Shown here piece after piece: positions 1 through 64,000 of a DNA stretch of 64,000 nt. A program made the translations under genes and the position numbers. Source of the DNA: Cyanidioschyzon merolae (Eukaryota). The stretch lies in NCBI GenBank assembly GCA_000091205.1, contig AP006486.2. One strand, given 5' to 3'. The notes under the pieces are model-generated. The model was not told where the DNA came from, did no database searches, and saw only the letters and a list, made by a program, of their open reading frames with translations. Positions within the stretch are counted from its first letter, which is position 1. Each line of letters starts with the position of its first letter.

Positions 1-531
1 GATGGAGACGGAATCGTTGCCAACATCCTCGAGAACACTGCGAACGCTCTGACATGGCCACAGATCCAGCCAGCGCCATCGCTGGGTGACTTGCTCTCGT
101 AGTAACTCGTTCACGTCGGATCGATCACCGCCGAATATCAGCACCAGCGTATATGGATCAGTGAGTTCCTGGGCGAGTCGTTCACGCCAGCGCTGCAGTA
201 GCTCACGCTTTTGACATTCGAGTTGAATTTGCCAGGACCGAAGCGGATGCCCCGTGCTCTGCAACGGAGCGAGCCATCCAAACAGCGCGGCATGCTCTGG
301 TCCCAGCTCTACAATGTCCGGAGATGATGCCGGTTGCTCGGCATCGTGCAGATGCCGTCGCCGTCGAAGTGCATAGCGTTGTGTCGTTCTAGTCGTGGTG
401 CCAGATTCATCCAAACCCAAGAATTCCCCAGTGAAGGAAGGACGAGCAAGCCAACGATATGGCTGAGTCAAAGCACGTACCTTACTAGGCGGAATCGCAT
501 CGGGCAACGTTATCGACGACATGAACGAGAA
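1..531 (-). CDS. Partial open reading frame running off the left window edge; hypothetical protein. Only the N-terminal side of the frame, about 175 codons, lies inside the window.
   Basis: Minus-strand frame is open from about 531 to position 1 (..ELLQRWRERLAQELTDPYTLVLIFGGDRSDVNELLREQVTQRWRWLDLWPCQSVRSVLEDVGNDSVSI). No recognisable domain and no start codon identified. Confidence 0.15.
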
Positions 532-2947
532 ACCCTAGAACGCTTTCGACGGCTGGGCTGTATCTTCCGGTCGCAGCAAGTAGCGTTGAAACCGCTCCTA
601 TCCCCGTTCCACGATAGACTGCAGTAGAGACTACCTTTGTAAAGACTGATCGCGCGACAACAACCCCCAAGCTTCTGGAAAACAGGGGCGGCAACCGGTG
701 TGCGCTCGAAGAGCAGGCCAGGGGTATGCTTGCACTGCCCCGCTGAAGCTGCAGCGTCAAGCCTATGTGGACACTGGCCTACGAGGCAGATTGCCGTTGC
801 TACTATTTAGAATAGCGGTTCCTGTACAGTTGCAAGCCTTGAGTGTGTACCAGGTCTTCGATAACAGCACGTCATCCCTATGAACCTGAAGTTCCCAGCA
901 AGGACTGCAACGCCAACACATGCCTGTTGCGCACGCATCAGATGCCGATAGATGCAATGCGTGCACTTTTGGCGGGAATGAACGAAACTGAATATCACAG
1001 TACAATGTATACATAAGCGGACAGCCTCCGATGCATCACGCGGCTGCCGTGCGTGCTGCACTGCAGACACTCATTCCCCAGCGCCGAAACGCTGCTTCTT
1101 CGAGAGCGACGCGCTTTCAATCGAGTAACCGGAGGCTTTAGCCAGCGCTGCCGTGTGTGTCAAGCGCTCTTCGGGGAACGTTTCGCGTAGTTCACAGTTT
1201 CGGTGGAGGAGAAGACGGCTTTTTGCTTGCAGCATGTCCGCGTCACGAGCCCAGTACGCTGGCTTTGCGGCCGTCCGCAACTCAGTGTATAACTTGTTCA
1301 TGCGTCGGTCCTCTGTGTTTGCGATTGTTATCGTGGCCCTGGGGTATGCTGGATCGGAGGCAATGAATAATTCAGTGGAGCGCGCTTGGGAGCGATACAA
1401 CAAAGGCAAGCTATGGAAACACCTCGAGGCTGAGGTGCGGGCGAAACAAGCCCAAGAGGCAGCCGCAGCTGTTGCGGCGGCGACGGCGTCGGACTCCGAA
1501 ACAGCTCAGACTGCGGACTGAGCGCGTGCTCTCGGGTTTAACGCTGTGCAGGCTGCGCGTTGGTTGGCGACTCTGCTCATGGTTGCGCAAAGAGCGCGTG
1601 GTTTCCGTTGGAAGCTTCGCACGTGATCCAACAAGTACTGCGCTCAGGTCACCGGCGATTCAGCTTGGACGTAAAATGCGAACTAGCATCGGGGGCATGC
1701 CGTTCACCCCCATGGGTTCCCAGCGCACTTCTCAGTGGCAACGAAGCATGCTCATGCGTGCGCATGTTTCGTTTTCTGTTTCTAGTTCGAGAACGGTGCA
1801 CCATTCGAGGAGCGTTCAGAGATCATACAGACACTCATTTCTCGACTCGCAGCAGACCTGAATGATTCTCATGATCGCACTGAACGCCAACTTGTTTCGA
1901 TCAAGTTGATCAGCGCACCGCACTGGCGAGACTGCGTTGCGCATAACGGTCGCCACATGAGCACGCAGTGCATATTTCTCTATCTTCTGCGTTGAAACCG
2001 GCCTGAGATCTCTCACTTGCAACGATGCAACTGGTGTCAGTGGTCTGATTACGGGGATGCTTGCCTTTGCAGGTCTCGAAAATTAGATCATTCAAGTCAG
2101 TATCCAGCGTTCTTCATCGTGCGGCTTGGGTTCTGCATTTGCGGAGGCCGGTCTTCACGGATGGCCTCAGTTCGACAATCACACCGAGAGCACTGGTAAT
2201 CTGTAGCGCTCTATACGAAACGCGCTTTTGCCCACTTGCAACCGATGGGCTCTCAACCGAATCTCAAAATTGCCATTCGATCCGCGTGTGGAACCCCTTG
2301 TAACTGGAGAACAGGGTCTGCTCCTGTTCTTGACGAGAGGCCAGCATCCTTTCGCCAAGGCTCGTCAAAGCGCCTCCAACTGCCGCCTGCAACTCAACGA
2401 AAAACCGTGGCCATCGTGTGCTATCGCAACAACGAGAAGCTAAAGCAGGCTGTAGTGGTTGTCTCGTACAGTGCAACTCCGGGAACGCCGCGCTCCATTG
2501 ACATTGACGTGTCGACCAGGCGCCTGAGCAGCGGCAGCCGCGTCGGCAAGCCTGTCCCCAAAAGCATCCAAAAGCATCCAAAGGACGTGTAGCACACATC
2601 CAACTGCACTGCACGCGACCAGACCTGGAACCTGGAGTCTACTGTAGTTTTTCGGCAGCGTCAGACTCGGTTCCCTTTGTAACAGCGGTCAGCGCCGTCT
2701 GACCGGTCGCAGTCGTCAAGACGTACGCTAGACGTGCAACGCTAGCGGCCACAGTAGACCCTGCAGACGCATATCCACAAGCCGCTATAAGAGTCGACGA
2801 GCACTAGCACTCACAACAACACAGGCTACTGGTCGCCCGTTCATTCGCTGCTGCCAGGCACTCAACCAAACTCGGCGAAAGACCCCGTTTTCTAAGACTA
2901 GAAACCCTTCGATACAGACAGCTTTTATACTCGCTGTACTTGCGACA

Positions 2948-4657
2948 TTGAACACCGTACATAGTACACAGCTTCTGACACCAGCGTTCCCGGGCGAGCA
3001 AGTCCCCACAGCACGTGCCCAGTGTACGGTACGTTTCAGGCGCTTCGCGCCGGGCGCTGGGCAAGCGTTCCCGGGGAAGCGACGCTTGCGGGGTACCCAG
3101 GATCACCCACTGCCACCAACTATGAACGTTGAGTATGGGAAACCTAATGGGAAAGTGTTCAACGACAGCATACACGGCCACATTTACATGCCAGACTACT
3201 GCGTGCGCGTCATCGATACGCCACACTACCAACGCCTGCGTGACCTGAAGCAACTCGGAGTCGTGTACTGGACTTTTCCTGGGGCGAGCCACAATCGCTT
3301 TGAGCACGGCATCGGAACTGCGTACTTGGCAGGTTCCATGGTCACCAATCTTCTTTCGAGGAGCGATTCAATTGCACCCCAGCTGGCCACCAGAAGCGGC
3401 CCTGCACAACCGAGCGAACGAGCAGCGACTCGAGCGCACCCGCTGGACCCTGTGGCGCTCACTTCGTCGACCGCCACCGACTCTGGCGCACGTCAAGGCC
3501 TGCAAAGTAACTGGCGGGATCTCGAGCGTGACTTGCGTCTCGTACGTCTGGCTGGACTGTGTCATGATCTGGGCCATGGACCCTTCTCGCACGTTTTCGA
3601 CCATCAGCTGCTGCCGCGACGAGGTATTCAGAGCGACGTGTATGGGCGCTTTCACGAGCAGCGCTCAGCAATGCTTCTCGCGCACATGTGTCAGCAGTTC
3701 GAGGTCGCACTAGACGCTATGGAAGAGGCGCTCGTTACTGATATGATTCTGGGTAGGCTGAGTCCGCAGAGTGCACGTCTAACGAACCGTTTCCTGCTCG
3801 CTGTGGTGAATAATCAACGCTCTGGAGTCGATGTGGACAAGTTTGATTACTTGACGCGGGATGCACGCTACACCCTGCCGCGCTCTGCAGGTTTCGATTA
3901 TGAACGCTTCCTGCGCTTCAGCCGCGTCATCGGAGATGAGATCTGCTACCACATCAAGGAGGCGAACAACCTGTACGACATGTTCAGTACGAGAATGCGC
4001 ATGCACAAAATGGTTTACAACCACCGAGCGGTTAAGGCCTGTGAGTTTATGATTACGGATGCCATGGTCTTGGCTGACGAGTTCCTGGGTCTTTCGCGTT
4101 CTATCCAGGACCCAGAGGCATTTCTTCAGCTCAGTGACTGGATCCTGAAGCGGATTGAGTTTTCCACGGAGGCGTCGCTTGGCGCAGCCAAGTCGCTGAT
4201 CCAACAGCTGCAACGACGTGAGCTTTATCGATTCGTTGGTGCCGCGCTGGTTCCAGTATCGTGTGCGTCTGTTAGTGCTGGTGACTTAACCGCCTGGCAA
4301 AGCGACGGCTTCGTTCAGTTACGACCAGAGGATCTCATTGTGCACCATCAAGTCATAAACTATGGCAAGGAAGGTGGAGCGGACCCCGTCGAGCAGGTGC
4401 GATTCTTTGTCGATTGGTCCACCGATGAGACCGTTGGCGTACGTCGAGAGCAGGTAAGTTCCCTGATTCCGAGCCATTTCGAAGAACGGATGCTCATGGT
4501 CTATTCACGTCGACGCGACCCGCGTTATGTGCAGGCAGCACGACAGGCGTTTGAGCGAATGCTCCAGCGGCAGGGCGGATGGAGTCCTCCGCATCGACAA
4601 GTTGGCGCTGGGGAACAGCTGCCACAACTCTTTCCTGATCGTAAAACCATCGCCTAG
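2948..4657 (+). CDS. HD-domain dNTP triphosphohydrolase, SAMHD1-like. The true start may be the internal Met near 3122 (MNVEYGKPNGKVFNDSIHGH).
   Basis: Motifs FNDSIHGHIYMPDYCVRVIDTPHYQRLRDLKQLGVVYWTFPGASHNRFEHGIGTAYLAG and LCHDLGHGPFSHVFD match the SAMHD1 HD-domain signature (H..H, HD, D). Single 569-codon ORF with a low-complexity insert. Confidence 0.75.
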   Translation: MNTVHSTQLLTPAFPGEQVPTARAQCTVRFRRFAPGAGQAFPGKRRLRGTQDHPLPPTMNVEYGKPNGKVFNDSIHGHIYMPDYCVRVIDTPHYQRLRDLKQLGVVYWTFPGASHNRFEHGIGTAYLAGSMVTNLLSRSDSIAPQLATRSGPAQPSERAATRAHPLDPVALTSSTATDSGARQGLQSNWRDLERDLRLVRLAGLCHDLGHGPFSHVFDHQLLPRRGIQSDVYGRFHEQRSAMLLAHMCQQFEVALDAMEEALVTDMILGRLSPQSARLTNRFLLAVVNNQRSGVDVDKFDYLTRDARYTLPRSAGFDYERFLRFSRVIGDEICYHIKEANNLYDMFSTRMRMHKMVYNHRAVKACEFMITDAMVLADEFLGLSRSIQDPEAFLQLSDWILKRIEFSTEASLGAAKSLIQQLQRRELYRFVGAALVPVSCASVSAGDLTAWQSDGFVQLRPEDLIVHHQVINYGKEGGADPVEQVRFFVDWSTDETVGVRREQVSSLIPSHFEERMLMVYSRRRDPRYVQAARQAFERMLQRQGGWSPPHRQVGAGEQLPQLFPDRKTIA

Positions 4658-5518
4658 TTGAGCGATATGCCTCGTGAAATACCGTTTTCAAGTGGTCAGG
4701 ATGCCGACGCTATTGTACGCGCTGTCTCGTAGACGATGCTGGTGTGCACGTCGTCATCCTGCGGGCGATACTGACCGGGATGTCGTCGTCTCTGAGGCAG
4801 TTCGCTGCTGCCCAAGTCCGCAAGCGTCGAAGCAATGAGCGTCGGCTCCGGTATCGAATGTCTGCGCAGAACAGAACGGGAAGCAACGGCGAGCTACGCT
4901 AGAATTGGTTGTTTAAAGGACACGTGGTAGCATACGGGTTCCTGTTCGAGGGCATCGCACTCGAGCAGCTGTTCAGACGCGTCTGAAGACGAATTTCGCG
5001 TCTCTAAGTCTTACCATTCTTGGTGTAGTTTGTGTACGGGACGCGCTCTTGCATGTCGTCGAATTACCCTTGGTGCAGTTTTCCCGAGGCACAAGCACAA
5101 CCCCGAGCTGGACGCTCCTTACGTTTCTCGAACACCGTCGTCGCCCGCAGTGTTCAGATAAAGCTGCCTCAACAGTTGAAGGGAACAGGGCCCCGCTTCC
5201 CCTGAATCTGCGCTGAAAACTCGTTTTCGCTCATCAATACGATAAAGCTGTTCGGGAGCGAGTGAATCCTCTTCCCGTCGATCCCGTCTCGCAGTCTTCG
5301 TCGCTTGGATCGACGCTCGACCGACGATACCACTAGCCGAACAAGCGAGACCAGCGAGTTACTGTAACACAGCAGCTGCATTGATATCTAGATCGAGTTT
5401 CGCGTCTTGCGCGTGAGTATTCTACACGGAGATATACAAACGTCAGCTGATGGACGTTATCGAAGAATGACCAATGTCGCACCAGAGTAGAAAGAGGCCA
5501 TATACATAATACGGTCGT

Positions 5519-5750
5519 AAAGTTCGTCTCTTTTACAGATATCAATCATCGTTGCCTTTGCTGGCTTTTATCGGGAGGGGTTCCTCTTCCGCTCAGTTGT
5601 CTCTGGCCCTGAATACGTCTATCTTCCGTATATACTAAAGTTCGTCTCTTTTACAGAGATCAATCATCGTTGCCTTTGCCGGCTTTTATCGGGACGGGTG
5701 CCTCTTCGTCTCAGTTGTCTCTGGCTCTGAATACGTTTATCTCTCCTGGC
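5519..5750. repeat. Tandem repeat, about 120-bp unit, 2 copies
   Basis: Unit aagttcgtctcttttacaga(t/g)atcaatcatcgttgcctttgc..ctcagttgtctctggc.ctgaatacgt is repeated at 5519 and 5638 with a few substitutions. Confidence 0.8.
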
Positions 5751-7088
5751 TCTCCAGCTCCGTTGACCGCAATTCAAGGATTTTGATGGCAGCGTTGACG
5801 TTTCGATTTTCGATTGCACGGCATTCGGATGCTGTCGACAAATTCCATGCATAAGCGGAAGTTGCGAGCAACGCATCGATTTTCATGCTCAGCTTCTTCG
5901 TAGACAGCATCGATGCGTCCACTACATCTGTGAAACTTGCCTGTGGCCGGGTGATCGCATATGTGCACCACATCTCGTCCTCTGAACGCTGCCCTGCGGC
6001 ACCTCCAGGCACGCTTCATCGCTTGGTGTACACCCACGAGGTGTACAGTGGGATCCCCTCGATGTCGTGTTCCGTTTCCACGTCAAGTGCCATCCCTGAC
6101 AATCATGGGGTCGTGTGGGCGATGCCCATGGCGAGAGCGCTCTCTCCCGCATACGCATGCCCACACTGTTTTATTCGATAGAGGAGCTGTGGAACGCGAT
6201 CTTACCGATGATGACAAAAGCACCGGACGCATAATCCAGGCTGGAAAGCTAGTGCAGACATTGCGACCAGTCCATGCTCCCATCGTGTAAAACGGTGAAA
6301 AACTCTCCCCGGAAAAATCGCCGCGTTCGCTCATACCCGAGTCCATGATCCTTTCCGATGCAGACAGTAAAAATGTCGGCAGCCTCAGCGAGCATACCCC
6401 ATTGAACATATCATACCGCTGTAGACTGCCGTTGTATCGATAGCCATAAACAGAAGATGAGTTGTCTTACGGATGAAATCGATTATTTCAACGTGACAAG
6501 TTCAGTGAACTTTCGACACGAGCAAGTGAACAAGTCGTCCATACACGATCATGAGTTTTGTTTTCTCCTTCATCTAGCAGCGCAAAATCACAACGCGCAT
6601 CATTTGCCCTGCAACAGCAAGATCGAAAAATTCGAATCATGCGTAACTTGAGCATGCTAGACCGAAGGACAGGAAAACAGGGTATACTTGTACATATGGA
6701 AAGTCTAACGACACCAGTGATATTAAGAATCCTATTCGAAACCGTTGCCCATTATCTTGGTTCTGGTAACGTACCGTATTCCAGCGGCTAAGGATCCAAG
6801 CAGCAACCCCAAATCGACTACCGAGAAACCCACAACTTTCTATGCACCCGTATGCACTAATCACTGGAATTCGAATGTTGATGCTTTCCACTCTGATACA
6901 TCTTCCGCAAAAATCGCAATGCTGGAGCAGAGCGAGCAGCGCGGATTCCCCTGGTAATCCGCGACTAGTCCAGGTCGCTGTGGATCGAGAGCATGCGTCC
7001 CGCGCCATGCCACGATTTTCGCCTGCGATCATGGGGCACATTCACGTCATTACGTCGCTCGTGACGATTCCTGTTGAACCAGTGCCCT

Positions 7089-8999
7089 TTACGGTGTTTC
7101 CTGATCCATGGCGGAGAGATGGACTAGTGCCTTGTCGGCTTGGTAGGCGACGTCGACGTCGGTTTCGGCGTCGCTCGCTGAGGAATGCGCCTCTAGTGCT
7201 GGCCGCAACTGCGTCATACGAGCTTGCTTCGAAATGTATGGAGCCAGTCGCATAAGTGTTTTCGCGGTAACAAGACGCACGTTCGGAACCGGGTCGCTGC
7301 TCGCCTTTTGGACCAGCAGGGGCAACAGGTACTTTTCATTGGTTCCCGGATCCAGAACAGTTGCGAGCTCTCCCATCGCCTGCAACGCTGTAATCCGGTA
7401 CAGGTAGGAGGTGCTGGTCTCAAAAATACGCTGGACACAGGGTATCGCCTGTTCGATTGCCCAGCTAGCCCCGAATAAACGCACCAGCTCTGCCAGGTTT
7501 TTGATCGCTGCCTCTCGAACAGCGTATACCGCATCGGTGAGCCACGCTACGCAGAGCAGGCCCAGCTTGCGATCGAGGTCGAAGTACTGCCGCCCAAGCT
7601 GCTTGGCCAACGATGCCATATGCTGAATGATGGCTAGACGGACACGCCAGTTGCGATCCTCGGCGAGCTCAACAATAGCAGGAAGCAGGTCGCTCACGAG
7701 ACGCTCGATGCCCACTACTGCGCTGAGCTGGTCGAGGTTCGAGATCACGCCCAGTCGTACGTCGGGGCAATCGTCTTTGAGCAGAATCAAAACAAGTGGA
7801 AACAATACCTGCAGCGTATGAGAACGGCCCATGATGGGCGCCAGTGCCAGGATCGAGCCAGCGACTGCAGTTCGGACGTGCTGATTGGCATCGTGGACAA
7901 GCTCCTTCATAACGGGAACGAGCTCCTGTACGGTGGCCTCAGAGCTGGCAGCTCGGACAACATCGGCGAGCTTCAGCGCTGCCGCAGTGCGTACCTCTGC
8001 TTCCCCGTCACGAAGCAAGCGGCAAAAGATACCCACCATACCATCGGGTTTGATTGTACTCAGTCGATCTGCGACTAAGTATCGAACTCGCCACGACTTG
8101 TCTGCCGCCAAGCGGAGAACTAGTGCGAACAGCGTCGGTCGATCTGTCTCAGGCAAGAGGCTCACGATTTTTTCCGCGTTCTCTACAACCAGCAGTCGCA
8201 CAGAATCCTGGTCATCTTCCGCGAGCTCTGCGAATAATTTGAGCAGGAAACCCGACACGTGAACTGGCTCGAGCGCTGCCGCAAACTCAGCAAGATGCGA
8301 CGCTGCTGCCCGCCGCACCATCGGCGTGTCGTCCTTCGCCAGAGAGAGAAACAGCGACCGCAGCTCCGCCCGCGCATCTGTCTCAGACGCCACAAGTCCA
8401 GCGTATGTGGTCGCAAAAAGCGCTGTTGCCGAAATACGCGAAGTAAACCAGTCACCTTCGGCGAGCCGCTTCAGCAATGGGTAGAAAGCGTCCAGAAACC
8501 AGTGCTCGCCCGGTTCACAGCAGCGAGCGAGCGAGAGAATCGATTCGACAGCACGCTCCCGAACAACGGTCTCCTCAACCTGAGCGAGTTGTTCCAGCGG
8601 TTCGAGCATCGCAGATAGATAGTCTTTTCCCCCGACGTATGGGAGAAAGCGCTCGTCCAACTGGCCCGCAAGCGCGAGCAGGACCTCATCTTCATCATCT
8701 ATGGTCTCCAGCACGAAAGGCAGTAGCTCCGTACGTGTTCGTTCTTCCCCGATGGCTTTCGCTATCCGTGGAAGCTCCTGTATCGCGTGTATGCGTAGCG
8801 ATACATCGTCGTGACGAAGTTCGTCTATAAGCGCTGCAACTGGCGTCGCATCGGCTGTTGCATCAGCGGAGCGTGTCGAAATGTTCAGGGTGTCTGCGGC
8901 TACTTCCATGCTGGCCAAGCAACGCAAAGCCGGAATGGTTCCAGACCCAACTCTTCCGACTGAACCCGTCCGATCTTGAAGCTCCGAACTCTTCGCCAC
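7089..8999 (-). CDS. PPP2R1: Protein phosphatase 2A scaffold subunit A (PR65, HEAT repeats). The start is probably the internal Met ([10 protein letters not shown]..) near 8909.
   Basis: [60 protein letters not shown] aligns with the PR65 N-terminus ([45 protein letters not shown]). A continuous 15-HEAT-like periodicity follows. Confidence 0.85.
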   Translation of the reverse strand: [636 protein letters not shown]

Positions 9000-9119
9000 C
9001 AGGTACCGTTCGTTCGCGTCTACGTAGTACCGCTACGAGAGCCTGGTGCGAGCTTCCTGCGTGCAGGCGCTAGACTCGCGTCTCTCTCGCTCTGTCTCTC
9101 GAGCTGAGGTGCCAACGAA

Positions 9120-9162
9120 CTACGCACACGCACACGCACGCACACACACACAGCAGACCTGA
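9120..9162. repeat. Microsatellite (CA/ACGC)n
   Basis: acgcacacgcacacgcacgcacacacacaca. Confidence 0.9.
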
Positions 9163-9629
9163 GCCTGGTGTCGTGGATGGACTGCCTCCTGACACGATAC
9201 GCGAACGAGGTAGCTTCACGCACGCTTTCCAGGTAGACGCAAGCGATTCACTCACAAGTCAACTGCCGAACGCCCAGGAAGCAGCGCTATACGGGTGGTG
9301 AGCGCGCAGCCTTGAGAGCACGCCAGCTAGAGGCGCTTGCGACCAGCTGCGCAACGAAGCCTATCAAACGACAGCGTCTGCTGTCTGGCACAGCCACAAC
9401 GCCGGCTCGTATACCCTTACGTTCTGGACGAGTACGAGGCGGATGGCGCAGGTGGCGTTCGGGCGCGCTGACGACCGCACCCGCCGCCGTCGCCTGTACG
9501 ACACAGCGGATGTGCGTCCGGCGTTGTGGCGTGCAGCACAGGGCCGCGCCGCCACGTGCAGCGTATGATGATCCCCAGATGACATGTCCGTTTATTCCTC
9601 ATCTTTCTCATTGTGATATGGTCACGGAG

Positions 9630-9676
9630 GCAGCAGCAGCAGCAGCAGCGCCACCGGAATCGCCGTGCGCAAGCGT

Positions 9677-9708
<32 letters not shown>

Positions 9709-9709
9709 C
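9630..9709. repeat. Adjacent (CAG)n and (CGG)n microsatellites
   Basis: cagcagcagcagcagcagc at about 9630-9650 and cggcggcggcggcggcggcggcggcggcgg at about 9677-9709. Confidence 0.9.
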
Positions 9710-9943
9710 ACCGGGGCGAATACCGCAATCGATACACTGCTTTCTGGGTTGCATTGTTTAGACGCTGCGTTTCCAGTGCAAAACACTGTGCTGAAACGCT
9801 CGTGAATTGCTGAAAAAATACATACGGGGAAACGCTTGCCAATTTTGTAAATTTTTGTCTGGGAACCGCGGAACGAGTTTATACAACACGGTGCTGAAGC
9901 TTGTTATCGGAGACTTGAACACGTCCCTGCTCGGTAGCGCATC

Positions 9944-11305
9944 ATGTTTGTTGAAACGTTCGCAGTGCTCGCTGGTGCGCGTTTGGCGACCTTGTGGCGA
10001 CTCAGGGCGAACACGGTCTGCTCGGGTGTGGTCTCGCACAGGCCACGACTGGCCTCTGGTGCTGTGGCGAGCGGCGCTCGACAGCGGCGAACGCCGAGAG
10101 GCGGACTGAAAGCAGCACGCCGAAACCTTCACATGACAGCGGAAGCGACCCCCATTCAACCCAGCCGGGAGGATGTCTTGCTTGGGCAGCTGGTGTTCAT
10201 GCAACCTGAGCTGCTCCCCAAGTTCATCGAGGAAAATTTGGAGGAGTTTGATGCCGCTTTTTACGAATTTCTCCAGCAAAAAATAGACACCACAAAGGAC
10301 CTCGAGGAACGCGTTACGCTGAGTACTTTGAAAGATGCTATTACCGATTTGATGAACGAGTTGCTGCGAAAGCAGGGATCGGAAATGAAGTCTGCAAAAC
10401 CGGAGGAACGCCCGGACGACTCTGAAATGACGTTACAGCGGGAACTTGAACAGCTGTACCAGAGTTTGGCGCAGCACGCCAGCGATGAGGATCGCCTCCG
10501 CGTGGCAGTCGCAGCCAACTATGACCGCTTCACTGCTGCGTTCTTGAATTATGTCTTCGAGAGGGCCCACGGAGAACAGAATAACAGCGCTGAAGCCGCC
10601 AAAGTCGCCCAGGCTATCAATGATGAGATGAAATCGCGTATGGATCGAGCCGCGCAGCGCCTGTCAGAGGTGTTGCGCAGCGGCGCGCCCAAGGCAATGT
10701 CTATGAAGCTGCGGGAAATCGGAGCGAACGGGGGTATTGATGAGGCATTTATGCTCATTATGCAGGCGAATATAGAGAGGGCGAAGAAGGAAGGTGCGAA
10801 CGCGCAAGTAATTTCCATACTGGAATCGCTTCGGCAGGAGGCATCGCGGATTATTGACGAGGCTGTGAAAGACAAGGAGCTGCGTCTGGTGCGTGCGCTG
10901 CTGCGCACCGAGGACCCCGAACAGCGGCGGCAAATGCTGTTTGCGGCCTTCTCCCCGCGGGATCGCGTCTTCATTGCTCCGGACGCAAACTCTGAGGCAC
11001 AAATGGAAATCGACGGCAAGCGTTTCCTGGAAATTCTCCGCGAGCTCATTGAAAAATACGGAGCCATTGACGAGAAACTTGTTTCTCGTTGCCGCGAAAT
11101 CGGTGATCAAGCGGACGAAGTGGCGCGTGAGCTACTGGAGCTTGTGGGTAAAAGCCCACGCGAGATTCAGGATGAGGCCTGGATGCGCACTTTATCCGTG
11201 TTCGAGCTGGAGCGAATGGAAATTCAGGCTGAAATGGAGGGTCGCAAGTTGCCCTGGCAGGAACGCCCTCCTGGATTCGATGAGCAAGGTCGTCGGCATC
11301 TGTAG
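9944..11305 (+). CDS. Hypothetical coiled-coil protein with an R/S/A-rich N-terminus, possibly an organellar presequence
   Basis: 453-codon ORF. N-terminal 60 aa are rich in R, A and S and lack acidic residues; the remainder is E/K/R/L-rich predicted coiled coil. No family recognised. Confidence 0.45.
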   Translation: MFVETFAVLAGARLATLWRLRANTVCSGVVSHRPRLASGAVASGARQRRTPRGGLKAARRNLHMTAEATPIQPSREDVLLGQLVFMQPELLPKFIEENLEEFDAAFYEFLQQKIDTTKDLEERVTLSTLKDAITDLMNELLRKQGSEMKSAKPEERPDDSEMTLQRELEQLYQSLAQHASDEDRLRVAVAANYDRFTAAFLNYVFERAHGEQNNSAEAAKVAQAINDEMKSRMDRAAQRLSEVLRSGAPKAMSMKLREIGANGGIDEAFMLIMQANIERAKKEGANAQVISILESLRQEASRIIDEAVKDKELRLVRALLRTEDPEQRRQMLFAAFSPRDRVFIAPDANSEAQMEIDGKRFLEILRELIEKYGAIDEKLVSRCREIGDQADEVARELLELVGKSPREIQDEAWMRTLSVFELERMEIQAEMEGRKLPWQERPPGFDEQGRRHL

Positions 11306-11309
11306 GGCA

Positions 11310-11362
11310 CACATACACACACACAGACAGACAGACATACAGACAGACAGACAGACACACGG
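11310..11362. repeat. Microsatellite (CA)n/(CAGA)n
   Basis: cacatacacacacacagacagacagacatacagacagacagacagacacac immediately after the stop of the preceding ORF. Confidence 0.9.
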
Positions 11363-13226
11363 GTCCGCAGTGCCGATGGATAAACCGCTGCAGCACGCTA
11401 ACGATCGCTGCAGATCCGATGCATCGACTGCGAAGAACGCGATGCGTTTGTGTGCGTTTGCGCCCATCGACGACAGTAAGTTGCAATAGACACGTACACA
11501 TCAGCCCCTAAACCTGTGTGACTTTAAAAAGGAACATGAAAATACTAGCTCTGTAACTGCCTTGCGGTTTTTTTTCTGCCTTGATGCACAGCCATAAGAT
11601 TCAACGCACAGCAATGGGAGCTGAAGAATTCAGAGGTTGTTCTGAGGTTCTCGGTCGCATTTTCGGGAGTGGCTCGTTTCACGCCTCGCCGCTGGCATTC
11701 ACGACACCACCGGCATGACGATCTTTCGCGACGTCGTTGAATAACGGTTTGCAAAACAGCCGATATTCTCATATAAATCATAGGTATAAGAGTTCGGTTT
11801 GCATCTTAAATTGCGAGTAGTGTGCTCAAATAATGTATGGTTCAATTTTTCGATGTTTCTGATTCAAGGCAACACACGGTGGGCGGGAATCCGCGCTCCT
11901 GGACTGATGACGAGAAATACTCGATGCCATGACTCGACGACTTGTTCACAGGCTCATGTCGAGGCCAGGCTCAACATGTCACGTCCATGAATCGAATCTG
12001 TTTCAAAGACATAGCCCTCTTGCTTTGCTGCCACCGACGATAGAGCATTCCACAGCAGCACGACGCCATACACTGGAAATGCTCCGGGAGGCCCCTGTCT
12101 CTTGTGTTGACTTGAAAAAGCGTCTTGCACTCGAATTCCCGGCATCACATTGATCAGTTGTAGTGGAGCATGCGTCACCGCTTTGCACGAAGTTAGCGGA
12201 GACGTTTCGAAATTTCTCGACGTGTTCTCCAGCCTGGATTTGCCCTCTGGTAATTGCGGCATCATGGATATGATTGTATTCCACAAATCTTCGATTGAAT
12301 GGAACAGCATGCGCTCGCATATGCAGCAAAACTTGTAGTCGACGTGGACATCGACTCAAAGAAACCCATGGTCATTGAACCTGCACCGCGCTAGGAAACG
12401 GAGCAGAGCAGCTTCGCGAGCCTTCTGTACCCGTCAGCCGTGTATACTGAGCGATTAAACAAGCGCTCGCGTGAAATACAACGGACCTTGAATGAGCATA
12501 TGTGCCGTAGATATCGAAACATCTCACCAAATCCAAGTCATACCGCTGCGAAATGCGCGCCAAGGCTGCATACGAAGCAAACGGAAACGGTACGCGACCC
12601 GTAGATCGCAACATCGGCTTGAGCATACCATGCATCCACAACTGCCGGAAACAGCAGAGCATCGAGACTTTCATATTGCCGTCACCATCGTTCGCATGCA
12701 GGCACCGGTCCTCCCGGGAAATCATAGACTGGTACAGTGGGAGCTGGAACAACCAGCGCGGAAAACGAATCATTCGCAGAGAAACCTCGCAAAGCTGGTG
12801 TCGATGACAACGGCAAGCGATACAGACTTTAGAATATACATCCCAGTTAGCGCACCGGTTCCGTTTTATGCGGATGCGAACGTCGTGTAGACGCCCGAGT
12901 CCTCTTCACACAATCTTCTTCCATTTTCACCTGACACGGGTATAGCAAACTGCGCTGCCTGCACTGGTGCAGGCAAGCGCGTGCCCTCGAACCGGTACCC
13001 CGGAAAAGGCGCTGTGTCCGCCAGCCAGACGGCAATCGGACCCCGATTGACCGCTTCTCAGTCGATGGTGCGCTTGAAAAGCTCGCACCGCGCTCGAGAC
13101 GCGACCTACGAGGATATAACACCTGAAAGGCAAAGTTTGCTTTGGCGGGGAACCGCCCCTGTCCGTCAGACTGTGCCAGCGGGCCCGGATGTCGCCGATG
13201 AACTCCACGGCGTAGTGTAGGTCAAA

Positions 13227-15182
13227 GTGCGAGGGTGCTTCGCGCGCATGAAGCGGAAACGAGCGCTCAGGCGGTTGCAACCTGGGCAACAACAACTCAA
13301 GCCGGTGCCGAGGCACGAGTCTTCGGTTTGGGTCTGCTGCCCAGCGTGCCACGAACGTCTGGCGGCAGCGAGTCTGAGCTTTCACACCCTCTATGACTGC
13401 AGCGAACGGAGGTCACAGGACGTGCTCGCTTCTGCGAACAGCAGCACCATCAGTACTTGGGACAGGTTGCCAGACGAGACACCTGGATCAGCGGATCCCG
13501 CTCGGGACGCCTGCCTGGCGCAGACGCAAGCACAGCAGAACAGTTCGGAGTCTGCTGGATGTCACCGAAACACAACTGGTGCGGCGTCGTCGTCGTCGTC
13601 GACCGCCTCCCAGCCAGACGTGTCAACGACGAATACGAGTTTGCAGGCTGCATACCAGACACTCACAGCAGACGTGCCGTACACGTCTTCTGCACACAGT
13701 GAAGCGCGGAACGCGTTTCGCTTACTGATGACGCCTCAACGCTACCTAGCCTGTTACTGGACCATGCAACGCTTTTATCGCGGGAATGATGCCACCGGTG
13801 CGAACGGCACCTATTTGCGCTCGGAACTGCTCTTCGCAGGTGATTCGCGACTAGAGCGCCTGCTTACAGAGCCGTGTTGGCGATGCTTGGGTAGCACGCG
13901 ACTCGCTGACGCACTCTGGCGACCTAGCAACGTTCGCGAACAGTACGCAGACGCCAGCAAAATCCGAACCCAAGTCATTTGGCTGGCGCACAAGTCCCTC
14001 TTCGAGCATGACGCATATGTGCCGGCTACAAAGCTTCTTGAGGGACGCGAGCCGCGTCTCCCGCGTGCGCTGCTGCTGTCGGCGCTGCAGAAGAGCATCC
14101 GACGGGCTCGCTGGCCCCAGGTTGTTCGCCTCTCGCGCTACCTGATCGATCGATACGGTTTGGGTATGGTTGCGCGGCGACTGCTGGTTATCACCGTGGA
14201 GGATAGTATGGCACACCCAGCCATGCCGATCCTGGCCTGGTTCATGGGCACAGCGAGTAAGGGCTACCAACCGACTGCAGCCGATGTCGATGCAGTGCTG
14301 CGGTTCGCGGCTGAGATCAGCAGCGTCGCCGTTCGTGACTTGCAGGTATCGAGACGCTATCACAGCATTGAGGCGTTCCAGCACGACTGGGCGGTGTGCG
14401 AGGAAGCTTTTGGAACGTTGGTACCGGCACCAGCGCGGGCGCTCGTTGCCTCGTTGTTGTTGCGGGCGCTTTTCGGCGGCATGCACGGTGATCAGCTCAT
14501 GATGCGGGAATACGCTGTGGAATGGTTGCGACGGTTTCTCTTGGATACACAGCGTGATCCGCTTCAACTGGAGATACCAGCCGCACCACTGGCGATGCTG
14601 CAGGATTCGATGCCGTCGCCAAAGATACCGTCAGTGGATCAGGCGTGGTACGCTGTCGCAGACGCTGCTGCCGCCACTGCGCCATCTTGGCTCCAGTTCT
14701 TGGAAAAACTGTACGAAAGGGTCCGTAGCTTGTTATCCTCGCAGCAAATCCGCTGGGAAGCGGACCAGTGCGTATCTATTACCGATATACCGCCGGCGGC
14801 AGTAGGTCCATTCAGCGGTCTTCCGTCACCAACGTCAGAGCGAGTGCAGCGGAGTCGCTTCTGGCAGCGCATAAGCCGGACACTCCTCGACTATGCTCCC
14901 AAAGCAGCACCAGAGGATACCTGGGCCTCGCTTATCTGGCATTTGCGGGCCAAATTAAACGTGCGGCCTTGCTGGTCGGTCGTCTTCGACGACAACGACG
15001 AAGACGACAACTCGACGTTCACCGTTGCGCTGCAGCTCGCGGATAATGCTTGCGAACAACTCCAGCCGTTCTTCACCAGTGCACAGCAACGAGTGTGTTG
15101 GCAGAACATAGCACCCCAAGTCGAGGCTTTATCCATGATGGTCTTGCGCCGCTATTTCTCTGAGCACCAGACCCGAGGATGA
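13227..15182 (+). CDS. Hypothetical protein, 651 aa
   Basis: Long uninterrupted ORF in GC-rich context with a Ser/Thr-rich low-complexity N-terminal third. There is a weak, unverified resemblance of LSALQKSIRRARWPQVVRLSRYLIDRYGLGMVARRLLVITVED to the C-terminal helical domain of MgsA/RarA-type AAA proteins. No ATPase motifs were seen. Confidence 0.4.
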   Translation: MRGCFARMKRKRALRRLQPGQQQLKPVPRHESSVWVCCPACHERLAAASLSFHTLYDCSERRSQDVLASANSSTISTWDRLPDETPGSADPARDACLAQTQAQQNSSESAGCHRNTTGAASSSSSTASQPDVSTTNTSLQAAYQTLTADVPYTSSAHSEARNAFRLLMTPQRYLACYWTMQRFYRGNDATGANGTYLRSELLFAGDSRLERLLTEPCWRCLGSTRLADALWRPSNVREQYADASKIRTQVIWLAHKSLFEHDAYVPATKLLEGREPRLPRALLLSALQKSIRRARWPQVVRLSRYLIDRYGLGMVARRLLVITVEDSMAHPAMPILAWFMGTASKGYQPTAADVDAVLRFAAEISSVAVRDLQVSRRYHSIEAFQHDWAVCEEAFGTLVPAPARALVASLLLRALFGGMHGDQLMMREYAVEWLRRFLLDTQRDPLQLEIPAAPLAMLQDSMPSPKIPSVDQAWYAVADAAAATAPSWLQFLEKLYERVRSLLSSQQIRWEADQCVSITDIPPAAVGPFSGLPSPTSERVQRSRFWQRISRTLLDYAPKAAPEDTWASLIWHLRAKLNVRPCWSVVFDDNDEDDNSTFTVALQLADNACEQLQPFFTSAQQRVCWQNIAPQVEALSMMVLRRYFSEHQTRG

Positions 15183-15213
15183 GCCTTCATGACTTGTCCG
15201 TAGCCGACGGGTG

Positions 15214-16329
15214 TCAGCGCGGGCCGCGATCCGCCGAGTCCTCGCCAACGGGTTCCTTTGCGAGCACTTGGGATCGAGCTTCGATTCGCTGTCGATACAG
15301 GCGCACGAGGAATCCTACGAGTAGAACAGCACCCACGATCGTGCTTCCTAGACGAAGCGTATGGGCCCAACTGGGCACCGTTGCCGCCTTTGGAAGCGCT
15401 CCGTCGGCACCCATCGAGAGTAAGCTCAGGTCGCGGGCGCCGACGCCAGCCCCGACCAATGGCAGCAGACCTGGCACAATGCCCAAAGTCGTCGTCCAGA
15501 GAAAATCGCTGAATCGGACGCCCACAGCCGCAAGCAGGTAGTTATTGATAAACGAGGGTACCGGTGAGAGCCGCATGTACAACATCATAGACGGACCCTC
15601 GCGGCGGACGATGTCCAACCAGTACCGGAAACGTGGAAATCGTTGGCACTGTTTCTGCACGTAACCATAGAGCACAGTGCGACCAAGGATGAAACACGCG
15701 ATCGCCGCCCCCAGTTTGCTCAGATGCATCGAAAGAAACCCCAGCGGAAAACCTAGCGTGTATCCAGCGGCGACCTCGATCAACGCCGATGCCGGGAAAC
15801 ATAACACGATAGCGACAAAGTGCAGCAGTGCGAAGGCTGCAGCAATCTTACCCGGACCGTGCTGGTCCGCCAGTGTCACCAGCCGCTGCACCAGGCTCGA
15901 GAAGCGCGCGTGCACCCAGGGCTGGTGTCCCAGCTGGTAAAAAACCACGACCACACAGAACAGCACACCTGCGCCAAGAAACCACTTGATCCGCGTATTT
16001 TTATTTTGAACTGTTTCCGACTCGATGGACTGGACACCTTTCGTGCCTGGTGCTGTCACCGAGGCTTCATTCGTCACCCAGGCGCAGGCGCGTGGCGTAC
16101 GAGCTGCCCTCTTGATCGCGCACACCGAGCTCCGTGGTCGCGATTTTACAACAGTTCGACACAGTCCGAGCCTGGATGTACTGCGTCTTCCGCTTCCGAT
16201 AAACACCTGGAAGGCCATCGTACCGCAGGGGCTCGTGGAAGTCGCCCCAGTGCACAGCGCAGACACCACAGATATGCAAGTTATGAAGGATACCGTGGGT
16301 GCAGTGCAGGGTGATCGCGCTCCATCCAT
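15214..16329 (-). CDS. TVP38/TMEM64/DedA-family membrane protein (SNARE-associated Golgi protein family). The start is probably an internal Met.
   Basis: Multiple TM segments, and MRLSPVPSFINNYLLAAVGVRFSDFLWTTTLGIVPG matches the DedA/TVP38 signature (R-[FL]-x-P-x-x-P-x-x-[LI]-N-Y-x-x-G-x-x-x-[MV]-x-F-x-x-F). Confidence 0.55.
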   Translation of the reverse strand: MDGARSPCTAPTVSFITCISVVSALCTGATSTSPCGTMAFQVFIGSGRRSTSRLGLCRTVVKSRPRSSVCAIKRAARTPRACAWVTNEASVTAPGTKGVQSIESETVQNKNTRIKWFLGAGVLFCVVVVFYQLGHQPWVHARFSSLVQRLVTLADQHGPGKIAAAFALLHFVAIVLCFPASALIEVAAGYTLGFPLGFLSMHLSKLGAAIACFILGRTVLYGYVQKQCQRFPRFRYWLDIVRREGPSMMLYMRLSPVPSFINNYLLAAVGVRFSDFLWTTTLGIVPGLLPLVGAGVGARDLSLLSMGADGALPKAATVPSWAHTLRLGSTIVGAVLLVGFLVRLYRQRIEARSQVLAKEPVGEDSADRGPR

Positions 16330-17660
16330 GGGCCATAATGTCCTCTATTTATCTAAATATTCATACTTGTCTAGTTAGGTTCAGAGCTCCGTGCAGGACC
16401 CGCGGCAGGTCGCGACTCGGGACACGTCATCGGCAAGCATTGTCCACGAGACTGATTCGCAACCGCTGCATCCATATCACGAGTAGCGTGGAGCGTGCTG
16501 CGCTTGAAGTGGCGCTAAACGATGCGCCGTTTTGCGGTGTCGATGACCCCGAGAACAGCACTCCACACAGAAGACATCGTCAGCATCCGCTCTGTTCTAC
16601 GCAGGGTTTTGTAGTTCCGTATGGCGGTCATGCGCAGGCGTTGAACCCTGCAAACAGCATCAATCACGGGGAATATTGGTGCTTGTGCCAAAGCTGCTCT
16701 ATCGCTTTCGTCTTCAGCGATGAACAAGTCGGCGTTCATTCGCCACGATTTGATGCACATCAGCTCGCCGGAACTCGGGTGTGACTCGCACAACGACGTG
16801 CACACCGTGCGCAGTCGTCGACAGCATGAGATGATACTAGACGGTAGTGGTCGCGTACTAACGCTACTTGTCCACTTGTTCGCGTGCATGTATGCTTAAA
16901 GCGCTTTTACAAACATATGATCGATGTTTCGTCCGGTTGAGCAGAGAACTGGAAACCCAGCAGCAGCCTGACTGCGTCGCGGACACCGAAACACCTCGAC
17001 CATGAGGATGCGTTCAGGACGACTCCGAAGCTGAGGATGGAAGCGACGCAGCAGATGCGGCCTGGAAGCGCGTATGTTGCCAGATGCAAGCGCCGCCATG
17101 GGTCAGCGCCAACCTCGGACTTGTATGGACCGAGGCCCAGCATGGATTCGATGCGCATGTAAGGAACCGACACGTAAGTTTTTTCCAGTGAAGCATTTCG
17201 TCACCAGGGCAACGGCGACGATGAACAGCAAGCGGAGCACCACAACCACGTGCCTCTGTGCATGAACCATAATGGGGTGAAGAGTCCGACGTGAATGGGT
17301 GTTTCACGACGGACGCGCGCGCGTCACTGTTGCAAGCGAAGCGGCCCGTTTGCCGAACAGGGCGCACGGTGGCGACAACATCGTTGAACGAGCTTGAATC
17401 GAGACCGCTGATGGTACGTCTCGCGTTGCGCGTACTGCAAGATGAAGGTACTGCGGGCGGTAACGGCATCATGAGCGTTTCTCCAAAGACGATGAAGCGG
17501 TGATCTGCACCAAACAAGGAGCCTGGTACGGGCGAAGCTTCATAAACAGCGTGCAGATCGAAAGAGCAGCATCTATCCATGGAAGAGCAATCCTGCTCAG
17601 GTGATCGGTCACGTCGCCTGTGCTGTACGGATCTCGAGTGTGACCATGATTCTGGGGAGA

Positions 17661-19298
17661 TCATGCATCCAACGGATGCTTCTGCAGCTGTTGCCACAAG
17701 TGCGCTGGCAACTGCGCGACAATTTTCAGGGATTCTCGTATGATAGCCGCCGGCGGAATGCGAAAAGCGTCTTGCTCTTTTCTGGGGTTCAAAACCTCTT
17801 TGACAGTAACCGTTCGACTCAGAAGCTGCTCGCGTGCACAACGCAGTCGAGCAACCACAAACACCACACCGAAATGGGCGCCGAACGCGAGAATCCAGTC
17901 GAGGAGCGGCATGGCATCCTCGAACGGCGGGATACAAAGAGAAAACGAGAGCACCGCCGGGAACCCGTGCACGAGAAGCGCGCGTTCCAGACCCAATGGA
18001 TCTCCGCTGAGCATTGTGGCGAGCTCCTGGTCTACATGCTGGATGGTACGGGCGGCGAGCCGGCAACCCTCGTAGGCGCCAGCTACCGAATTCACTTGGA
18101 GATAGCGCGGTGCATAATCCTCCACGAGGCACACAAGCAACCGAAACGCCTCAGGCTCGGGCAATACGTGCAGGAACGATGCTGCGTAGAGGTTCATGCC
18201 CTGCACATACGTTTGGTTGTTGTGAACCGCGACCGCCAGGAGAACGCGCGCAAGCGCCTCCGGTGGCACCCGATGACGAACCGTGTCGCATCCACGGAAC
18301 GTCCGCGGAATATCCTGCTCAATCTTTTCCCACAATTGTTTATAGCGGGCAAAGCTCGTGCCAATGCTATCGAGTAAATCTACATAGCTAGGAACTGTCG
18401 AGCGCGCATCATTTCGCGGCCTTTGGGAGAGCAGGAGCCACGAGGCACCTCGCGGTGTTCGCAACTCCTTCGGGAACAACGACTGACAAGCTACAACTTG
18501 GGTTCCTTCGAGTCTGTTGGATCCGCACAGCTCCCCGGAAACATCAAGCACGTCGGACGCCTCAGAGGGTAAAAGTCGCCCGCTGGCGAGCCACTTGCGC
18601 AGGGCCGAAGCGTTCGCTTCGCGCAGGGCATCCTGCCAGCCAGCGCTCTGCTCTGTAGCTGTCGCCGCCATCCCCGTGGAGCCCACCGCTCTCCCTAGTG
18701 AAGCCCCTCGGCGATCATATTTACAAGTGGGGGATGATCTGGAGCTGTCAGTGGTCTCGCTCGAAAGCCGCTCGAGTGCACTCCCGCTCATCTCCAGCAC
18801 TCGCACCGGCACGAAACACAAACCACGTTCTGGGGTGCTCAGCGGGGGCGCGCGCGCGCACTGCACTGGAACGTTTCCAGCGCCCGGCCGACGGCGCGCT
18901 CGCGATACGCCCCCGCTGACGCTGACACAGATGACGCTGGCGTTACCAAACAGACGCATGGAAATTTCAAGACACGAATGGACAGATAGACAAAATAATA
19001 TATATAAATGGACACAAGTGATATCGGAAGCACACCAGCGCGATGCATGCGCAGCGCGCCGCACGGTGTGCGATGCGCTTCGTACGCGAACATCCGCGTG
19101 AATCTGGTGTGCACCGCGATCCAGGCAGTCGAGAACCGCGTTCAGAAGCGTGTCAGGCCGGCGCCTGTGTCGCGAAAAACGGCGACACATGCTCCGGACG
19201 ATTCCGAAGGGCGGTGTAATTAGTACCCAGGATTCGCTCCGAATGCCGGGTATCTCTGTTGATTCGAGGCGCAAAGGTATGCCTGCGTACCAAAGCAC
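17661..19298 (-). CDS. TBC-domain Rab GTPase-activating protein
   Basis: IEQDIPRTF (arginine-finger IxxDxxR motif) and YVQGMNLYAASFL (YxQ glutamine-finger motif) sit at TBC-domain spacing. Confidence 0.7.
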   Translation of the reverse strand: MLWYAGIPLRLESTEIPGIRSESWVLITPPFGIVRSMCRRFSRHRRRPDTLLNAVLDCLDRGAHQIHADVRVRSASHTVRRAAHASRWCASDITCVHLYILFCLSVHSCLEISMRLFGNASVICVSVSGGVSRARRRPGAGNVPVQCARAPPLSTPERGLCFVPVRVLEMSGSALERLSSETTDSSRSSPTCKYDRRGASLGRAVGSTGMAATATEQSAGWQDALREANASALRKWLASGRLLPSEASDVLDVSGELCGSNRLEGTQVVACQSLFPKELRTPRGASWLLLSQRPRNDARSTVPSYVDLLDSIGTSFARYKQLWEKIEQDIPRTFRGCDTVRHRVPPEALARVLLAVAVHNNQTYVQGMNLYAASFLHVLPEPEAFRLLVCLVEDYAPRYLQVNSVAGAYEGCRLAARTIQHVDQELATMLSGDPLGLERALLVHGFPAVLSFSLCIPPFEDAMPLLDWILAFGAHFGVVFVVARLRCAREQLLSRTVTVKEVLNPRKEQDAFRIPPAAIIRESLKIVAQLPAHLWQQLQKHPLDA

Positions 19299-22179
19299 TG
19301 TGAACCGAGACTTTTGGTGGCGAGTCGTGAAACCCGCGTTGGGTGCCTTACGTTTCTAGCCGGCGCTTTCCCTTGCATAGCAAAGCCGAATCTGTCTCGA
19401 TGCTCGGCGGAATGCCAGAAATACCCGCTATCTCCCAGCGGATCTACGGGCAGTGGCCGGCGGAAAGTCAGAGGTAGCGCGCGTTGTTTTGGCTGCGTTC
19501 CCTGGTCTACGTCGACGTTCTGCGGGCCAGAAAAAAAGCTTGCGGTGCCGGCACATGACGCCCACATACAACGACAACCCCTCAACCAGAGTCTGGTCAA
19601 TTTCTGGGTTCATTGGCCTTAGACCCGTATCAGATTAAAAAATTGGACACTGAAATACGCGCTCGGTCCGTGACATGAGCTTTGTTCCCGAACTTTACTG
19701 ATTTGCATGGCGTCGACATTCGAACTGCACCAATAAAGCATTATGGATTCATAGGTGTAAGATTCTCGGGCGTGATTTTGGAGTGCATCCCTCGACGCGT
19801 TGCCACTGGCTCTCGCTATGTCACCGAAAGCAGGATGATTTGCGACGCCCTCGAATACGGCTTCGTTCAATAACCAATATCATTGTCCAATGCATGCGTT
19901 CAAGACTCCGCGTGTCTCGATTTCATGTGTATAGCGTGCCCAAATCGCGCGTCCTTCATGACGTGGAACTTTCTGTTTCAAGGCAACGCGTGAGCGCAGT
20001 ACTTTGCGCGACTGCATTGACGGGAGCAACCATTCGATATCGTCCGTAGAGAGCTCGTCGAGAGGTGCGCGCTGAACGTGTATTGAACTCTTCATGCCAA
20101 ATCATCAATGCCCTTTGAACGACAATTCTGTCTCTATGTCGATTGACGAAAGCAATATTCGAGTGCAGCGTGACACCTCTTCTGGGATACGCATCCAGAC
20201 TCCACCGTCGGTTCTGTCTTCATGGGAATCTTCTTGGACGCGGTCTCCAGTGATCGCGGGGATCGATACCAGTGGGGTGCGCGATACCGCTTTGCACAAA
20301 GGGAGCGTGGGCCGGTCGACACCTGTCGATTTGCGATCCAACCTGAATTTTGCTTCCGGTACCTGTTTCTTCATGGATGACATTGCGTTCCGCATATCCT
20401 CTATCGAATGGAGCAGTGTGCGAGCGCGTGTGCTTCATAAAGCGTGCTGGCTGAGGTGATCGCCCAGAAAAGGCCCGTGATTCCAGTATACGACGCCGGG
20501 CGCCGAGTCTGATGACAGCATCGAGGGCATCCCTCTGTGCTCGTCGAGGTCGTGGACCGAGCGCTGAATCAAATGGTCACGCGCCAGAGGACGGCATTTG
20601 GAGGTCAACGAGGCATCGGGGTCGACGTATGGGAGACCCCGAAACTGCTCAGGTGTCATTGGTACGACGGCTGCACCGGGGCTGTTTACAAACAAGATCA
20701 ACATGACAAGTAAAATGCACATCGCAACTTTTACCTACGTACGAAATACGTTGACAACAGCAGCAAGCGGCGAACTCGAGACATTCATACAGCTATCAAC
20801 ATCCTTCGGCTGCTGATGACGGAGGTGCAGGGACAGGAGCGACTCACGTACTCGATCCCGGAGAAGAGCGAGAGCAGAAGCGGAAGCAGTCTCAGAAAAA
20901 GCGCGCACATTCTGGTGAGGATCACAGTGGCAAGGGACCCAGACTTTGGAGAGCAAGCCCAAGTTAGCGAGCAGGGCCATTCTATTTTATTTCGATAGAG
21001 ATGTGTGGAAGGCATCTTGTCCGTACTGGCTGCCTGTCGGACGAGCGCATCTCGTGGAGGCGTGCTGCCTGTCCGTTACCCTGCTGCCGCTACCGATGGA
21101 TAGATGGGTGCTTGGATTCCCATCCAGGCATGCACGTGAGAGGGGAAATGCTTGGCGGCGGTTTCCGCTGCTTTGCAGGTCAACAGACAGTCCTCACATG
21201 TGCCGTGCATACCTCATACGCCGCCGACCAGGTAGAGGCGCTCGCACAGGACGCGCTCAAAGTACGCTTGCGTTTGGCTCCGGGTTTCACCACATGGGAT
21301 ATGGCCGGCAGCTTCGCGCACTGCGACTGCCCCGGCGCCTCATCGAACTCGCTGGGATCCAAAAAGAATCCCTTGGCACCCAGGGAATGGATGATGGGAA
21401 GCGATTCCGCGTCAACACGCTCATCCATGGCTGAAGCACTCGTCGCTTCGACCAGGACTGGGCGCCTCCTTTAGAGTTCTCCTTCACGCAGATCATGATC
21501 TGCCAAGCAACTTTCAAAAGCGTCCAGTGATACGCCTACAGCTGGGCGAAGGAAACCTTTCAGGTCCTGTGTATGCCTCTCGCTTCTAGTTACATTTCCC
21601 GAGTGACGATTCCCAGCGTCGGAATCGCCATGCGCCCCCGGTATCGCCACATGTACGTGCATAGCATCTGGCAACGCAAGCCATGCGTCAGTGCGGCGCC
21701 TAGCCCGAACCCGCGAGTCCTGTGTGTGTGTGGGTGTGTTTGTGCGCGCGCACCGGAACGCCTACCAGCCGCCCCGCTGGATGTCCGTGCGTCATGCCGC
21801 TAACTATATGCATCTACATAAGGTTGCATGCTTCGACGCTGCACGATAAAACGGAGTGCTTGGAATGCATTTTTAGAAACAGAGTGCCTGCGCAGCGATC
21901 GGATTCGAGGCGCTCGGCGTGCTCTGGGTGGAAAGCAAATCATCGACATGTATCGAGCGTTTACGTTGTGTTGATGACCGGGACTTTGGTGCCCCCAGCG
22001 CTGGTTGGAGCGATCCCCCCGCTCTTCTTTAGCGCCTGTTCCAGGACTGTTGCCAAAAATGTCGACGGCGCACCGCATTTCTACACCGTCCGTTAAGATG
22101 GTGGTGGTTGCCGCAGTGCAGCGCTCGGGTACTGCTTTTTTGCGCTACGCAGGCGTGCTAGCCTGGTATCCCAGAAGTA

Positions 22180-22778
22180 AAACAAAAACGTTCAACGACC
22201 ATGGAGGGTAAATACGTATACCCACGCGCATGCGCCTCTGCGCCGTTCGTGACCGGTCCCCTGGCATCTATTTCGGTTTCTAACAGTACACTTCGAGCAG
22301 CAGAGGTTGCTAGATGAAGTTAGATCGCCTCAGCTCCCCTGGTCTCTCGTATTCAGCATCCCACATCGTCTGCTGCTGGGTGACGGCGCTGGTGTCTCAG
22401 TTGACGAGCTCCCTGCGTGCATTGAGGCTGGTGGAGCTCCCCAGCACAAGGAGGCCTCTAATTCGAGCCCTCTGTGGCACTGCAGTAAGGTCATCGTCCC
22501 GTAGCGCAAACGCCCTCTCTCGCCTATTTCCCCCTTCTTCTTCGTCGACACTTGCGCTTTTCCCTCGATGGGTGGAGAAAACAGAATTTTTCGTTTTCTT
22601 TCCCGGCAGCCGGTGATGACAGCCTTCGAGGATCCCCGACGCCCATCTTTGCTCCTTTCCCTTGGATTCTTACTTTTCTTCAAATGAGCGCACGTCGAAC
22701 GCATCCGCTCTAAACTGCGAAAACGAATTTGACGACACGCATCTGGGAGTCGGAGCACGATTGATGAGAAAGACTATA
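22180..22778 (-). mobile_element. MITE-like, internally deleted derivative of the Fanzor/TnpB-like element family (copy M1)
   Basis: Collinear, roughly 70-80% similar over its whole length to the element at 63392-63975. Shares the 5' terminal block (..tcttcaaatga.cgcac...gaacgc.tc...gaaagactat) with the Fanzor copies at 36.2 kb and 37.15 kb. Retains a degenerate stretch homologous to the region encoding the RuvC-III motif. Homology with M2 ends at both boundaries. Confidence 0.55.
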
Positions 22779-22807
22779 AGCACTGAACGATGACTCGCTG
22801 CGTCAGC

Positions 22808-23131
22808 CTAGTCCATGAGGTCCTCCGGCCGAATGCGATCAAGATATCGGGGCTGTAGACCAGACCCGCCGCAGTTGAGACAAACCACAGTGCTTCGCCC
22901 CTTGCAGTACGAACATTCCTTTTCATACTGCCCGAAACCGAGCTTGCCGCGGCCCTGGCAGTACCCGCAGGCAACCTGACCGTCCCCACGACATTCCACG
23001 CAGGGTTCACGCCGACCCCGGGCCTTCCCGCGCTCACCTTGCACCTCTGTGAACGCGAGCAAACCTATACCCGCAATGGTACCCAATCCGCCGACTATCA
23101 GGGCAGTCAGCACCTCATCCGATAGCTCCAT
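22808..23131 (-). CDS. DnaJ-like zinc-finger (4x CxxCxGxG) single-TM protein, similar to plastid BSD2/PSA2/LQY1-type proteins. The 5' limit is approximate.
   Basis: MELSDEVLTALIVGGLGTIAGIGLLAF (TM helix) is followed by CVECRGDG, CGYCQGRG, CSYCKGRS and CLNCGGSG. The upstream part of the track ORF (to 23446) runs antisense through the 110-bp tandem array and is probably not coding. Confidence 0.5.
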   Translation of the reverse strand: MELSDEVLTALIVGGLGTIAGIGLLAFTEVQGERGKARGRREPCVECRGDGQVACGYCQGRGKLGFGQYEKECSYCKGRSTVVCLNCGGSGLQPRYLDRIRPEDLMD

Positions 23132-23394
23132 AGAAAGCGACGGCCGGCCAGTCTTCGAACTCGGCGAACGAAACGCGACGTGTCGCTGCCGTCGTTCAAG
23201 TCGCTCCTGGCGCTCTATCGCCCAGTACTTCCAACCGTGAAAGCAGCAGCCCCGTGGCTTCCTTAACACATTTACCGAACCCACGAACATGAACGAAGCC
23301 CTAGTTGAGAAGCGCTCTCGCTTCCAGAGGCGTCTGCTATGCGTCTGCGAACGTTCACAATAGGGCTCGCGGAGAGCGACGCTTATTCGGGCAC

Positions 23395-23880
23395 CGAGCG
23401 ATGTCGCTGGCATCAGCGCTGCGAAGCGATGCGCATGCCTCGCCATTCAAGTTCTGTCCATATGTATACATTCCAGTATACTATGTACATTCTGCAAGTG
23501 TCGCCAGCGCTGGGCATCGCACCAGCGCTGCGAAGCGATGCGCATGCCTCGCCATTCAAGTTCTGTCCATATGTATACATTCCAGCATACGTATGTACAT
23601 TCTGCAAGTGTCGCTAGCGCTGGGCATCGCACCAGCGCTGCGAAGCGATGCGCATGCCTCGCCATTCAAGTTCTGTCCATATGTATACATTCCAGTATAC
23701 TATGTACATTCTGCAAGTGTCGCCAGCGCTGGGCATCGCACCAGCGCTGCGAAGCGATGCGCATGCCTCGCCATTCAAGTTCTGTCCATATGTATACATT
23801 CCAGTATACCTATGTACATTCTGCAAGTGTCGCTAGCGCTGGACATCGCACCAGCGCTGCGAAGCGATGCGCACATGAAG
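23395..23880. repeat. Minisatellite, about 110-bp unit x about 4.4, immediately upstream of the fumarase gene
   Basis: Unit gcatcgcaccagcgctgcgaagcgatgcgcatgcctcgccattcaagttctgtccatatgtatacattccag.ata..tatgtacattctgcaagtgtcgc.agcgctgg recurs at about 23405, 23513, 23623 and 23732, with a partial unit at 23843. Confidence 0.85.
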
Positions 23881-23961
23881 CATTGGCGTGCGCGGAGCGC
23901 GACTAGCGAGCCTCTCGTTCATTCGCTCGTTATCAGGCGGTGGCAGCGGCTATCCGCGTTC

Positions 23962-25623
23962 ATGAGCGCGCAGCGTGCCAGAGCCGTTTCGAGTCTCTGG
24001 GCGAGCTTGCGGCCACTGGAAGCGTACTTGGCAGCAGGAGAGTATCAGGGTGGGCCTGTGTTTCAGCGAAGACCGGCTTCGACCGGGATCCGCGGTGGTA
24101 CCTCTCACAACGCAGAGCACGCGCTGCCTGGGGGTGGCGTGCGCAGCGCCCTTCAGACGACGCCGCCGGTTGCATCGTACACGCGCTGCTTCGGCAGCTC
24201 TGTGGAGCGTCCAGCAATGCAGGGAGATACCAGAACAGAGCGAGATACATTCGGCCCGATCCTGGTGCCTGCAGATAGGTACTATGGTGCCCAGACAGCG
24301 CGTTCGCTTCGCAACTTTGATATCTGTCGTGACACAGATCGCATGCCACGCCCAATAATCCATGCGTTTGGCGAACTAAAGCGTGCAGCCGCCAAGGCTA
24401 ATATGGCGCTGGGCGTTCTCGATTCGCGGCTGGGAGAGATGATCGTGCGCGCAGCGGAGGAAGTTGCGACTGGCAAGCTCGATGAGCATTTCCCGCTCGT
24501 TGTATGGCAGACAGGCTCGGGTACACAGACCAATATGAACGTGAATGAGGTTATCAGTAATAGAGCAATTGAAATGCTTGGTGGAGAACTTGGATCCAAG
24601 TCCCCGGTGCATCCGAATGATCACGTGAATATGAGCCAGAGCAGTAATGACACGTTTCCGAGTGCTATGCATATCGCTGCTGTACTCGAAATAGAACGCA
24701 AACTGCTTCCAGGCCTGCGCGATCTCCGAAACGCATTGCAGAACAAGTCCACCGCTTTTGAGGACATCATTAAAATCGGCCGAACGCATCTGCAGGACGC
24801 CGTGCCCTTAACGCTGGGCCAAGAGTTCAGTGCCTATGTGCAACAGCTCGAGTTCGGCGAGCAGCGGATGCTGAACGCGCTGGAGCGTCTTCGATATCTG
24901 GCCATCGGCGGAACCGCGGTGGGCACTGGGCTGAACTCACGACGAGGGTTTGATGAGCTCGTCTGCCGGGAGCTAAGCGAGCACACTGGAACCGTCTTCC
25001 GGCCTGCACCCAACAAATTCGAAGCGCTGGCTGCCCATGATGCCATGGTCGAGACCAGCGGCGCGCTGAATACACTGGCGGTGAGCCTCACGAAGATCGC
25101 CAATGACATTCGCTTTCTGGGAAGCGGTCCGCGCTGTGGCCTCGGTGAACTGCAACTCCCCGAAAATGAGCCCGGAAGCAGCATCATGCCGGGGAAGGTC
25201 AACCCAACGCAATGCGAAGCCATGACGATGCTCTGCGCCCAGGTCATGGGCAATCATGTCGCAGTGACGATTGGCGGAAGCAATGGGCATTTTCAGTTGA
25301 ACGTGTACAAGCCGCTCATAGCGTATAACGTGCTCCATTCGACACGCTTGCTCACCGATGGAATGAAATCGTTCGAGTTGCATTGTGTGCATGGCATTGA
25401 GGCGAACCGCGAACGCATTGCCTTCCTTGTGGAGCGCTCGCTGATGCTCGTCACTGCCCTAAATCCAGTGATAGGCTACGACAAGGCAGCAGCGATCGCG
25501 AAGAAAGCTCATCGTGAAAACTTGTCTTTACGGGAAGCGGCTCTCGCTAGTGGCTACATCACCGCGGAAGCGTTCGACCAAGCAGTAGATCCGCGCCGCA
25601 TGCTGGCCCCCGCGGAAACGTAA
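23962..25623 (+). CDS. FUM1: Fumarate hydratase, class II (FumC type), with a putative mitochondrial presequence. The mature core begins near 24217 ([14 protein letters not shown]..).
   Basis: [27 protein letters not shown], the [17 protein letters not shown] signature and full-length collinearity with class II fumarases. The N-terminus [18 protein letters not shown] is Arg-rich and amphipathic. The track ORF starts at 23305 only because the frame stays open through the upstream repeat. Confidence 0.85.
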
Positions 25624-27307
25624 CCGAAGAGCTCCATCCTCGGTATTCGTTAGCTAGCGATCGCGGCAGCAACGGACCATGAGGAGACGGGGGCGCACCT
25701 GCGAAGCACCAGCACAACAGGAACATGGCTTCCAGGGCAGGATTGCGGTTCCTCCCGATGCGTTGCAGTTTCCGGATGTAGTGCGCAAGAGAATGCTCGG
25801 TGTGCGTTACGCTACCTCAACTTGCCTTCCAGCTGGCAACAGCACCGCTGTTTTCGGCCGGTGCAAGGGCGCTACGCCAACAAAAGCATCCTTACCATTG
25901 CTGCTGTCTCCGAATCGCTAGACGCGCACAAAATGTCAACAAAGTGCCACGTTGTGCGCGTTGCCTCCTACAGAGTGCAAATGCAGTTGCGCAGCTTCCG
26001 TGTCGCGCGTGCATACACCCAGTCCAAACCGTGGTACCGCTACCTTGTCTCTCATGTGAAGTGGCGACTCGCGCTGGTGCGTTCCTGGCACACGTAGAAA
26101 CAGGGCGCCGTGGTATTCCTGCGGCGTGCTGACTACCCAGAGCTCTGCGGAGTGCTCGGCGTTCGCTAGTAGCTTTCGTAGCCGTGTCTTCATTGTAGCG
26201 CATTTGGGGCGAGCATCCCCGACGCAGCAGCCTAGGTTCAGTGCGGCGATCCGGGAGCGATTTGCTTCGCTACACAATTCGCTCTTCGCATCGGTTCCAC
26301 CAGTTCACTGGAAACAGAGAGAGATTATGGAAACCTGATCGTTTTTCGGGGCACTGGAGACCTGATCGAATGCATGCTCGTGACCGGACAGAAGCGAGCC
26401 ATTTCAAGTCTTGACCTTGTGTTCGGCTCGCATTCAAGGTGCAGCCTTGGTGATCGCTCCGGCTTGTCGAAGCGGCTATGTGGCGGTCACGCTGGAGACT
26501 GACTTGGTTCAGTCCGTGTTTTTGGATGCAATACAGTCTTCAGGTGGAATTCCTGGTACCAGAACGAGCGCGCCGCCTGCCGACGACCTGAAGACACAAC
26601 GGTAGCGTCGCGTCGTTGAAGGGTCTATGTCAACAAAAGTGCAACAGCTGATGTGGGTTGGCCGGGATTCGTTTGGTGCTTGCGCCAATGCGAACCTCAT
26701 CGGACGCAAACAGATACCGAACCAGAAAGAAAACAACACTAAACGACACATGATCATACCGCAGCGGAAACGTATGCAAAGCACGACCTACGCGTTTGCG
26801 CTAGAGCGGTGGCGGCTGCGGCGGCTGCTTTGAGCAAAACGAACGAGGAAACCGCAAGCCTGACCTTCGCGATCACAACGTAACCAACCGACCCGCATTC
26901 CAGAGTGTCGATAGCACCACTCCTATGCATAAGGCAACTGGCGATGGACCCTGTCCATAGCGCAACACTGGTGGAGCTGGCTCAGCCTGCTGGCCCGAGC
27001 GCGCTCCCCGTAGAGCGAATGCCCCTACCGCTGCCGCTACGACAGTTGCTGCTGTTGCAGCTCGACTTGTTTTCATCCACCCCTCGGTCTCCAAACACGC
27101 TCAAAAACCCATGCTCAGGTGTCGAGGACGGAAACGCTGCAGTGAATACGTTCGATTGCCGCATACCTCGAAGCAGTACGTCGAAAGCTGCCCGCCGGCA
27201 TCGCGCCGCTGGCTCGACGACTGACCAGGAGCAGGGCCTGCTTCGAGCAGCTGAACCGCTGGCGGCTCTTTCCCGCTGCACCAGTCGTATCAACCAGCTC
27301 GAAGGTA

Positions 27308-27976
27308 ATGATAGAGACTCCAACCCATACAACAGAACCGATAGTCACAGGTTCATCTGTTCTTGGAGTCCAGTGCGTGGACGGTGTCGTGCTTGCCTGT
27401 GACACGCTTGCCTCATACGGTTCGCTGGCGCGGTTTCAACGCATCACGAGGCTGCACCAGCCGGCGCCTGGTGTCGTTATCGCTGGTGGCGGAGAGTACT
27501 CTGACCTGCAACAGTTATTTCGGATCACGGACAATATCTTTCGCCAAGAGTTCTGTCAAGAAGACGGCTATGAGCTGTCGCCGCGCGCTCTCCACAGCTA
27601 TCTTGCGCGTGTGTTGTACGGAAGACGCTCGCGAATGGACCCGTTGTATAACAGCCTAGCGGTCGCAGGGAAGGGTCGCTTCCTGGGCTGCATCGATCTC
27701 TACGGCACCGCCTTTGAGTCGGAAGCGGTGGCGACCGGCATAGGTGCGTTGCTAGCCCTGCCTTTGATCCGGAAACAGTGGCACGCAGCGCTCGCTATGG
27801 ATGAGGGCGTGCGTTTACTCGAAGAGTGTCTTCGGGTGCTTTACTATCGTGACTGTCGCGCGCTCCGATCGGTGCAAGTTGCTAAGGTGTCGGATAGTGG
27901 AGAGGTGCTGATTTCCGAGCCATACGAGCTATCGAACCTGCAGTGGAAGGTTGCGCAAGCTGCTGAAGAGGTCTAG
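27308..27976 (+). CDS. PSMB4: 20S proteasome subunit beta type-7 (PSMB4 / yeast Pre4 homolog)
   Basis: [78 protein letters not shown] aligns along its length with human PSMB4 ([78 protein letters not shown]). Confidence 0.75.
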   Translation: [222 protein letters not shown]

Positions 27977-28388
27977 ATGTTGTTGGATGCGCGTCTGAGG
28001 AACTCGGTTCCGAGCGATGCACCAGGTGCGCAGCGGACGATGCGAGGGAGATGCGAGCCGTCTCGCTGGCTTTAGAGGTCGCAATTTTTAACGAATGTCG
28101 AAGATAGCGTAGAGGCGTGGGGTTTCGTGTACCAGGTTGGCTGCATAGGCACTGTGCGCGAGCTGAGCACCGCGGGAGCGAGCGGCACATTTCCGTGTGC
28201 TGCTACTGCTGGTCAATGCCTGGAAAGAAAAGTATGTGTAGGGAGAAAATGCATCGATGCCGTGGATTAGTTGTACAGCGTCCAGAGCGAAACGAGGTGA
28301 TGGAGGTGCCGGAAGCGGGCACAGAACACCTCCGGCAAAAATGCCGGCAGCGGATCCGGAGTTTTCCGGCAAACATCTCCTCCGATAC

Positions 28389-29510
28389 TCATGGATTCAA
28401 GTCGAAGATGAGCTGCGCATCGCTCCGGTGTTTTCGGAGTATACCGACTGCCCCGGATGCCGCTTCGCATTCGCGCGTTTCTCCCATCGGTGACACTGTC
28501 CCTTCTGCGATTCGTTCATCTTCTGTTGCTGAGTCGCTTTGAATGAACGACTCACCTTCGAGCCATTCAAGCGTGGGTACACGCTCCGGATGAAGCATCT
28601 GTACTGCCGTTGCTTTCATGAACAGAACCCTCCTCAGTGCATGATTGTAGAAAAAGTAATTGAATGACCAGATGATTCCCGGTTCATGAAACGGTCCGTC
28701 AGTATCGTCTGCCTCGACATATGTATATATTTCGCAATTTGGGAAGGCAATGACTTGTTGGACGGTCGTCCAAAGACGTTCTCGAGTCCCAAGCAGCGAC
28801 GTCAGTGACTCACAGGACGATTGTCCGAGCGCGCTCGATGCCAGCGACTTGCCAGCGAGACCCCGCTGCGAGCACGGCGCCGACGCAACAACGCGCTCGT
28901 GGTCAAGCACTCGTTTCCTCCTATACGGAGCGGATGCGATCGCTAGCGTTCGGGCACTGGTTCCAGACTGAATTTGAGGACCACACCTCCCCGAAGCGTG
29001 CTGTCGCCTGCGAGGGATGCGTCCAATGCCAGATGGCCAATGGTCTTTCGCCGACAACGAGGTCGTGTTCCGGGGAAGGCCTCGGCGGAGGCTCTCGTGC
29101 TGCTCATCAATGTATCGGTACGCTTCTTGCAGTGCCAAATCAATGTCGTGTTGTACGGCTGTGGGCGGACATGGCTTGAAGCACTCGAGCGCTCTGGAGG
29201 CAACTCCCGAAAAGTCATATTCCGGAAACGATGTATTCAGCGCGAGAATGAGGTAGATGAGCACCTTGCGTTGATGAGGGTTCGTTCTTTGCGCACGCGC
29301 ACCGACACCCTGAGGCGAGACGCACTCGACTTGAGCTTGTTCGCTCAAACGGTTTTCCAGTGAATGCGCTACTTTCTTATCCGAGTTCGTCGCCTTGCAG
29401 GAGTACGTTTCCAAGACGCACGTGAGGACGGTGTGACCACCCGGGGGCAGCGGCACTTGGTTCAAGTCCGCATTCAGTGCCGAGACACTCGGCAAGTCCA
29501 TAAACTTCAT
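28389..29510 (-). CDS. MAF1: Maf1, repressor of RNA polymerase III
   Basis: N-terminus MKFMDL...LETYSCK and C-terminal box PFHEPGIIWSFNYFFYNHALRRVLFM match the Maf1 A and C boxes (..LWSFNYFFYNKKLKRIVFF). Confidence 0.8.
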   Translation of the reverse strand: MKFMDLPSVSALNADLNQVPLPPGGHTVLTCVLETYSCKATNSDKKVAHSLENRLSEQAQVECVSPQGVGARAQRTNPHQRKVLIYLILALNTSFPEYDFSGVASRALECFKPCPPTAVQHDIDLALQEAYRYIDEQHESLRRGLPRNTTSLSAKDHWPSGIGRIPRRRQHASGRCGPQIQSGTSARTLAIASAPYRRKRVLDHERVVASAPCSQRGLAGKSLASSALGQSSCESLTSLLGTRERLWTTVQQVIAFPNCEIYTYVEADDTDGPFHEPGIIWSFNYFFYNHALRRVLFMKATAVQMLHPERVPTLEWLEGESFIQSDSATEDERIAEGTVSPMGETRECEAASGAVGILRKHRSDAQLIFDLNP

Positions 29511-29849
29511 GCCCGCACGCTTGGTTTTCTTGACTCGTGCTACCGGAGTCTGTGGGCTTTGTTTTCGACACCAGCGCGCGTCCTAGTCGCACCTCGAGCC
29601 GTGCGCTCGCTCACTCAACGTTGATTGGGCGCTTGAAGCTACGAGCAGTGCGCTCAACGGAAAAGCGTCGCGTAACCACGAAACCCGCTGGGCGCTCCCT
29701 CTTCCATAGCTCTTTCGAGCGCTTCTGCTACGGTCTTCAACTAGCACAACACGAACCAGGGTTGTCGTGCGCGACACAACCGCAGCAGCAAACGGTTTGA
29801 AGCACCTCTGCCGAATAGCGTATGGCGCCACCTGGTGCGGGTAAACCTC

Positions 29850-30492
29850 GAATCGCTCGTCGCCTGATGCGAGATGCTGCATTTGGGGCGCTGCTGTGAT
29901 CGTGCATCCTGCAGTGCACCTATAGCGGATATGGTACAGTGCACGATGGTGTATCCGTATTGGAGGATTCGAATTGCTCGTCGCCTGATGCGAGATGCTG
30001 CATTTAGGGCGCTGCTGTGATCGTGCATCCTGCAGTGCACCTATAACGGATATGGTGCAGTGCACGATGGTGTATCCGTATTGGAGGATTCGAATTGCTC
30101 GTCGCCTGATGCGAGATGCTGCATTTAGGGCGCTGCTGTGATCGTGCATCCTGCAGTGCACCTATAACGGATATGGTGCAGTGCACGATGGTGTATCCGT
30201 ATTGGAGGATTCGAATCGCTCGTCGCCTGATGCGAGATGCTGCATTTAGGGCGCTGCTGTGATCGTGCATCCTGCAGTGCACCTATAACGGATATGGTGC
30301 AGTGCACGATGGTGTATCCGTATTGGAGGATTCGAATTGCTCGTCGCCTGATGCGAGATGCTGCATTTGGGGCGCTGCTGTGATCGTGCATCCTGCAGTG
30401 CATCTATAGCGGATATGGTGCAGTGCACGATGGTGTATCCGTATTGGAGGATTCGAATCGTTCGTCGCCTGATGCGAGATGCTGCATTTAGG
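29850..30492. repeat. Satellite-like tandem array, 121-bp unit x about 5.3
   Basis: Units start at 29850, 29971, 30092, 30213, 30334 and 30455, about 95% identical. Unit: gaat.gctcgtcgcctgatgcgagatgctgcattt.gggcgctgctgtgatcgtgcatcctgcagtgcacctata.cggatatggt.cagtgcacgatggtgtatccgtattggaggattc. Confidence 0.9.
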
Positions 30493-31439
30493 ACACAGGG
30501 AAACCTGGAGAGAGCGCCCGATGATCGCTTGCCTGGATGACGATAACAGGCATCAGAGCGTACTCGTGTTCAGGCCCTGGGATGCTGAAGGCGCCTCGGT
30601 GCAGTTGACGAGGCCGCCAACTCGCTCAAGACTAATGATTATTGCTGAAGCAGTATGCGACCTGCGGGCTCAAATCATTCACAAGGTCAACTGCATACTA
30701 CTCACGGATAGCAGCACACAACACCACAGTGTTTGACGAGCACGCCAGGCAATGCTCCACAGAAGCGCTCGAGAACGCATGATCTGCAGCGAACAGATCC
30801 TTCGAGTTGACATCGAGGACATGAAACACGAAGTTCTGCGCGCCTCAATGAAAAGCAAGCTTGTCGCCCGAGCGAAAACCTCTGGACGCGTGTCATCGAT
30901 TCCACCGGTGCACTGTATCGCACACACGGCCACGAGTCGCGCGCTGCCTGGCGTACATACAGGCAGCGTAATGACCGGTGATCGCAGAGCTCCTTGCGGG
31001 CAACGCGGCTAACCTCCGCATCATCTAGCGTCGCCGCGCGTATCACCACGGGCACCCGGGATCGTCGCGTAGAGCGCTACTGGAGCACCTGCTCATGCTA
31101 AAGCCGGGTGCGTTCTCGAGCGCAATCCAAGCTACAGAGCCGCATCTGCGCGTTTGTCCTGCATATGCGACAACTGGCACCGCACGCCTCGGGTACAGCG
31201 TCGTCCAAAATGCTTCTGCCCACGCCACCAATCCCGTGGTGCGTGCTGTAAACTACAAGTGAGGCCTAGTGCAGGCAGCGCGCCATGTACAGCTCTGCGT
31301 TTCTTGTTGATCGCGGAAACGTTGATTTCGACCAGAGATCCTCAAGTGGGCCATGAATACCTGCATCACAGAGATTGACTATCGGTATACGATTTGCCTC
31401 CGTGTTTCGAGAGCAACGGTAACTTCTTACCTTACAGGG

Positions 31440-31985
31440 TGTTCTAGATATCCGATCCAGGATCACCATCAACACGTCCACTGAAGGGATCGTCATTCAT
31501 CTCACAGCATACTCTAGATACCGTACGCAGGATCACCATCAACACGTCCACTGATGGGATCGTCATTCATCTCACAGCATACTCTAGATATCCGATCCAG
31601 GATCACCATCAACACGTCCACTGTAGGGATTGTCATTCATCTCACAGCATACTCTAGATACCGTACGCAGGATCACCATCAACACGTCCACTGTAGGGAT
31701 TGTCATTCATCTCACAGCATACTCTAGATACCGTACGCAGGATCACCATCAACACGTCCACTGATGGGATCGTCATTCATCTCACAGCATACTCTAGATA
31801 TCCGATCCAGGATCACCATCAACACGTCCACTGTAGGGATTGTCATTCATCTCACAGCATGCTCTAGATACCGTACGCAGGATCACCATCAACACGTCCA
31901 CTGTAGGGATCGTCATTCATCTCACAGCATGCTCTAGATATCGTACGCAGAATCACCATCAACACGTCCACTGATGGGATCGTAT
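31440..31985. repeat. Tandem array, 70-bp unit x about 7.8, upstream of Rab11, with two interspersed unit variants
   Basis: tctagata recurs every 70 bp (31443, 31513, 31583 ... 31933). Variants are tccgatccag versus ccgtacgcag, and ctgatgggatcgtc versus ctgtagggattgtc. Confidence 0.9.
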
Positions 31986-32132
31986 CGAGCCAGCACGCGA
32001 GGCGATCGCGCATTCGACGCCACGCGGCTGGGCGGGCGGGCGCCAACGCCAACGCCAGCCGACGACTAGTCTTCTGGTGCACCGGTTGCGCTGTTTAGAA
32101 ACGCAGGGCGCTCGACGGGCTAGCTCCACACA

Positions 32133-32807
32133 ATGTCCGTAAGACCAGATGACGAGTACGACTATCTTTTTAAGATTGTTCTCATAGGAGATAGCGGGGT
32201 GGGAAAGTCCAACCTGCTCTCGCGCTTCACACGGAACGAGTTCAATCTAGAGTCCAAGTCAACGATTGGCGTTGAGTTTGCAACGCGCTCGGTGCAAACC
32301 GACGGTAAAGTGATCAAAGCGCAAATCTGGGACACTGCCGGGCAGGAGCGCTATCGAGCAATCACCTCAGCATACTATCGGGGGGCTGTTGGCGCCCTTC
32401 TCGTCTATGATATATCGAAGCGGTCGTCGTTTGAAAACGCGGAACGGTGGCTGAAAGAACTGCGAGACCACGCTGACCAGAACATTGTGATTATGCTCGT
32501 TGGCAACAAGTCGGACCTGAAGCATCTTCGAGCTGTGACCACGGAGGAGGGTCAGCAGTACGCAGACGCAAGGGGTCTATCGTTTATTGAGACGAGCGCA
32601 CTGGACGCTTCGCACGTGGAGGAGGCCTTCGTCCGCATCCTCACCGATATTTATCGCCTAGTGCACAAGCGCCATCTGGCCAGCGGTGATCCGACAGTCG
32701 CTAAATCCGCCTCGGGTGCTGTCTACCAAGCGGGGCGTGGCGAGACGATCTCCGTCGGTAACTTGTCCCATGATAATCGCTCGTCGAAGCGCAAGTGCTG
32801 TAGTTAA
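32133..32807 (+). CDS. RAB11: Rab11-family small GTPase
   Basis: [28 protein letters not shown], the effector loop [37 protein letters not shown] and ETSAL, plus a C-terminal CC prenylation motif. Single exon. Confidence 0.9.
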
Positions 32808-33008
32808 GGCGCCCGAGCACACGCACACGCACACATGCACCTGTTGACTGACTCGGTTAGGATCAGCGACGATAATCGCGCGTATTCCTTCGTCGGACTC
32901 GGGCGTCAACCTCGGGTAACCGCACGATAAGGCGCAGACGTTTCCGAAAGCGTCATGTTCGCGGGTTCGCGCCATCTGCGAGGATTAGCATTTGCCGGAT
33001 CGGAGCAT

Positions 33009-33689
33009 TTACAGTGGATAAGAGTACTCAACCTGGTGTCCCGAATGCACGACGGCCGTCCCGAATGCATTCTGCGTGACAAAAAGCAGCATGACCTCGC
33101 CGGTGTTGCTATCCCGAATGATCCACGGGTGACCCACGTACGTGGGCTGGAAGCGGCTCTTGCCGGGTTCCAGCCACCCAAACGGTATCTCTTGACCATT
33201 GAAATCAATCCAGTTCACTTCGACGACAACACCGGAGTCAGAGAGGTTCTCAAAAAGAATTAAGGTTCGGTCTTCGGTTTCAGAAGAACGGATTCCCTCC
33301 CAGTGGGGGCGCAAGTTGGGCGCCGCGGTCAGTCCCTCAGAAAATGGCAACGTTGGCATATTCGTTTCGGGGAAAGGAGCGGGAAGCGAAATGCCGTCTT
33401 CTACCCAAAGTTGACGAGCCGGTTCCCGAACCATACGAACGATAGCTTGCTCATTTGATTGTGCTAAAGCGGCGAGTACGCCTTTGTTCTCGACAACGGA
33501 CCGCGGCGCCAGCAGCCAGTCCCAGGCGAAGGCCACAGTCGTCGTTGCGCTGCGCGAATAAGACCACTGGTTCGGTGCACAGCACCCACAACCGGAGCGA
33601 CGTCGCCATCGTATTGGAAGCTTTCTCGCACCGCCCGCATTACCAGCGGTGCTAAACCCCAAAACGTGAACAAGCGCACCCGTTCCCAT
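33009..33689 (-). CDS. Hypothetical protein with a VHL beta-domain-like segment
   Basis: LILFENLSDSGVVVEVNWIDFNGQEIPFGWLEPGKSRFQPTYVGHPWIIRDSNTGEVMLL follows the pattern of the pVHL beta domain ([56 protein letters not shown]). The match was done by eye. Confidence 0.35.
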   Translation of the reverse strand: MGTGALVHVLGFSTAGNAGGARKLPIRWRRRSGCGCCAPNQWSYSRSATTTVAFAWDWLLAPRSVVENKGVLAALAQSNEQAIVRMVREPARQLWVEDGISLPAPFPETNMPTLPFSEGLTAAPNLRPHWEGIRSSETEDRTLILFENLSDSGVVVEVNWIDFNGQEIPFGWLEPGKSRFQPTYVGHPWIIRDSNTGEVMLLFVTQNAFGTAVVHSGHQVEYSYPL

Positions 33690-33846
33690 TCAAGCGCACG
33701 GAGGTCTTTTCGCGGTTGCAGCTCCCAAGCAAGCTCTGAAAATATGGTTCCGTTCAAAAAAAGATTCCCTGATACTTTACAAGTTTGTATATGTGTTAGA
33801 AAGCTGCAAGCGAAGATACCGGTCTCGAGCAACACGATGTTCGAAA

Positions 33847-34000
33847 GTCGAACGTCGCCACCGGTGTACAGTAGTGGCGACCGGCGCCCTAGACAAGAAG
33901 TCGCTAACGGATGTGCAGACATCTCCCAGCCGCTTTGGACCGGCCACCTTCTACTGGTTCCAACTTTTTCTCGTATAGTTCCACTTTGAGAGGTTGTCCG
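33847..34000 (-). ncRNA. Candidate omega-RNA (reRNA) scaffold region at the 3' end of Fanzor copy 1. This is a prediction and its extent is unknown.
   Basis: In TnpB/Fanzor systems the guide RNA scaffold overlaps the 3' end of the ORF and ends at the element's right end. Here a perfect 8-bp stem (gtcgccac/gtggcgac, 33853-33880) lies about 10 bp inside the point where copy 1 and copy 2 stop being homologous. Confidence 0.25.
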
Positions 34001-36124
34001 ATAAAGTTCTCTCTTGTCGGCTCTGGAGGTCTTTTCTCTAGCACCGTACATTTCCTTATATTGATGGCGGCATTAAAGTCTCGGTTCACAAACTCCATCC
34101 GTTTCTTCCATCATTGCTTGTTCTAACCAGCGCAGGTAGTCCACGAACTTTCGTCCTCCTTTCCATTTGCTCCTCCTTCAGCGGTCCGCACTTTGCTATA
34201 TGTTCAGGGGTCCGTTGGCACTTTTCTTTCTCGACCATCTGAAGTGTACAACCCAGTTCATGGTGTGTATAGGACGTTCGAAACTCATCTATCGGTATCG
34301 TAACGAAGCGGCTTGTGCACTCCTTGTACGTTCTTGTTGACGGAGCTGTTGTACTCCCTTTCTTCGACGCCCAGCGTCCTGCCCCATACGCTACCAGGAG
34401 CCTCTGACTTCCATCCTCCTTCAAGGCGTTCAACCGGTTGAAAAAATTCGCAACCGCCCGCTGTTTTCCACAATACAAATTCATTCGCAAACGAGCCCAC
34501 CGGGGCTTGGTATACTCCGCCCACAGTGCATCCCCATGGGCAACACGAACATCCATGAATTTCCGAAAAGGTTCAAAGTCCGCTCCTCGGCTCGTCGCCT
34601 CGCTCAAAGCTTCCAGGTGATCCTTCATTTCTGCATTCCACGGACCAATTTTCTTTCTTGCATTCACTATACCGGATTCTCGATAGTATCTCGCTCTGGC
34701 GAGCCTCAAAAGACGCATGTCTGTCTGGCGTAAGTTGCAATCAGTACCATCATCCGCACGCTTGGGAGCAGCGATGGTTATGATATTTGTGTTTCTAGGA
34801 TCCCCGCCAACGACAAAGTCGTTATCCTGCACCTCCTGCATCGTAGGACCCGCCTCCTTCTCATCTTCATCCTTCGTCACGGGTGCAGCCGAGGACGGAA
34901 CTGAACAATCCGCGTTCAAGCGCCGATTGTGTGCACACAGGGCTACCCCATCGGTTTTGATCATCCCAGTAAATACCTTTTGCTTGCTCACTTTGAGACA
35001 TTTGAAATCGAAGATGTTCTTCCAGTACGTCTTCCGGTTTTCACCGGAGAACTCCTCCCTGCTAACATCGAACTCCGGACAGATCTCCTTCATGATGCCG
35101 TAAAGGATTCTGGAGTCGATAGTCACAAAATGTGACTTGATCTTGCCCAACGGAACCACGTCGAAGCGCTTCCCTACTAGGAAAGCCTTCCGTCTCTCCC
35201 ACTCTTCATTTTTCCCGTTCAGCTTCATCTCTGCCTTGCGTTCGAGTTCTCGGTCCAGAAACACGAAATAGCACAGAATGAGGCGATCGTATCTTTCCTG
35301 ATCTTTGCTCAACTCTGATACCTTGTCTGTTGGATTCGGTAGCCCCAGTACCGCACGATGCTCTTGTATAACCGCACGGATCGCAGAAGCTTCATTCGTG
35401 GTCTCGTTTGACGCCTTCTTGTCGACAAATTCTACCTCATCTTCACGCTTGCGATCTTTCATGATGCCATTGATAATCGTCCATTTTCCATTGCGAGAGA
35501 TGCCCGGGTAGAGTGCAAACACGGTGCGTATCATGAAACGTTCGAGGTTCCCTGTCTCATGGTTCTTCAGATTCGTGAGGTACTTCATCGCCCCATAGCT
35601 GTAGATATCTCGGTCACCCTTGTTTCGAGTATCTTTGAAGCTGTAAAAGGGATGTCTTTCGTGTAGGGCATGTACTTGCTCATTTTTCCCTCCGTGTTTG
35701 CCCTGAACCAAGCATCAGGTGACGAACGAAGGTCTTGTCGAAGATCTCGTCTGGAATCTCGACTGTTTTGATGGCCGCCACGTCGCGATACATCTCCCTC
35801 GCCAGATGCATCAGTCCTGACAACGCCTTGACGATACTCTTAGAGTACGAGTCGAAAAGGTTGTGGATGGCCTCTTGAAACATTTGCTTGTAGAGATCCT
35901 TGATGTAATTAAGAAGACAGGCTTTCACCACCATCTCGTTGTACAGTCGTCTTTCTTGCCGCCTTCGACGTGGGGCCTTCCCTCTTTCGGTTCTTCTTCT
36001 CCTCCTTTTCTTCTGGACACGGCACTGTTTTTTGTTTTTGTTTTCCAGCAGCCGGCGACCCTGGGCCTCCAGGATCGTCGACTCAGTTTTTCATAACTTT
36101 CCATTTTTTTGGTTTTTTTGAAAA
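33904..36124 (-). pseudogene. Fanzor/TnpB-like nuclease pseudogene: RuvC-I, TS-x-x-C zinc-finger region and RuvC-III are present, and at least 3 frameshifts are needed to join the ORF pieces.
   Basis: ORF pieces 35925-36305 (K/R/E-rich NLS-like N-terminus), 35680-35934, 34086-35711 (541 aa) and 33904-34098. RuvC-I-like VVGGDPRNTNIITIA; IDEFRTSYTHHELGC plus CQRTPEHIAKC (TS-Cys zinc-finger position); and MEFVNRDFNAAINIRK, the canonical TnpB/Fanzor RuvC-III motif. Comparison with copy 2 locates 1-nt indels in an A5 run near 35700 and at ggaagaaacgg near 34100. Confidence 0.7.
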
Positions 36125-37245
36125 AAGCACTCTGTGAACGCTTCTCCAATATACTACGAAAAAAACACTTGACTAGACTTGTTTGAGTTTTGAAACATAA
36201 ATGAACTGAAAAACTATACTTTGCTACGTCCTGAACGGAAATCCGACTTTTCCAGCTGAATAACACGCTACTGATCAAAATCGCGTTTCCCTTCAACAAC
36301 GGCACCGTGCGCGTCGTGTCTCATGCCTGCCAGATCTCCCAGGTGCGCTCACTATGCGTCGATTCGTTTTCCGATGTCAACACCTTGCCATAGAACATAG
36401 AATCCAGATTGCGGGATGGATACTGAAATAAATGAGAGCGCTCATTATTCTTCGCTCCACCTTCAAGTTCCATTACTTATACTTCCTCTGGGATCTACTG
36501 GTCGTTTCGTATATTCTATCGTGCACCGAGTGCCTGCCTCGCTGCACCTGCAATAGCGCCCGTATCGTTGGAGCAGCTGCATCACCGAGACAGAAGAGCT
36601 TTGCCATACCACTGAGGGCGTCGGATCGAGGAATACTTCTCCTCACACGGACTCGGAGTGCATAATCACTCTGGTAACCAGCATGCTGTGCTTAAAGGCC
36701 TACTGCCTGTGGCAGCGCGGAGCGATGTACTAGGAGCCACTGCGACCAGCGCAACGCCCAGAAGCAGCGTACCCGCTCCTAGTCCCAGGATAAACTGCGT
36801 TGCGGACGGACTGCTCAGATCGGACCAAAGCACCTGCCACTGGGAGGAGCATGAAGCACGAGGCTAGCTGTCTCGTACGACTCATGGGACCTTCCACCAA
36901 GAAGGTAAACCTTCGGCAATATGGAAAGCTTTCCCCTTTTAACGTTTCTCGTAGAGGGGTAACGAAATTGTTATCTCATTACTGCGTGGTCGCTCGTTGC
37001 TGTTCTTTTTCCTAGAGCGCAGTCTGTTAGCACACCTGGGAGATCTGGCGGGCGTGAGACACGACTTGCAACTCGCAGTTGAAGCGAAACACGATCCTGA
37101 TCATTTGTAGACTTGTTACTGTGACTGGCAAGTTGTATTTGCATGAAAGTCGTAGCAAAGTATAGTCTTTCAGTTCTATCATGTCTCAACCACCAAGTAA
37201 CTGTATTCAAGTGATATTTCGCGGTTTATAGCGGAAGCGTTAATC

Positions 37246-39469
37246 GTGAACTCGTTTGCAAAAATAAATAAAGTTATGGAAATGAAAGTAGAGGATCCTG
37301 GAGGGCCTGTGCCGCCGCGTGCCGAGAAAAATACGGAAAACAGTGCCGTCCATGAGGAACAGGTGAAGACGGTGAAGCAAAAGGGGGCGAACCGACACCA
37401 GAACCTGCACGAAAGACGACAGTACGACGAATTGGTAGTGAAAGCCTGTCTTCTTGAACGTAACGCGGATCCCGTGAAGCAAAAGTTCTGAGATGCCATC
37501 AGAAACCCTACTGCATCTCACTCCTTGAGTGTTTGTAACGCATCTTCAGCACCAATTCATCTGACGAAGGAGATGTACCATGACGTGACGGACATCAAAA
37601 AAGTCGAGGCTCCGGAAGAATTGTCCAACGTGACCTTCCTTCGCCACGAGATGCTTGACACATGGGAAACAACGAGGAGAAATGAGCGAGTGCATGCACT
37701 CTACGAAAATTATGCAGAGTGCCGCTCCAACGGCACTCGATATAGGGGTGACTCAAATGTTCACAATTACGTGGCGATGAAGTACCTCTCGAATCTGAAG
37801 AACAAAACGACCATGAACCTGAAACGCTTCATGATACGCTCCATCTTTGCGCTCTACCCTGGGCTGTCTCGAAAAAAAAGGATATGGGCCATCATGATTG
37901 GCATCACGAACGATCGTCGGGATGCACAGGAGATCGAATTCGTGAACAAGAGGACATCACACAGGAGAAGGAAGACGCTTCTTTGATCCGTGCGGCGATT
38001 CATAAGCACCGCGTGGTTTTGGGGCTTGTCAACCCAACAGAAAAGGTTTCAGATATGAAAAAAGATGTTTTTCCCGCATCCTGCGCTAGTTCGTGTTCCT
38101 GAAGCGTGAACTCGGACGCAAGGCCGAAAAGGAGCTGAATGGGGGAAAAATGGAGAGTTGTTGGAACGGAAAGCTTTCGTACTGGGGGAACGCTTCAATG
38201 TCGTTTCGTTTTGCAACATCTAGTCAATGTTTGTTACATTCGACTTCAGAGTCCTTCATGGCATCATGAGGGAGATCAGTCCAGGGTTCGATGTGAGGAA
38301 GATACGGTTCATCGGCGAGAAACCGGGAGACATACCAGAAGAACATCTTCGATTTGAGACATCTCAAAACGAGCAAGAAAAAGTATTAACGGAGATGATC
38401 GAAACCGATGGAGTAGCCGTATTCGTACACTATAGTCGCTTGAAGGCAGATCGTCCTGTTCCGTCTTCGCTATCGCACTTGGCGAAACGTGAAGAAAACA
38501 AGGATGCGGATCCTGCGACACAGAAAGTGCAGGATAACGACTTTGTCGTTGGCGCGAACCCCGGAAACACGAATATCGTAACCATCGCTGTGCCCAGGCG
38601 TGCGGAAGATGGTACTGACGGCAACTTACGCCAGAAAGACATGTGTCTTTTGAGGCTCGCCAGAGCGAGATACTATCGAGAATCCGGTATAGTGAATGCA
38701 AGAAAGAAAATTGGTACGTGGAATGCAGAAATGAAGGATCACCTGGAAGCTTTGAGCGAGGCGACGAGCCGAGGAGCGGACTTTGAACCTTTTCGGAAAT
38801 TCATGGATGTTCGTGTTGCCCATGGGGATGCACTGTGGGCGGAGTATACCAAGCCCCGGTAGGCTCGTTTGCGAATGAATTTGTATTGTGGAAAACAGCG
38901 GGCGGTTGCGAATTTTTTCAATCGGTTGAACGCCTTGAAGGAGAATGAAAGTCAAAGGCTGGTAGTGGCATACTGAGCAGGGCGATGGAAGACCCGAAAA
39001 GGGTGTACGCCAGCTCCAATGACAAGAGCGTACAAGGAGTGCACGACGTTTCGTTACAATGCCTGTCGATGAGTTTCGAACATCGTATGCACACCATGAA
39101 CTGGGATGTACACTTCAGAAGGTCGAGATGGAAAAGTGCTAGCGGAGCCCTGAACATATAGCAAAGTGCGGACCGCTGACGGAGGAGCAAATAGAAAGGA
39201 GAGCGAAAGTTCGTGGACTACCTGCGCTGGTTAGAACAAGCAATGATGGCAAGAAACGGATGGAGTTTGTGAACCGAGACTTTAATGCCGCCATCAATAT
39301 AAGGAAATATACCGTGCTGGAGACGAGACCTCCAGAGCCGACAAGAGAGAACTTTATTGGACAACCTCTCAAAGTGGTACTATACGAGAAGAAGTTGGAA
39401 GCAGTAGTGGGTGGCCGGTCCAAAAAGACTGCGAGGCGCCTGCACATCAGTTGGCGTCTTCTTGTCTAG
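37246..39469 (+). pseudogene. Fanzor/TnpB-like nuclease pseudogene (copy 2), broken by several frameshifts and in-frame stops. The RuvC-I Asp is replaced (GANPGN).
   Basis: ORF pieces 37246-37491 (MEMKVEDPGGP.., NLS-like), 37525-37986, 37884-38102, 38227-38862 (..DNDFVVGANPGNTNIVTIA..) and 39260-39469 (MEFVNRDFNAAINIRKYTVLETRPPEPT..). There is a TAG where copy 1 has TGG at about 38862. Confidence 0.7.
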
Positions 39470-39522
39470 GGCGCCGGTCCCCGTTACTGTACACCGGTGG
39501 CGACGTTCGACTTTAGAACAGC
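39370..39522 (+). ncRNA. Candidate omega-RNA scaffold region at the 3' end of Fanzor copy 2 (prediction)
   Basis: Position homologous to the copy-1 3' terminus. The stem seen in copy 1 carries 3 mismatches here (gtccccgt versus gtggcgac), consistent with decay. Confidence 0.2.
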
Positions 39523-39563
39523 GTTGATGGCGCCGCTCTGAAAATTCGCGTACCTCCGCGAGG

Positions 39564-40292
39564 ATGCCGCCACCAAACGACTCGCAGCGGTACTTCGAAG
39601 AGGGGCCCGTTCTTGCGCACCGCACGGACTGGAAACCCATCGCTGAGCGCTCAACTGCACAGCGCCCTGAGCCAGCACTGCAGGCAACCACAGAAGCGCC
39701 GAGCTGGTGGCGACAGGTGACGCGGCGTGGCGCTCGTGTCTTCCTCTTTTACGCGCTTCTTTATCCGTTGCTGGTGCTTTGTGTGGTAGGCGGTATTGTT
39801 GGTGGGTTCATCGGCGGTTTTTGGCTTGACTGGCACGCCATTCGACTGGCCGGCAACGCCTGGCTGGCGCTTGTCTCTATTCCGTATGCGACCGGTTTCC
39901 TTGCGCTCCTGTGGTTGATGCGAGCGGAGAGCTTCCGTGGGGCTTCCGCGGGCGCACTGAGCTTCGCATCGAACGCGCTTGGGAATGCAGCTAGTCGCTG
40001 CACTGCTCGCCTTTTGTTGTCATTGTCAATATCTGGGTCACTGGCGCTCCCCGCGTTTCTCTTCCTGAGCCGGCGGGTGCCGGCAGACGCAGCCCTGATC
40101 TGCACCGCAGGCACCGCTGTGATTTGTGCTTCGCTGGCGCTATGGGCGTTCGTTTTGGAGAGTGACTGGCTGGAGCCGCGAACCTGGCTCGAGCCCACAG
40201 CCCCATCGAACGTGTGGATACGACCCTCGTACTGGCCTCGACGTGAACATTATATCGACCTGGAAGCAGCGCCTACACGGACTGGCGGATAG
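39564..40292 (+). CDS. Hypothetical polytopic membrane protein. Its start lies about 40 bp downstream of the Fanzor copy-2 right end.
   Basis: 242-codon ORF with 4-5 hydrophobic helices (LFYALLYPLLVLCVVGGIVGGFIGGFWL, AWLALVSIPYATGFLALLWLM, ..). No family recognised. Confidence 0.4.
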   Translation: MPPPNDSQRYFEEGPVLAHRTDWKPIAERSTAQRPEPALQATTEAPSWWRQVTRRGARVFLFYALLYPLLVLCVVGGIVGGFIGGFWLDWHAIRLAGNAWLALVSIPYATGFLALLWLMRAESFRGASAGALSFASNALGNAASRCTARLLLSLSISGSLALPAFLFLSRRVPADAALICTAGTAVICASLALWAFVLESDWLEPRTWLEPTAPSNVWIRPSYWPRREHYIDLEAAPTRTGG

Positions 40293-41284
40293 CTATTGAG
40301 GCTCTGAGCGCCTCCAAGATGCCTTCATTGTTGCGAAGCAGTGGCGCGTACTCGATTCCCGCGCTTCATCGCAGACAGGGCGGCGATGAAGTGTTCGCGC
40401 TGCCTACTCTCCAGACGGCCACTGTGACATTCAGGGTGCCTCGGACGTCGGGCAATGCACCACTAGCGGGACACCGACGCAGCGCCTCTACTCGGGAGCT
40501 GCTCGCCTCACGTCGATGCATCCCGCACGCAAAACAGTACCGAGTGACAAGTTCGTGTCTCCGTGGCATCCAGGGTACCGCGTGCTTCCGGCACCCGCTG
40601 CTGTATTGCGGGATCTATTCACATCACATTCATCACAGACTGGTTGCCGACGCAGTGCAGGCAGTGGTCGAGCAGCATCAGACCTTGTATTTTCCCAGAA
40701 ACTCGATCGTGAATGGATGTTTACAATGCAGCTCAAAGTCTGATGCTCGGTTGTCTTCGAGTGAGCACATCCTCAACGAATGTGTTTCGCAAGAAGAAAC
40801 CAGGAGCGAGCAAAGCCATCTCGCATGCCCGGAAGCACGGCATCGCTGCAGACACCACGAGCGCATCTGGGCTCTTCATCGGTGGCGCCCGATCACGCTC
40901 GTGCTGCTCTGTCGCGGAGAGTCTTGACCTGACAACCACGACACACCATCTGTCATGAATCCATGTCCCTTATTCAAAGGCATTGGACTCATGTCGGATT
41001 CTGGATAGCCTCCGCGAGCGGGTGGTATCGCGCTGTTGCGGGTGAAACCATCCAAGCGCATACCGCTTGTGTCCAAGCGTTCAAAGTGCGTGCGGTGTGT
41101 ATCGCTCCGCACGAACTCTGAGGCTCGCGGTTTGGTCGTTCGTGATGGACACGACACAAGTCCAGCGCACTGGACTCTTGTCCAGTCCACGCCGTCCAAG
41201 GTGCAGCTGATGTCTACGCGCATACGCACGGCACAGAGCGCGGACCCGAAAGCAAGACTCAATCGAATAGGTATCCGCATTGCA

Positions 41285-42284
41285 TCACTTTTTACTACCA
41301 GGGTTAGCGTTCAGCGCGCGGACCAAGTCCTCGTCTCTCTCACTAGAGTCGAGCTGCAGTTGCAAGATACCCGCATCCAGGAATACCTTGTTGGAGCTCT
41401 TCGCTATTTTCTGCGCGATGTCTCTGGCGGCCTCTATCCGGCGGAGCTCAATAAAGCCCGGATTGCTTTTCATGGCATCGCCGATGAGCTTGGCACTGCG
41501 CGCTTCGCCCTGCGCCCGGATGATTGTGGCCTTCTTATCCTGCATGGCTTTTTCAACGAGAAAGCGACCGCGTTCCGCTTCTTGCTGCGCAACCTGCTTT
41601 GCCTCAACAGCTGCCGTGTATTCCTTGCCAAACGCTAGATGTGTGATGGATATATCGTCGAGCAGGATGTTAAAGTCCTTGGCACGCTCGATCAGGTTCC
41701 GCTGAATCAAACGCGACACCTGTTCTCTCTGCGTGATCAGCTGCGACGCATTAAACTGTGCAACAACTGCTTTTGTCACCTCATTCACGATTGAAGGCAG
41801 CACACGCTCGTCATAGTCCAGACCGAGCGTCTGGTAGATGACTGGTAGTTGTCGCGGGTCGGGTCTAGAGAGCACGCGTATCGTGATCTGAACCATCTGC
41901 AAGTCCCGGGAACCAGTTAACGTTGAAATAGAGCGTGGTTTCGCCCTAACATCATAGATGATCGGCACATCGATCCAGGGAATCCGAATGTGGGTGCCCT
42001 CGGGCACCACTGTGGGTTTCACCCCCACGAGGCGATTAAAAATGACAGCCCGGTGTCCTCCTTCGACTGCGTTCGACGTAGAATGTCTACATGGTTAGTT
42101 TGTGTTCATGATCCCAGGATTCTGACGTATCCCCAGTTCGCTTATGCTTACCATTATAGAGCGCGTACTTGTAGAAGGCCGCTGCACCCACCAGCGCCGT
42201 AACCCCGAGGCCAACCAGGCGCGTGTTCACAGCGCCACCGCCGCCACCACTTCCGAACCCACCAGACGATAACGGGAACCGCAT
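41285..42284 (-). CDS. PHB: Prohibitin in two exons (42284-42152 and 42066-41285), with an 85-bp phase-1 GT-AG intron at 42067-42151
   Basis: Exon 1 ends ..[11 protein letters not shown]|g and the intron begins gtaagc. The acceptor is ..cgcag|TCGAAGGAGGACAC, giving [20 protein letters not shown].., which matches the prohibitin N-terminus ([12 protein letters not shown]). Downstream motifs are [20 protein letters not shown] and the PHB/SPFH domain through ..[16 protein letters not shown]. Confidence 0.8.
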
Positions 42285-42305
42285 ATCCTACCGGCCGATC
42301 CCAAA

Positions 42306-42332
42306 TCGTTCGCACACGCACACACACACACA
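42306..42332. repeat. (CA)n microsatellite
   Basis: cacacgcacacacacacacaa. Confidence 0.9.
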
Positions 42333-43931
42333 AAATAGAGTCTCCCAAGGTATCCTAGCAAACACGCAAAAAGTACACGATCGTGCGCGCTCTTCAGTAA
42401 CAAAACGCTCCAGCCAATAGGGGAGGCAGCGCAGCGCCCTGCGCCATCCGCCGTCAGCCGTCGACGCGATGCGCGCAGCATTGCTGCACTGCCCGGAAAG
42501 CGCGGCTTCGTATAGCTGGTGCTCTTCCGGAGACTGGGACGCAGAGCGGCACCTACATCGCAGTCGTATAACAGAAGCAACATCAGCAGAAGCACACGAG
42601 GGGAGTACGTTTGATTCGGTATAGCTGGAGGCAGCGTTCAACGACGGTTGCGTACGAGCGACCTGCGTTACGCTAGGGCGCTTTTTCTCGCGTGAACGAC
42701 CGGAAGCGGTTGGTACCAGGAGTGCCAGCACCGAAGCCTCTTGTGGTGTGACTGCTACCCAGAAAGCGTCCCGCTGGTGGCGGGCTCGGTTCAGCGAGCG
42801 CGTGAGTTCGCATCTTCGTGCGTACGACGACAGGCACGTAGAGACGCCAGCGTAACGGGTGTAGTGCGCGCCTCCGCCGGGTAACGCTCTTTACCATAAG
42901 GTCGCTGCTTCCAGAAAAGTGTGGTAACATTCGACTGGCGGTTTCACGAACGTGTCATAGTGACAACTGGAACAGCGTACCACCGGTAAGCATGGGTGGT
43001 ACACCGCGCTACCCGTACCCACGCGACGTCTGGTCGCCAGCTGGCGGCTGGTGGCCGCATCCTCGCGCTTGGCGTAGGAACACTGCAGTGGCAGCGTTCG
43101 GCCTCGTTCTTGTTCTGACGCCGATCTTCATCTACTCTGAGCGGATCTCCGAACGGCCTGAGGACGCCGCACGCCAGATCCCTTGGCGGCCGTGGGTCAA
43201 GGTGCGGGCAAACTCCATGACGTCAGAAACTGAACCCGGGCAGCACTGAGGGCCTTGCTGCAGCATGCGGCGGTGCGTCGAGAGCATCAGCGCTTGTGGA
43301 TGGAGCTTGTGCTTCCAAGTCGATCAAGGAGCGGTCACGCAAGCGACGATATAAACCAGAGATTCCGACGCGGTGAGATTCTTCTCTGAACGGAACGGAC
43401 AGGAAAGAATGGCATTTAAGGGTTCTATGCGGAGCGACGCGGACATCTGACCTGTGTTGCATGCGCGGCGCTCCGTGTATCTGTTTCCATATGAGTGCTG
43501 TTATGCGCTGTGGCGAGCAGTGCCAGCGGCAGCGTCTGGTACCAGTATCGCCGCTAACAACGAGCACACTACACTGCACACGCAGTGCAGCCGACAAGCT
43601 CCAGGACGGCAGGTACCAGCGACACACTTGGAGCAACGGGCAGGTTGCGCTTGTCCGATCGTATCCGTTGAGATGGATGCGCATGCTTGTTCCCGCTATC
43701 GAAAATGCAACGGTTGTGTGTCACTTTCGTGAACCGAGTTCGTCTGCGCCAGTCTTTATCGCGTATCTTGTTGCGCCCGAGAAAGATACCGTAAAAACAC
43801 GAGAAACACACCAAGGGTCCCGCATCACCATAAACGTTGAAGCTCGCGAAAACGTGCTGCCCTGGTATCCCAAACCGCGCAAACGTCAGCCAGCGCCGTC
43901 CGCTCCCGCGACCGTAGAATGCATCGCTGGT

Positions 43932-44139
43932 GAACGTACAACTCACCTCAGGCCCTTTTATCACTCAGAGAACAACATGACGAAGTATGACTGTGCTAGT
44001 GTCCCGAAAGATGCACCGCTGGCGACCATAAACCGCACCTCAGGCCCTTTTATCACTCAGAGAACAACATGACGAAGTATGACTGCGGTGGTGTCCCACC
44101 AGATGCACCGCTGGCGAACGTACAACTCACCTCAGATCC
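43932..44139. repeat. Tandem duplication, 92-bp unit x about 2.3
   Basis: gaacgtacaactcacctcaggcccttttatcactcagagaacaacatgacgaagtatgactg..gatgcaccgctggc is repeated at 43932 and 44024, with a partial unit at 44116. Confidence 0.85.
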
Positions 44140-44239
44140 TTCCACCGAACTATAGACAACAACACCCTAGACGTCAAAGCTGCCGTCAGCGACTGCAGCC
44201 GCAGGATGAGCGCGTGAACATCCCAGCTCCTCCAACGTC

Positions 44240-45019
44240 ATGGCCTGTCAACGAGTGCCTGGGTCTCGCGGTGCACCCGGGCGATGCGCAGGGCGCGGGC
44301 GCGATCACGTCAGTCGCCTTCTGCCGAGGGACGCGCTTTGCTCCCAAAGAGCAATCATCATCGGAGAACGTGAAGGAATGTTTCTTTCGGGTATAGGTCT
44401 TGACGGGATAGGTGTGCACACACGAGCAACGAATGCCGGCATAAAAAACGTGCGACCAGGGTGCAGGAGACGTGCGGCAGGGGCTTTTCGCTCGGGCAGC
44501 GTCTCGACATCCATGACGTTGACACGGAGGCGCCTCCTGCAACTGGGTCTCGGACAGGCGCTCGTTTGGACACTGAGCGGACTCGCGTGGGACAAAGCCA
44601 GAGCAGCGAATGAGAAAGATGTCCCAGAACTACCGTTTCCAGTGCAGGTCTTAGAAAAAGGTACCGGGCCTCAGCCGCAGACGGGCGACCTCGTGGGGAT
44701 CCGCTTCCGAGCGGCCTATAATGGCCGGGTATTCGACGACATCATGGACTCGTCGGAGCCATTCTACATGCGTGTTGGTTCCGGTAACCTTGTGAAAGGC
44801 GTCGAGGAGGCAGTGAAACGTATGCACGTCGGGGACTTGTGGCGCTTGGAGTTGCCGCCCGCGTACGCCTTTGGGAGCAAGGGCCGCAAGCCGTCCCCCG
44901 GGAAACCCGCGATCCCGCCGAACGCGACGGTCGTATATGAAGTGCGCCTCGATGAAGTACCAGGACGCGAGCAGGAGTTGCTTGAAGTCACTGGCGGCGA
45001 GCTCCGCGAAAACGACTAG
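44240..45019 (+). CDS. FKBP-type peptidyl-prolyl cis-trans isomerase with a twin-arginine (Tat) signal, as in thylakoid-lumen FKBPs. An alternative start is at 44513 (MTLTRRRLLQ..).
   Basis: TRRRLLQLGLGQALVWTLSGLAWDKARA (RR motif, h-region, AxA site) is followed by the FKBP domain GDLVGIRFRAAYNGRVFDDIMDSSEPFYMRVGSGNLVKGVEEAVKRMHVGDLWRLELPPAYAFGSKG..IPPNATVVYEVRLDEV. Confidence 0.7.
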   Translation: MACQRVPGSRGAPGRCAGRGRDHVSRLLPRDALCSQRAIIIGEREGMFLSGIGLDGIGVHTRATNAGIKNVRPGCRRRAAGAFRSGSVSTSMTLTRRRLLQLGLGQALVWTLSGLAWDKARAANEKDVPELPFPVQVLEKGTGPQPQTGDLVGIRFRAAYNGRVFDDIMDSSEPFYMRVGSGNLVKGVEEAVKRMHVGDLWRLELPPAYAFGSKGRKPSPGKPAIPPNATVVYEVRLDEVPGREQELLEVTGGELREND

Positions 45020-46137
45020 GTGTAGGCGTGTTGTCCGCGCACAGTGCTCAGAGAGGCGGCATCGCCACACCGACGAGACCCAGGAGGCAGCGCGGTTTGC
45101 AGCACCAGAGTCGCCGCGAAGCCGCTACACACAGCGGCTCTGGGATCGAGCATGACGGACTAGCGGGGTTGGTCACAGTCGCAGACGTCGAGAAGCACAT
45201 GGACGTACTTGCGGTGGCGTTCTTGCGACGAGCGCCCGACGCATGTCGTTCTCGGGCAGCGTGATGCTCGACGCGGTCTATACTGAAGGACAGCGGGTTC
45301 AATTTGGGCATGTAGTCACGGCGAATGGAAAGGTCGATGTCAGCGAAGGTGCGCACAGGGTGTGCGTCAGGGCAACCTGGGGGCAGCTCGCTGGGCACCC
45401 TGTGCCTCGCGACCGCAAAACCCCGCGCGGACGCACAGGCTACCCAAGCGCAGCGTGCGGGCGGTCGATATAGACAGTGCCACAGCGTACGGCGGCGATG
45501 CAGTCGTCCACGAGCACCGTTGCGGCTTGTTGCCCATCGTGGAAAGCAGTTGTCGCGAGGTGTTCTGCATGCGGGCGCGCTGATCGATAGGTGCGCCTCG
45601 CGGCCAATGTGCAGCGGTGATGCCTCTTACGCAAGTGAAGCGATGTGTATTCCATACCTTGGCGTCATCTGTCGATAAACCAAGCGGGTCACGGTCAAGG
45701 ATACATAGCATTTATCGATGAAGCGGGCGTACTTGGCACCACCGAGAGTTCACGTATTTCCCGTCGACATGCTGACTGGAGCGGGGCCCATTCGTTACGA
45801 GACGCAAATCACAGAGAACCGAGCCGCGCTCGGCGCAGTCACGCTGTCTGCAGTGCGATACGCTCTTTAGGTTGCAGCACGTTCGACGACGCATTACAAT
45901 GGCATCCGCGTACCGCCCTGGTATCGCGCGTATGCAACGCAGAACACTGGTTGCATTCCAGGGGCCAGGGTTGTCGGCTGATTCTAGGGTTTTGGCGGCA
46001 GCGACGGCGGCCGAGTCAGAAGCAGTCTTCTATTCGCGCTTGTCGTTGGTATGGGCATTGCCGGGAACACCGCGTGGCGGGTCGCTGTGGATTTCGCGCA
46101 GCCTACGCCAGCTCGGTGCGTGCACTCCACCGGATAC

Positions 46138-49100
46138 TCAGGTCTGCTGTGCATCGCAACGCAGCTGACGCACCAGTTCTTCGAGCTGGCGCGTTGCTCT
46201 CGTAAAGTGCGCTCCTTTCCAGTACAGTTGGTGACATCGCGCACATTCGTAAAAGATATGAAAAGAATTCACAGTTCGCTGTGGCAACAACGTCTGCACT
46301 TCTTCGCGAGAGCGCTGCTCGAAGCGAGCACAGTTGCACTGTATACATCGAGCGAGAAAATTCTCCGGGGCTGGCGATAAGCGAAATTTTCCCAGCACCT
46401 CACGAGCCTGAGATTCCGTCTTTGTCGATGAGACGTAATAACATGGCACGCCGTACCGAGTTGCTCGTGCGAGCACGTCTGCATCGCGGGTGAGGATCAC
46501 CCTCGGCTTGCTTGCCGAAGGAGATCGAACGTCTTCCTCCCGGGTCCAGACAAGTTCGAAGAGAAGCGCTAGATCTTTTCCGCACGTATGCAGCACATCC
46601 AGGCCCAGGGCACGCAGGCGTCTGACCAGGCCACCCATGGTACTATCCACAACAAAATACCCCCGGCAACGATCATCAAAGTATGTTTCCGTCCAGGTCG
46701 CCGATGCGCGTAGTCGTCTCTTGTCGGTGAGCAGCGCGGCCGTGTCCGACACCACCGCACGCACATTCGACTCTGGATGTGACGTTGTCGCTGTCGTCGT
46801 TAACCAGACCGCCTGACGATGCCATTGCAGATCCGAGGCCCGCAGCGCGACCACGCTCTCCGGCGAGCCGCCAGACAAGAACATGAGATCATCGGCAGCA
46901 TCCTTGCCACCGTCAGCGACCTCGCCACGACGCAGTGCAGCGTCCATGAATGTAAGCACCGGTGTCCAGCTGCCGTGTCCACCATCCACCCGCTCGCAAC
47001 GAAGCCCAATGGCCGAAACCGCACCTGACGCGAAACCAAAAATAGTTTCCAACTCAAAAGGCGTTGCAAAACGCAGCGCCCCGCTGCCAAGACCCAAACG
47101 TTCGGCAATCTCGCGCAGTGGTGCTCGACGCTGCCCCTGCATGACGACGAGAATCGGGCGCTGTTCGGCACCGCCAGCGATGAGCGCGATGCACTTGCCC
47201 ATGCGATCCGCAGCAGCGCGCTGCAGCGACGCCGGCGCCCGCTCCAAAGCGGCCAATCGATCAACGAGACAAAATGGACCTGCCAGCAGCGTCTCGCCCA
47301 CACGATACACAGGGCGACGTCGCCATCGCTCGGGCGCCCGCTGCAGCGCATCGCATACGCGTTGCAGCGCATCGTAATGCAGTGCGTGTGAGGTATCTTC
47401 CCCGGACACGTGTCCAAGCGTGGATGATGCATCGGCAGCGGCAACCGTGATACGCTCGATGCGTGCGAGCGCTGCCTGCGCCGTCCGCCATCCAGTGCGT
47501 ATCAGCGACGCGGATGCGCACGGAACGTGCCGCCGTAACGCCAGCAGCACCCACGCGTCGAGGGCGGCGTACTCGATCTGCGCTCGTGTGAGCGGGCGGG
47601 CTTCCCAGTCACTGCAACGGGGTCGCTTATCGAACGCGCGTCCGAGGAAGACGGCAACGAGCTGCGCGAGGCCCACTGTGAGACGTCCGCGACGTCGCAC
47701 GCTGGTGCGTCCAACCAGAGTCGCCAGGTCAGCGCAAAACGCATCCGTGCCCTCTGAACCGATCCGGTCTAGGTCTCGCAATGCGACGATTGCGTCAAAG
47801 CAGGAGAGACCAAGGTATGAGTGTCGGAGGCGCACAAAGTCGGAGCTGAAGCAGAAACCGACTTTGAGAATCGCTGGTGAGCGAAAAAGGCGGCGTAAGG
47901 CTTCATTCAGCCGCATTGCGAACAACGCATCCGCATCGATCCGTAGTAGGTCTACCAGAAACACATCCGCGGGGAACGCTATCTGGAGAAGTGCACATCG
48001 CGGTTGAAGGCCGCTCGTTCGCACCGGCCTCCATTCCACGTCAAGACCGACGCAGTGAGGGTCGAGCCACGGTGTATCCGCAGTGCACGAGTCCGAATGC
48101 TGATGCAAAATGCTCTCGACAAACTGCATCAATGTGTGGACGGCAACGGGTGTATCAACCATGTGGATGCGAACATGCGGCGGCAGCCGAAGCACGCTCA
48201 ATGGAGGCGAATCCATTGCTGCTGCTGTCGTCGGGCTTGAATCGGTTACCTGGCTCGCGGGTTCGCCTGTACGCTGGGCTGTGAGCGCGGGCGTTGGTAT
48301 CGCATCCAAGTCCATAAGTGCGATCCCATGGAGGGGTCTCAGATCGGCAACGCGTCCAGCAGACGACACACATGGCGGATCCGCAACAACTCGACCGCGG
48401 AGAAAGTGCAGTGTATCCACGCCTTGCAAGCCATTCCAAGATTCGGCGCATTCGCGAGCGAGCGACCATTGCTGCTGGGCAACCAGCTCCTGGAACAAAC
48501 GGGATCGCTCCTCTCCCCAGACGACACCGTCGAGTACGCCTAGTCGGCCGAGCATTTGCAGCAAATCGACTGCAGCACGCCAGCACCTGCGTGACACGCA
48601 CGCCCGCATGAGCACTACTGCCTGTTCGGCTGCTGCTGGGTGCAATGTGTGGAGCTGCCACTGGCGGATCATATTTACCAAGATTCGAGGGTCTGCGAAG
48701 CGTTTTGCATTTGCAGCATCATCCTCCGGAGCGAGCAGTAGTCGCCAGTGTAGCACTTCACTCGCCAGCGACTGATGCAGCTGACGAATGTTTGCAGGGG
48801 CAACGTCCTGTGCAACGTCCGTATCGAGCTGCGGATGATCGTCGAAAGCCCACCGATGCGCACTTGAAGGGCACATGCTGTCTCGACACAAGACAGCATC
48901 GACCGCAGTTAGAATCCCTCGCAACGTATTGTCCGTCCAGACAAACTGATCTCGAGAGGCACTCATTGAAGACGAAAACGCTGGTCGGGTCGAGGACGGC
49001 GTCACGGGAGCGTCTCTCACGAGTGACTGCATCATCCAGGCCGCTATGAACAGAACGCGGTCGCGACCGGATTCCACTGAGCCGGCCATGAACTGAGCCA

Positions 49101-49914
49101 ACACCTCAGACACTGCATGTACAATCGTCGTTCTCGCTTCAGGATGTTCGCGGAGCAACTGTTGAAGTTTTTTGCCTAGACGAAAGGCCTGCCGCCCAGA
49201 TTCGTCCATGCCAAGATCATCGTGCCTGTGCCGCGTCGGGCGCAACCAACCGAGCTCGCCAAGCCATCGCTCCAATGACCCATCATCACGTTCATGAGGC
49301 GCATGCTTCGTAGCGACAGGCCTTGTAACACGCTTCGAACCGGGCGCCGTCTCTTGAAGTGGGAAGCACTTGCGACACCGCGTCCGATAGTGCTGACGAC
49401 AACGTACGAGCTTTTGTGGCGTCGCTTGCGCACGCAAGAAAACGCTTTCGCCACCAGCAACGTCATCGTCCGACTTTCCGGCACCTTGCATGGCCAAGGC
49501 GCACGACGGTGCCTGCTCACGCTCGTGTAGATGCACGAGCTGCTCCTCTCCAGCCACTGCAGCTACCTGTGCGCACGACAAATCCAGGTGTCGCTCAGAG
49601 CCTGCTGCTTGTGACGACGATGACGCGAACTGGGTACGTGCCACCCGCTCAGAGGCCGTCGTGTCGCGCAGGCAGCACCGCGGGCCCACTGGTTCAACCG
49701 CTGGGGCGCACTTCGTTGCTGGCGCTTGCCAAGCTTTGCTTCGCTTCACCCTCAGCCGTAAACGCAAGCGCGTCACGTTCACTGCGAAGGCCGAGGAAAG
49801 CTTTTGACGCATGAAACGTGTTCGTTTTCGCGCAAAGCACCTTCGCCCAGCTGCTAGCGGATACCTCTGGCTCCGCTGCAGTTGCCCGCAGGCAACGCCT
49901 GACGCTGCAGTCAA
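46138..49914 (-). CDS. Mut-7/EXD3-like protein: DEDDy 3'-5' exonuclease domain plus C-terminal Mut7-C (PIN-like) domain; 1258 aa, single exon
   Basis: The central region GLDVEWRPV..CALLQIAFPADVFLVD...SDWEARPLTRAQIEYAALDAWVLL is RNase D/WRN-exo/Mut-7-like. The C-terminus YFVVDSTMGGLVRRLRALGLDVLHT...VILTRDADVLARATRYGVPCYYV...ARCIQCNCARFE...FYECARCHQLYWKG matches the Mut7-C domain. The N-terminal roughly 600 aa are uncharacterised. Confidence 0.7.
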   Translation of the reverse strand: MTAASGVACGQLQRSQRYPLAAGRRCFARKRTRFMRQKLSSAFAVNVTRLRLRLRVKRSKAWQAPATKCAPAVEPVGPRCCLRDTTASERVARTQFASSSSQAAGSERHLDLSCAQVAAVAGEEQLVHLHEREQAPSCALAMQGAGKSDDDVAGGESVFLRAQATPQKLVRCRQHYRTRCRKCFPLQETAPGSKRVTRPVATKHAPHERDDGSLERWLGELGWLRPTRHRHDDLGMDESGRQAFRLGKKLQQLLREHPEARTTIVHAVSEVLAQFMAGSVESGRDRVLFIAAWMMQSLVRDAPVTPSSTRPAFSSSMSASRDQFVWTDNTLRGILTAVDAVLCRDSMCPSSAHRWAFDDHPQLDTDVAQDVAPANIRQLHQSLASEVLHWRLLLAPEDDAANAKRFADPRILVNMIRQWQLHTLHPAAAEQAVVLMRACVSRRCWRAAVDLLQMLGRLGVLDGVVWGEERSRLFQELVAQQQWSLARECAESWNGLQGVDTLHFLRGRVVADPPCVSSAGRVADLRPLHGIALMDLDAIPTPALTAQRTGEPASQVTDSSPTTAAAMDSPPLSVLRLPPHVRIHMVDTPVAVHTLMQFVESILHQHSDSCTADTPWLDPHCVGLDVEWRPVRTSGLQPRCALLQIAFPADVFLVDLLRIDADALFAMRLNEALRRLFRSPAILKVGFCFSSDFVRLRHSYLGLSCFDAIVALRDLDRIGSEGTDAFCADLATLVGRTSVRRRGRLTVGLAQLVAVFLGRAFDKRPRCSDWEARPLTRAQIEYAALDAWVLLALRRHVPCASASLIRTGWRTAQAALARIERITVAAADASSTLGHVSGEDTSHALHYDALQRVCDALQRAPERWRRRPVYRVGETLLAGPFCLVDRLAALERAPASLQRAAADRMGKCIALIAGGAEQRPILVVMQGQRRAPLREIAERLGLGSGALRFATPFELETIFGFASGAVSAIGLRCERVDGGHGSWTPVLTFMDAALRRGEVADGGKDAADDLMFLSGGSPESVVALRASDLQWHRQAVWLTTTATTSHPESNVRAVVSDTAALLTDKRRLRASATWTETYFDDRCRGYFVVDSTMGGLVRRLRALGLDVLHTCGKDLALLFELVWTREEDVRSPSASKPRVILTRDADVLARATRYGVPCYYVSSTKTESQAREVLGKFRLSPAPENFLARCIQCNCARFEQRSREEVQTLLPQRTVNSFHIFYECARCHQLYWKGAHFTRATRQLEELVRQLRCDAQQT

Positions 49915-50329
49915 CGTCGAATAACGAGCAAGGAATGCGCTGCGGCTGGAGCGAAGCGCCGGTGGGCGTCCACCGGCGCAGCTCAGGGGGAACGATCGTT
50001 GAGGCAGGCGCTTTCGTGGCGTACGCTTTATGGGCCTTTACCTCGAGTGTATTTTATCCTCAGGTGTGGGTAACCAATTGCTTATCCATGGTGCATAGCG
50101 GATGCGTTAGAAGTGCGTTCATTGGAAGGAAGAAAGGCTGTCATCGCCGGATGCGATAAAAAATACCAAAAAAATGTCTCTTGTCGCCGACTGCCGAGCG
50201 ACGGCGATAAAGAAAAACAAGAGGGCATCTAGGCGAGGAAAGGCGTTCGCCCGGCCTGGCGATGGCCAGACTCTAGGGGTACAGGGGGGTGAGGGTGAGG
50301 GGGGTGTTCGACTCTGAGCAATCCCTGAA

Positions 50330-50625
50330 TTGGTGCGTTCAACCAGCGGCACTGCATATAAGGAGTTCATCAACGAAGACTTTTCACACCACGATCGATA
50401 CCAAGCGACGGGTGTGGTGCTGGAGACGAGAAACCCGAGGAGCTGACGCGATCCAGCCCAGTCGGACAGCCGCTCACGGTCGACTTGTACAACGACAAGT
50501 TGGAATCAGTACCAAGGGGCCGGTCAAAAAAAGTCGCGAAGCACCTGCACGTCGGTCTCTCTACATACACGCTACGGTCGGAATGCACTTTGGTGCTGCA
50601 TCGGTGGCGGCATTCGTACCGCATA
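50330..50625 (+). mobile_element. Solo 3'-terminal fragment of a Fanzor-like element (degenerate RuvC-III coding remnant plus 3' end)
   Basis: ttcatcaacgaagacttttcacaccacgatcgataccaag..gtgctggagacgagaaacccgaggagctgac..cacctgcacgtc..catcggtggcggcattcg is collinear with the copy-2 sequence ttgtgaaccgagactttaatgccgccatcaatataagg..gtgctggagacgagacctccagagccgac..gcctgcacatc..caccggtggcgacgttcg. The motif is degraded to FINEDFSHHDRYQ. Confidence 0.45.
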
Positions 50626-50707
50626 GCGTAGCACATACCGCTGCCTAGTCAGGCACGATGCATCACGCGAGGTCGTCCGCTGCTACGCGAAACGCGCTTC
50701 CAGCGTC

Positions 50708-52774
50708 GTGTCAGACGACACCCATGTCACCATAAAACGGAACGGGTGCTCTAACTCGAGCGTACACTTTAAAGTCTGGGTCTTCTCTGGGGCTGCTTCT
50801 TTTCCGTGCGCTTATTTCCGGCTTTACCGAACAAGTACGACTTCGCCTCTGCTTCCAGCTTCCGGTGCTCCTCTGACGACTGTACTCCTCTGCGCCTCGA
50901 CTGTCGCATACCGGCTACGTTGCATCGATATGAAAATTGTCACTATACCTCGACCGTTGCATACCCCGTGGGCTCTACTTTCGCATCGCGCAAACGCTTG
51001 CGTCGGTGCTATCCCTGAACTCGGCCTGCGCGAAAGCGGCGTACGAGCGTGGTGGTCAGGGTATGAGCGCCCCGCGATTCCTCATCGTTATCTGCAGCAT
51101 CAGGCCTTTTGTGGGTATGTATGTATGTTCGTCGCCAGCGAAAGCTTCGTGAAAACTGGAACCTCGAGGAGTTCAAGCGCCTGCTCCAGAGGTTTCCAGC
51201 GCACAACGAGCAGGGCTCGTCGTTGTTTCGTGTTCTCTCTGGCTCGTGGCGCAGACAACGCTACGCCCGGGTACGCAAGCAGAACACCGCGGCTTCTAGA
51301 CTGCCAGCTCAGTCGACGCACGCTGCTGCAGCTTCTCGGCTGCGGGTTACTGGCGGTGAGCGCGTCCCCTGCAGCAAGCGCTCCGTACGAGAAATCAAAA
51401 GTCCAGGCACAAGCGGTGCTTGGAGAACCCCAAGGGAAGCAGAGTTGGGCAACGCGCCTCGCACCCTACTCGTCTGACACAATCTATCGGCTGGCAACGA
51501 GCGGTGAACACGCTTCAGTGCTTGCGGTTGATGAAGAAGCTTGTTTGGATGCGCTTGCGAGAAGCGCGGACCTGGTGCTCGTTGGAGACCATCCGCGCTC
51601 CCAAACGGACCACGCGATGGAAGCCCGAATCGTCGCTGCGTTGGCACTTCGCGTCGCACCCAACCAAGACTACAGCCAAGAGAGGAGCTCGCTCGCTGTC
51701 GCATCGGACGCTTTCGAACAAGCGCACCAGAGTCACTTGGACGATTTCATCCAAGGCCGTATTCAAGAGGAGGAGCTTTACGAGCGAACGAAATGGGATG
51801 AACGATGTATGTGGCCCTACGAGCGCTATCTGAACCTTCTTCGAACGTGTCGATCTCTGGGTGTCAACCTCGTGGCGCTCAGTATGCAGAATACGCATCG
51901 TAAGGCGCTTGAAAAGCAGGGACTGCGATACCTCCAGGAGAATCATGCCGTGCGACGTTTGTACTTCCCTGAACGCGAAGGCATCTGCGATGAGCTAGTG
52001 CAGTACGCATCATCGCCGGCATACAGACTCTTCGCTTCTCAAGTACTGGAGCCGTTCTTCATGACCATGCGTCGGTACGGATCCACGGATCCCGATGTTT
52101 CGTTCGCGAGCTTCTCCGAGGCCGCGCTTGTGCAGGACGCCGCGATGGCGGCAGTGCTACGTCGCTGGATGACCAAGCGTAAGCGCCATCCGAGAGCGAC
52201 AGCGTCCCGTTGCCGTCTGCTGGCCTGCTGTGAGTTGCCGCATGTCGCTTTCGGCCAGGGTATTCGCGGCATGCTGGAATGGTGGCAAAAACTCGACAAT
52301 GAGAAGCAACGCGCACAGCATGGCACAGCAGGCGCAACTGTGGATGCTGCGCGCCCCGCGACACTGCTTGGCGCTGATCCAACCGATTCCGTCATTCCAG
52401 AGGAAGGACCGACAGAGCCCATGTTATCCATTCAGACGCTTGTGCTGAATCCAACAGTGGTTGATGTCGGAAGCAGAACCGTGCCGGGTACGGAACGTCG
52501 TGATCTATTCTCTGGAAGGCGCATACGTCGCTTGCGTTTAGAGCTGCCCAGAAACATGATGGAGGAGAGTCCACTGCTGGTATCCCCAAAACGTGCGTTC
52601 AACGGAATCCTCGATGCTGAACCGAAGGAGCTCCACGCAAGCGCAGCGCAAACTAGCGCACCAAATGGAGATGCAAGTATAGGCTCGTCGGAAAGCCCCG
52701 TTTCCACTGCACCACTGGTAATCGGGGATTATCTCTGGATCAGTGCTTCGAAGAAAGGACGCATTCAGGTGTGA
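50708..52774 (+). CDS. Hypothetical protein; the N-terminal roughly 200 codons are of doubtful coding status
   Basis: 688-codon ORF. The middle section (..LVGDHPRSQTDHAMEARIVAALAL...WPYERYLNLLRTCRSLGVNLVALSM..) is non-repetitive with protein-like composition. There is a vague, unverified resemblance to ChaN/Tiki-superfamily (DUF399) proteins. Confidence 0.35.
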   Translation: MSDDTHVTIKRNGCSNSSVHFKVWVFSGAASFPCAYFRLYRTSTTSPLLPASGAPLTTVLLCASTVAYRLRCIDMKIVTIPRPLHTPWALLSHRANACVGAIPELGLRESGVRAWWSGYERPAIPHRYLQHQAFCGYVCMFVASESFVKTGTSRSSSACSRGFQRTTSRARRCFVFSLARGADNATPGYASRTPRLLDCQLSRRTLLQLLGCGLLAVSASPAASAPYEKSKVQAQAVLGEPQGKQSWATRLAPYSSDTIYRLATSGEHASVLAVDEEACLDALARSADLVLVGDHPRSQTDHAMEARIVAALALRVAPNQDYSQERSSLAVASDAFEQAHQSHLDDFIQGRIQEEELYERTKWDERCMWPYERYLNLLRTCRSLGVNLVALSMQNTHRKALEKQGLRYLQENHAVRRLYFPEREGICDELVQYASSPAYRLFASQVLEPFFMTMRRYGSTDPDVSFASFSEAALVQDAAMAAVLRRWMTKRKRHPRATASRCRLLACCELPHVAFGQGIRGMLEWWQKLDNEKQRAQHGTAGATVDAARPATLLGADPTDSVIPEEGPTEPMLSIQTLVLNPTVVDVGSRTVPGTERRDLFSGRRIRRLRLELPRNMMEESPLLVSPKRAFNGILDAEPKELHASAAQTSAPNGDASIGSSESPVSTAPLVIGDYLWISASKKGRIQV

Positions 52775-53305
52775 TCTGCGCCCGCCTCGAGTGCGGATAC
52801 AGGTCGGTGCATGCTCCAGCCGGTGGCGATTTCTGACGTTTCTGCTTGGGCTTCTCACGGAGAATGCGAACGCTTCGTCATGGAACCCAGGAGCCGACAA
52901 TGCGACCTCGAGAACCGTATGCATGCGACATCTCCAGAACGTACTTCCTCTGCAGTCTAAAGTTGTCGTCGCTTGGAACATGGTGCTGCTTGGACGCAAC
53001 TGGGATTTGCCGGCACATTTGCAAACAGTTTCCGACACGACTGCACAGCGTGTGCATTCTTCGCGGGTACGAACGCGTCCCATCCCATCAGTAACCAGGG
53101 TAGGGGCTTGTTAGCCGCGCTTCGTGCGCCGCTTCTGCAACGCAAAAGCAGTTTCTTGAGCCGCCTGGAGAATCGCCGCGAGTTGTCTCGCGTCTGGGGC
53201 AGGTTCGCATTCACGCCCTGCGCCTCGAGCCATACATACAGGCGCGGTCGTTCCGATGTAGCCTCGCCAGCCAGCTATGTGCTCGGTTGTCTCCAGAATG
53301 GAGCC

Positions 53306-54383
53306 CTATGAGCGGCCAGCATCCGTCACTCGATGAGACGCCGACGCCGCTAACGGGCGAGTAAAGTACGTGAGCAGAGCCCGCAGGCCCTGCCGCTCCA
53401 CCACCGCTGGAACGTGGGCAAAGGCTGGGTTTCCCCTCCAGTTGAGGTTTCCCAGATGGAGATACGCTGTCTGGAACGCTTCTGGCAACGGCAGCTGCAG
53501 ATCGTTCTCGTAAACCTGCAATGAGCGCAAGTCGCTGCACATCGCAAGTTCGGAAGGAAGCGTTCTTAACTGGTTACGACCCAAGTTCAGCGTAAGCAGT
53601 GCTGTGCAACACCCGGTAGCGGGCGGCATTGTTTTCAAGGCGTTTCCGTGCACATCAAGATGCATCAACGAGGCACCGCTTCCGTTCTCCGGGTCGAATA
53701 GTGAGGGCGGCAGCAATTTAAGTTGATTGCCACCCAAATATAGAGTCTCGAGCTTTTTCAGCGATAAGAACACATCGTCTGGGAGCTGCTCCAGGACACC
53801 ACCGTAGCTGAGGTCAAGTTCGACGAGCTCCACCGGAAGCGCCCCCCGTGGGCACTGCGACCAGTGGCGCGCACCCTAACCATAGTCGCTCCAGGTGCGG
53901 TAGGCTCCGTCTGAGAACATCAGGGATTTTGCGCACATTGGTCATGAATAGGTTCAGGAAGCGTACTCGGTGAGCAACGCCGAGCTGCACGAGCTCCTGC
54001 AGGACGCCGGTGAGCTCCAGCTCCGTCAGCGGGCTCTGTGACAAGTCCAGCGCACCATCAAACGAAGACTCCGAGCAGCGAGCAACTCGTTCGCTGATCC
54101 AACGAGACGATGAAGCAGTTGCATTGGGAGTGCGGTCACAGACCTCTAGCATGGCTTGCAGGATGCATACTCTGCCTTCGCGGCAGCATCTGAAACAGAA
54201 GCGCAAACCGAGAATCGGCGTGCAGACGACACCAGGCGACGACCTCCTGGCGTCCATGATGAAAATAAAAAGCCATTTAGGCCAAGGTTCCACCTGATCC
54301 CCGCGTGGCACTGGTGTCGGACACTTTGGTGGACAGCGCTCGACATCCGGTGTCGCACTGTGGCAACCTGGGTGGATCTGCAC
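53306..54383 (-). CDS. Leucine-rich-repeat protein; two ORF segments (53306-53833 and 53814-54383) need an intron or frameshift to join
   Basis: LxxLxLxxN repeats: LVELDLSYGGVLEQLPDDVF, LKKLETLYLGGNQLKLLPPSLF, LMHLDVHGNALKTMP, LLTLNLGRNQLRTLPSEL, LRSLQVYENDLQ; the upstream segment ..LDLSQSPLTELELTGVLQEL..LFMTNVRKIPD..LERLWLGCAPL. Confidence 0.5.
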
Positions 54384-54465
54384 CTAGAGTGGACAAGGAG
54401 CTGCAATAGCGACGTAAGCAAACGGGTACGTAGTCGCCAACGTTCCTAAGAATCGACTCCATTCG

Positions 54466-54492
54466 AGCAGCAGCAGCAGCAGCAGCAACGGC
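54466..54492. repeat. (CAG)n microsatellite
   Basis: cagcagcagcagcagcagcaacggcag. Confidence 0.85.
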
Positions 54493-54797
54493 AGTACCGC
54501 GTCGTCTAAGTTGAGCGGATGTCACCGATACTCCTCGTCTATGGTTGCATGCATGCGGAGCGACGCGGTGCTCTAGACAAGCAAACGTGAAACCCTTTCC
54601 TGGGAGCGTTCATCGATGTCGCGGGGGCGTATATCGCTGCAACGCTCAGCGCTCGTGCTCGTCGCGTGCATCCGTTGGGACGGTTCTTGTCTCGCTTTGA
54701 AGTTACGAAGATCATGCCTCGAACAGGGCAAATTCGCTGTAGAGACCAGGCTGTTGCGAGTTTCCAGCGGAACACACACAAAGCAAACCACGATGCG

Positions 54798-55769
54798 TTA
54801 TCGATCCCAGCGAGTTCGTCGTCGTCGATGATTCGTAAAGGTACTGGTGGTCTGTGTGGGCGAAGCAGACGCATCGACCGCGTTGCAACCATTCTGGAAA
54901 GTTTCGTTCGAGGGGATGCTCTCCATTTCCAACGAGCGTGTAGATTTCAGGGACCCCTGCGACTCCAAGGCCGGCTGTGATCGTTTCTGACTCCCCATAC
55001 CGTGTTTGCCTTCGGTCGGCTGCAGATGTTCTCGGGTACACCCGTCGCTTGAGCGCAGTGCGTTGCGCTGCTTGGATAGGTCTCCAGTTGCTCGCGCTAG
55101 TGCAGTAGCGAACTCGGTGAAGGCTGGCGCAGCAAACGTGCTCCCGTATCCGTATGCTGGAATACCACCGGTGGCATCGACGGTACTCCCTGTCCACATT
55201 CGCCTTGCACTTGGACCAAAACGGCCATTTTTCACTGGCGGAACGCGCAAATGCTTAACGCTGGTCTGTAACTGCGAGCTGTCAAGTAGCGCTGGTGCGG
55301 CAGACACCGGAACCATACTGCAGTTCGTTGTACGAACAAGCGACACTTGTTGGTACTCCGGCTCAGCGTCAGTGTCAGACGCTGCGGCAGCTTTCCCGCC
55401 AGCACCAGCGCTCTCGCTGTCGTCATGGATAGGCACGCTGTCAAAGAGGTCCTGGGAGCCTTTGTTGTTACCTGCCGAGTTCTTACGTCGTCGCTGTCGT
55501 CTCGGCGGTCGAAACGGGTCCAAGCTCCGAAGGTCTCGTTGTGAGTGGGCGCTTGCGTCCGACGTGGCAAGTTCGTGTACCTCTTCCCGAAGACTGCGCT
55601 GAAGCTCGTATGGGAATGGGCGAACTTGCTCGTGCTTGGAAGTCGTGGTAACAGCCCGGCGCTTTCGAGCGAGCACTTCCGCAAGTGCTACCCGCGTGCG
55701 TTCACTTGTCTCACGCTCGAGCTCCTCTCTGGTCAGCGTTGGCCGTACCGGAAAGCTCCCAGAGCACAT
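54798..55769 (-). CDS. Hypothetical protein with an R/K-rich patch (PPRRQRRRKNS)
   Basis: 323-codon ORF. No recognised domain; Ser/Thr/Ala-rich. Confidence 0.3.
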   Translation of the reverse strand: MCSGSFPVRPTLTREELERETSERTRVALAEVLARKRRAVTTTSKHEQVRPFPYELQRSLREEVHELATSDASAHSQRDLRSLDPFRPPRRQRRRKNSAGNNKGSQDLFDSVPIHDDSESAGAGGKAAAASDTDAEPEYQQVSLVRTTNCSMVPVSAAPALLDSSQLQTSVKHLRVPPVKNGRFGPSARRMWTGSTVDATGGIPAYGYGSTFAAPAFTEFATALARATGDLSKQRNALRSSDGCTREHLQPTEGKHGMGSQKRSQPALESQGSLKSTRSLEMESIPSNETFQNGCNAVDASASPTQTTSTFTNHRRRRTRWDR

Positions 55770-57817
55770 AATGAATAGTAGCGCCTACTCCTAAACATTA
55801 ATAAACGTAAAACAGAACACCGACTGTTCCAGTGGTCAACAGCGAGGCATCCCGTTGGGTTGCGTATGGCCGGTTTCGGAAGAGTGCTAGCAAGAACGCC
55901 TTGAAAGAATGGAATGATATACCCATATGAGAACAAACCTAACTAAATCCGTACAATGGCGTGTCCATTGAAATCCGGGGCGCTTCCGACGATCACCAGC
56001 ACCAGCCTTGTGGGATTTTTCTGCGACTGCTTTCTTTACTCCTTCTCTCTTTGGCTTTACATATGCCGATCATCCCTTTTTCTCCAGCTTCGTTGTCAAC
56101 AGTCGAAGGATGTTGGCAGCGCCTCTCATGTCTGGACCTCGATGCTTCTGGCTGTTCTTGACGCATTTCATGCACGAGCGGAAGTTGCGATCTCTGTTTC
56201 ACTTGCTATTGTCATCTTCTTCGTAGACATTCAGGGTGCGCGGTTCACCACAGGACCAGTTCGGTATGATCAGGTCTTCTCATACAACCACTAAACCTCC
56301 TCCTATGAGAGCCGCTCTGTGCCGCGTGAGCACTTGCTTCCTTGATCAGCAGATGCCCTCGACGGGTTCAGAGCGCTCGTCTTGATTTCCTCGCATCCGA
56401 TTCCGCCCGCCGTTGCCGTATCCTGCAACCAATGGCCTCTTCTGGCTGGTCCCGTCGGCGAGTACGCTGTATGAAGCACACGCGCTCGCACACTGTTTCA
56501 TTCGACAGAGGATTTGCGGAAAGCGAAGTTCCCAATGACGGAACAAGTCCCGGAAGTCGAGTTAGGGCTGGAGAACGAGTCGAGAAATTTCGATCCGTAT
56601 TCGCTCCCTTTCTACAAAGCGATGCGCACGCTCCACTGGGAGCGACCCTTGCACGACTCAAGTCCGTGTCCAAGACCCATTTGCATGGAAGCAGATGAGA
56701 CAGAGGCTTCATGGGGTGTATCCCATTCGATTTGTCCTACTGCTTTGGAATGCAATTTCGTCGATGGCCGTAAAGAGCAGAGGATTTTTCTTTGGAACGA
56801 AATCTATTATTTGACGTGAAGAGTGCTTTCAACGTTCGGCATGCGCTTGCGAACAAGCCATCTGGAATCGACGTCAGGTTTGCTCCTCGTCGACACAGCA
56901 GCGAGAATTGCAGCACCCACGAGTTGTCTTGAAACAGAAGATTCGAAGACTTGAGGCATGCGTGAATCCCGCATGCTACACGTGCTGACAGCAGAAGCGT
57001 TGCTGCGTGAACCCATGAATTGGATATGGATATTGGATCTTTCACAAATCGTTTTTCGGTTGCGTCGCGAATCACCTCGATGACGGTGACGGAACGAATT
57101 GCAGTGGCAAAGCGTCGAAGAATGCGCTTCGAAACGACAACCGAGAACCTTAACACTACGCAAGGATCAATAAGCCCTGATCGCTGCACTTGGAATGTCG
57201 AGGTTGAACATCGAAACAAAAGTTCGGAGAAAAATCAAAAGGCAAGAACAGAGCAAGCATATCAGGCTTTCTTTTCAATCATGCATCAGTGGAGTCTGGG
57301 TACAACGCAGTCTCCTGCGCTAAAACGCTACCTGGTGAGTCACCCGCGAGTCTCGTGCAAAGCTCTGGTGCGCAGTATCGTGTGCAAAGAGGGTGTTCGG
57401 TAGCTCTTAGCGTGCGTACGGCATCGAGCGTGGGAAGAGCTGCCAGTGCTTCAAAAAATGGATATACAGCTGCACCCGTAACGCGCATTCGGTTCCGTTT
57501 ACCGTACTGGACGGAAAGCGTTCGTAAGCGGTTGCTGCGGGCCGGTCAGAGATGCCTCCCGAGGTGCCTCTGCCCATATCATGTTGCTGCGTTCGAGCAG
57601 AGCAGGTTTCGGGCCTCGACACCGCATCGTTCCAATGTTGGGCAGTGCGAAAGGCATGCTGTTGTACGCAATCTGGATTTGCTTGCTCACTGATGATGCT
57701 GGTTAGCTTCGCTGACGCTGCGTCCCTACACGTAAACGTTCTCCATTCGATGGGAGCAAGTTCCCAGACTGCAGCCACCAGGGATCGACCGAGTATTATG
57801 CCAACGGCAGTATATGC

Positions 57818-58354
57818 TCAAGAGAGTGGCACTGCCCGCAAGCCAGTTGCACCGTCCACAACCTGTTCATGGATGAGATCCGTGAGCACGGCTCCGAGCC
57901 ACCAGCCGAACGCGCCGAGGGCCAGACTGCCGAAAAGGAGCTGGCTAAGGAGGAGGGCGTCTCGGTTCCCGGAACCCGTGTGCAACGGGGCAGTCGCCTG
58001 TTTCCTCAGAGACTGCGTACACTGCTCATACTCGAGTCGTGCGAGGAACGCTCGGAACCTTTGCCGCGCTTCATCGTCAGCGCTTGACGAAGTGTCATCC
58101 TGCGGCAACTGCCAGCGCACGAGCGTGCTCTGAACGAGTTCACGCACCGCATCCTGGGTGTATCCCGAACCGAGCGCGACGTCCAGCAGCTCTCTGTGCG
58201 ATATCCAGCACTTCTCGAAGGTCGCTGTGTCGTCAAGCACTGAACCAGGCCCGGAAATGACGTCGCGCTGGCTGCGCCCCTGAGTCGCTGCTCTCAGAAA
58301 GGCGCGAACTTTGGGGTCTGTGGCGTCGAGCCACGGCATAGAGCCGACCAGCAA
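57818..58354 (-). CDS. Hypothetical protein with a C-terminal hydrophobic segment (possible tail anchor)
   Basis: 178-codon ORF with LLLSQLLFGSLALGAFGWWLGAVLTDLI near the C-terminus. No family recognised. Confidence 0.25.
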   Translation of the reverse strand: MLVGSMPWLDATDPKVRAFLRAATQGRSQRDVISGPGSVLDDTATFEKCWISHRELLDVALGSGYTQDAVRELVQSTLVRWQLPQDDTSSSADDEARQRFRAFLARLEYEQCTQSLRKQATAPLHTGSGNRDALLLSQLLFGSLALGAFGWWLGAVLTDLIHEQVVDGATGLRAVPLS

Positions 58355-58811
58355 ACCTCTCCACGAACTGACGACGATTCGCTGCTCGTGTACTCCTGGC
58401 TCGCGCAGCCGGTGTCCGTGTCACGCTTCACAGGGCAGAAACAACGCAGTGTTCGTGTCCTACGGAACGGTAACGGTCAAGTCTGACGTCGCGTACGACA
58501 GCAGGCAGCGCGCAAGCTTGTGTGCTGAAGCAACACCACCGCTTAACGCACACTAGTTCGACTCGAGTGACACGCTCGAGTACGTCTCTTTGTTGTGTGT
58601 GCGTACGCATCGAGGTTTCGTGAACGTTTATAGTGCATGTTTGCAGCACCGACACTCACGGCACCCGCTCGACCGTAGCATCTAGCCAACTCGCTACGTT
58701 GCACCAGTGTCGTGCGTCACGGAACGCCACGTTGCGGAGCGCACCTGGACCCTAACGACGACTGTTGCCTGCTCATCACCGTTGCTTTATTGGAAGCACA
58801 CCAATAGTTTT

Positions 58812-59453
58812 ATGGGTGCAGCGGCAGCAGCGCCTCGTTGCCTTGTGCTTGCCGGCCCTTCGGGTGTCGGCAAGGGAACCGTGCTTGCGCGTCTCAGTCA
58901 AGTGCTCCCGGACGTCTTCGGCTTCTCCGTATCGCATACGACGCGGGCACCGCGTCCTGGTGAGTGCGACGGGCGCGAATATCACTTTGTCACGGAGGAG
59001 GAGTTTCAGCGAGCCCGCGCTGAAGGCCGCTTCCTCGAAACTGCATCCGTGCATGGTCAGTGGTACGGAACGAGCTGGGAGGCCATTGAACGTGTACGTC
59101 GCACTGGACGAATCTGCGTACTGGACATTGATGTGCAGGGCGTGCGCAGCATCCGAGCTGCAAAGCTTCCAGCGCTCGTCGTTTTCTTGCGACCGCCGAG
59201 CATGGCGGAGCTGGAGCGACGTCTCCGTGGTCGCGGGACGGAGGACGAGGCCAAAATCCAACGCCGCCTCGAGACTGCTGCCGAAGAGCTGCGGATAGCA
59301 CATGAAGAACCCTCGCTCTTCGATGCTATTATCGAGAACCAGGATCTCGAAGAGACCTGCGCACAGCTACGAAAACTGCTTGACGAGGACGTGCAGGCGC
59401 TTCGCGGTGTGCGCGAGGCTGGAGCAGCATCCGCTGCACAGCGAACGAGTTGA
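58812..59453 (+). CDS. GUK1: Guanylate kinase (GMP kinase). The track ORF begins at 58707; the Met at 58812 is the likely start.
   Basis: P-loop LAGPSGVGKGTV, FSVSHTTRAPRPGECDGREYHFV, FLETASVHGQWYGTS and VLDIDVQGV, with guanylate-kinase spacing. Confidence 0.8.
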   Translation: MGAAAAAPRCLVLAGPSGVGKGTVLARLSQVLPDVFGFSVSHTTRAPRPGECDGREYHFVTEEEFQRARAEGRFLETASVHGQWYGTSWEAIERVRRTGRICVLDIDVQGVRSIRAAKLPALVVFLRPPSMAELERRLRGRGTEDEAKIQRRLETAAEELRIAHEEPSLFDAIIENQDLEETCAQLRKLLDEDVQALRGVREAGAASAAQRTS

Positions 59454-60577
59454 AAGCATTAGTGTGTGCTATGCAGCTGGATCAGGTTTGAGCACTGAAC
59501 TGGAATCTGGAAAGGCACCGTTGGAGCTGGTGTTGGATCATGAGTTCGCGTGGATGGAGCGGTAAGCGCAGACGCGTCCGGCGGTACGACAATGGGCCTT
59601 TGCACCTCATTTTCTGGATGCGAGCAGGGATCCCCTGGACTGTCGATCGTGCAGTGGCATCAGAGAGCCTGCTGAGGCACTTGCTCTGGTCGCTTTGCTT
59701 TCATTTGTGCGCGCCAGGCCTATGCTATAGAGCTGGATGCACACGAACTCGTGCGTCATCGCGCAGGCTGATGACCTGAATCGACAGCGTGCTTATCGCT
59801 TCGCCTATCATCGCGGGAGCGCATGGAATGCCTCTGGTTCAGTGCTCGATGGACCATACGGAGGCGTTGCGCTCGCCACGAGTGATTGCTCGCTTTCCTG
59901 TTATGGTGGCAACAGGATACCATGCTCTCAAACGACTGCATTAAGTAAGGGTGCTTTTTGGTATACGTGGTGTGATCCGGGAGCTGCAGGGCGCTGCGAA
60001 CGCATGAGCGACAAGCGTTTGTGCTTTTTCATATAGGATAAGGACGTACCGCTCGAATGGAGATTGCCCGAATACATCGACAATCTGATACTGACAGTAC
60101 TTGTATTCGTCAAAGTCATTTATCTAACGAACGACCTGGCGTTTTGAATAGAGCTTGACGGAATGCATAAACGAGCTGACACCTTTGGCATTCCGTCTAT
60201 TCGACTTCCCTTTACGACGAATAACAACGCATCCTTCAAAAAGGGATTCCTCGAATGCGTAGACGAACTGATACCGTCCACCACTGCCAGATCCAATCTA
60301 ACGCATACGAACCTACACCACGACGCGGAAACGCTGATTTACGCTACAGAAAATGGCGGCCACACCTGCACCTTAACGCTGCACCAAACCAAGTCGCTTG
60401 GACAAACCCTATACCATAAGCGGATGAGGACGAGGCACCAGGCACTGACGGAATCAGAAGCTTCCGCATCCCCGAGCGCAGCGATACCCAGACTGGTCTG
60501 TTCACGGGCTCGCAAACAACACAGCCTGCTACTCGGACGTTACCCCATCGCTGGGCAACCCGCAGCACACCTGGCGT

Positions 60578-62002
60578 TCAGCGAATCGTGCCTCCTTGAA
60601 TGGTGGCGGCTCGACACGGTCCTTTATCCGTCGTAAACGGAATGTCACCGTAACGAGCCTCACAGGACGGATCCGTGCTCGTGCGGAAATGTTCCGCAAC
60701 TTTCTCGAATATTTTCTTTTTCGGATTCAGCTGCGCATCCGGCTGGTTATCGCGGTCTGCATCTGTACCGGGAAAGTAGACGCGGTCTCCGGGCTTGGCT
60801 CCAGGAGGCGGCTTGACGAGTTCCACTTGTGTCCCGTCGGCTGAGGTGGCGCAGAGCACCATCGCCTCGGAAACAATACCGCGCATTTTCACGGGTTTGA
60901 GGTTTGCCACCACGATACACGGCCCGAGTAGCTCTGCTGCATCGGGGATGTACTTGCGGAGGCCACTGCACACCGTAACGGGACCGCTGTCTCGACCAAT
61001 ATCGATTTCCTCGACATAGAGTGCGTCGGCATCGGGGTGCGGCTTTGCAGTGAGAATCTCCCCGACCCGAATATCGACGCGAGCAAGGTCGCTTCGGCCA
61101 TCCCCCGAAGCGTCTTTTGGCGTTTCAACTCGCGTCGTCTTTGCCGTTTTCGACGAGGCGACTGCACTTCCGGGCGCGGGCGCAGCTTCAACACCCGCCC
61201 TCGTCTCCTGGTCTTCCTGCTGCCCTGACTGAGACTCTGTTCCAGACCTTGCAGCTGTAGACGATAGTCCCGCGACACCAAACATCGGTGCTTGAGCTGT
61301 GGTTGATCGAAACCACGCTTTCGGAGGCAGCGGCACGAGTTCAACCCGGTCTGCGTGGCCGTACCGATGCAGGAGGTTTTGCATGAGGTCAAACCAGCGC
61401 CATACCTGTACGAGGTTGCTCCTCTGCGCAGCGTCAAGACCATCTTTTACCCAAGTTTCAAAAACTGGTGCAGTTGCTCGAGCTGCTGCCACGTCTAGAG
61501 CAGTCACCACCGGACCGCAGAGGAAAGTCTTTTCGCCCCGCGCAAGAACGTCTGGAAGCACCTTTCCAGCAAAAGTTTCCAACGACTCTCGCTGTAGCCG
61601 TTCCAGCATTCTCTCTATAAACTTCGTCCGCTCTGATTGCAGGGATCCTCCTCCCAGAAGTTCAGAGTGTGTGGGCAGCGCTTGCCGGCACGCTGTGACG
61701 AGTTCCGAAACGCTCTCGAACCGGTTCCGTGCAGTTGCTGCACGGCAAAGTGCGACCCACTCGGGGCAGAGGTTCGGGGACACTATCGTCATTACAGGCC
61801 AGCCTACGCTTTCTTTAATTCTTCGCCCAAAACCTGTCCCCAAACCCGAGAGGAACAGATCCCTCTCGATCAAGAAGAATTTTCGTGCGCTCATAGAGCT
61901 CTTCGCAGTGCATGCGTCGACGAGAGCCTGCGGGCATTTTCGCCAGCGAGTGGCGGGTCTTCTTTCAGGTTTTGTCTGTGCGCCGTCGCCGAGTTCAGAC
62001 AA
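60578..62002 (-). CDS. Arc1p/AIMP1(p43)-like aminoacyl-tRNA-synthetase cofactor: GST-C-like N-terminal domain, K/E/A-rich linker and C-terminal EMAP-II/Myf tRNA-binding domain. The start is probably an internal Met.
   Basis: The C-terminal VDIRVGEILTAKPHPDADALYVEEIDIGRDSGPVTVCSGLRKYIPDAAELLGPCIVVANLKPVKMRGIVSEAMVLCA..GAKPGDRVYF matches the EMAP-II tRNA-binding fold (LDLRVGKI..HPDADSLYVEKIDVGE..RTVVSGL..NLKPxKMRGVxSQGMLLCA). The upstream part is GST-C-like. Confidence 0.75.
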   Translation of the reverse strand: MSELGDGAQTKPERRPATRWRKCPQALVDACTAKSSMSARKFFLIERDLFLSGLGTGFGRRIKESVGWPVMTIVSPNLCPEWVALCRAATARNRFESVSELVTACRQALPTHSELLGGGSLQSERTKFIERMLERLQRESLETFAGKVLPDVLARGEKTFLCGPVVTALDVAAARATAPVFETWVKDGLDAAQRSNLVQVWRWFDLMQNLLHRYGHADRVELVPLPPKAWFRSTTAQAPMFGVAGLSSTAARSGTESQSGQQEDQETRAGVEAAPAPGSAVASSKTAKTTRVETPKDASGDGRSDLARVDIRVGEILTAKPHPDADALYVEEIDIGRDSGPVTVCSGLRKYIPDAAELLGPCIVVANLKPVKMRGIVSEAMVLCATSADGTQVELVKPPPGAKPGDRVYFPGTDADRDNQPDAQLNPKKKIFEKVAEHFRTSTDPSCEARYGDIPFTTDKGPCRAATIQGGTIR

Positions 62003-63391
62003 GCGTCAGACTCAAGTGGAACATAGGAATGCTTGCTTCGTTCGTCGTTCTCGACATCGACGAGCTTGGTTCAGATGTGCAGCATAGACATTCGAAATGC
62101 ACGGATAAGGGCTCACGGAAGCATGCGTCGTGTTGAGATTCGCCGACATCGTTTCTGAGTGGCTTCTTCGACGGTTTACCGCTGGAATTCGTTGCGTCTC
62201 CGAAACGAGGATGGCTCGCGACACCCTCGATGCAGGGCTCTTAAAGCGACCAATACGATCATCGGATTCGTTCGTACGCGGATCTATTCTTCCCCTTTTC
62301 TCAAGTGTGGCAAGCTGAAATCACGCCTTCCTCATGTTTTCGATCTTTTTGTGTTTCAAGGAAACAGGTGAACAAGGCAACTTGAACCAATGTATTGACT
62401 AGGAGCGTACTCGAACTCGTCCTTCGACGACTTGCCCACAAACTTATGCCGCATGCTCTCTGAAATCGTCAAGCGAAATCATTGACCCTGTACTTATGCA
62501 ATATCCTAGTCTCTTGGTGGCTATCGGCGATACAACATTCTACTCCAGCATGATATTTGTCACAGGGTACGCTCCCAGAGGTTCTAGTCTCTAGTGTTTG
62601 CAGGGAAGATGTTCTTGGACTCGAAGTCGAGTTCTCGCAGCAATCGCCTTCATTCGGGAGAGCGTCAGCGCTTCGCATGAACGCATCCTGGCCGGATCTA
62701 GGTTTCTTGACGTGATCTCAGGCCTGGATTTTTCCGTTCAACAGTTGTTACATCGCGGACAACATCGCGTTCCACAAATCCGGTTCTATTCGGAAACAGC
62801 TGCGAACAGAGCACGGTTCATCGTACAGACGCCATCTTATTCTCTGTGATTCAACCCGAGTTAGATCGTCACCAGGGTCTCGAATGGAAGCAAATCATTC
62901 GTTGGAGAATGCAACAGCGTGCGTTAGTTTGAGCAGCAGACCGAGGACTTGCCGAGGGATCGCTCCGAAGAAGCCCATGATCATCGTGGACAGTACCGGG
63001 CGCGAAATCACAAGCGAGCATCCATGTCATGCTCTGCATTCGTTAGGGGCATGTACAGAGCGAGGAAGCATGCTTCTTTTTCAAGCGCCACAAGGCGGTG
63101 CCTGGAACAGCAGGAGCTCCTTCGGTAGATCGTTCTGAACACCAAACCACACTCCCGTGTTACTGCAACGAAGGGCGCACCGAGGCTGTGTTCAAAGAAC
63201 ACGAAGATGGCAAGCAAAGCGTAGATTGCAACGCCCGCTCGTGTGTGAAGCGCCCCGACAACAGTCGATAGCAGCAAAATCGGGAACTGAACGCTGCCAT
63301 CAACATCCTTCAACTACTGACAACAGACGCAGAAGGACAGAGGAGACCAGTGCATTGAAAGCGAGAGATGTGTGTTGAATGAAACGAAGAA

Positions 63392-63975
63392 GGCGCTGCG
63401 ATCACAGAGGGCATACATAAACACCCACTCACAGACGCCTCCGAGCCCTTTTCGACGGGCCGCCTGCTATCGGCTACAGTTTTTATCGCAGCGCACTTCG
63501 TGTTGAGCGGCTGCCCGGTAAGCTTAGATGGCGGCAGCTCTGCGAGTCTCTTGTCGTCAGCACCGCACACATCATCTGGTATTGGTGGCAGCATTGAAAT
63601 CTGGGTTCTCGAGCTCCATGCGTTTATTGCCGCTGAATGAACTCGCCAGCGCAAGGATTCCTCTAATTTGTACCCTCTGTGGAAATACAGTCTCACCATC
63701 GTCCCGTCGGGCAAACACCTCTTCTCGCATATACCCCATCGTCTTCGTCACTTGCGTTTCTTCGCTCGATTGTCGGCGAGAAGAAGATTTTTTCGTTTTG
63801 TTTTCGGGCACCCGGCGATGATGGCCCTCCAGGATCCGCGACTTTCCGGTCCATACCTTCCCATTAGATTTTTATTTCTTCAAATGAACGCACTTTGAAC
63901 GCTTCTCCAATAAACCGCGAAAGCGCATTTGATGACACGGAAGTGAGCGTGCAATGCAATTAAGGTGAAAGACTA
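63392..63975 (-). mobile_element. MITE-like, internally deleted derivative of the Fanzor/TnpB-like family (copy M2); it may extend past the window end
   Basis: Collinear with M1 (22180-22778). Its 5' block is ..tcttcaaatgaacgcactttgaacgcttctccaataaaccgcg..gaaagactat. It retains a short ORF ending MELENPDFNAATNTR, a decayed version of MEFVNRDFNAAINIRK, and its antisense frame matches the copy-2 antisense frame (LVLVAALKSGFSSSMRLLP versus LILMAALKSRFTNSIRFLP). Confidence 0.55.
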
Positions 63976-64000
63976 TGCCAGCGCGAGCATATGCTAGACC

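Follow-up and report, generated by a model that had tools for sequence, protein, structure and literature searches.

M1, a probable fossil of a short, gene-less Fanzor1 subfamily in Cyanidioschyzon merolae

Short copies and their flanks

M1, an element of ~605 bp located on the minus strand at 22173..22777 of the 64,000-nucleotide stretch of Cyanidioschyzon merolae DNA analysed here (the window), is probably (at about 80%) a fossil. It would belong to a short subfamily without genes that was derived from CMe-1 Fanzor1 by internal deletion and spread via its termini. Its limits were obtained from self-BLAST, nhmmer and a multi-copy alignment. The short subfamily is new; the parent family, CMe-1A, was already described in 2013. 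M1 itself is an ordinary fossil non-autonomous derivative, old and neutrally decaying. Homology to the parent, a shared deletion junction, shared termini, independent flanks, multiple copies and decay are all directly supported.

Two blocks make up M1. The 5' block (22530..22777, minus strand) comprises the terminus (T)ATAGTCTTTC together with the Fanzor 5' UTR and what is left of the first ~45 codons, and the 3' block (22173..22472, minus strand) comprises the remnant of the last ~85 Fanzor codons and a 3' terminus designated type B. Direct reading against the alignment places a decayed RuvC-III remnant at 22370..22417 (minus strand), RRELVN*DTSAVTQQQ, which is in the register of KRMEFVNRDFNAAINIR and has a stop codon inside.

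The second short copy, M2, is located at 63377..63976 on the minus strand, with the RuvC-III remnant KRMELENPDFNAATNTR at ~63575-63625. A reading made from the sequence alone had described M1 and an element at 63392-63975 as collinear for roughly 580 bp, and the window self-BLAST bears this out: M1 22220-22777 and M2 63423-63976 are 70.0% identical over 566 bp (E=3e-57), and on the plus strand both are closed by ...gaaagactat (22768-22777 in M1, 63967-63976 in M2). The two loci are thus real, with coordinates that need extension, the true 3' terminus lying slightly further out (M1 ~22173-22777, M2 ~63377-63976). The third copy, M3 (50030..50600, plus strand), was detected at 50043-50568 with E=2.4e-53 by nhmmer using a profile built without it. 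It carries the RuvC-III remnant KEFINEDFSHH at ~50357-50405 and spans the same deletion junction as M1 and M2, with an additional deletion in the 5' block and the G-rich insert ggggggtgagggtgaggggggg. M3 is located between two genes of divergent orientation. The fourth copy, M4, was read, together with the 5' flank of M2, from L089, a contig that belongs to a strain of 99.15% identity and continues beyond the end of the window. It lies at 5962-6408 of that contig (minus strand), ~1.5 kb past the window end, in the orientation opposite to M2, and its 3' end is truncated (nhmmer E=1.8e-60).

The copy search covered ~72 kb of the C. merolae genome and ~1.1 Mb of related metagenome contigs, and any C. 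merolae copy number is an extrapolation from these. At least three short copies are present within the window and a fourth ~1.5 kb beyond it. In contigs of related Cyanidiales, short copies occur in L021, L014 (also L034), L064, L073 and L077; L010 (also L011 and L034) contains an inverted pair of short-element 3' parts, and partial copies occur too. Pairwise identity among the short copies is 54-69%, and their remnant coding frames are interrupted by stop codons.

The differing flanks that had been noted for M1 and M2 were also found here. Their 3' flanks differ, and 400 bp of 5' flank from each of M1, M2 and M3, compared with the aid of the L089 contig, show chance-level similarity (best E=0.06). 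In multiple alignments the homology among the short copies ends sharply at both termini, and the dispersed copies M1-M4 and those in L021, L014, L064, L073 and L077 have the same boundaries and unrelated flanks. These sequence comparisons show a multi-copy family of independent insertions. It could be argued instead that M1 and M2 owe their origin not to transposition but to the duplication, segmental or ectopic, of a single decayed Fanzor remnant, because with two copies alone shared boundaries are trivial, one duplication setting both ends. However, at least four copies exist in this region of the genome and further ones occur in relatives, and their termini agree throughout. The continuous flank homology that the sequence-only reading had named as a sign of duplication is not seen, since the flanks are unrelated on both sides and homology stops at the termini, and the other finding that would have spoken against that reading, an absence of additional copies, is contradicted by M3 in the window, M4 ~1.5 kb beyond and the copies in relatives. 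A second independent deletion type ends at the same termini, which also bound some full-length elements. Duplication is accordingly barely credible as the origin of the pair.

Another dispersed repeat family, ~65-70% identical and unrelated to Fanzor, is present in the window at 19713-20595, 56311-57201, 6015-6296, 11979-12324 and 63137-63339. One of its copies lies 38 bp from the 3' end of M2, and others sit beside Fanzor copies in L029, L017, L018 and L043.

Parent Fanzor1 elements and the internal deletion

Two Fanzor copies lie head to head in the window: F1, a short-form CMe-1-type Fanzor1 pseudogene (33834..36352, minus strand), and F2, a long-form CMe-1A-type Fanzor1 copy (36360..39530, plus strand). 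In the self-comparison F1 33834-36352 and F2 37026-39524, 2.5 kb each, are 78.6% identical, and M2 has ~135 bp in common with each of them. The N-terminus of F1 is broken, and its 541-amino-acid ORF contains DEFRTS; VNRDFNAAINIRK is encoded by both F1 and F2 in another reading frame, and a 1-bp deletion lies just upstream of it in F1, before RuvC-III. F2 is heavily frameshifted, and both copies are pseudogenes. Neither the window ORF nor its full-length relatives matched any family in Pfam-A, and a single-sequence PDB search returned nothing. At E<=1e-3 the F1 ORF matches 156 relatives, of which almost all come from JGI metagenomes, and an alignment of 17 full-length relatives displays the RuvC triad DPGxxNI / DEFRTS / NRDxNAAxNI (D / E / D). 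The profile of these 17 sequences matched only Fanzor1 entries in the PDB, namely those from Parasitella (9cf0, 3.7e-10), Spizellomyces (8gkh, 1.6e-7) and Guillardia (9cer, 1.3e-3), and F1 and F2 are therefore Fanzor1 elements.

The Fanzor1 family of C. merolae was described as CMe-1A by Bao & Jurka 2013 (Mobile DNA 4:12; PMC3627910). According to that study its ~150 copies show ~80% identity each to a consensus of ~3 kb, with no terminal inverted repeats (TIRs) and with target site duplications (TSDs) that were not determinable; some intact CMe-1A ORFs exist in the genome, and the first 635 bp of the element match a separate ~70-copy element, TE-N2_CMe. No ~600-bp derivative of CMe-1A is described in the text of PMC3627910, and the names CMe-1A and TE-N2_CMe were found in no other paper of the library searched.

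For comparison, 80 further loci were taken from the metagenome scan. Independent full-length elements in L003 and L004 have the limits of F1, which puts the start of the short form 135 bp upstream of ATAGTCTTTC. The limits of homology between F1 and F2 (36352 and 37026) were considered as the full-length 5' end and rejected, the 80 loci showing that F2 is ~670 bp longer. The ~670-bp "spacer" between F1 and F2 is a TE-N2_CMe-like segment, which by comparison with the 80 loci forms the first ~650 bp of F2 (36360-37015, plus strand). This segment occurs solo in many loci (e.g. L004 13614-14111, L054 11973-12520 and L058 14185-14731), and the solo copies end just before the start of short-form Fanzor elements (~37016-37026), which suggests that CMe-1A is composite: the published consensus appears to consist of TE-N2_CMe, ~148 bp and an element beginning at ATAGTCTTTC.

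Three observations on these full-length copies are added here. The F1/F2 inverted pair is kept at 98-99% identity in the metagenome strains L001, L002, L006 and L007. It directly adjoins a VHL-domain gene, and in Cyanidiococcus the Arf-VHL neighbourhood is seen only up to the VHL gene. Within the ORF, a ~72-75-bp unit is repeated two to four times in tandem in L003, L008, L012, L064, L066, L075 and others (equivalents of F2 38477-38557); this repeat is an acidic linker, with repeated KHEE..ATQEVED segments in P0002.

The architecture first proposed for M1, in which a Fanzor 5' block is followed by decayed RuvC-III sequence and by a 3' end of its own, is what BLAST, profile searches and multiple alignments agree on. 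By BLAST the 5' block of M1 (~250 bp) is 63% identical to F2 37161-37387 (E=1e-14), and the 3' block (~260 bp) is 56% identical to F2 39199-39460 (E=1e-5), RuvC-III codons included. A profile of four short copies detects the 3' ends of F1 and F2 with E=9e-26 and 4.5e-28 and their 5' blocks with E=2.4e-20 and 1e-17, and in multiple alignments the M copies are collinear with the 5' and 3' parts of the Fanzor copies. RuvC-III remnants in register with KRMEFVNRDFNAAINIR are legible in M1, M2 and M3; in M2, KRMELENPDFNAATNTR corresponds to KRMEFVNRDFNAAINIRK of F2.

One continuous deletion junction is common to M1, M2, M3, L021 and L014. When mapped on the full-length L036 element (3251 bp) as reference, L021 and L014 are without ~1095-2965, and over that junction M1, M2 and M3 align continuously with them; L064, L073 and L077 are without ~1014-2857 and have termini identical to those of the first group. 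The mapping indicates that the internal deletion arose independently at least twice. This two-block collinearity and shared junction uphold the view of M1 and M2 as internal-deletion, gene-less Fanzor derivatives. Two other origins were ruled out: independent in-situ deletions by the shared junction, and retroposition of a Fanzor transcript by the lack of a poly(A) or A-rich 3' tail and by the missing interior not being an intron. The short copies termed beta carry, after their first ~80 bp, ~900 bp that are absent from the alpha copies of the window. This ~900-bp segment (L021 1830-2680 and L036 8620-9520; also L014, L064, L073 and L077) is found in full-length L036/L038 as well.

The following course of events is proposed. 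An ancestral full-length element would have lost ~1.8 kb of its interior, that is, nearly the whole nuclease gene. Left over would be the first ~240 bp, with the 5' terminus, the 5' UTR and the first codons, and the last ~330 bp, with the RuvC-III codons, the stop-codon region and the 3' terminus with its small terminal hairpin. The shortened unit would then have multiplied to new sites, presumably mobilised in trans via its two termini by the same machinery that moves full-length elements, with insertion involving neither TIRs nor TSDs, and the copies would have decayed neutrally afterwards.

Termini and terminal hairpins

The 5' terminus (T)ATAGTCTTTCA-CTCAA is shared by M1-M3, five beta short copies from related genomes and the full-length elements L029 and L036, and the upstream flank is different in every copy that has it. 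All short copies end in the type-B 3' terminus ...GGTATTCATTTACCCTCYATGGTY-GYGAAACRTTTTYCGTTTC-ACTGA (ATGGTY-GYGAAACRTTTTYCGTTTC-ACTGA), as do full-length L036/L038 and L039/L040/L049, and most full-length copies, F1 and F2 among them, end in a different terminus, type A. The 3' end singled out as distinct by the sequence-only reading is thus a real alternative Fanzor 3' terminus, which full-length L036, L039, L040 and L049 possess too. The related claim that M1 keeps the termini of its parent is correct for elements elsewhere, its 5' end being a true end on full-length L029 and L036, but not for those of the window: the shared 5' block begins 135 bp inside F1 and ~800 bp inside F2, and because it is internal there, the M copies do not keep the termini of F1 and F2. 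Only the beta variant (L036/L038) offers full-length copies with both M-type termini; for the alpha form, the matching 5' end is on L029 and the matching 3' end on L039. By these alignments both M termini are genuine element ends, as on some full-length copies elsewhere. In this way the short copies define real 5' and 3' termini for part of CMe-1 Fanzor1, whose ends and classification were left open in 2013.

No inverted repeat pairs both termini of M1, M2 or M3, and nine copies inspected for direct repeats in their flanks had none. At the target site, the base preceding TATAGTC is T in 7 of 11 junctions (M1-M3, L029, two in L036, L021, L014, L064, L073 and L077), often as CT, with the boundary uncertain by 1-2 nt. 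A T before TATAG may be a target or TAM-like motif, and it is not decisive because of that same uncertainty. The search for target-site features that had been suggested therefore yields this T as a candidate, and no TSD at nine copies.

The type-A 3' terminus (39470-39530 and 33834-33890; also L004, L083, L084, L047 and others) forms a strong hairpin in most copies, with a mean z of -2.0 over 30 copies and a lowest value of -5.6. Its stems vary while the pairing is kept (CGTTCGA/TCGAACG, CGTTTTTC/GAAAAGCG and an unrelated 15-bp stem in L047), and these compensatory changes indicate a selected structural end signal at the type-A terminus; the hairpin may serve in end recognition or as an RNA element. 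At the type-B end the hairpin is merely a short one, GAAACG/CGTTTC, and M1, M2 and M3 have it in eroded form. The terminal hairpins of these three fold at chance level (z of -0.4, +0.8 and -0.3, respectively), and full-length type-B copies have z of about -2. The lack of TIRs and TSDs, the 3' hairpin and the T-rich 5' context narrow the search for the mobilising enzyme.

Guide-RNA potential, related systems and the neighbourhood of M1

The sequence-only reading had proposed that such elements could be omega-RNA-only loci that an intact nuclease elsewhere in the genome uses in trans. Fanzor and TnpB omega-RNAs are transcribed near the 3' end of the element, in many cases overlapping the ORF end, and the 3' flank serves as the guide (PMC10432273). 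The M copies retain this region, and therefore the idea is reasonable for a young element; when young, the short unit would have carried an omega-RNA-coding 3' end.

The present copies tell differently. The consensus fold of 12 type-B ends, computed with RNAalifold from a MAFFT alignment, amounts to -0.76 kcal/mol and 6 pairs. RNAalifold finds almost no consensus structure for 39 full-length type-A ends either, so that the missing consensus fold is weak evidence alone; its failure on the full-length set is probably due to misaligned columns around variable loops. Per-sequence folding against dinucleotide shuffles was used in its place. With this procedure the last 220 nt of the short copies give a mean z of -0.33 (M1 +0.79, M2 -1.85, M3 -0.10), which is chance level, and 20 full-length type-A ends give a mean z of -2.06, reaching -5.4. 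Among M1-M4, identity is lower in the 3' block (48-66%) than in the 5' block (61-73%), the opposite of what is expected under a constraint on a 3' RNA. At gathering thresholds Rfam has no match anywhere in the window. The case against an omega-RNA is carried by the shuffle controls and the conservation pattern.

It is thus very unlikely that the M elements are functional omega-RNA-only loci, that is, a eukaryotic analogue of the gene-less IS200/IS605 derivatives known as PATEs, with transcripts from the Fanzor promoter guiding an intact nuclease in trans. Several points do speak for it: M keeps the 3' ~300 bp, where Fanzor/TnpB omega-RNAs are encoded (PMC10432273); bacterial PATEs retain omega-RNAs, and their use in trans is documented (PMC10055086); two independent deletions both keep the 5' region and 280 bp or more at the 3' end; the 3' ends of full-length type-A copies have significant structure (mean z=-2.1); and some CMe-1A ORFs in the same genome are intact (PMC3627910). 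However, the short copies share no RNAalifold consensus fold, the last 220 nt and the terminal hairpins of M1-M3 fold at chance level, the 3' block is the less conserved one in copies that are 54-69% identical overall, both Fanzor copies of the window are pseudogenes, and the window has no Rfam match. As regards the past, by analogy with PATEs, it is conceivable, though quite unlikely, that young short elements were their counterparts, with a Fanzor promoter and an omega-RNA end, and that their transcripts were loaded in trans onto intact CMe-1 nucleases. If so, RNA-guided cleavage of empty sites would have protected or propagated the short copies, and younger members in other Cyanidiales genomes might still do so. 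The end features described above also mark out where Fanzor guide RNAs can be sought, in an alga that is tractable and has a tiny genome.

Among known systems, the closest is CMe-1A itself, which belongs to the same genome and the same sequence family: the M blocks are homologous to its 5' and 3' parts, M like CMe-1A is without TIRs or detectable TSDs, and F2 fits a ~3 kb element whose first ~635 bp are TE-N2_CMe (PMC3627910). M differs in lacking the ~1.8 kb interior, hence a nuclease gene, in starting at an internal point of the consensus (ATAGTCTTTC) and in having the alternative type-B 3' terminus. PATEs (Meers et al. 2023) are likewise short, non-autonomous members of the TnpB family that keep their ends and have neither TIRs nor TSDs, and the guide-RNA-coding region is retained in both PATEs and M. 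In contrast, PATEs possess paired subterminal hairpins recognised by the Y1 transposase TnpA and often conserved omega-RNAs, whereas M has a weak 3' hairpin only and no conserved RNA structure.

The Fanzor1 families CRe-1/2/3 (non-autonomous Fanzor1-carrying Helitron2 elements of Chlamydomonas) and MCi-2 (Mucor) resemble M in that their copies are internally deleted or vary on the 5' side, the 3' region is constant and has a subterminal hairpin, and the 5' context of insertion is T-rich (PMC3627910), but M has no RepHel partner, no Helitron termini (5' TC, 3' CTRR) and no asymmetric TIRs. This resemblance is no more than a lead to the mobilisation mechanism.

With regard to the MITE-like character attributed to M1, what defines a MITE is the possession of TIRs and of TSDs that have a fixed length. 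The M copies resemble MITEs of the Tourist and Stowaway kinds in being small (<800 bp), non-coding, multi-copy deletion derivatives, often beside genes, but TIRs and TSDs were tested in the M copies and are absent. The label is therefore only loosely apt, holding for a small multi-copy deletion derivative and failing for the repeats and duplications.

Next to M1 lies a zinc-finger ORF (22808-23446, minus strand), which by a weak Pfam match is a BSD2-like cysteine-rich protein. The ~30 bp first reported between M1 and the stop codon of this gene were measured as 30 bp, and the two have the same orientation. A fumarase core adjoins M1 as well; it is 100% identical to the protein of C. merolae 10D and identifies the source of the window as that strain, whereas exact look-ups with the Arf and zinc-finger proteins returned no record. 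M1 is present in the 99% strain (L088), and neither Cyanidiococcus yangmingshanensis (L086) nor an 88% relative (L087) has it downstream of the orthologous zinc-finger gene; in both, homology stops exactly at the stop codon of that gene. Because intergenic DNA is unalignable between those species, L086 and L087 provide no precise empty site for M1, so that the precise end bases and the lack of TSDs are read solely from the multi-copy alignment.

The shared orientation, the distance of 30 bp after the stop codon and the retention of M1 in the 99% strain could be taken to mean that the adjacent BSD2-like gene has co-opted M1 as part of its 3' UTR or terminator. However, retention in a 99% identical strain is uninformative, no M1 is found at the orthologous position in Cyanidiococcus or another relative, the contexts of M2 and M3 are unrelated, and conserved sequence or structure is absent, which makes co-option highly improbable.

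Five tandem arrays of 85-98% identity are also present in the window, at 23410-23873, 29848-30492, 31431-31983, 5518-5742 and 43919-44141, with periods of ~110, 121, 70, 118 and 92 bp, respectively. The array at 23410-23873 lies inside a long ORF upstream of the fumarase core.

What the first reader, a model, noticed from the sequence alone, without database searches (positions are those of the whole stretch)
33847..39522. Two Fanzor1-like (eukaryotic TnpB/OMEGA RNA-guided nuclease) elements arranged head-to-head as a 5.7-kb palindrome
The sequence shows a roughly 730-aa minus-strand gene (33904-36124) and its inverted plus-strand copy (37246-39469). Each has a K/R/E-rich NLS-like N-terminus, a RuvC-I-like segment (VVGGDPRNTNIITIA in copy 1, VVGANPGNTNIVTIA in copy 2), a TS-x-x-C zinc-finger region and the canonical TnpB/Fanzor RuvC-III motif MEFVNRDFNAAINIRK. 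This combination, in a eukaryotic nuclear context (Rab11, Maf1, PSMB4 and an intron-containing prohibitin are neighbours), is the signature of Fanzor, the eukaryotic homolog of IS200/IS605 TnpB and of Cas12. Both copies are decayed: at least 3 single-base frameshifts in copy 1, some in homopolymer runs, and stops plus D-to-N at RuvC-I in copy 2. The arms are collinear from the 3' ends (33847 and 39522) inward to 36365 and 37020, leaving a 655-bp unique spacer. No adjacent second transposase gene (TnpA, Tc1, hAT or Helitron type) is visible. This host lineage may not have a described Fanzor family, and the palindromic arrangement is unusual.
Basis: partly seen in the sequence, partly recalled or inferred. 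Interest (0 to 1): 0.85.

Follow-up and report, generated by a model that had tools for sequence, protein, structure and literature searches.

The report
Two decayed Fanzor1 transposons, already described

Summary
The inverted pair is real: about 2.5 kb of collinear arms at 80% identity, also present in 98.7%-identical wild relatives. The Fanzor1 reading is right. A family profile matches only Fanzor1 entries in the PDB (E=1.5e-19 and 1.4e-10), and a confident AlphaFold model of an intact relative matches Fanzor1 cryo-EM structures over its full length (E about 1e-17). The host is Cyanidioschyzon merolae 10D, chromosome 4. Bao & Jurka (2013) already described its Fanzor1 family, CMe-1A (3169-bp consensus, about 150 copies). 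Copy 2 (36372-39524, +) is a full-length CMe-1A, 82% identical to that consensus. Copy 1 (36352-33834, -) lacks the first ~650 bp and is 84% identical. The "655-bp unique spacer" is the non-coding 5' part of copy 2. Both genes are dead. The arms are two different family members whose 3' ~1 kb was later homogenised, probably by gene conversion. Not seen in the papers read here: the last ~85 nt of the element form a conserved, covarying RNA structure, the expected omega-RNA scaffold. Also, one frameshift (near 34100) is private to the reference strain, and truncated-against-full-length head-to-head pairs recur elsewhere with other breakpoints.

The parts
36372..39524 (+). Copy 2: full-length CMe-1A element. 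Conserved sequence may start about 11 nt earlier, at 36361.
   Evidence: Published consensus nt 1-3145 aligns to 36372-39502 at 82.2%. The 3' boundary at 39524 comes from comparing independent copies.
36372..37025 (+). It corresponds to the TE-N2_CMe-like 5' ~635-655 bp of CMe-1A.
   Evidence: It is collinear with the 5' region of at least 12 independent copies that have unrelated upstream flanks. It equals consensus nt 1-~655. It has no ORF longer than 79 aa. Bao & Jurka report that the 5' 635 bp equals TE-N2_CMe.
37276..39469 (+). Copy 2 Fanzor1 pseudogene, with several stops and frame changes and RuvC-I D->N (GANPGNTN at 38545-38574).
   Evidence: tblastn with the published CMe-1 protein: residues 1-592 in frame 1 (63% identity, through stops) and 593-734 in frame 2. 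Frame map.
39450..39528 (+). Copy 2 structured 3' end, the candidate omega-RNA scaffold. The predicted guide would start just after 39524.
   Evidence: Covariance-model hit, 28.6 bits, E=1.5e-4.
33834..36352 (-). Copy 1: 5'-truncated CMe-1A, starting at consensus nt ~660. It is inverted and abuts the 5' terminus of copy 2 within about 10-20 nt.
   Evidence: Consensus 660-3145 aligns to 36348-33856 at 84.5%. Junction sequence.
33904..36094 (-). Copy 1 Fanzor1 pseudogene. It has a stop at codon 4, frame changes in the N-terminal K/R-rich part, near 35700 and near 34105, and keeps the D, E, D residues.
   Evidence: Repaired core is 77% identical to published CMe-1 over 679 aa. Longest open piece is 541 aa, 34086-35711.
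33831..33908 (-). Copy 1 structured 3' end, the candidate omega-RNA scaffold. The predicted guide would be the flank below 33834.
   Evidence: Covariance-model hit, 44.7 bits, E=1.3e-8. Pair statistics.
33834..34853 (-). Copy 1 side of the tract in which the two arms are each other's closest relatives (88-94%).
   Evidence: 250-nt window comparison against 77 non-orthologous loci.
38525..39524 (+). Copy 2 side of the same homogenised tract.

Best explanation
The locus holds two members of CMe-1A, the known Fanzor1-carrying, non-autonomous DNA element of Cyanidioschyzon merolae. They lie head to head between the VHL-domain gene CMD063C and a 242-aa ORF. Copy 2 is a full-length element: a ~655-bp non-coding TE-N2-like 5' part, a 734-codon Fanzor1 gene and a structured 3' end. 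Copy 1 lacks the 5' part, and its truncated end abuts the 5' terminus of copy 2. The two came from different sublineages of the family. Their 3' ~1 kb was later homogenised, most likely by gene conversion between the inverted repeats. Both genes are now pseudogenes.

Inferred from characterised Fanzor1 and TnpB systems, not shown here: in an intact copy the protein is a nuclear RuvC nuclease. It would bind an omega-RNA transcribed from the end of its own gene and the element's right end, use the sequence just beyond the right end as a guide, and cut matching DNA, which helps the element persist or spread.

Shown here: family identity, fold, catalytic-motif status, element limits, decay, and a conserved, covarying RNA-type structure at the 3' end.
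For: - Host: neighbouring proteins are exact matches to C. merolae 10D proteins BAM79143-79146.
- Family: repaired copy 1 is 77% identical to the published CMe-1 protein over 679 aa. The published 3169-bp consensus aligns at 82% (copy 2, full length) and 84% (copy 1, from nt 660). The paper's description matches: about 150 copies, about 80% identical to the consensus, no TIRs, some copies intact.
- Fanzor1 homology: the 60-sequence profile hits only 9cf0 (PpFz1, E=1.5e-19), 8gkh (SpuFz1, 1.4e-10) and 9cer (GtFz1, 0.09) in the PDB. The alignments run through DPG, DEFRTS and NRD.
- Fold: the AF2 model has pLDDT 90.2 and pTM 0.86. The seven best Foldseek hits are all Fanzor1, E 5e-18 to 1e-15, TM 0.54-0.73; Cas12f follows at 2.6e-4.
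- Catalytic residues: D, E and D are invariant or nearly invariant across the family.
- 3' RNA: the covariance model finds one hit at the 3' end of nearly every copy. 86% of cells are paired against 36-58% when partners are slid, 11 of 19 pairs show compensatory changes, and no shuffle of 500 reaches the covariation score. Frequent U:G pairs fit an RNA on the sense strand.
- Two separate copies plus conversion: the 5' 1.5 kb of c1 and c2 are ~72% identical while c1 has relatives at 84-97%. In the 3' 1 kb, c1 and c2 are 88-94% identical, above any non-orthologue. Homology stops exactly at the right-end boundary on both sides.
- Decay is real: the frameshift near 35700 and the early stop are shared by the wild alleles.
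Against: - Neither window protein could be modelled.
- Pfam and NCBIfam give no significant hit.
- The canonical C4 zinc finger is degenerate in CMe-1 (two His and two Cys) and absent in more distant members.
- The structural alignment was fitted to the model, so pair counts lean towards it. Nothing shows that the RNA is transcribed or bound.
- The sharp identity step could also come from a chimeric founder element rather than conversion in place.
- How the element moves is unknown: no transposase, TIRs or TSDs, and no TAM could be derived.
Confidence: 0.9

Rival explanations
1. A true palindrome made in one step: an inverted duplication of a single Fanzor element, with the arms diverging afterwards.
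For: The arms are collinear over 2.5 kb, and the outer kilobase is about 90% identical.
Against: - The arms differ in structure: only copy 2 has the 5' ~655 bp.
- The 5' 1.5 kb are only ~72% identical, and copy 1 is closer to other loci (L071 97%, L059/60 91-93%) than to copy 2.
- Homology ends exactly at the element's right-end boundary on both sides, with no duplicated flank.
Confidence: 0.05
2. The head-to-head pair is a composite that forms or moves as a unit, because the element prefers to insert at the 5' terminus of another copy, or because its copying mechanism produces such pairs.
For: - L066/L020 carry a truncated copy (from consensus 740) inverted against nt 1 of a full-length copy. 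The breakpoint differs from the window's, and the 2.4 kb of flank has no VHL or Rab gene.
- L071 has the same junction as the window.
- L022/L028-type copies have an inverted 5' fragment upstream.
Against: - Only three or four cases among about 60 distinct loci.
- The L071 flank is too short to exclude distant orthology.
- Copies also cluster tail-to-head (L050-L053), as expected if insertions survive only in a few tolerated places in a compact genome.
- Widespread mosaicism among copies could spread a junction by conversion.
Confidence: 0.15
3. One or both copies are working or domesticated Fanzor genes, and the apparent frameshifts are sequencing errors.
For: The frameshift near 34100 is absent from wild alleles. 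Copy 1 keeps D, E, D and a 541-aa open piece.
Against: - The A-run frameshift near 35700 and the stop at codon 4 are present in five independent wild contigs.
- Copy 1 has a further N-terminal frame change.
- Copy 2 has several stops and D->N at RuvC-I.
- Only 7 of 83 family loci keep an open frame of 600 aa or more.
Confidence: 0.02

Closest known systems
CMe-1A / CMe-1 (Fanzor1 element and protein of Cyanidioschyzon merolae; Bao & Jurka 2013, Mobile DNA 4:12)
   Same: Same host. DNA identity to the 3169-bp consensus is 82-84%, and repaired copy 1 is 77% identical to the 734-aa protein. The ends match: the consensus starts CGATGACAAAACG and ends ...TTTTGAAAGGCG. There are no TIRs and no transposase.
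   Different: Nothing essential; these are two ordinary decayed members. Local details not mentioned in the parts of the paper I read: the head-to-head juxtaposition, the homogenised 3' kilobase, and the covarying 3' RNA structure.
Fanzor1 nucleases with solved structures (SpuFz1 8GKH/9CEU, PpFz1 9CF0, GtFz1 9CER)
   Same: Full-length fold match (TM 0.54-0.73). Same motif order: DPG ... (D)E(F/Y)(R/K)TS ... NRD. The strand that carries the RuvC-II glutamate in TnpB reads VVAYGAG here, and the invariant glutamate sits in the DEF motif, as in SpuFz1. Which strand carries that glutamate in TnpB is from my own knowledge. K/R-rich N-terminus.
   Different: Only 11-16% sequence identity. The zinc-finger cysteines of the TNB domain are degenerate or missing. 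RNA-guided cleavage has not been tested for this family.
Prokaryotic TnpB of IS200/IS605 and its omega-RNA
   Same: RuvC D-E-D nuclease, with a structured RNA encoded at the gene's 3' end and the element's right end, and similarity stopping where a guide would begin.
   Different: No TnpA partner, no significant Pfam OrfB hits, roughly 300 extra N-terminal residues, and a eukaryotic nuclear host.

Membership tests
CMe-1A element (Bao & Jurka 2013) | DNA similarity (about 80%) to the 3169-bp consensus along its length | tested here: met
   Copy 2: consensus 1-3145 at 82.2%. Copy 1: consensus 660-3145 at 84.5%.
CMe-1A element (Bao & Jurka 2013) | Encodes the CMe-1 Fanzor1 protein (734 aa) | tested here: met
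   BLASTP of repaired copy 1 against published CMe-1: 522/679 identical (77%). tblastn covers residues 1-734 in copy 2.
CMe-1A element (Bao & Jurka 2013) | Host is Cyanidioschyzon merolae | tested here: met
   Four flanking proteins are exact matches to C. merolae 10D proteins BAM79143-79146. The fifth, an FKBP ORF, falls in the cluster of BAM79150.
CMe-1A element (Bao & Jurka 2013) | No terminal inverted repeats, and no transposase gene of its own | tested here: met
   The inverted-repeat scan (minimum 30 nt) found only the inter-copy arms and no pair joining one element's own two ends. No ORF longer than 79 aa in the 5' part. Shorter TIRs were not searched for.
Fanzor1 (eukaryotic TnpB-like RNA-guided nuclease) | Significant sequence homology to experimentally characterised Fanzor1 proteins | tested here: met
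   Family profile, which includes the window's 541-aa ORF, against the PDB: PpFz1 E=1.5e-19, SpuFz1 1.4e-10, GtFz1 0.09. No other family matched below E=1.7.
Fanzor1 (eukaryotic TnpB-like RNA-guided nuclease) | Fanzor1 fold (REC/WED/RuvC/TNB architecture) | tested here: met
   Tested on the intact relative P0047, not on the window protein. pLDDT 90.2. The seven best Foldseek PDB hits are all Fanzor1, E about 1e-17, TM up to 0.73.
Fanzor1 (eukaryotic TnpB-like RNA-guided nuclease) | RuvC catalytic triad D ... E ... D in the conserved motifs | tested here: met
   Invariant or nearly invariant across the family. Copy 1 keeps all three. Copy 2 has N in place of the first D.
Fanzor1 (eukaryotic TnpB-like RNA-guided nuclease) | C4 zinc finger between the [TS][TS] motif and RD (from the Bao & Jurka motif definition) | tested here: inconclusive
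   CMe-1 and the window copies have THHELGC...EKC (two His and two Cys). More distant members such as P0051-P0053 have no Cys or His there. The original authors nevertheless placed CMe-1 in Fanzor1.
Fanzor1 (eukaryotic TnpB-like RNA-guided nuclease) | Omega-RNA encoded at the 3' end of the gene and the right end of the element | tested here: met
   Structure only. There is a conserved three-helix element at the last ~85 nt, with 86% of cells paired, 11 of 19 pairs compensatory, and no shuffle of 500 reaching the score. Transcription and binding were not tested.
Fanzor1 (eukaryotic TnpB-like RNA-guided nuclease) | RNA-guided, TAM-dependent DNA cleavage | not testable with these tools
   Needs biochemistry. 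No TAM could be derived from the 5' flanks.
Fanzor1 (eukaryotic TnpB-like RNA-guided nuclease) | Intact open reading frame (a functional member) | tested here: not met
   Both window copies are interrupted. They are pseudogene members, not active nucleases.
Prokaryotic TnpB / IS200-IS605 | Pfam OrfB_IS605 or OrfB_Zn_ribbon (Cas12f1-like TNB) domain above threshold, and a TnpA partner | tested here: not met
   The only hits are 8-12 bits on MEFVNRDFNAA, against a cutoff of 26.3. No TnpA-like ORF.

The most novel reading that the evidence does not exclude
The repeated finding of a 5'-truncated copy inverted against the exact 5' terminus of a full-length copy, in the window and in L066/L020 with a different breakpoint, may be a footprint of how this transposase-less element spreads. 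Candidate mechanisms are insertion aimed at the left-end flank, or copying that starts at the right end and aborts or switches template. Together with the covarying 3' RNA, this would make CMe-1A a tractable case for how Fanzor1 elements without a transposase spread.
Probability: 0.12. Interest if true: 0.55.

Novelty: already known. Interest (0 to 1): 0.2.

Why it matters
It matters little as a discovery. The family, its host, its consensus sequence and its Fanzor1 assignment have been public since 2013, and red algae appear in the 2023 Fanzor survey.

The work has three modest uses:
- It corrects the anatomy of this locus: there is no unique spacer, and this is not a one-step palindrome.
- It shows that Pfam searches alone miss this family. 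Pfam's only label for it is DUF8286.
- It gives a testable omega-RNA model and right-end boundary for CMe-1A.

If anyone wants a Fanzor1 from an extremophilic red alga, the intact relatives found here (open frames of 687-847 aa in L058, L003, L019 and L027/28/57) together with the 3' RNA model are a starting point.

Tried and rejected
- Pfam and NCBIfam scans of the raw ORF pieces, the repaired protein and eight relatives gave nothing significant.
- Rfam on the whole window gave no hits.
- RNAalifold on the 296-column MAFFT block of 3' ends was uninformative, because coding constraint, gaps and flanks were mixed. I replaced it with a covariance model built on one subfamily.
- The search for a TAM or target motif in 5' flanks found only a T-rich, GATT-like stretch that may belong to the element, so no motif is called.
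- The search for a partner transposase in alternative 5' modules was negative. By eye, the L051 inter-copy region holds a host-type ORF, which I did not scan against Pfam. The TE-N2-like part has no ORF longer than 79 aa.
- I rejected the idea that L020, L066 and L071 are orthologues of this locus for L066/L020, which have no VHL, Rab or orf242 gene in 2.4 kb of flank. It stays open for L071, whose flank is only 35-58 nt.
- The H2/H3 alternative pairing around CGCC in the 3' RNA was examined by eye only and is unresolved.


Full report
**1. Observation**

An inverted-repeat scan and a pairwise alignment show two collinear arms, 36352->33834 on the minus strand and 37026->39524 on the plus strand. 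They align over 2486 nt at 80% identity: 87-91% in the outer 3' parts and 62-77% in the inner parts.

Six-frame translation traces one long gene per arm.
- Copy 1 consists of a 541-aa open piece (34086-35711) plus N- and C-terminal pieces in other frames.
- Copy 2 is broken by several stops and frame changes.

The arrangement is also found in metagenomic contigs from wild relatives that are 98.7-99% identical over 9.2 kb and carry the same flanking genes. So it is not an assembly artefact.

**2. What the protein is**

Single-sequence searches fail. Pfam, NCBIfam and PDB sequence searches give nothing significant. The only trace is an 8-12-bit match of MEFVNRDFNAA to the end of PF07282.

A database search with the repaired copy 1 found 54 relatives. 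A profile search then found 144 more, mostly intact proteins of 600-700 aa. Some of them carry a Pfam tag that another tool names DUF8286.

Profile and fold evidence:
- A 13-sequence profile hit only SpuFz1 in the PDB (E=2.8e-4).
- A 60-sequence profile that includes the window's ORF hit three Fanzor1 proteins: Parasitella (1.5e-19), Spizellomyces (1.4e-10) and Guillardia (0.09). Nothing else scored below E=1.7. The alignments run through DPG, DEFRTS and NRD.
- An AlphaFold model of the intact relative P0047 is confident (pLDDT 90.2, pTM 0.86).
- The seven best Foldseek matches to that model in the PDB are all Fanzor1 cryo-EM structures (E 5e-18 to 1e-15, TM 0.54-0.73). Cas12f follows at 2.6e-4.

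The acidic residues in DPG, (D)EF and RD are invariant or nearly so across the family. The strand that carries the RuvC-II glutamate in TnpB reads VVAYGAG here, and the invariant glutamate lies in DEFRTS, as in SpuFz1. Which strand carries that glutamate in TnpB is from my own knowledge. The zinc-finger cysteines are degenerate in this subfamily and absent in distant members.

**3. Host and prior description**

Four neighbouring proteins (Rab, Maf1, proteasome beta-7, VHL-domain CMD063C) are exact matches to Cyanidioschyzon merolae 10D proteins on a 513,455-bp record. A fifth, an FKBP ORF, falls in the cluster of the annotated C. merolae FKBP.

Bao & Jurka 2013 (PMC3627910) list one Fanzor1 family for this alga, CMe-1A:
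- a 3169-bp consensus and about 150 copies, each about 80% identical to the consensus
- no TIRs, and TSDs undetermined
- a 5' 635 bp equal to another repeat, TE-N2_CMe
- some copies still intact

Their supplement gives both consensus sequences.
- Repaired copy 1 is 77% identical to their 734-aa CMe-1 protein over 679 residues.
- Their DNA consensus aligns to 36372-39502 (nt 1-3145, 82.2%) and to 36348-33856 (nt 660-3145, 84.5%).

Jiang et al. 2023 also list Rhodophyta among Fanzor-bearing lineages. The finding is therefore already known.

**4. Anatomy of the pair**

Eighty further loci from hot-spring metagenomes fix the limits of the element.
- Similarity ends at '...GGCGT|' on the 3' side in essentially every copy.
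- The published 5' terminus, preceded by unrelated flanks, is seen in at least 11 loci.

It equals consensus nt 1-~655, so it belongs to copy 2.

Copy 1 starts at consensus nt ~660. This is a recurrent breakpoint: many copies start there behind other upstream sequences. Copy 1 abuts the first nucleotide of copy 2 within about 10-20 nt.

The arms are not a one-step duplication.
- Over the 5' 1.5 kb they are ~72% identical, while copy 1 has closer relatives elsewhere (84-97%).
- From about 34853 / 38525 outward they are 88-94% identical to each other, above any non-orthologous copy (84-89%).

I read this as two different family members whose 3' kilobase was homogenised by gene conversion. A chimeric founder element is the alternative.

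**5. State of the genes**

- Copy 1 has a stop at codon 4, an N-terminal frame change, a frameshift in the A-run near 35700 and one near 34105.
- The frameshift near 35700 and the early stop are present in five wild contigs.
- The one near 34105 is absent from the four wild contigs that cover it. They read GATGGCAAGAAACGG and stay in frame, so it is either a recent deletion in strain 10D or a reference error.
- Copy 2 has several stops and D->N at RuvC-I.
- Across the 83 loci, only 7 keep an open frame of 600 aa or more. This fits the paper's remark that a few copies remain intact.

**6. How it most likely works**

By analogy with characterised Fanzor1 and TnpB systems, an intact copy should make a nuclear RuvC nuclease guided by an RNA from its own 3' end.

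I tested the RNA part. I built a covariance model from 15 copies of one subfamily, with three helices. It finds a single hit at the 3' end of nearly every copy, including both window copies: 33831-33908 (-) at 44.7 bits and 39450-39528 (+) at 28.6 bits.

On the resulting alignment:
- 86% of cells are paired, against 36-58% when partners are slid.
- 11 of 19 pairs show compensatory changes, 8 of 10 in the terminal hairpin.
- No shuffle of 500 reaches the covariation score.

Frequent U:G pairs fit an RNA on the sense strand better than a DNA hairpin. The alignment is fitted to the model, so this is support rather than proof. Transcription, binding and cleavage remain untested, and no TAM could be derived.

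**7. Unexplained**

Truncated-against-full-length head-to-head pairs recur.
- L066/L020 have a different breakpoint (consensus 740) and unrelated flanks.
- L071 has the window's junction.
- L022/L028-type copies carry an inverted 5' fragment upstream.

Tail-to-head clusters also occur. This may be simple clustering in a compact genome, or it may be a footprint of the unknown mobility mechanism.

**8. Verdict**

The Fanzor1 reading is correct. The novelty claim and the 'spacer' and 'palindrome' readings are wrong. These are two ordinary decayed members of a published family.

Noticed in passing
window 63432-63976 (-) and 22214-22778 (-): Two small CMe-1A derivatives with the same internal deletion: consensus ~787-969 joined to ~2840-3083. 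They may belong to a short non-autonomous subfamily.
   Followed up: partly
window 50326-50568 (+): An isolated, diverged 3' fragment of CMe-1A (consensus ~2864-3092, about 67% DNA identity, 50% at protein level).
   Followed up: partly
window 34100-34110: A 1-nt deletion (missing C in GATGG-AAGAAACGG) is private to the 10D reference. The four wild orthologous contigs that cover the site keep the frame.
   Followed up: yes
L003 7224-7375; proteins P0001, P0007, P0012 (alignment A1 columns ~480-590): A variable number of tandem ~25-aa repeats (KHEE.KEA..ATQEVQDND.VV) lies just upstream of the RuvC-I motif in some copies. The window copies have one unit.
   Followed up: no
proteins P0046-P0173: The family is large outside Cyanidiales. 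More than 140 clusters of intact 600-700-aa proteins come from environmental assemblies, and there is a partial hit in Haematococcus lacustris. Some of them are tagged DUF8286, one is called 'transposase', and one carries PF07282. Distant members lack the zinc-finger Cys and His residues.
   Followed up: partly
copy 1, 36352-33834, in 250-nt steps: Copy 1's closest relative changes from segment to segment (L071 97%, L059/60 91-93%, L010/11 88% and others). This suggests frequent recombination or conversion among family copies.
   Followed up: partly
L051/L052 269-772 and 2139-4710; L050/L053 1306-1392 and 2130-4754: Tail-to-head clusters: the 3' end of one copy, including its RNA-model hit, lies 0.7-1.4 kb upstream of another copy. 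In L051 a host-type 271-aa ORF lies in between. By eye it looks macro-domain-like, but I did not scan it.
   Followed up: no
upstream of the core start (consensus ~660) in L008, L025, L040, L047, L052, L053, L060, L068, L083 and in L015, L018, L056, L073: At least two further recurrent upstream sequences (my classes B and C) replace the TE-N2-like part in different loci. Their nature and outer ends were not determined.
   Followed up: no

Follow-up and report, generated by a model that had tools for sequence, protein, structure and literature searches.

Our analysis suggests that positions 33847-34000 are the 3' part of a decayed Fanzor1 element, and that the tail shared by its family probably serves as the omega-RNA scaffold in members that are still active. 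The positions lie in a 64,000-nucleotide stretch of DNA (the window) that contains two homologous segments of about 2.5 kb, inverted and head-to-head. The two copies are 78.6% identical over their ~2.5 kb; identity rises to 87-91% in the 1.2 kb nearest the 3' end and is about 70% over the 5' portion. The final ~37 codons of copy 1 fall in the flagged interval, together with the proximal two thirds of the non-coding tail that follows (Table 1).

An intact ORF is absent from both window copies, each of which is interrupted by frameshifts and stops. Copy 1 has frameshifts near 35683-35687 and at 34104-34107, the latter a 1-nt deletion directly before RuvC-III, and a premature TAG at 33904-33906. 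The terminal hairpins of the two copies are degraded as well, with z scores of -0.17 and -0.81, and SL2 of copy 2 retains 13 of its 18 pairs. Given the frameshifts, stops and degraded hairpins in both, we found no sign that the window copies still function; both are pseudogenes whose hairpins have eroded, and most likely inert relics of the family. Apparently intact ORFs are present at other loci (L003, L015, L039, L044, L049, L071 and L080), and hairpins examined beside such ORFs are strong, with z scores of -6.8 in L039, -6.6 in L003 and -3.0 in L015.

A more distant, degraded copy survives in the window as a solo 3' fragment. It retains the CATCGGTGGCGGCATTCG block at 50599-50616, bearing out an earlier reading of the window, made from the letters alone, that the terminal block recurs near 50600; SL1, linker and SL2 are not recognisable in this fragment (50413-50616). 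Two short pieces at 63788-63950 and 22675-22750 are 70-78% identical to the core 5' region (36114-36161 and 37202-37340) and are probably remnants of further copies; one of them extends towards the window edge.

Table 1. Positions of the Fanzor1-like elements and their parts in the window.
Feature	Position	Strand	Remarks
Copy 1, whole element	33824-36366	-	
Copy 1, span homologous to copy 2	33834-36352	-	
Copy 1, covariance-model match to right-end unit	33824-33931	-	77 bits
Copy 1, SL2 (terminal hairpin)	33824-33866	-	outer 3' arm degraded
Copy 1, linker	33867-33875	-	ACTACTGTA; most strongly conserved non-coding segment in the family (identity of 90% or more per column, 42 copies)
Copy 1, SL1	33876-33888	-	short GC-rich stem-loop GGCGCCGGTCGCC directly 3' of the stop codon
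Copy 1, normal stop codon position of the family	33889-33891	-	TAG
Copy 1, Fanzor1-like coding remnant	33889-35934	-	GGDPRNTN, IDEFRTS and NRDFNAAINI motifs in translation
Copy 1, RuvC-III motif	34060-34086	-	NRDFNAAIN; frame differs from upstream ORF
Copy 1, 5' limit	36352-36366	-	family core start CATCGCGCTCGGT/GAGCGCACC; joins directly onto copy 2 at its left end, zero spacer
Copy 2, whole element	36363-39532	+	
Copy 2, span homologous to copy 1	37026-39524	+	
Copy 2, 5' module U	36363-37025	+	also in L031, L068, L067, L008, L013, L048 and others
Copy 2, core and Fanzor1-like pseudogene	37026-39469	+	many frameshifts, in-frame stop
Copy 2, family stop codon	39467-39469	+	
Copy 2, scaffold-like tail	39470-39532	+	SL1 39470-39482, linker 39483-39491, SL2 39492-39532
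Solo degraded 3' fragment, more distant copy	50413-50616	+	46% amino-acid identity, last 47 codons

A metagenome collection was scanned with the C-terminal 166 residues, which returned at least 310 related stretches. Eighty loci were fetched, and 55 distinct right ends were left after re-assemblies of the same locus had been dropped. The family is multicopy, and the genome represented by the window is eukaryotic. The sequence-only reading had taken an abrupt loss of homology between the two window copies to mark the right end of the element. The sequences it quoted are present, and the loss is real, with the pairwise alignment halting at 33834 in copy 1 and 39524 in copy 2. It is also more than a chance of two copies, as the tail is common to all 55 distinct loci and divergence begins within a few bases of the same boundary, identifying the flagged region as the right end of the element. 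A conserved non-coding region lies between the 3' end of the ORF and this right end in the family alignment.

The exact position of the end is another matter. It had been placed at ...GAACA (33838 in copy 1, 39520 in copy 2), a point that falls within the 3' arm of the conserved terminal hairpin. Family conservation continues past ...GAACA, through a consensus ...CGTCGTTCGACTTTCGAACGGCGTT GATGGTG, and then collapses, so that the 30 nt beyond the model-defined end carry at most 0.3 bit per position. Family termini read ...GGTG or ...GGGG. For copy 2 the covariance model sets the right end at 39532, 8 nt outside the pairwise end, and its GCGTTGATGGCG (39521-39532), for which the family consensus is GGCGTTGATGGTG, still belongs to the element. 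The scaffold/guide junction drawn from the two copies was thus 8 nt or more too far in, and the supposed guide of copy 2 is hairpin. For copy 1, alignment to the family fails past about 33834 and the covariance model extends to 33824, so the final ~10 nt of this copy have been lost or scrambled.

After the family stop codon the tail has a fixed order: a short GC stem-loop (SL1), a near-invariant linker ACUACUGUA and a 41-nt terminal hairpin (SL2) whose 3' arm finishes at the element end. One family example of SL1 is GGCGGG-UUU-CUCGCC. Its outer four pairs are almost invariant while the inner pairs vary among G.U, A-U, G-C and C-G, and support for SL1 comes mainly from conservation. The commonest SL2, CACCGUUGGCGUCGUUCG-ACUUU-CGAACGGCGUUGAUGGUG, has 18 pairs (five G.U) in 41 nt; other subfamilies have hairpins of similar size and different sequence, such as CCACUGGCAGCAACGUUUUUC-UUUU-GAAAGACGUUUGUUUCCAGGGG, CACGCC.../...GGUGUG and CUGAUAGCG.../...CGCUAGCAG. 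In copy 1, the inner helix of SL2 (33849-33857 with 33835-33843) is intact but for one C.A mismatch. In L039, an intact copy, the tail forms an 8-nt leader, SL1 of 22 nt, the linker and SL2 of 41 nt up to the element end, and the structured part of the family tail amounts to only about 76 nt past the stop codon.

The terminal hairpin is conserved in the family, strand-specific and rich in G.U pairs, and its two arms co-vary. Across 45 distinct copies, the mean minimum free energy of the terminal 46 nt is -17.3 kcal/mol in the sense strand, compared with -11.9 when the antisense strand is folded and -10.2 for the next 46 nt, which are flank. Against dinucleotide shuffles the mean z score is -2.46, with 56% of copies below -2. 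In 39 of 44 copies the fold is more stable in the sense than in the antisense strand (Wilcoxon p = 9e-8, for copies that are not independent of one another). Pairs counted in 36 hairpins comprise 331 G-C, 182 A-U and 125 G.U, with A.C single mismatches found only 6 times. Such an excess of G.U over A.C points to RNA, with pairing in the sense strand and wobble permitted.

A covariance model trained on 11 copies gave 62 matches in 56 sources. It also recovered both window copies, copy 2 scoring 72 bits with its end at 39532. In the alignment guided by this model, 82.7% of cells are paired, versus 75.4% after shuffling and 36-52% when partners are slid. Double changes occur in 20 of 24 pairs (12.2 in shuffles, 8-11 with slid partners), and the covariation score of 0.194, compared with 0.112 when shuffled, was reached by none of 500 shuffles. 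Because such an alignment is already fitted to the structure, we also ran an alignment-free swap test on all 45 copies, in which the split point was chosen by sequence alone. A copy's own 5' and 3' halves fold at -18.5 kcal/mol, against -15.2 (sd 0.5) for swapped halves, with none of 5000 permutations reaching the observed value.

Column-based methods gave little on a plain MAFFT alignment: RNAalifold returned just a 3-bp stem from 42 right ends, and fixed-register pair counts showed covariation no greater than in shuffles. These methods fail because registers are shifted between subfamilies, so the evidence for covariation consists of the model-fitted alignment and the swap and energy tests, on copies that are related rather than independent. 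The earlier remark that covariation support is missing is accurate for the two window copies and does not extend to the family, in which the swap test and the model-guided alignment both detect it.

The stem that had been proposed as the terminal hairpin is a different one. In copy 1, GTCGCCAC...GTGGCGAC pairs 33873-33880 with 33854-33861 (- strand), and this 8-bp stem does form there and dominates the predicted fold. As a terminal hairpin it has no family support: when it was tried as the family hairpin, 53% of positions were paired across 42 copies, the same as in shuffles, with no excess of compensatory changes. The 8-bp stem is a coincidence peculiar to this one copy, in which it is a competitor of the conserved stems.

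The scaffold had also been suggested to be 100-200 nt long. Within the last 15 codons, GCGUCU/AGACG and AGACG/CGUCU are two further stems that can form in about 80% of copies; they show no covariation, and codon-position conservation over the last 45 codons has no periodicity, a result that is neutral on RNA constraint inside the ORF. With neither covariation in the ORF stems nor codon periodicity, an extension of 100-200 nt into the ORF is unsupported, and the structured segment is the ~76 nt after the stop. The idea of a candidate omega-RNA scaffold at this place thus survives in altered form: the family tail has a conserved, strand-specific fold resembling that of SpuFz1, and the stem, junction and length first assigned to it were wrong. 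A search of the window against Rfam gave nothing at gathering score, and at a permissive E-value threshold the only match near the flagged region was at chance level (E 2.1).

The protein points to the same family of nucleases. A single reconstructed protein has 74 relatives, mainly from JGI metagenomes and tagged DUF8286, and returned zero matches against a local Pfam copy and PDB sequences. A family profile was then built from 17 of the relatives. Compared with PDB sequences, it matched SpuFz1 (8GKH) with an E value of 1.3e-7 over 370 positions and GtFz1 with an E value of 0.009; only the profile, not the single protein, reached SpuFz1. An AlphaFold model of one relative (P0003, pLDDT 67) was searched against the PDB with Foldseek, and its best seven matches are all Fanzor1 structures (SpuFz, PpFz and GtFz, E 1e-10 to 2e-6), with Cas12 variants ranking after them. 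The RuvC motifs GxDPG, (V/I)DEFRTS and NRDxNAAxNI are conserved in 17-26 family proteins, as a split D...E...D in the TnpB order, and copy 1 in the window has all of them, RuvC-III being out of frame. On the strength of the profile match to SpuFz1 and GtFz1 and of the top structural matches of the P0003 model, we assign the elements to the Fanzor1 family, in agreement with the first impression that they are of Fanzor type.

An acidic repeat of ~25 residues (…QKVQDNDLVVDAxKHEE…) occurs in variable number directly before RuvC-I in some family proteins (P0001, P0007 and P0012, alignment columns 500-600). The DNA encoding it consists of 77-80-nt tandem units, as at L009 2373-2528.

SpuFz1 of Spizellomyces punctatus (8GKH) is the closest solved protein to the family by both profile and fold, and its 75-nt omega-RNA scaffold has been defined by small-RNA sequencing and cryo-EM (PMC10432273). 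Folded here from the published sequence (PMC10432273), it begins with a leader of 7 nt, continues with SL1 (21 nt), a linker of 6 nt and SL2 (41 nt), and is followed by the guide. An SL1 of ~7 bp is common to all three solved Fz1 omega-RNAs, and SpuFz1 and PpFz1 have a single further stem before the guide (PMC11423790); a pseudoknot is absent from the SpuFz1 omega-RNA (PMC10432273). The family tail has the same layout of leader, short SL1, short linker and 41-nt SL2, which terminates at the scaffold/guide junction in SpuFz1 and at the element end here, so the comparison with published Fanzor omega-RNA structures favours a scaffold. The elements are also alike in having a single ORF in 2-3 kb and many copies, most of them partial.

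The differences from SpuFz1 are substantial. The proteins are ~14% identical in structural alignment, the scaffold sequences have no detectable similarity, and the linker is 9 nt here rather than 6. The 30-nt terminal inverted repeats and the conserved left-flank dinucleotide of the SpuFz1 element were not found here, whereas the present family has modular 5' regions of four types, and its host seems to be a red alga, that of SpuFz1 being a chytrid fungus. The relatedness of the proteins, the position of the tail and its architecture nevertheless agree with SpuFz1, despite the dissimilar RNA sequences and the blank Rfam search.

By analogy with SpuFz1, the tail of an active member would be transcribed onward into the neighbouring DNA and would be held by the Fanzor protein as its omega-RNA scaffold. 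The first ~15-20 nt past the hairpin would then act as the guide, bringing the RuvC nuclease to DNA that matches it beside a TAM. For copy 2, the guide position would begin at 39533 (CCGCTCTGAAAATTCGCG...), not at 39521. The defining properties of a Fanzor omega-RNA (fRNA) are an RNA that reaches ~14-21 nt into the flank, binding of that RNA by the protein, and TAM-dependent DNA cleavage.

The omega-RNAs of bacterial IS200/IS605 TnpB elements such as ISDra2 offer a second comparison. There too the 3' end of the element is the source of the guide RNA and the flank supplies the guide (presumptively so in the present family), and a right-end hairpin lies within the scaffold. The bacterial scaffold, however, overlaps the ORF extensively and has a pseudoknot, neither of which is evident here, and the present elements differ further in their eukaryotic host and in that no TnpA was seen with them.

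The left side of the elements is more varied than the right. The one core start is joined to no fewer than four 5' modules (U, V, W and X) that are unrelated to one another, and the modules run past the fetched flanks. With the left end undefined in this way and four 5' modules on one core, no TAM can be derived; U-type left flanks show just a loose GC(G/C)YT before GAT. An inverted copy of the right end (a terminal inverted repeat) was not found in the window, where the first ~30 nt of the U-type left end (~36363 in copy 2) resemble the right-end hairpin weakly and mostly in direct orientation. V-type copies carry at their left a complete right-end unit (SL1, linker and SL2) without an ORF, in direct orientation, which scores 83.6 bits in L007 (229-329). 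The unit lies ~14 nt upstream of the V module at four independent loci (L007 229-329, L081 1-69 and the starts of L036 and L064). In form it is similar to either a direct terminal repeat or the 'ghost' omega-RNA loci of S. punctatus, and a search for solo 'ghost' scaffold units returned the V-type left units only.

Several composite arrangements were seen among the loci. The head-to-head layout of the window pair, a core-only copy and a U-type copy meeting at their left ends without spacer, recurs at L009 313-3587 with ~70-82% identity and a different outer flank, which may mean that the whole pair, bounded by a right end on each side, was copied together. Foldback derivatives consist of two 3' halves (from about residue 350) placed head to head, and span the first ~1.6 kb of each of L030/L032, L050, L057, L061/L083 and L035. 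At L042 648-806, the final 48 nt are tandemly duplicated (…GGCGTTT CC GCCACTACTG…GGCGTTT). A reverse-transcriptase ORF (RVT_1), lying on the opposite strand, borders the W module in L003 (742-2638) and in the upstream regions of L053, L071 and L044, which places some Fanzor copies next to or inside a retroelement.

These arrangements bear on the strongest alternative, in which the terminal hairpin is mainly a DNA-level signal by which a transposase provided in trans would recognise where the transposon ends, with its likeness to an omega-RNA secondary or coincidental. Subterminal hairpins of IS200/IS605 elements and the 3' hairpin of Helitron-type rolling-circle elements are parallels for such a signal. 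Consistent with it are the complete right-end-like unit to the left of V-type copies (L007, L081), the weakly hairpin-like U-type left end, also in direct orientation, and the joining of a single 3' end to at least four 5' modules, as in Helitron families. The tandem duplication of the last 48 nt in L042, and the foldback derivatives and recurrent head-to-head pair with right ends at both outer edges, point in the same direction.

The properties of the hairpin itself argue for RNA. Its 20% of G.U pairs and the advantage of about 5 kcal/mol of the sense over the antisense strand fit RNA better than DNA, although a hairpin in top-strand DNA is possible despite both. It runs up to the very last base of the element, without the 10-12 nt spacer or CTRR terminus of Helitrons, and an unsystematic look through the loci showed no ORF for an HUH or other transposase. 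The order and sizes of SL1, linker and SL2 are those of the SpuFz1 omega-RNA. The two roles are moreover compatible, since the right-end hairpin of IS200/IS605 belongs to the omega-RNA. The G.U bias and the SpuFz1-like layout favour a role in RNA, and a mainly DNA-level function is in our judgement unlikely.

Fanzor1 proteins carried by Helitron and Helitron2 elements in Chlamydomonas (PMC10288648, PMC10530073) resemble the present family in their shared 3' end with a hairpin, variable 5' parts and Fanzor1 cargo. They differ in that the Helitron hairpin is subterminal by 10-12 nt and followed by CTRR, whereas the hairpin here is terminal, and no Rep/helicase was seen; a Helitron Rep is absent from the called genes of L001-L003. 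A comparison with Replitrons was considered and is not applicable.

A second alternative treats the hairpin as an ordinary 3'-UTR element of the Fanzor mRNA, acting in termination, 3'-end formation or stability with no guide involved. Its place directly past the stop codon, in the sense strand and strand-specific, would suit such a function. An untranslated-region element would not be expected to fall precisely on the boundary of the mobile element, as this one does in dozens of copies, to match the layout of the SpuFz1 scaffold, or to be kept as an ORF-less solo unit to the left of V-type copies, and Fanzor and TnpB relatives take their guides from exactly this position, the 3' end running into the flank (PMC10432273, PMC10530073). 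We regard this explanation as improbable. That the homology loss merely marks the edges of a local inverted segmental duplication, as the adjacent, inverted, head-to-head copies might suggest, is rejected by the family data, in which 55 independent loci with unrelated flanks share one end point among at least 310 related stretches, and we give it almost no credence.

If the tail is a working omega-RNA, as we consider probable for active members, it would represent a second, independently evolved minimal two-stem Fanzor1 scaffold, in a red-algal lineage. Dozens of natural variants show which pairs can be changed, which would be useful for engineering short guide scaffolds. We know of no account of how Fanzor elements that lack a transposase spread, and the modular 5' ends, solo units and palindromic composites could help explain it. 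For the window itself the significance is modest, as it holds two dead copies and one fragment.

A bolder extension, which we consider doubtful, is that live members persist in an uncultured cyanidiophyte-like red alga with a working 76-nt omega-RNA, or that the right-end unit doubles as a transposition signal. Live members would offer a compact, SpuFz1-like editor from an unusual host, and resemblance to cyanidiophytes allows a guess that the host habitat is thermo-acidophilic. A dual signal would mean that the mobile unit is anything between two right-end units, whether these lie in direct orientation (V-type copies) or inverted (the recurrent pair and the foldbacks), and would amount to a mechanism, not yet described, by which Fanzor elements move and acquire 5' modules.

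The surroundings of the elements are eukaryotic and intron-poor, with 56% GC and long uninterrupted ORFs. Genes in the window include PP2A-A, Maf1, Mut7-C, VHL and Arf. The PP2A-A subunit (7089-8999, - strand) has its best named relatives in red algae, being 47-48% identical to those of Porphyridium and Galdieria, and is 79% identical to an NCBI/JGI protein. The host is accordingly taken to be, in all likelihood, a cyanidiophyte-like red alga that is uncultured. Close relatives of the Fanzor protein are almost exclusively JGI metagenome sequences.

Other repeats are present in the window. Tandem arrays, some of them within long ORFs, occupy 29727-30613, 31291-32053, 23397-23873, 43912-44187 and 5518-5742, with periods of 121, 70, about 110/219, 92 and 118 nt. 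Further dispersed repeats of 71-81% identity occur in direct and inverted orientation (20288-20837 with 56075-56621, 5827-5906 with 56150-56229, and 12823-12870 with 50731-50778), and this repeat family is unrelated to the Fanzor element.

Follow-up and report, generated by a model that had tools for sequence, protein, structure and literature searches.

Copy 1, the first of two facing repeats in the 64,000-nucleotide stretch of DNA analysed here (the window), represents a CMe-1A element that inserted long ago and is truncated at its 5' end; its Fanzor1 gene is a genuine pseudogene (probability about 0.94). This reading is carried by direct observations: the element's identity, the lesions in its reading frame, the sharing of most of them across independent assemblies, the neutral pattern of polymorphism and the Fanzor1 fold of the protein family. 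The first-pass annotation had described a frameshifted Fanzor copy 1 and a second copy; a TnpB/Fanzor-like frame that is broken into pieces was confirmed at about 36094-33904 (minus strand), as was the second copy, which is inverted. The annotation had also raised the possibility that the breaks are assembly errors hiding a near-intact Fanzor, which the comparison with independent contigs does not support.

The locus and the CMe-1A family

Both ORFs that flank the repeats are exactly identical to the C. merolae 10D proteins BAM79146.1 (CMD063C) and BAM79147.1 (CMD066C); the window is Cyanidioschyzon merolae 10D sequence, and the two copies lie between these genes, probably on chromosome 4. CMe-1A has been published as a Fanzor1 family by Bao & Jurka (2013, Mob DNA 4:12; PMC3627910), with a consensus of Repbase type (3169 bp, coding for 734 aa), about 150 copies showing some 80% identity to it, and neither terminal inverted repeats nor a recognisable target-site duplication, whereas Spu-1 possesses inverted repeats of 30 nt. 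Bao & Jurka also list a Fanzor1 from the WSSV genome (PMC3627910). A C. merolae repeat of ~3.2 kb, present on all chromosomes in 253 copies with truncated ORFs and reported as transcribed, had been found to be weakly related to WSSV WSV486 (PMC1955436). By size, organism and WSSV relationship we infer that this repeat is CMe-1A. The 2007 description predates the Fanzor/TnpB assignment; otherwise it shows no material difference from CMe-1A.

A blastn comparison with the consensus of Bao & Jurka (supplementary file 2 of PMC3627910) aligned copy 1 in the window to consensus positions 660–3145 (84.5% identity, 2500 columns), the lost 5' 659 bp being the TE-N2_CMe-like part, and copy 2, arranged head-to-head with copy 1, to positions 1–3145 (82.2% identity). 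The divergence of both copies from the consensus, about 15–18%, agrees with the published value. Copy 2 matches copy 1 in inverted orientation over 37026–39524 with 78.6% identity and, although full-length, is the more degraded of the two: 8 indels shift its frame, 6 stops interrupt it prematurely, and the RuvC-I Asp is replaced by Asn. The two copies share a nearly identical gene-conversion tract (Table 1), upstream of which their identity is about 65–75%. Thus, copy 1 resembles CMe-1A in organism, single-ORF organisation and protein motifs, and differs from the consensus by the absence of the 5' 659 bp, one early stop and three frameshifts, as well as by its head-to-head partner, with which it has exchanged sequence.

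Table 1. Features of copy 1 and copy 2 in window coordinates (residues in repaired numbering)
Feature	Position	Strand	Basis
Copy 1, 5'-truncated CMe-1A element	33856..36348	-	blastn with published consensus
Copy 2, full-length CMe-1A element	36372..39502	+	blastn
Gene-conversion tract	34416..34738 (copy 1), 38621–38943 (copy 2)	-	323 bp, 5 mismatches
Remnant Fanzor1 (CMe-1) coding region, copy 1	33904..36094	-	codon-aware alignment to consensus CDS
In-frame TGA, codon 4 (consensus GAA)	36083..36085	-	alignment to consensus CDS
N-terminal +1 frameshift, GAAGGCCCCA vs consensus GAGGCCCGA	35972..35981	-	alignment to consensus CDS
Site 1, +1 frameshift in GGGAAAAA (consensus GGAGAAA)	35683..35690	-	alignment to consensus and copy 2
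Site 2, one C deleted	between 34107 and 34108	-	comparison with copy 2, consensus and 13 contigs
RuvC-I catalytic Asp, D430, GGDPRNTN	34800..34802	-	column invariant, 118 family members
Canonical RuvC-II position, Gly, G569, VAYGAGR	34383..34385	-	invariant column
Predicted relocated RuvC-II Glu, E602, IDEFRTS	34284..34286	-	invariant in 118 sequences
RuvC-III Asp, D671, NRDFNAAINI	34078..34080	-	column 99% conserved
Predicted subterminal 3' hairpin, GGTCGCCAC, 12-base loop, GTGGCGACG	33853..33882	-	MFE fold

Lesions in the reading frame

The coding region of copy 1 runs from the ancestral ATG (36094–36092) to a TAG (33906–33904) at consensus codon 730. Among the 732 codons compared with the consensus CDS, 465 are identical, 93 differ synonymously and 172 non-synonymously, so that about 23% of the amino acids differ from the consensus, and the codon-aware alignment requires 3 frameshifting indels and reveals 2 premature stops. 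The terminal TAG removes just the last 5 codons and stands beyond the disabling lesions, which number four and not three, as had been counted with the TGA at codon 4 overlooked. With this stop and three frameshifts copy 1 possesses no uninterrupted nuclease ORF; what remains is a 136-codon open stretch (36090–35683), a 541-aa ORF (35711–34086) and a 64-aa ORF (34098–33904). Introns were rejected as the cause of the breaks, since these are single-base shifts in a sequence colinear with the uninterrupted consensus CDS; introns occur in only 0.5% of C. merolae genes (PMC1955436).

At site 2, copy 1 exhibits GATGG-AAGAAACGG (in the window, GATGGAAGAAACGG at 34112–34099), while copy 2, the consensus and the 13 other assemblies exhibit GATGGCAAGAAACGG; the previously suggested addition of one C at about 34100 indeed fuses the 541-aa and the 64-aa ORFs. 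At site 1, the proposed repair by an extra A at about 35700 goes in the wrong direction and leads to a stop after 173 aa; copy 1 already carries one extra base here (AGGGAAAAATGAG vs AGGAGAAATGAG), which ends an 84-aa ORF at the TGA at 35682–35680, and it is the removal of one base that restores the frame. The N-terminal +1 site falls in a stretch rich in K and R that may be a nuclear localisation signal. The base proposed for addition at 35960–35990 does yield a 733-aa ORF from an ATG at 36104, but leaves its first ~43 residues out of the family frame. The view that the breaks fall in homopolymer runs applies loosely to two sites (G3A5 and A2/C4) and not to site 2, at which the base lost is one C that stood between GG and AAG.

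The same locus in independent assemblies

The window was compared with contigs of this locus from independent metagenome assemblies, 98.6–99.8% identical to it and with the flanking genes in common; the 10D sequence is thus checked indirectly. The upstream lesions were covered by 11 contigs from 11 samples, obtained from different samples and with different technologies, and site 2 by 13 contigs, with the proviso that a contig assembled from a metagenome may be a strain consensus and that several samples may share one site series. The TGA at codon 4 and the +1 at site 1 are identical in every one of the 11 contigs, and the N-terminal +1 is likewise present in 11/11 (identical in ten, with an adjacent 1-base deletion in L007). 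The missing C of site 2, on the other hand, is seen in the window alone: 13/13 contigs have the base, even L019, whose difference from the window amounts to just 4 substitutions in 2369 bp. No assembly that matches 10D exactly over the copy 1 ORF was found in the collection, and neither the 541-aa ORF of the window nor its C-restored 602-aa version was found in a collection of 15 billion proteins, in which the corresponding ORF of haplotype L012, used as a positive control, was found.

The insertion is common to all sampled lineages. Further indels segregate at 35983, 35594 and 35310, the last two being a lost G and an added A, respectively, in lineages other than 10D, and nonsense alleles segregate at 35558, 34498 and 34463. 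Fragments of the ORF at this locus occur in the protein collection with lengths of 137, 193, 255, 363, 453 and 602 aa, the longest being the ORF of L012, intact downstream of site 1. The 10D lineage itself carries 18 private substitutions within 2.5 kb, and one private indel is therefore expected in it.

Polymorphism in the copy 1 ORF fits neutrality. Of its 86 polymorphic sites, 27, 25 and 34 fall on the first, second and third codon position, respectively (p = 0.46), and their non-synonymous fraction is 0.686 against a neutral expectation of 0.732 that allows for the observed transition:transversion ratio of 53:33 (p = 0.33). The raw pN/pS is slightly below one (0.62); its interpretation as weak constraint was dropped, as the adjusted fraction is not different from neutral. 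The flanking genes exhibit pN/pS of 0–0.16 and zero indels, in a control biased by the retrieval of its ten loci through exact CMD063C identity. Given the 602-aa ORF of L012 and the raw pN/pS, the C-terminal part may conceivably be under very weak constraint.

Relationship to Fanzor1 nucleases

The identification of copy 1 as a Fanzor, made earlier by eye, is right, as seen from its similarity to the CMe-1A consensus and from the match of a relative's model to Fanzor1 structures. The fold was tested on P0050, a relative 42% identical to copy 1, in place of copy 1 itself. The AF2 model of P0050 (pLDDT 91.8) has as its best seven PDB matches only Fanzor1 proteins (SpuFz, PpFz, GtFz; E = 6e-18 to 3e-15), the Foldseek match to the solved structures extending over the whole length (E = 6e-18, TM 0.65–0.72). 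Thus, P0050 is like SpuFz1, GtFz1 and PpFz1 (PDB 8GKH, 9CEU, 9CER, 9CF1) in fold, with a sequence identity of only about 14%; these are solved Fanzor1 endonucleases, while copy 1 is dead. No PDB chain was matched by sequence or by profile, even at E = 10.

In the alignment of family members, copy 1 retains the catalytic Asp/Glu/Asp residues. The RuvC-I Asp and the RuvC-III RD..NAA motif had been reported as intact and are indeed present, the latter out of frame with the remaining ORF in the window due to site 2. The P-G that follows the RuvC-I Asp is at least 90% conserved in the family; copy 1 has G432R. In Fanzors, the canonical RuvC-II position is reported to be taken by Gly or Pro, with an alternative conserved Glu downstream (PMC10530073), and CMe-1 is like the solved Fanzor1s in having the Gly and a relocated Glu. 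This Glu, which the first-pass annotation could not locate, is placed at E602, 33 residues downstream of G569, and copy 1 has both; in the model of P0050 the corresponding residue follows a β-strand. The distance from E602 to the RuvC-III Asp is 69 residues, compared to 65 from E541 to D606 in SpuFz1 (PMC10432273), and the D...E...D spacing of CMe-1 as a whole resembles D383/E541/D606 of SpuFz1.

A scan of the repaired copy 1 protein and its relatives against a local copy of Pfam identified no significant family and no TNB match; the precomputed Pfam annotation of the CMe-1 clade is DUF8286, which is uninformative. A CCCC zinc finger in the NUC/TNB domain is a feature of SpuFz1 and of ISDra2 TnpB. 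Between E569 and D636 of P0050, no conserved CxxC...CxxC was found among 117 sequences, which share here only a single Cys (68%) and two His (32–44%). That no such finger separates the relocated Glu from the RuvC-III Asp is a feature of the whole clade and not a defect of copy 1.

Fanzor1 elements encode their omega-RNA in a 3'-terminal region that overlaps the end of the ORF. A predicted hairpin is located just beyond the stop codon of copy 1, and the consensus exhibits TGCCGCCA/TGGCGGCA at its position, a compensatory change; the hairpin may be a structure of the right end or of an omega-RNA. The fold of the 3' 226 nt is not distinctive (z = -1.2), and an Rfam search of 33000–40000 with E up to 0.1 identified no match.

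Alternative explanations

Could all the frame breaks be sequencing or assembly errors in the reference, with copy 1 encoding a near-intact Fanzor1? The completeness of the catalytic residues, the location of two sites within short base runs and the confinement of the site-2 deletion to the window (0/13 other assemblies) would be in line with this explanation, to which we nevertheless give practically no credence: three of the four disabling lesions recur in 11/11 independent assemblies, the reference has been finished from telomere to telomere (PMC1955436), copy 1 carries G432R beside the catalytic Asp as well as its many other replacements, and a single private indel is expected from the number of private substitutions in 10D. 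An error limited to site 2, with the true 10D possessing an ORF of the L012 type, is unlikely, albeit not negligibly so; the C in all 13 other contigs, even in the nearly identical L019, speaks for it, and the non-homopolymeric nature of the site, the finished quality of the reference and the similar frequency of private single-base indels in other haplotypes (35310, 35594, 35983) speak against it, the latter making a real private deletion in 10D unremarkable. The missing C could be either a strain mutation or a reference error, and in both cases copy 1 is still a pseudogene, because the upstream lesions remain.

Or perhaps the locus is kept for a non-coding role, its 3' end serving intact CMe-1 Fanzors in trans as an omega-RNA or transposon end, or for a truncated protein of 541 or 602 aa? 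The 3' 1 kb is the best conserved part, the subterminal hairpin shows its compensatory change, the repeat family has been reported as transcribed, all sampled lineages have the insertion, and the catalytic residues are intact. However, polymorphism in the ORF is statistically neutral, with stops and frameshifts segregating within the 602-aa region, gene conversion explains the high 3' similarity to copy 2, the 3' fold has the unremarkable z-score given above and no Rfam match, and a truncated product would be devoid of the basic N-terminus and of about 130 residues. We consider such a role very improbable. A combination in which the missing C is an error in 10D and the locus provides either an internally started 602-aa Fanzor1, devoid of the NLS and acting as a regulatory or trans-acting protein, or the 3' omega-RNA for intact CMe-1, seems very improbable too. 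In that reading the 602-aa ORF would be translated in some Cyanidioschyzon lineages; the L012 copy retains the D/E/D residues.

Conclusions

The history of copy 1 is that of a pseudogene. By analogy with the literature on Fanzor1, the intact 734-aa CMe-1 protein would act as a RuvC endonuclease guided by omega-RNA; it has a basic N-terminal region, the RuvC-I Asp, the Gly at the canonical RuvC-II position, the relocated Glu and the RuvC-III RDxNAA motif. The nonsense mutation at codon 4 and the two +1 frameshifts are old lesions, fixed before the sampled lineages split, while the loss of the C in the 10D reference and, elsewhere, the +A at 35310, the -G at 35594 and the nonsense codons are later and lineage-specific; gene conversion with the inverted copy 2 has reshuffled copy 1.

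The position 34107/34108 is the sole one at which the reference may be in error, and its repair would still give no functional gene. This locus is not worth pursuing as an active Fanzor candidate. Contigs from hot-spring metagenomes can substitute for read-level evidence on lesions in the C. merolae reference. Copy 1 adds little new biology: papers of 2007 and 2013 already cover the CMe-1 elements and their assignment to Fanzor1, as well as how many copies there are and the decay of most of them; for the CMe-1 family, the relocated RuvC-II glutamate is now placed, in the motif IDEFRTS.

Identity of copy 1 and its surroundings

Copy 1 comprises three ORF pieces in line (36090-33904, minus strand; Table), and an inverted second copy (37026-39524, plus strand) shows 78.6% identity to it. 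The ORFs on either side of the pair match CMD063C (BAM79146.1) and CMD066C (BAM79147.1) of C. merolae strain 10D exactly, and the CMD prefix suggests a location on chromosome 4. A single Fanzor1 family, CMe-1A, has been described in this alga (Bao & Jurka 2013). Its copies number about 150 and show about 80% identity each to a consensus of 3169 bp, which encodes a Fanzor1 product of 734 aa; the family has no terminal inverted repeats and undetermined target-site duplications, and intact proteins are still encoded by some copies (PMC3627910). The earlier genome paper reported 253 copies of a transcribed 3.2-kb interspersed repeat, summing to about 5% of the genome, whose ORF is truncated in all copies and related to WSV486 of WSSV (PMC1955436); we infer that this repeat and CMe-1A are the same family. 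In the comparison with the consensus DNA and protein (supplementary files of PMC3627910), copy 1 matches only positions 660-3145 and is therefore a 5'-truncated CMe-1A element. At 36348-36372 its truncated end (consensus 660) and the 5' end of the full-length copy 2 (consensus 1) stand head-to-head, 23 bp apart. The part missing from copy 1 is exactly the CMe-1A portion that Bao & Jurka equated with the separate element TE-N2_CMe, and the Fanzor unit and TE-N2_CMe may be separable modules.

The other CMe-1A fragments in the 64-kb window are short and diverged (67-75% identity to the consensus). Outside the copies, self-matches of 125 bp at 43919-44135 overlap with an offset of about 92 bp and an identity of about 85%, as a short tandem repeat would. 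Directly past the stop codon of copy 1 lies a subterminal hairpin (GGTCGCCAC, loop, GTGGCGACG), at the place of which the CMe-1A consensus has TGCCGCCA/TGGCGGCA, a compensatory change; this hairpin, for which no Rfam match was found, could belong to the right end of the element or to an omega-RNA.

Features of the two copies and related elements (window coordinates)
Feature	Position	Strand	Basis
Copy 1	36348-33856	minus	consensus positions 660-3145, 84.5% identity
Copy 2	36372-39502	plus	consensus positions 1-3145, 82.2% identity
136-codon open stretch with 84-aa ORF inside	36090-35683	minus	
541-aa ORF	35711-34086	minus	
64-aa ORF	34098-33904	minus	
Ancestral ATG of copy 1	36094-36092	minus	consensus CDS alignment
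TGA at codon 4 (consensus GAA)	36085-36083	minus	consensus CDS alignment
N-terminal +1 insertion	within 35981-35972	minus	consensus CDS alignment
Site 1, +1 insertion within GGGAAAAA	35690-35683	minus	consensus CDS alignment
Site 2, C deleted	between 34108 and 34107	minus	consensus CDS alignment
Canonical RuvC-II position, Gly (VAYGAGR)	34385-34383	minus	assigned
Relocated Glu, E602 (IDEFRTS)	34286-34284	minus	assigned
RuvC-III Asp (NRDFNAAINI)	34080-34078	minus	assigned
Subterminal hairpin	33853-33882	minus	
CMe-1A fragment	63432-63976	minus	
CMe-1A fragment	22587-22778	minus	
CMe-1A fragment	50326-50556	plus	

Fanzor1 fold and active site

Single-sequence and profile searches found no match in Pfam or among PDB sequences, while two rounds of homologue searches recovered over 140 relatives, of which many have unbroken ORFs of 600-700 aa. 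The initial identification as a Fanzor is correct. For the AlphaFold2 model of one relative, P0050 (42% identity to copy 1; pLDDT 91.8, pTM 0.89), Fanzor1 structures take all of the first seven places among the PDB matches (SpuFz, PpFz, GtFz; E = 6e-18 to 3e-15; TM 0.65/0.72 over the whole length), with Cas12f and other Cas12 proteins matching far lower. [quoted passage not shown] The RuvC-II glutamate, which the first-pass annotation had left to a comparison with Fanzor1, can be assigned to E602 by motif, strand position and spacing, as can the canonical-position Gly and the RuvC-III Asp; the distance to the RuvC-III Asp is 69 residues in copy 1 versus 65 in SpuFz1. In an alignment of 118 sequences (numbering of repaired copy 1) D430, G569 and E602 are invariant, and conservation is 90% or higher at R670, D671, N673, A675, N677 and I678. 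The RuvC-I Asp and the RuvC-III motif are indeed intact, as proposed, and all three predicted catalytic residues are kept; the nearly invariant Gly that follows the RuvC-I Asp in relatives is Arg in copy 1. In the whole CMe-1/DUF8286 Fanzor1 clade (117 relatives) no CxxC...CxxC zinc finger is conserved in the interval from the relocated Glu to the RuvC-III Asp (copy-1 residues 602-671, window 34286-34078), where SpuFz1 and ISDra2 TnpB carry a CCCC motif.

Frame breaks: mutations or reference error

Lesions were called by codon-aware alignment to the consensus CDS. In addition to those tabulated, copy 1 has a TAG at codon 730, by which the final five residues are lost, two in-frame 3-base indels, and 172 non-synonymous and 93 synonymous differences over 732 comparable codons. 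Copy 2 is far more damaged: eight of its indels shift the frame, six stops are premature and the RuvC-I catalytic Asp is replaced by Asn (GANPGNTN, 38540-38560). Repairs of copy 1 are poorly guided by copy 2 and better guided by the published consensus. The first-pass annotation, which had used copy 2, placed the frame breaks correctly but erred in one repair direction, in the number of lesions and in attributing the breaks to short homopolymer runs, as site 2 lies outside any such run. Adding an A at site 1 leads to a stop after 173 residues, and it is the removal of a base that restores the frame. With this correction, one added N-terminal base and the site-2 C, the three repairs do yield a 733-aa ORF from the ATG at 36104, but the family protein does not begin at this ATG, and the ORF runs outside the consensus frame for its first ~43 residues.

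The suggestion that the frameshifts are assembly errors could be weighed against same-locus ORF fragments from hot-spring metagenomes in the protein collection (19 loci, i.e. 18 distinct contigs, as L010 repeats L004), which are all 98.6-99.8% identical to the window and show the same flanking genes wherever they reach far enough. All 11 covering contigs, from 11 samples, share the codon-4 TGA and the site-1 insertion base for base; the N-terminal insertion occurs in the same 11, identically in 10 and with an additional adjacent 1-base deletion in the eleventh (L007). All three are therefore old mutations that have become fixed, and the error explanation is not supported for them. Site 2 differs: its C is kept in 13 of 13 covering contigs and missing only from the 10D window, and the nearest contig (L019) departs from the window by 4 substitutions and this indel in 2369 bp. 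Nevertheless, a reference error at site 2 is improbable, because the reference is finished telomere-to-telomere, the missing base falls outside any base run, and 10D has accumulated 18 private substitutions in 2.5 kb of the locus. Whether the C is included or left out, the 10D ORF had no identical counterpart among the assemblies in the protein collection (the positive control worked).

Decay and sequence exchange

Other haplotypes carry private lesions (an A inserted at 35310, a G lost at 35594 and a single-base deletion at 35983) and nonsense alleles (35558, 34498, 34463), and the products in the 90%-identity protein cluster of the locus are 137, 193, 255, 363, 453 and 602 aa long. The 86 polymorphic sites in the ORF are distributed 27/25/34 over codon positions (p = 0.46), with a non-synonymous fraction of 0.686 versus 0.732 expected from random mutation at the observed transition:transversion ratio of 53:33 (p = 0.33). 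In the flanking genes, a partly biased control in that ten loci were chosen via CMD063C, 0.3-0.9% of sites segregate, pN/pS is 0-0.16 and indels are absent. Taken together, these patterns are those of a pseudogene free of constraint. Metagenome haplotype L012 (978-2786; JGI 3300051093, Ga0504774_001252) is the least decayed form of the locus observed: downstream of the site-1 frameshift a 602-aa ORF continues to the end without a break, although the three upstream lesions are still there.

Identity between the copies is about 65-75% over the 5' two-thirds and 86-100% over the whole 3' 1 kb; a 323-bp tract (34738-34416, minus, versus 38621-38943, plus) has only 5 mismatches, a pattern that resembles gene conversion between the inverted copies. 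Twelve of the 18 private 10D substitutions crowd into 83 bp (35258-35340), where all metagenome haplotypes have the other allele, equal to the CMe-1A consensus at the positions compared; this cluster may reflect strain-private conversion from a diverged copy.

Functional implications

RNA-guided cutting has been shown for SpuFz1 and other Fanzors, from which we infer it for intact CMe-1: such a protein would bind omega-RNA transcribed from the 3' end of the element and would cut guide-complementary DNA adjoining a transposon-adjacent motif. Copy 1 cannot make an intact CMe-1 protein; it is a molecular fossil, apparently still swapping sequence with its inverted neighbor. It belongs to an element family that is already published, as one of its ordinary dead members.

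Follow-up and report, generated by a model that had tools for sequence, protein, structure and literature searches.

The short element M2, at the right-hand edge of a 64,000-nucleotide stretch of Cyanidioschyzon merolae DNA (the window), is likely an old, inactive copy of a short, nonautonomous Fanzor1-derived transposon family that was presumably mobilized in trans, with a DDE transposase as the likeliest enzyme. Five proteins encoded in the window are identical to annotated proteins of C. merolae 10D, including BAM79137.1 (CMD051C), BAM79142.1 (fumarate hydratase), and BAM79154.1 (CMD074C), which places the window on chromosome 4. M2 is a derivative and not a Fanzor gene: it has no nuclease-encoding open reading frame (ORF) of its own, and only amino acids 1 to 21 and ~645 to 726 of the protein are left in it. 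The family arose once, from a Fanzor1-carrying element, by a single internal deletion that removed roughly codons 50 to 630 (about 1.7 kb). What it left are the 5′ leader and the 3′ terminal region, with the first ~20 to 50 and the last ~85 codons between them. Judging from the distribution of the copies, the deletion product would then have been copied to many unrelated sites, with a transposase presumably supplied in trans. An origin as a retro-copy or from a spliced transcript was considered and dropped, as there is no poly-A tail and both ends are shared with DNA-element relatives.

To define the extent of M2, we combined nhmmer searches, multi-copy alignments, and a flank test, which together assign it to positions 63372 to 63977 on the minus strand (~606 bp, with an uncertainty of ±10 nt at the 3′ boundary). 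The earlier note had described M2 as a second copy, on the same strand, of another short element in the window, M1 (22166 to 22779, minus strand). This proved correct: when positions 62801 to 64000 were compared with the window by BLASTN, 63423 to 63976 aligned with 22220 to 22777 on the same strand at 70.0% identity over 566 nt (E = 6e-59). The region also had shorter matches at 36028 to 36161, 37217 to 37340, and 50101 to 50476. Against a profile of four short copies (M1 to M4), 63977 to 63372 corresponds to profile positions 4 to 623 (nhmmer, E = 3e-185). In the multi-copy alignments, the 5′ boundary is sharp at 63977 and common to all family members; the sequence gaaagactat, previously taken as the 5′ end, is indeed present at 63966 to 63975. 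The 3′ end had been placed at 63392 and needs correction by ~16 to 20 nt outward, since the family consensus (...CGTGAAACGTTTTTCGTTTYACTGA) stops near 63376 and the nhmmer envelope stops at 63372. A few short-family copies have ~10 extra bases in common beyond the consensus 3′ end. Outside M2 and adjoining its 3′ end is an unrelated dispersed repeat of ~230 bp (63137 to 63372, plus strand), with further window copies at 56092 to 56241 and 5718 to 5810 (both minus strand) and at least 15 more copies in related loci at 66 to 74% identity. Rfam and tRNA scans of the window found nothing.

The suggestion that the sequence be extended beyond position 64000 could be followed with a metagenome contig, L003 (JGI contig Ga0078972_1000896), which we found through a 438-amino-acid protein encoded in the window (60578 to 61894). 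This contig is 99.5% identical to the window from 57819 to 64000 and runs 7.9 kb past base 64000. With its flank included, homology between M1 and M2 stops at 63976 and at about 63377, that is, at both ends of M2. When 4.1 kb surrounding M2 was compared by sensitive BLASTN with 4.6 kb surrounding M1, the element itself gave the 566-nt match (63976 to 63423 and 22777 to 22220), and the remaining matches were an inverted second copy (M4) and noncollinear short hits. Because the homology ends with the element, M1 and M2 are not portions of a larger duplicated block. A segmental duplication containing both would account for their mutual similarity and nothing more, and with no collinear homology beyond 63977 or below ~63370, and with further copies elsewhere in unrelated flanks, we regard it as so improbable as to be nearly negligible. 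As a separate observation, two metagenome contigs otherwise more than 99% identical to the window, L084 and L003, stop matching it abruptly at 61087 and 57819, respectively; one of these breakpoints lies inside a tRNA-binding-domain gene, and they represent either structural differences between strains or chimeric assemblies.

We found at least eight short copies at unrelated loci: three in the window, one just past its end, and four elsewhere. The third window copy, M3 (50026 to 50594), is on the plus strand, opposite to M2, and is present in three metagenome orthologues as well. The fourth copy, M4, is partial and inverted relative to M2; it lies ~1.5 kb past the window end (L003:5765-6419, equivalent to window positions ~65476 to 66130), and a DDE_3 relic on the opposite strand either overlaps its 3′ part or stands in its place. 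An nhmmer search of about 1 Mb of related loci returned further short copies at L015:4507-5077, L027:14374-14964, L031:10819-11421, and L040:13245-13765, all of which begin at the 5′ end with (T)TATAGTCTTTC... and sit in unrelated flanks. M1 to M4 and these further copies align end to end, middle segment included. Their shared junction and differing flanks indicate that one deletion product spread. If M1, M2, and M3 were instead full-length Fanzor elements that had each decayed in place, with no amplification of a short form, the deletions would have been independent and should differ from copy to copy, whereas the short copies and their 1.5-kb relatives (described below) share both the junction and a middle segment of ~120 nt. 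In favor of decay in place, frameshifts have also made pseudogenes of the window's full-length copies; even so, we consider this explanation very unlikely. In the metagenome loci, 3′ halves of the short family also occur as palindromic pairs with an overlapping center (L018:4990-5701, L019, and L071:13465-14177), one pair consisting of a minus-strand copy at 5373 to 4990 and a plus-strand copy at 5358 to 5701.

Read from its 5′ end, M2 consists of parts of a Fanzor element. The leader (63855 to 63977, minus strand, as are all parts of M2) begins CATAGTCTTTCACC and is homologous to the full-length Fanzor leader: by BLASTN, 63788 to 63922 matches 36028 to 36161 in full-length copy 1 (73% identity, E = 5e-16), and a match is also found at 37217 to 37340 in full-length copy 2. 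It is followed by a remnant of Fanzor codons 1 to 21 (MDRKVADPGGPSSPGARKQNE), detected by TBLASTN with the reconstructed protein at 63854 to 63792 with 57% identity, in which the start codon could be located. The middle segment (63680 to 63791), which is common to all short copies and has no DNA-level match in full-length elements, is probably diverged N-terminal coding sequence together with the deletion junction. Next comes a remnant of amino acids ~645 to 726 (63418 to 63679) with one stop and one frameshift. Here, 63679 to 63569 corresponds to amino acids 645 to 682 (53% identity) and, after the frameshift, 63567 to 63418 corresponds to amino acids 682 to 726, with a joint TBLASTN E value of 9e-6. 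Within the first of these alignments, NPDFNAATNTR in M2 is paired with NRDFNAAINIRK of the reconstructed protein; a stop codon follows NTR, and a motif scan places the RuvC-III remnant PDFNAA at 63587 to 63604. The short ORF with motif remains to which the earlier note drew attention is present as quoted (79 amino acids, 63572 to 63811, with a GTG start). The 3′ terminal region (63372 to 63500) has its homologue in full-length elements, in the 5′ half of their structured 3′ region. M1 and M3 retain the same C-terminal Fanzor stretch as M2 by TBLASTN. The remnants of both protein ends bear out the claim that M2 and the full-length copies share a protein-coding ancestor. The antisense-frame match to copy 2 that had been offered for this claim (...APGDDGPPGSATFRSI in M2 and ...ARGGTGPPGSSTFISI in copy 2) is genuine but trivial, since it is simply the conserved N-terminal DPGGP segment read in reverse.

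The identification of this ancestor as a Fanzor also held. Two full-length Fanzor1 elements lie head to head in the window: copy 1 (33834 to 36352, minus strand), which has at least three frameshifts and lacks a long 5′ extension, and copy 2 (36373 to 39525, plus strand), an element of ~3.15 kb with several stops and frameshifts. They are 78.6% identical over 2.5 kb, and both are pseudogenes. Three-frame translation of the two gave a protein of ~729 amino acids, broken by frameshifts and stops, with the motifs GDPxN, DEFRTS, and NRDFNAAINIRK seen in both copies and RuvC-like D...E...RD motifs in its C-terminal half. In a large protein collection, the reconstructed protein had 44 homologues, nearly all from JGI metagenomes, some of which carry Pfam DUF8286. 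The single 729-amino-acid sequence had no relevant match in PDB or Pfam, and a family profile was needed. With a 12-sequence profile (alignment A3), in which the catalytic residues D431 (GDPxN), E603 (DEFRTS), and D672 (NRDFNAA) are nearly invariant, the sole PDB hit was 8GKH, the Fanzor1 of Spizellomyces punctatus (SpuFz1; E = 1e-7), and the host and family fit the published CMe-1A. The C. merolae-type Fanzor proteins had no Pfam match, including to the TNB domain or the OrfB_Zn_ribbon zinc finger; in three distant homologues, the Cas12f1-like TNB domain (PF07282) fell just below the cutoff (25 bits versus 26.3 in P0042 and P0043).

We compared the short family with full-length elements using nhmmer. 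Full-length elements match the M profile only at positions 4 to 192 and 316 to 570, which lie about 2 kb apart in them, whereas short copies match it continuously, the intervening ~120 nt being common to all of them. Taken with the two protein remnants, these split matches indicate that M2 lacks roughly codons 50 to 630. The opposite direction, in which the short element would be the ancestral noncoding transposon and the full-length form would have captured a Fanzor gene, has a precedent: according to Bao and Jurka (Mob DNA 4:12, 2013; PMC3627910), other transposons have frequently "captured" Fanzor1 genes. However, both ends of the Fanzor coding sequence, the RuvC-III motif included, survive as in-frame remnants in the short copies, and TBLASTN E values go down to 2e-20 for the 1.5-kb relatives and to 9e-6 for M2. 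A deletion product should look like this and a precapture vehicle should not, and we find this direction barely credible. Under the deletion model that we favor, the parent was probably not a CMe-1A-type copy such as copy 1 or copy 2. On the full-length elements of the window, the 5′ end of short copies maps not to the left end but ~790 nt (or ~147 nt) inside it, which indicates that the true parent subfamily is represented by neither of the two. One metagenome Fanzor copy, in L039, seems to have the M-type 5′ end as its own start; for the 3′ part of the M copies, the closest match is a divergent Fanzor subfamily (L040/L078).

Across 80 related metagenome loci, full-length elements fall into two classes, a "long class" that includes copy 2 and a "short class" that includes copy 1. 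Upstream of the point at which short copies start, ~790 nt are common to the long class (36373 to 37160 in copy 2, its 5′ extension) and only ~147 nt to the short class; the right end, ...CGTTCGACTTTCGAACGGCGTT or, as a variant, ...CGTTTTTCTTTTGAAAGACGTTT, is the same in both classes. In the window, copy 1 breaks off at 36352, ~147 nt upstream of the M-type 5′ end, right next to position 36373, where copy 2 has its left end. L061, L014, and L030 show the same arrangement, with a left-end fragment placed in inverted orientation immediately before a short-class element. This layout suggests preferred insertion or recombination at that site.

Evidence on how the family moved comes from elements of 1.5 kb that were found in metagenome contigs of near-identical strains and not in the window. 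These relatives agree with the short family in their ends and in the Fanzor deletion: profile positions 1 to 85 are followed by about 930 bp of extra sequence and then by positions 86 to 615, they are ~70% identical to one another over about 1.45 kb, and their Fanzor remnants give TBLASTN E values down to 2e-20. Single copies match DDE_3 weakly in the extra segment. A consensus of seven copies, with two stops replaced, contains a 277-amino-acid ORF with a helix-turn-helix region and DET...DNV...NPIE motifs, which matches DDE_3 (PF13358) with an E value of 2.9e-23 (82.8 bits versus a cutoff of 28.6). By this profile match, the relic is that of an IS630/Tc1-mariner-type DDE_3 transposase. It follows the shared 5′ ~85 bp and precedes the Fanzor start, in the same orientation as Fanzor; its ORF begins ~20 nt after profile position 85, so that the shared 5′ ~85 nt looks like the 5′ end of a compact element coding for a transposase. 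DDE_3 relics occur in about 10 distinct loci (14 locus identifiers, some of which are the same locus in different samples), among them L028/L071, L034:2097-3618, L040/L066, L046/L049, L052, L067 (two copies), L082:15113-16422, and L053:20096-21400, and just past the window end at L003:5311-5958 (window equivalent, ~65937 to 66584). All of these copies are pseudogenes, with no intact transposase or autonomous composite in the about 1 Mb of related loci, and M2 itself has no transposase sequence.

Because the relic is carried by relatives with the same ends, a DDE transposase, with Fanzor as its passenger gene, would be the likeliest mobilizer. We hold this with moderate confidence for two reasons. 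Transposases of the Tc1/mariner type normally need terminal inverted repeats (TIRs) and a TA duplication, and neither was found here. In addition, the deletions are distributed in conflict with one another: full-length and short elements both lack the transposase segment, whereas the 1.5-kb and short elements share the Fanzor deletion, so either one of the events recurred or elements recombined. More broadly, the findings suggest that the Fanzor1 lineage descends from a Tc1/mariner/IS630-type transposon with Fanzor as passenger.

We examined the termini of the short copies for the hallmarks of a DNA transposon. M1, M2, and M3 have no terminal inverted pair beyond 10- to 12-mers at chance level, and when the M-type 5′ end was compared with the full-length right end, the top-scoring inverted 11-mer reached 7.19, against 7.38 in shuffles. 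Two candidates were rejected: an 11-nt TIR (ACAGTCTTTCA, with TGAAAGACGT at the right end of some full-length copies) failed the shuffle test, and a perfect 10-bp inverted repeat in M2 (63393 to 63402 and 63485 to 63494) is not in other copies and is near the chance expectation. The flanks of 8 to 16 copies, which are ~30% diverged and have a 3′ boundary defined to within ±~10 nt, showed no common target duplication, and no TA duplication was found for the M lineage. The M-type 5′ end and 3′ part also occur in the 1.5-kb relatives with the DDE_3 relic. The description of M2 as "MITE-like" thus stands in part. Like a miniature inverted-repeat element, M2 is small (~606 bp), noncoding, and multicopy (at least eight short copies at unrelated loci), has lost the middle of a coding element, and was presumably moved in trans; it differs in having recognizable coding remnants and no TIRs or consistent target-site duplication (TSD) among the copies compared. 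As neither was found, the term is only loosely apt, and M2 is better described as a miniature internal-deletion derivative that was amplified and then decayed.

The short copies are strongly decayed. Mean pairwise identity among eight of them is 0.50 to 0.76, with little variation along the length and the lowest values in the 3′ part; the copies are ~30 to 35% diverged, and M2 is ~30% diverged from its siblings. M2 is also present in the related strain represented by L003, where it is 99.5% conserved, and its presence in a strain that is 0.5% diverged indicates that it is old and fixed. Given this divergence, the stops and frameshift in its coding remnants, and the lack of a detectable RNA-structure signal, M2 is most likely an inert relic that does nothing now.

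The 3′ region of full-length elements differs in that it is structured. It contains a long-range stem of 11 to 13 bp (CAGTAGTAGGTGG/CTCGCCACTACTG), internal hairpins, and a terminal hairpin, and 81.7% of alignment cells are paired, compared with 37 to 61% in slid controls; covariation was not above that in shuffles. The region covers the 3′ ~150 nt and overlaps the end of the ORF (39330 to 39525 in copy 2; 44 elements in alignment A4). Two of the hairpins are internal; the terminal one occurs either as CGTTCGA/TCGAACG or as CGTTTTTC/GAAAGACG, versions that compensate each other. RNAalifold predicted essentially no structure from the full 44-sequence 3′ alignment, and the long stem and hairpins from a trimmed set. 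The region is a candidate guide RNA scaffold for Fanzor or a candidate transposon-end signal.

This structure raises the possibility that the short elements are or were guide-only hitchhikers, which would keep the 3′ scaffold end while Fanzor encoded by full-length elements cut empty sites and homing restored the short copy. In bacterial TnpB systems, which are related, the guide RNA derives from this position at the 3′ end of the element, and the retained 3′ part of the short copies is homologous to the structured region. However, only the 5′ half of that region remains in M copies; the terminal hairpin and the 3′ arm of the long stem are missing from them. Their 3′ part is conserved no better than the rest and, if anything, less (0.50 to 0.58 versus 0.63 to 0.76). 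No significant RNA fold was found in the 3′ part of M2 (fold z-scores of −1.17 for M2, +0.75 for M1, and −1.52 for a full-length control), and across 16 short or 1.5-kb copies RNAalifold gave a weak fold rich in G-U wobble pairs and no convincing covarying structure. Both full-length copies in the window are, moreover, pseudogenes. We therefore give guide-only homing a small chance; if true, it would be a eukaryotic parallel to nonautonomous TnpB-dependent elements.

Among known systems, TnpB-only and PATE-like relatives of IS200/IS605 have no TIRs or TSDs, carry a nuclease gene beside a structured 3′ end, and give rise to short derivatives that keep the ends. The elements described here resemble them in each of these respects, but they differ in their eukaryotic host, in having no TnpA-type transposase, and in the DDE_3 relic of their relatives; in addition, M2 does not keep the full 3′ structure. 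Deletion derivatives of DNA transposons are commonplace. As one more decayed copy, with the parent family CMe-1A published in 2013, M2 itself matters little. The ~600-bp family is nevertheless worth masking or annotating as Fanzor derived, and its short ORFs should not be called genes.

The full-length family of the window fits the published CMe-1A by description, in host, length, copy divergence, and a separable 5′ segment. According to Bao and Jurka (2013; PMC3627910), CMe-1A is one Fanzor1 family of C. merolae, with about 150 copies of ~3 kb that are ~80% identical to the consensus, no TIRs, and TSDs that were not determinable; its 5′ 635 bp form a separate repeat, TE-N2_CMe. The likeness extends to the Fanzor1 protein in the same host, the many diverged copies (about 75 to 83% identity here), the length (~3.15 kb for copy 2 versus a consensus of ~3 kb), the separable 5′ segment (635 bp in TE-N2_CMe versus an extension of ~790 nt here), and the lack of TIRs and recognizable TSDs. 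M2 differs in being not a CMe-1A copy but an internal-deletion derivative of ~600 bp, whose 5′ end lies inside CMe-1A-type elements and whose 3′ tail diverges after profile position ~570; we found no description of a short ~600-bp derivative in the passages of the paper that concern CMe-1A. In two Mariner elements also described in the paper, PGv-1 and PUl-1, Fanzor1 is accompanied by the element's own transposase. Both elements have Mariner TIRs and TA duplications, neither of which was found here, and all transposase copies here are pseudogenes. What the 1.5-kb relatives share with these two elements is the gene order and orientation, with the DDE_3 relic upstream of the Fanzor remnant. Since the CMe-1A-type Fanzor1 lineage is classified as "unknown" in that paper, the DDE_3 relics may allow this "unknown class" to be assigned.
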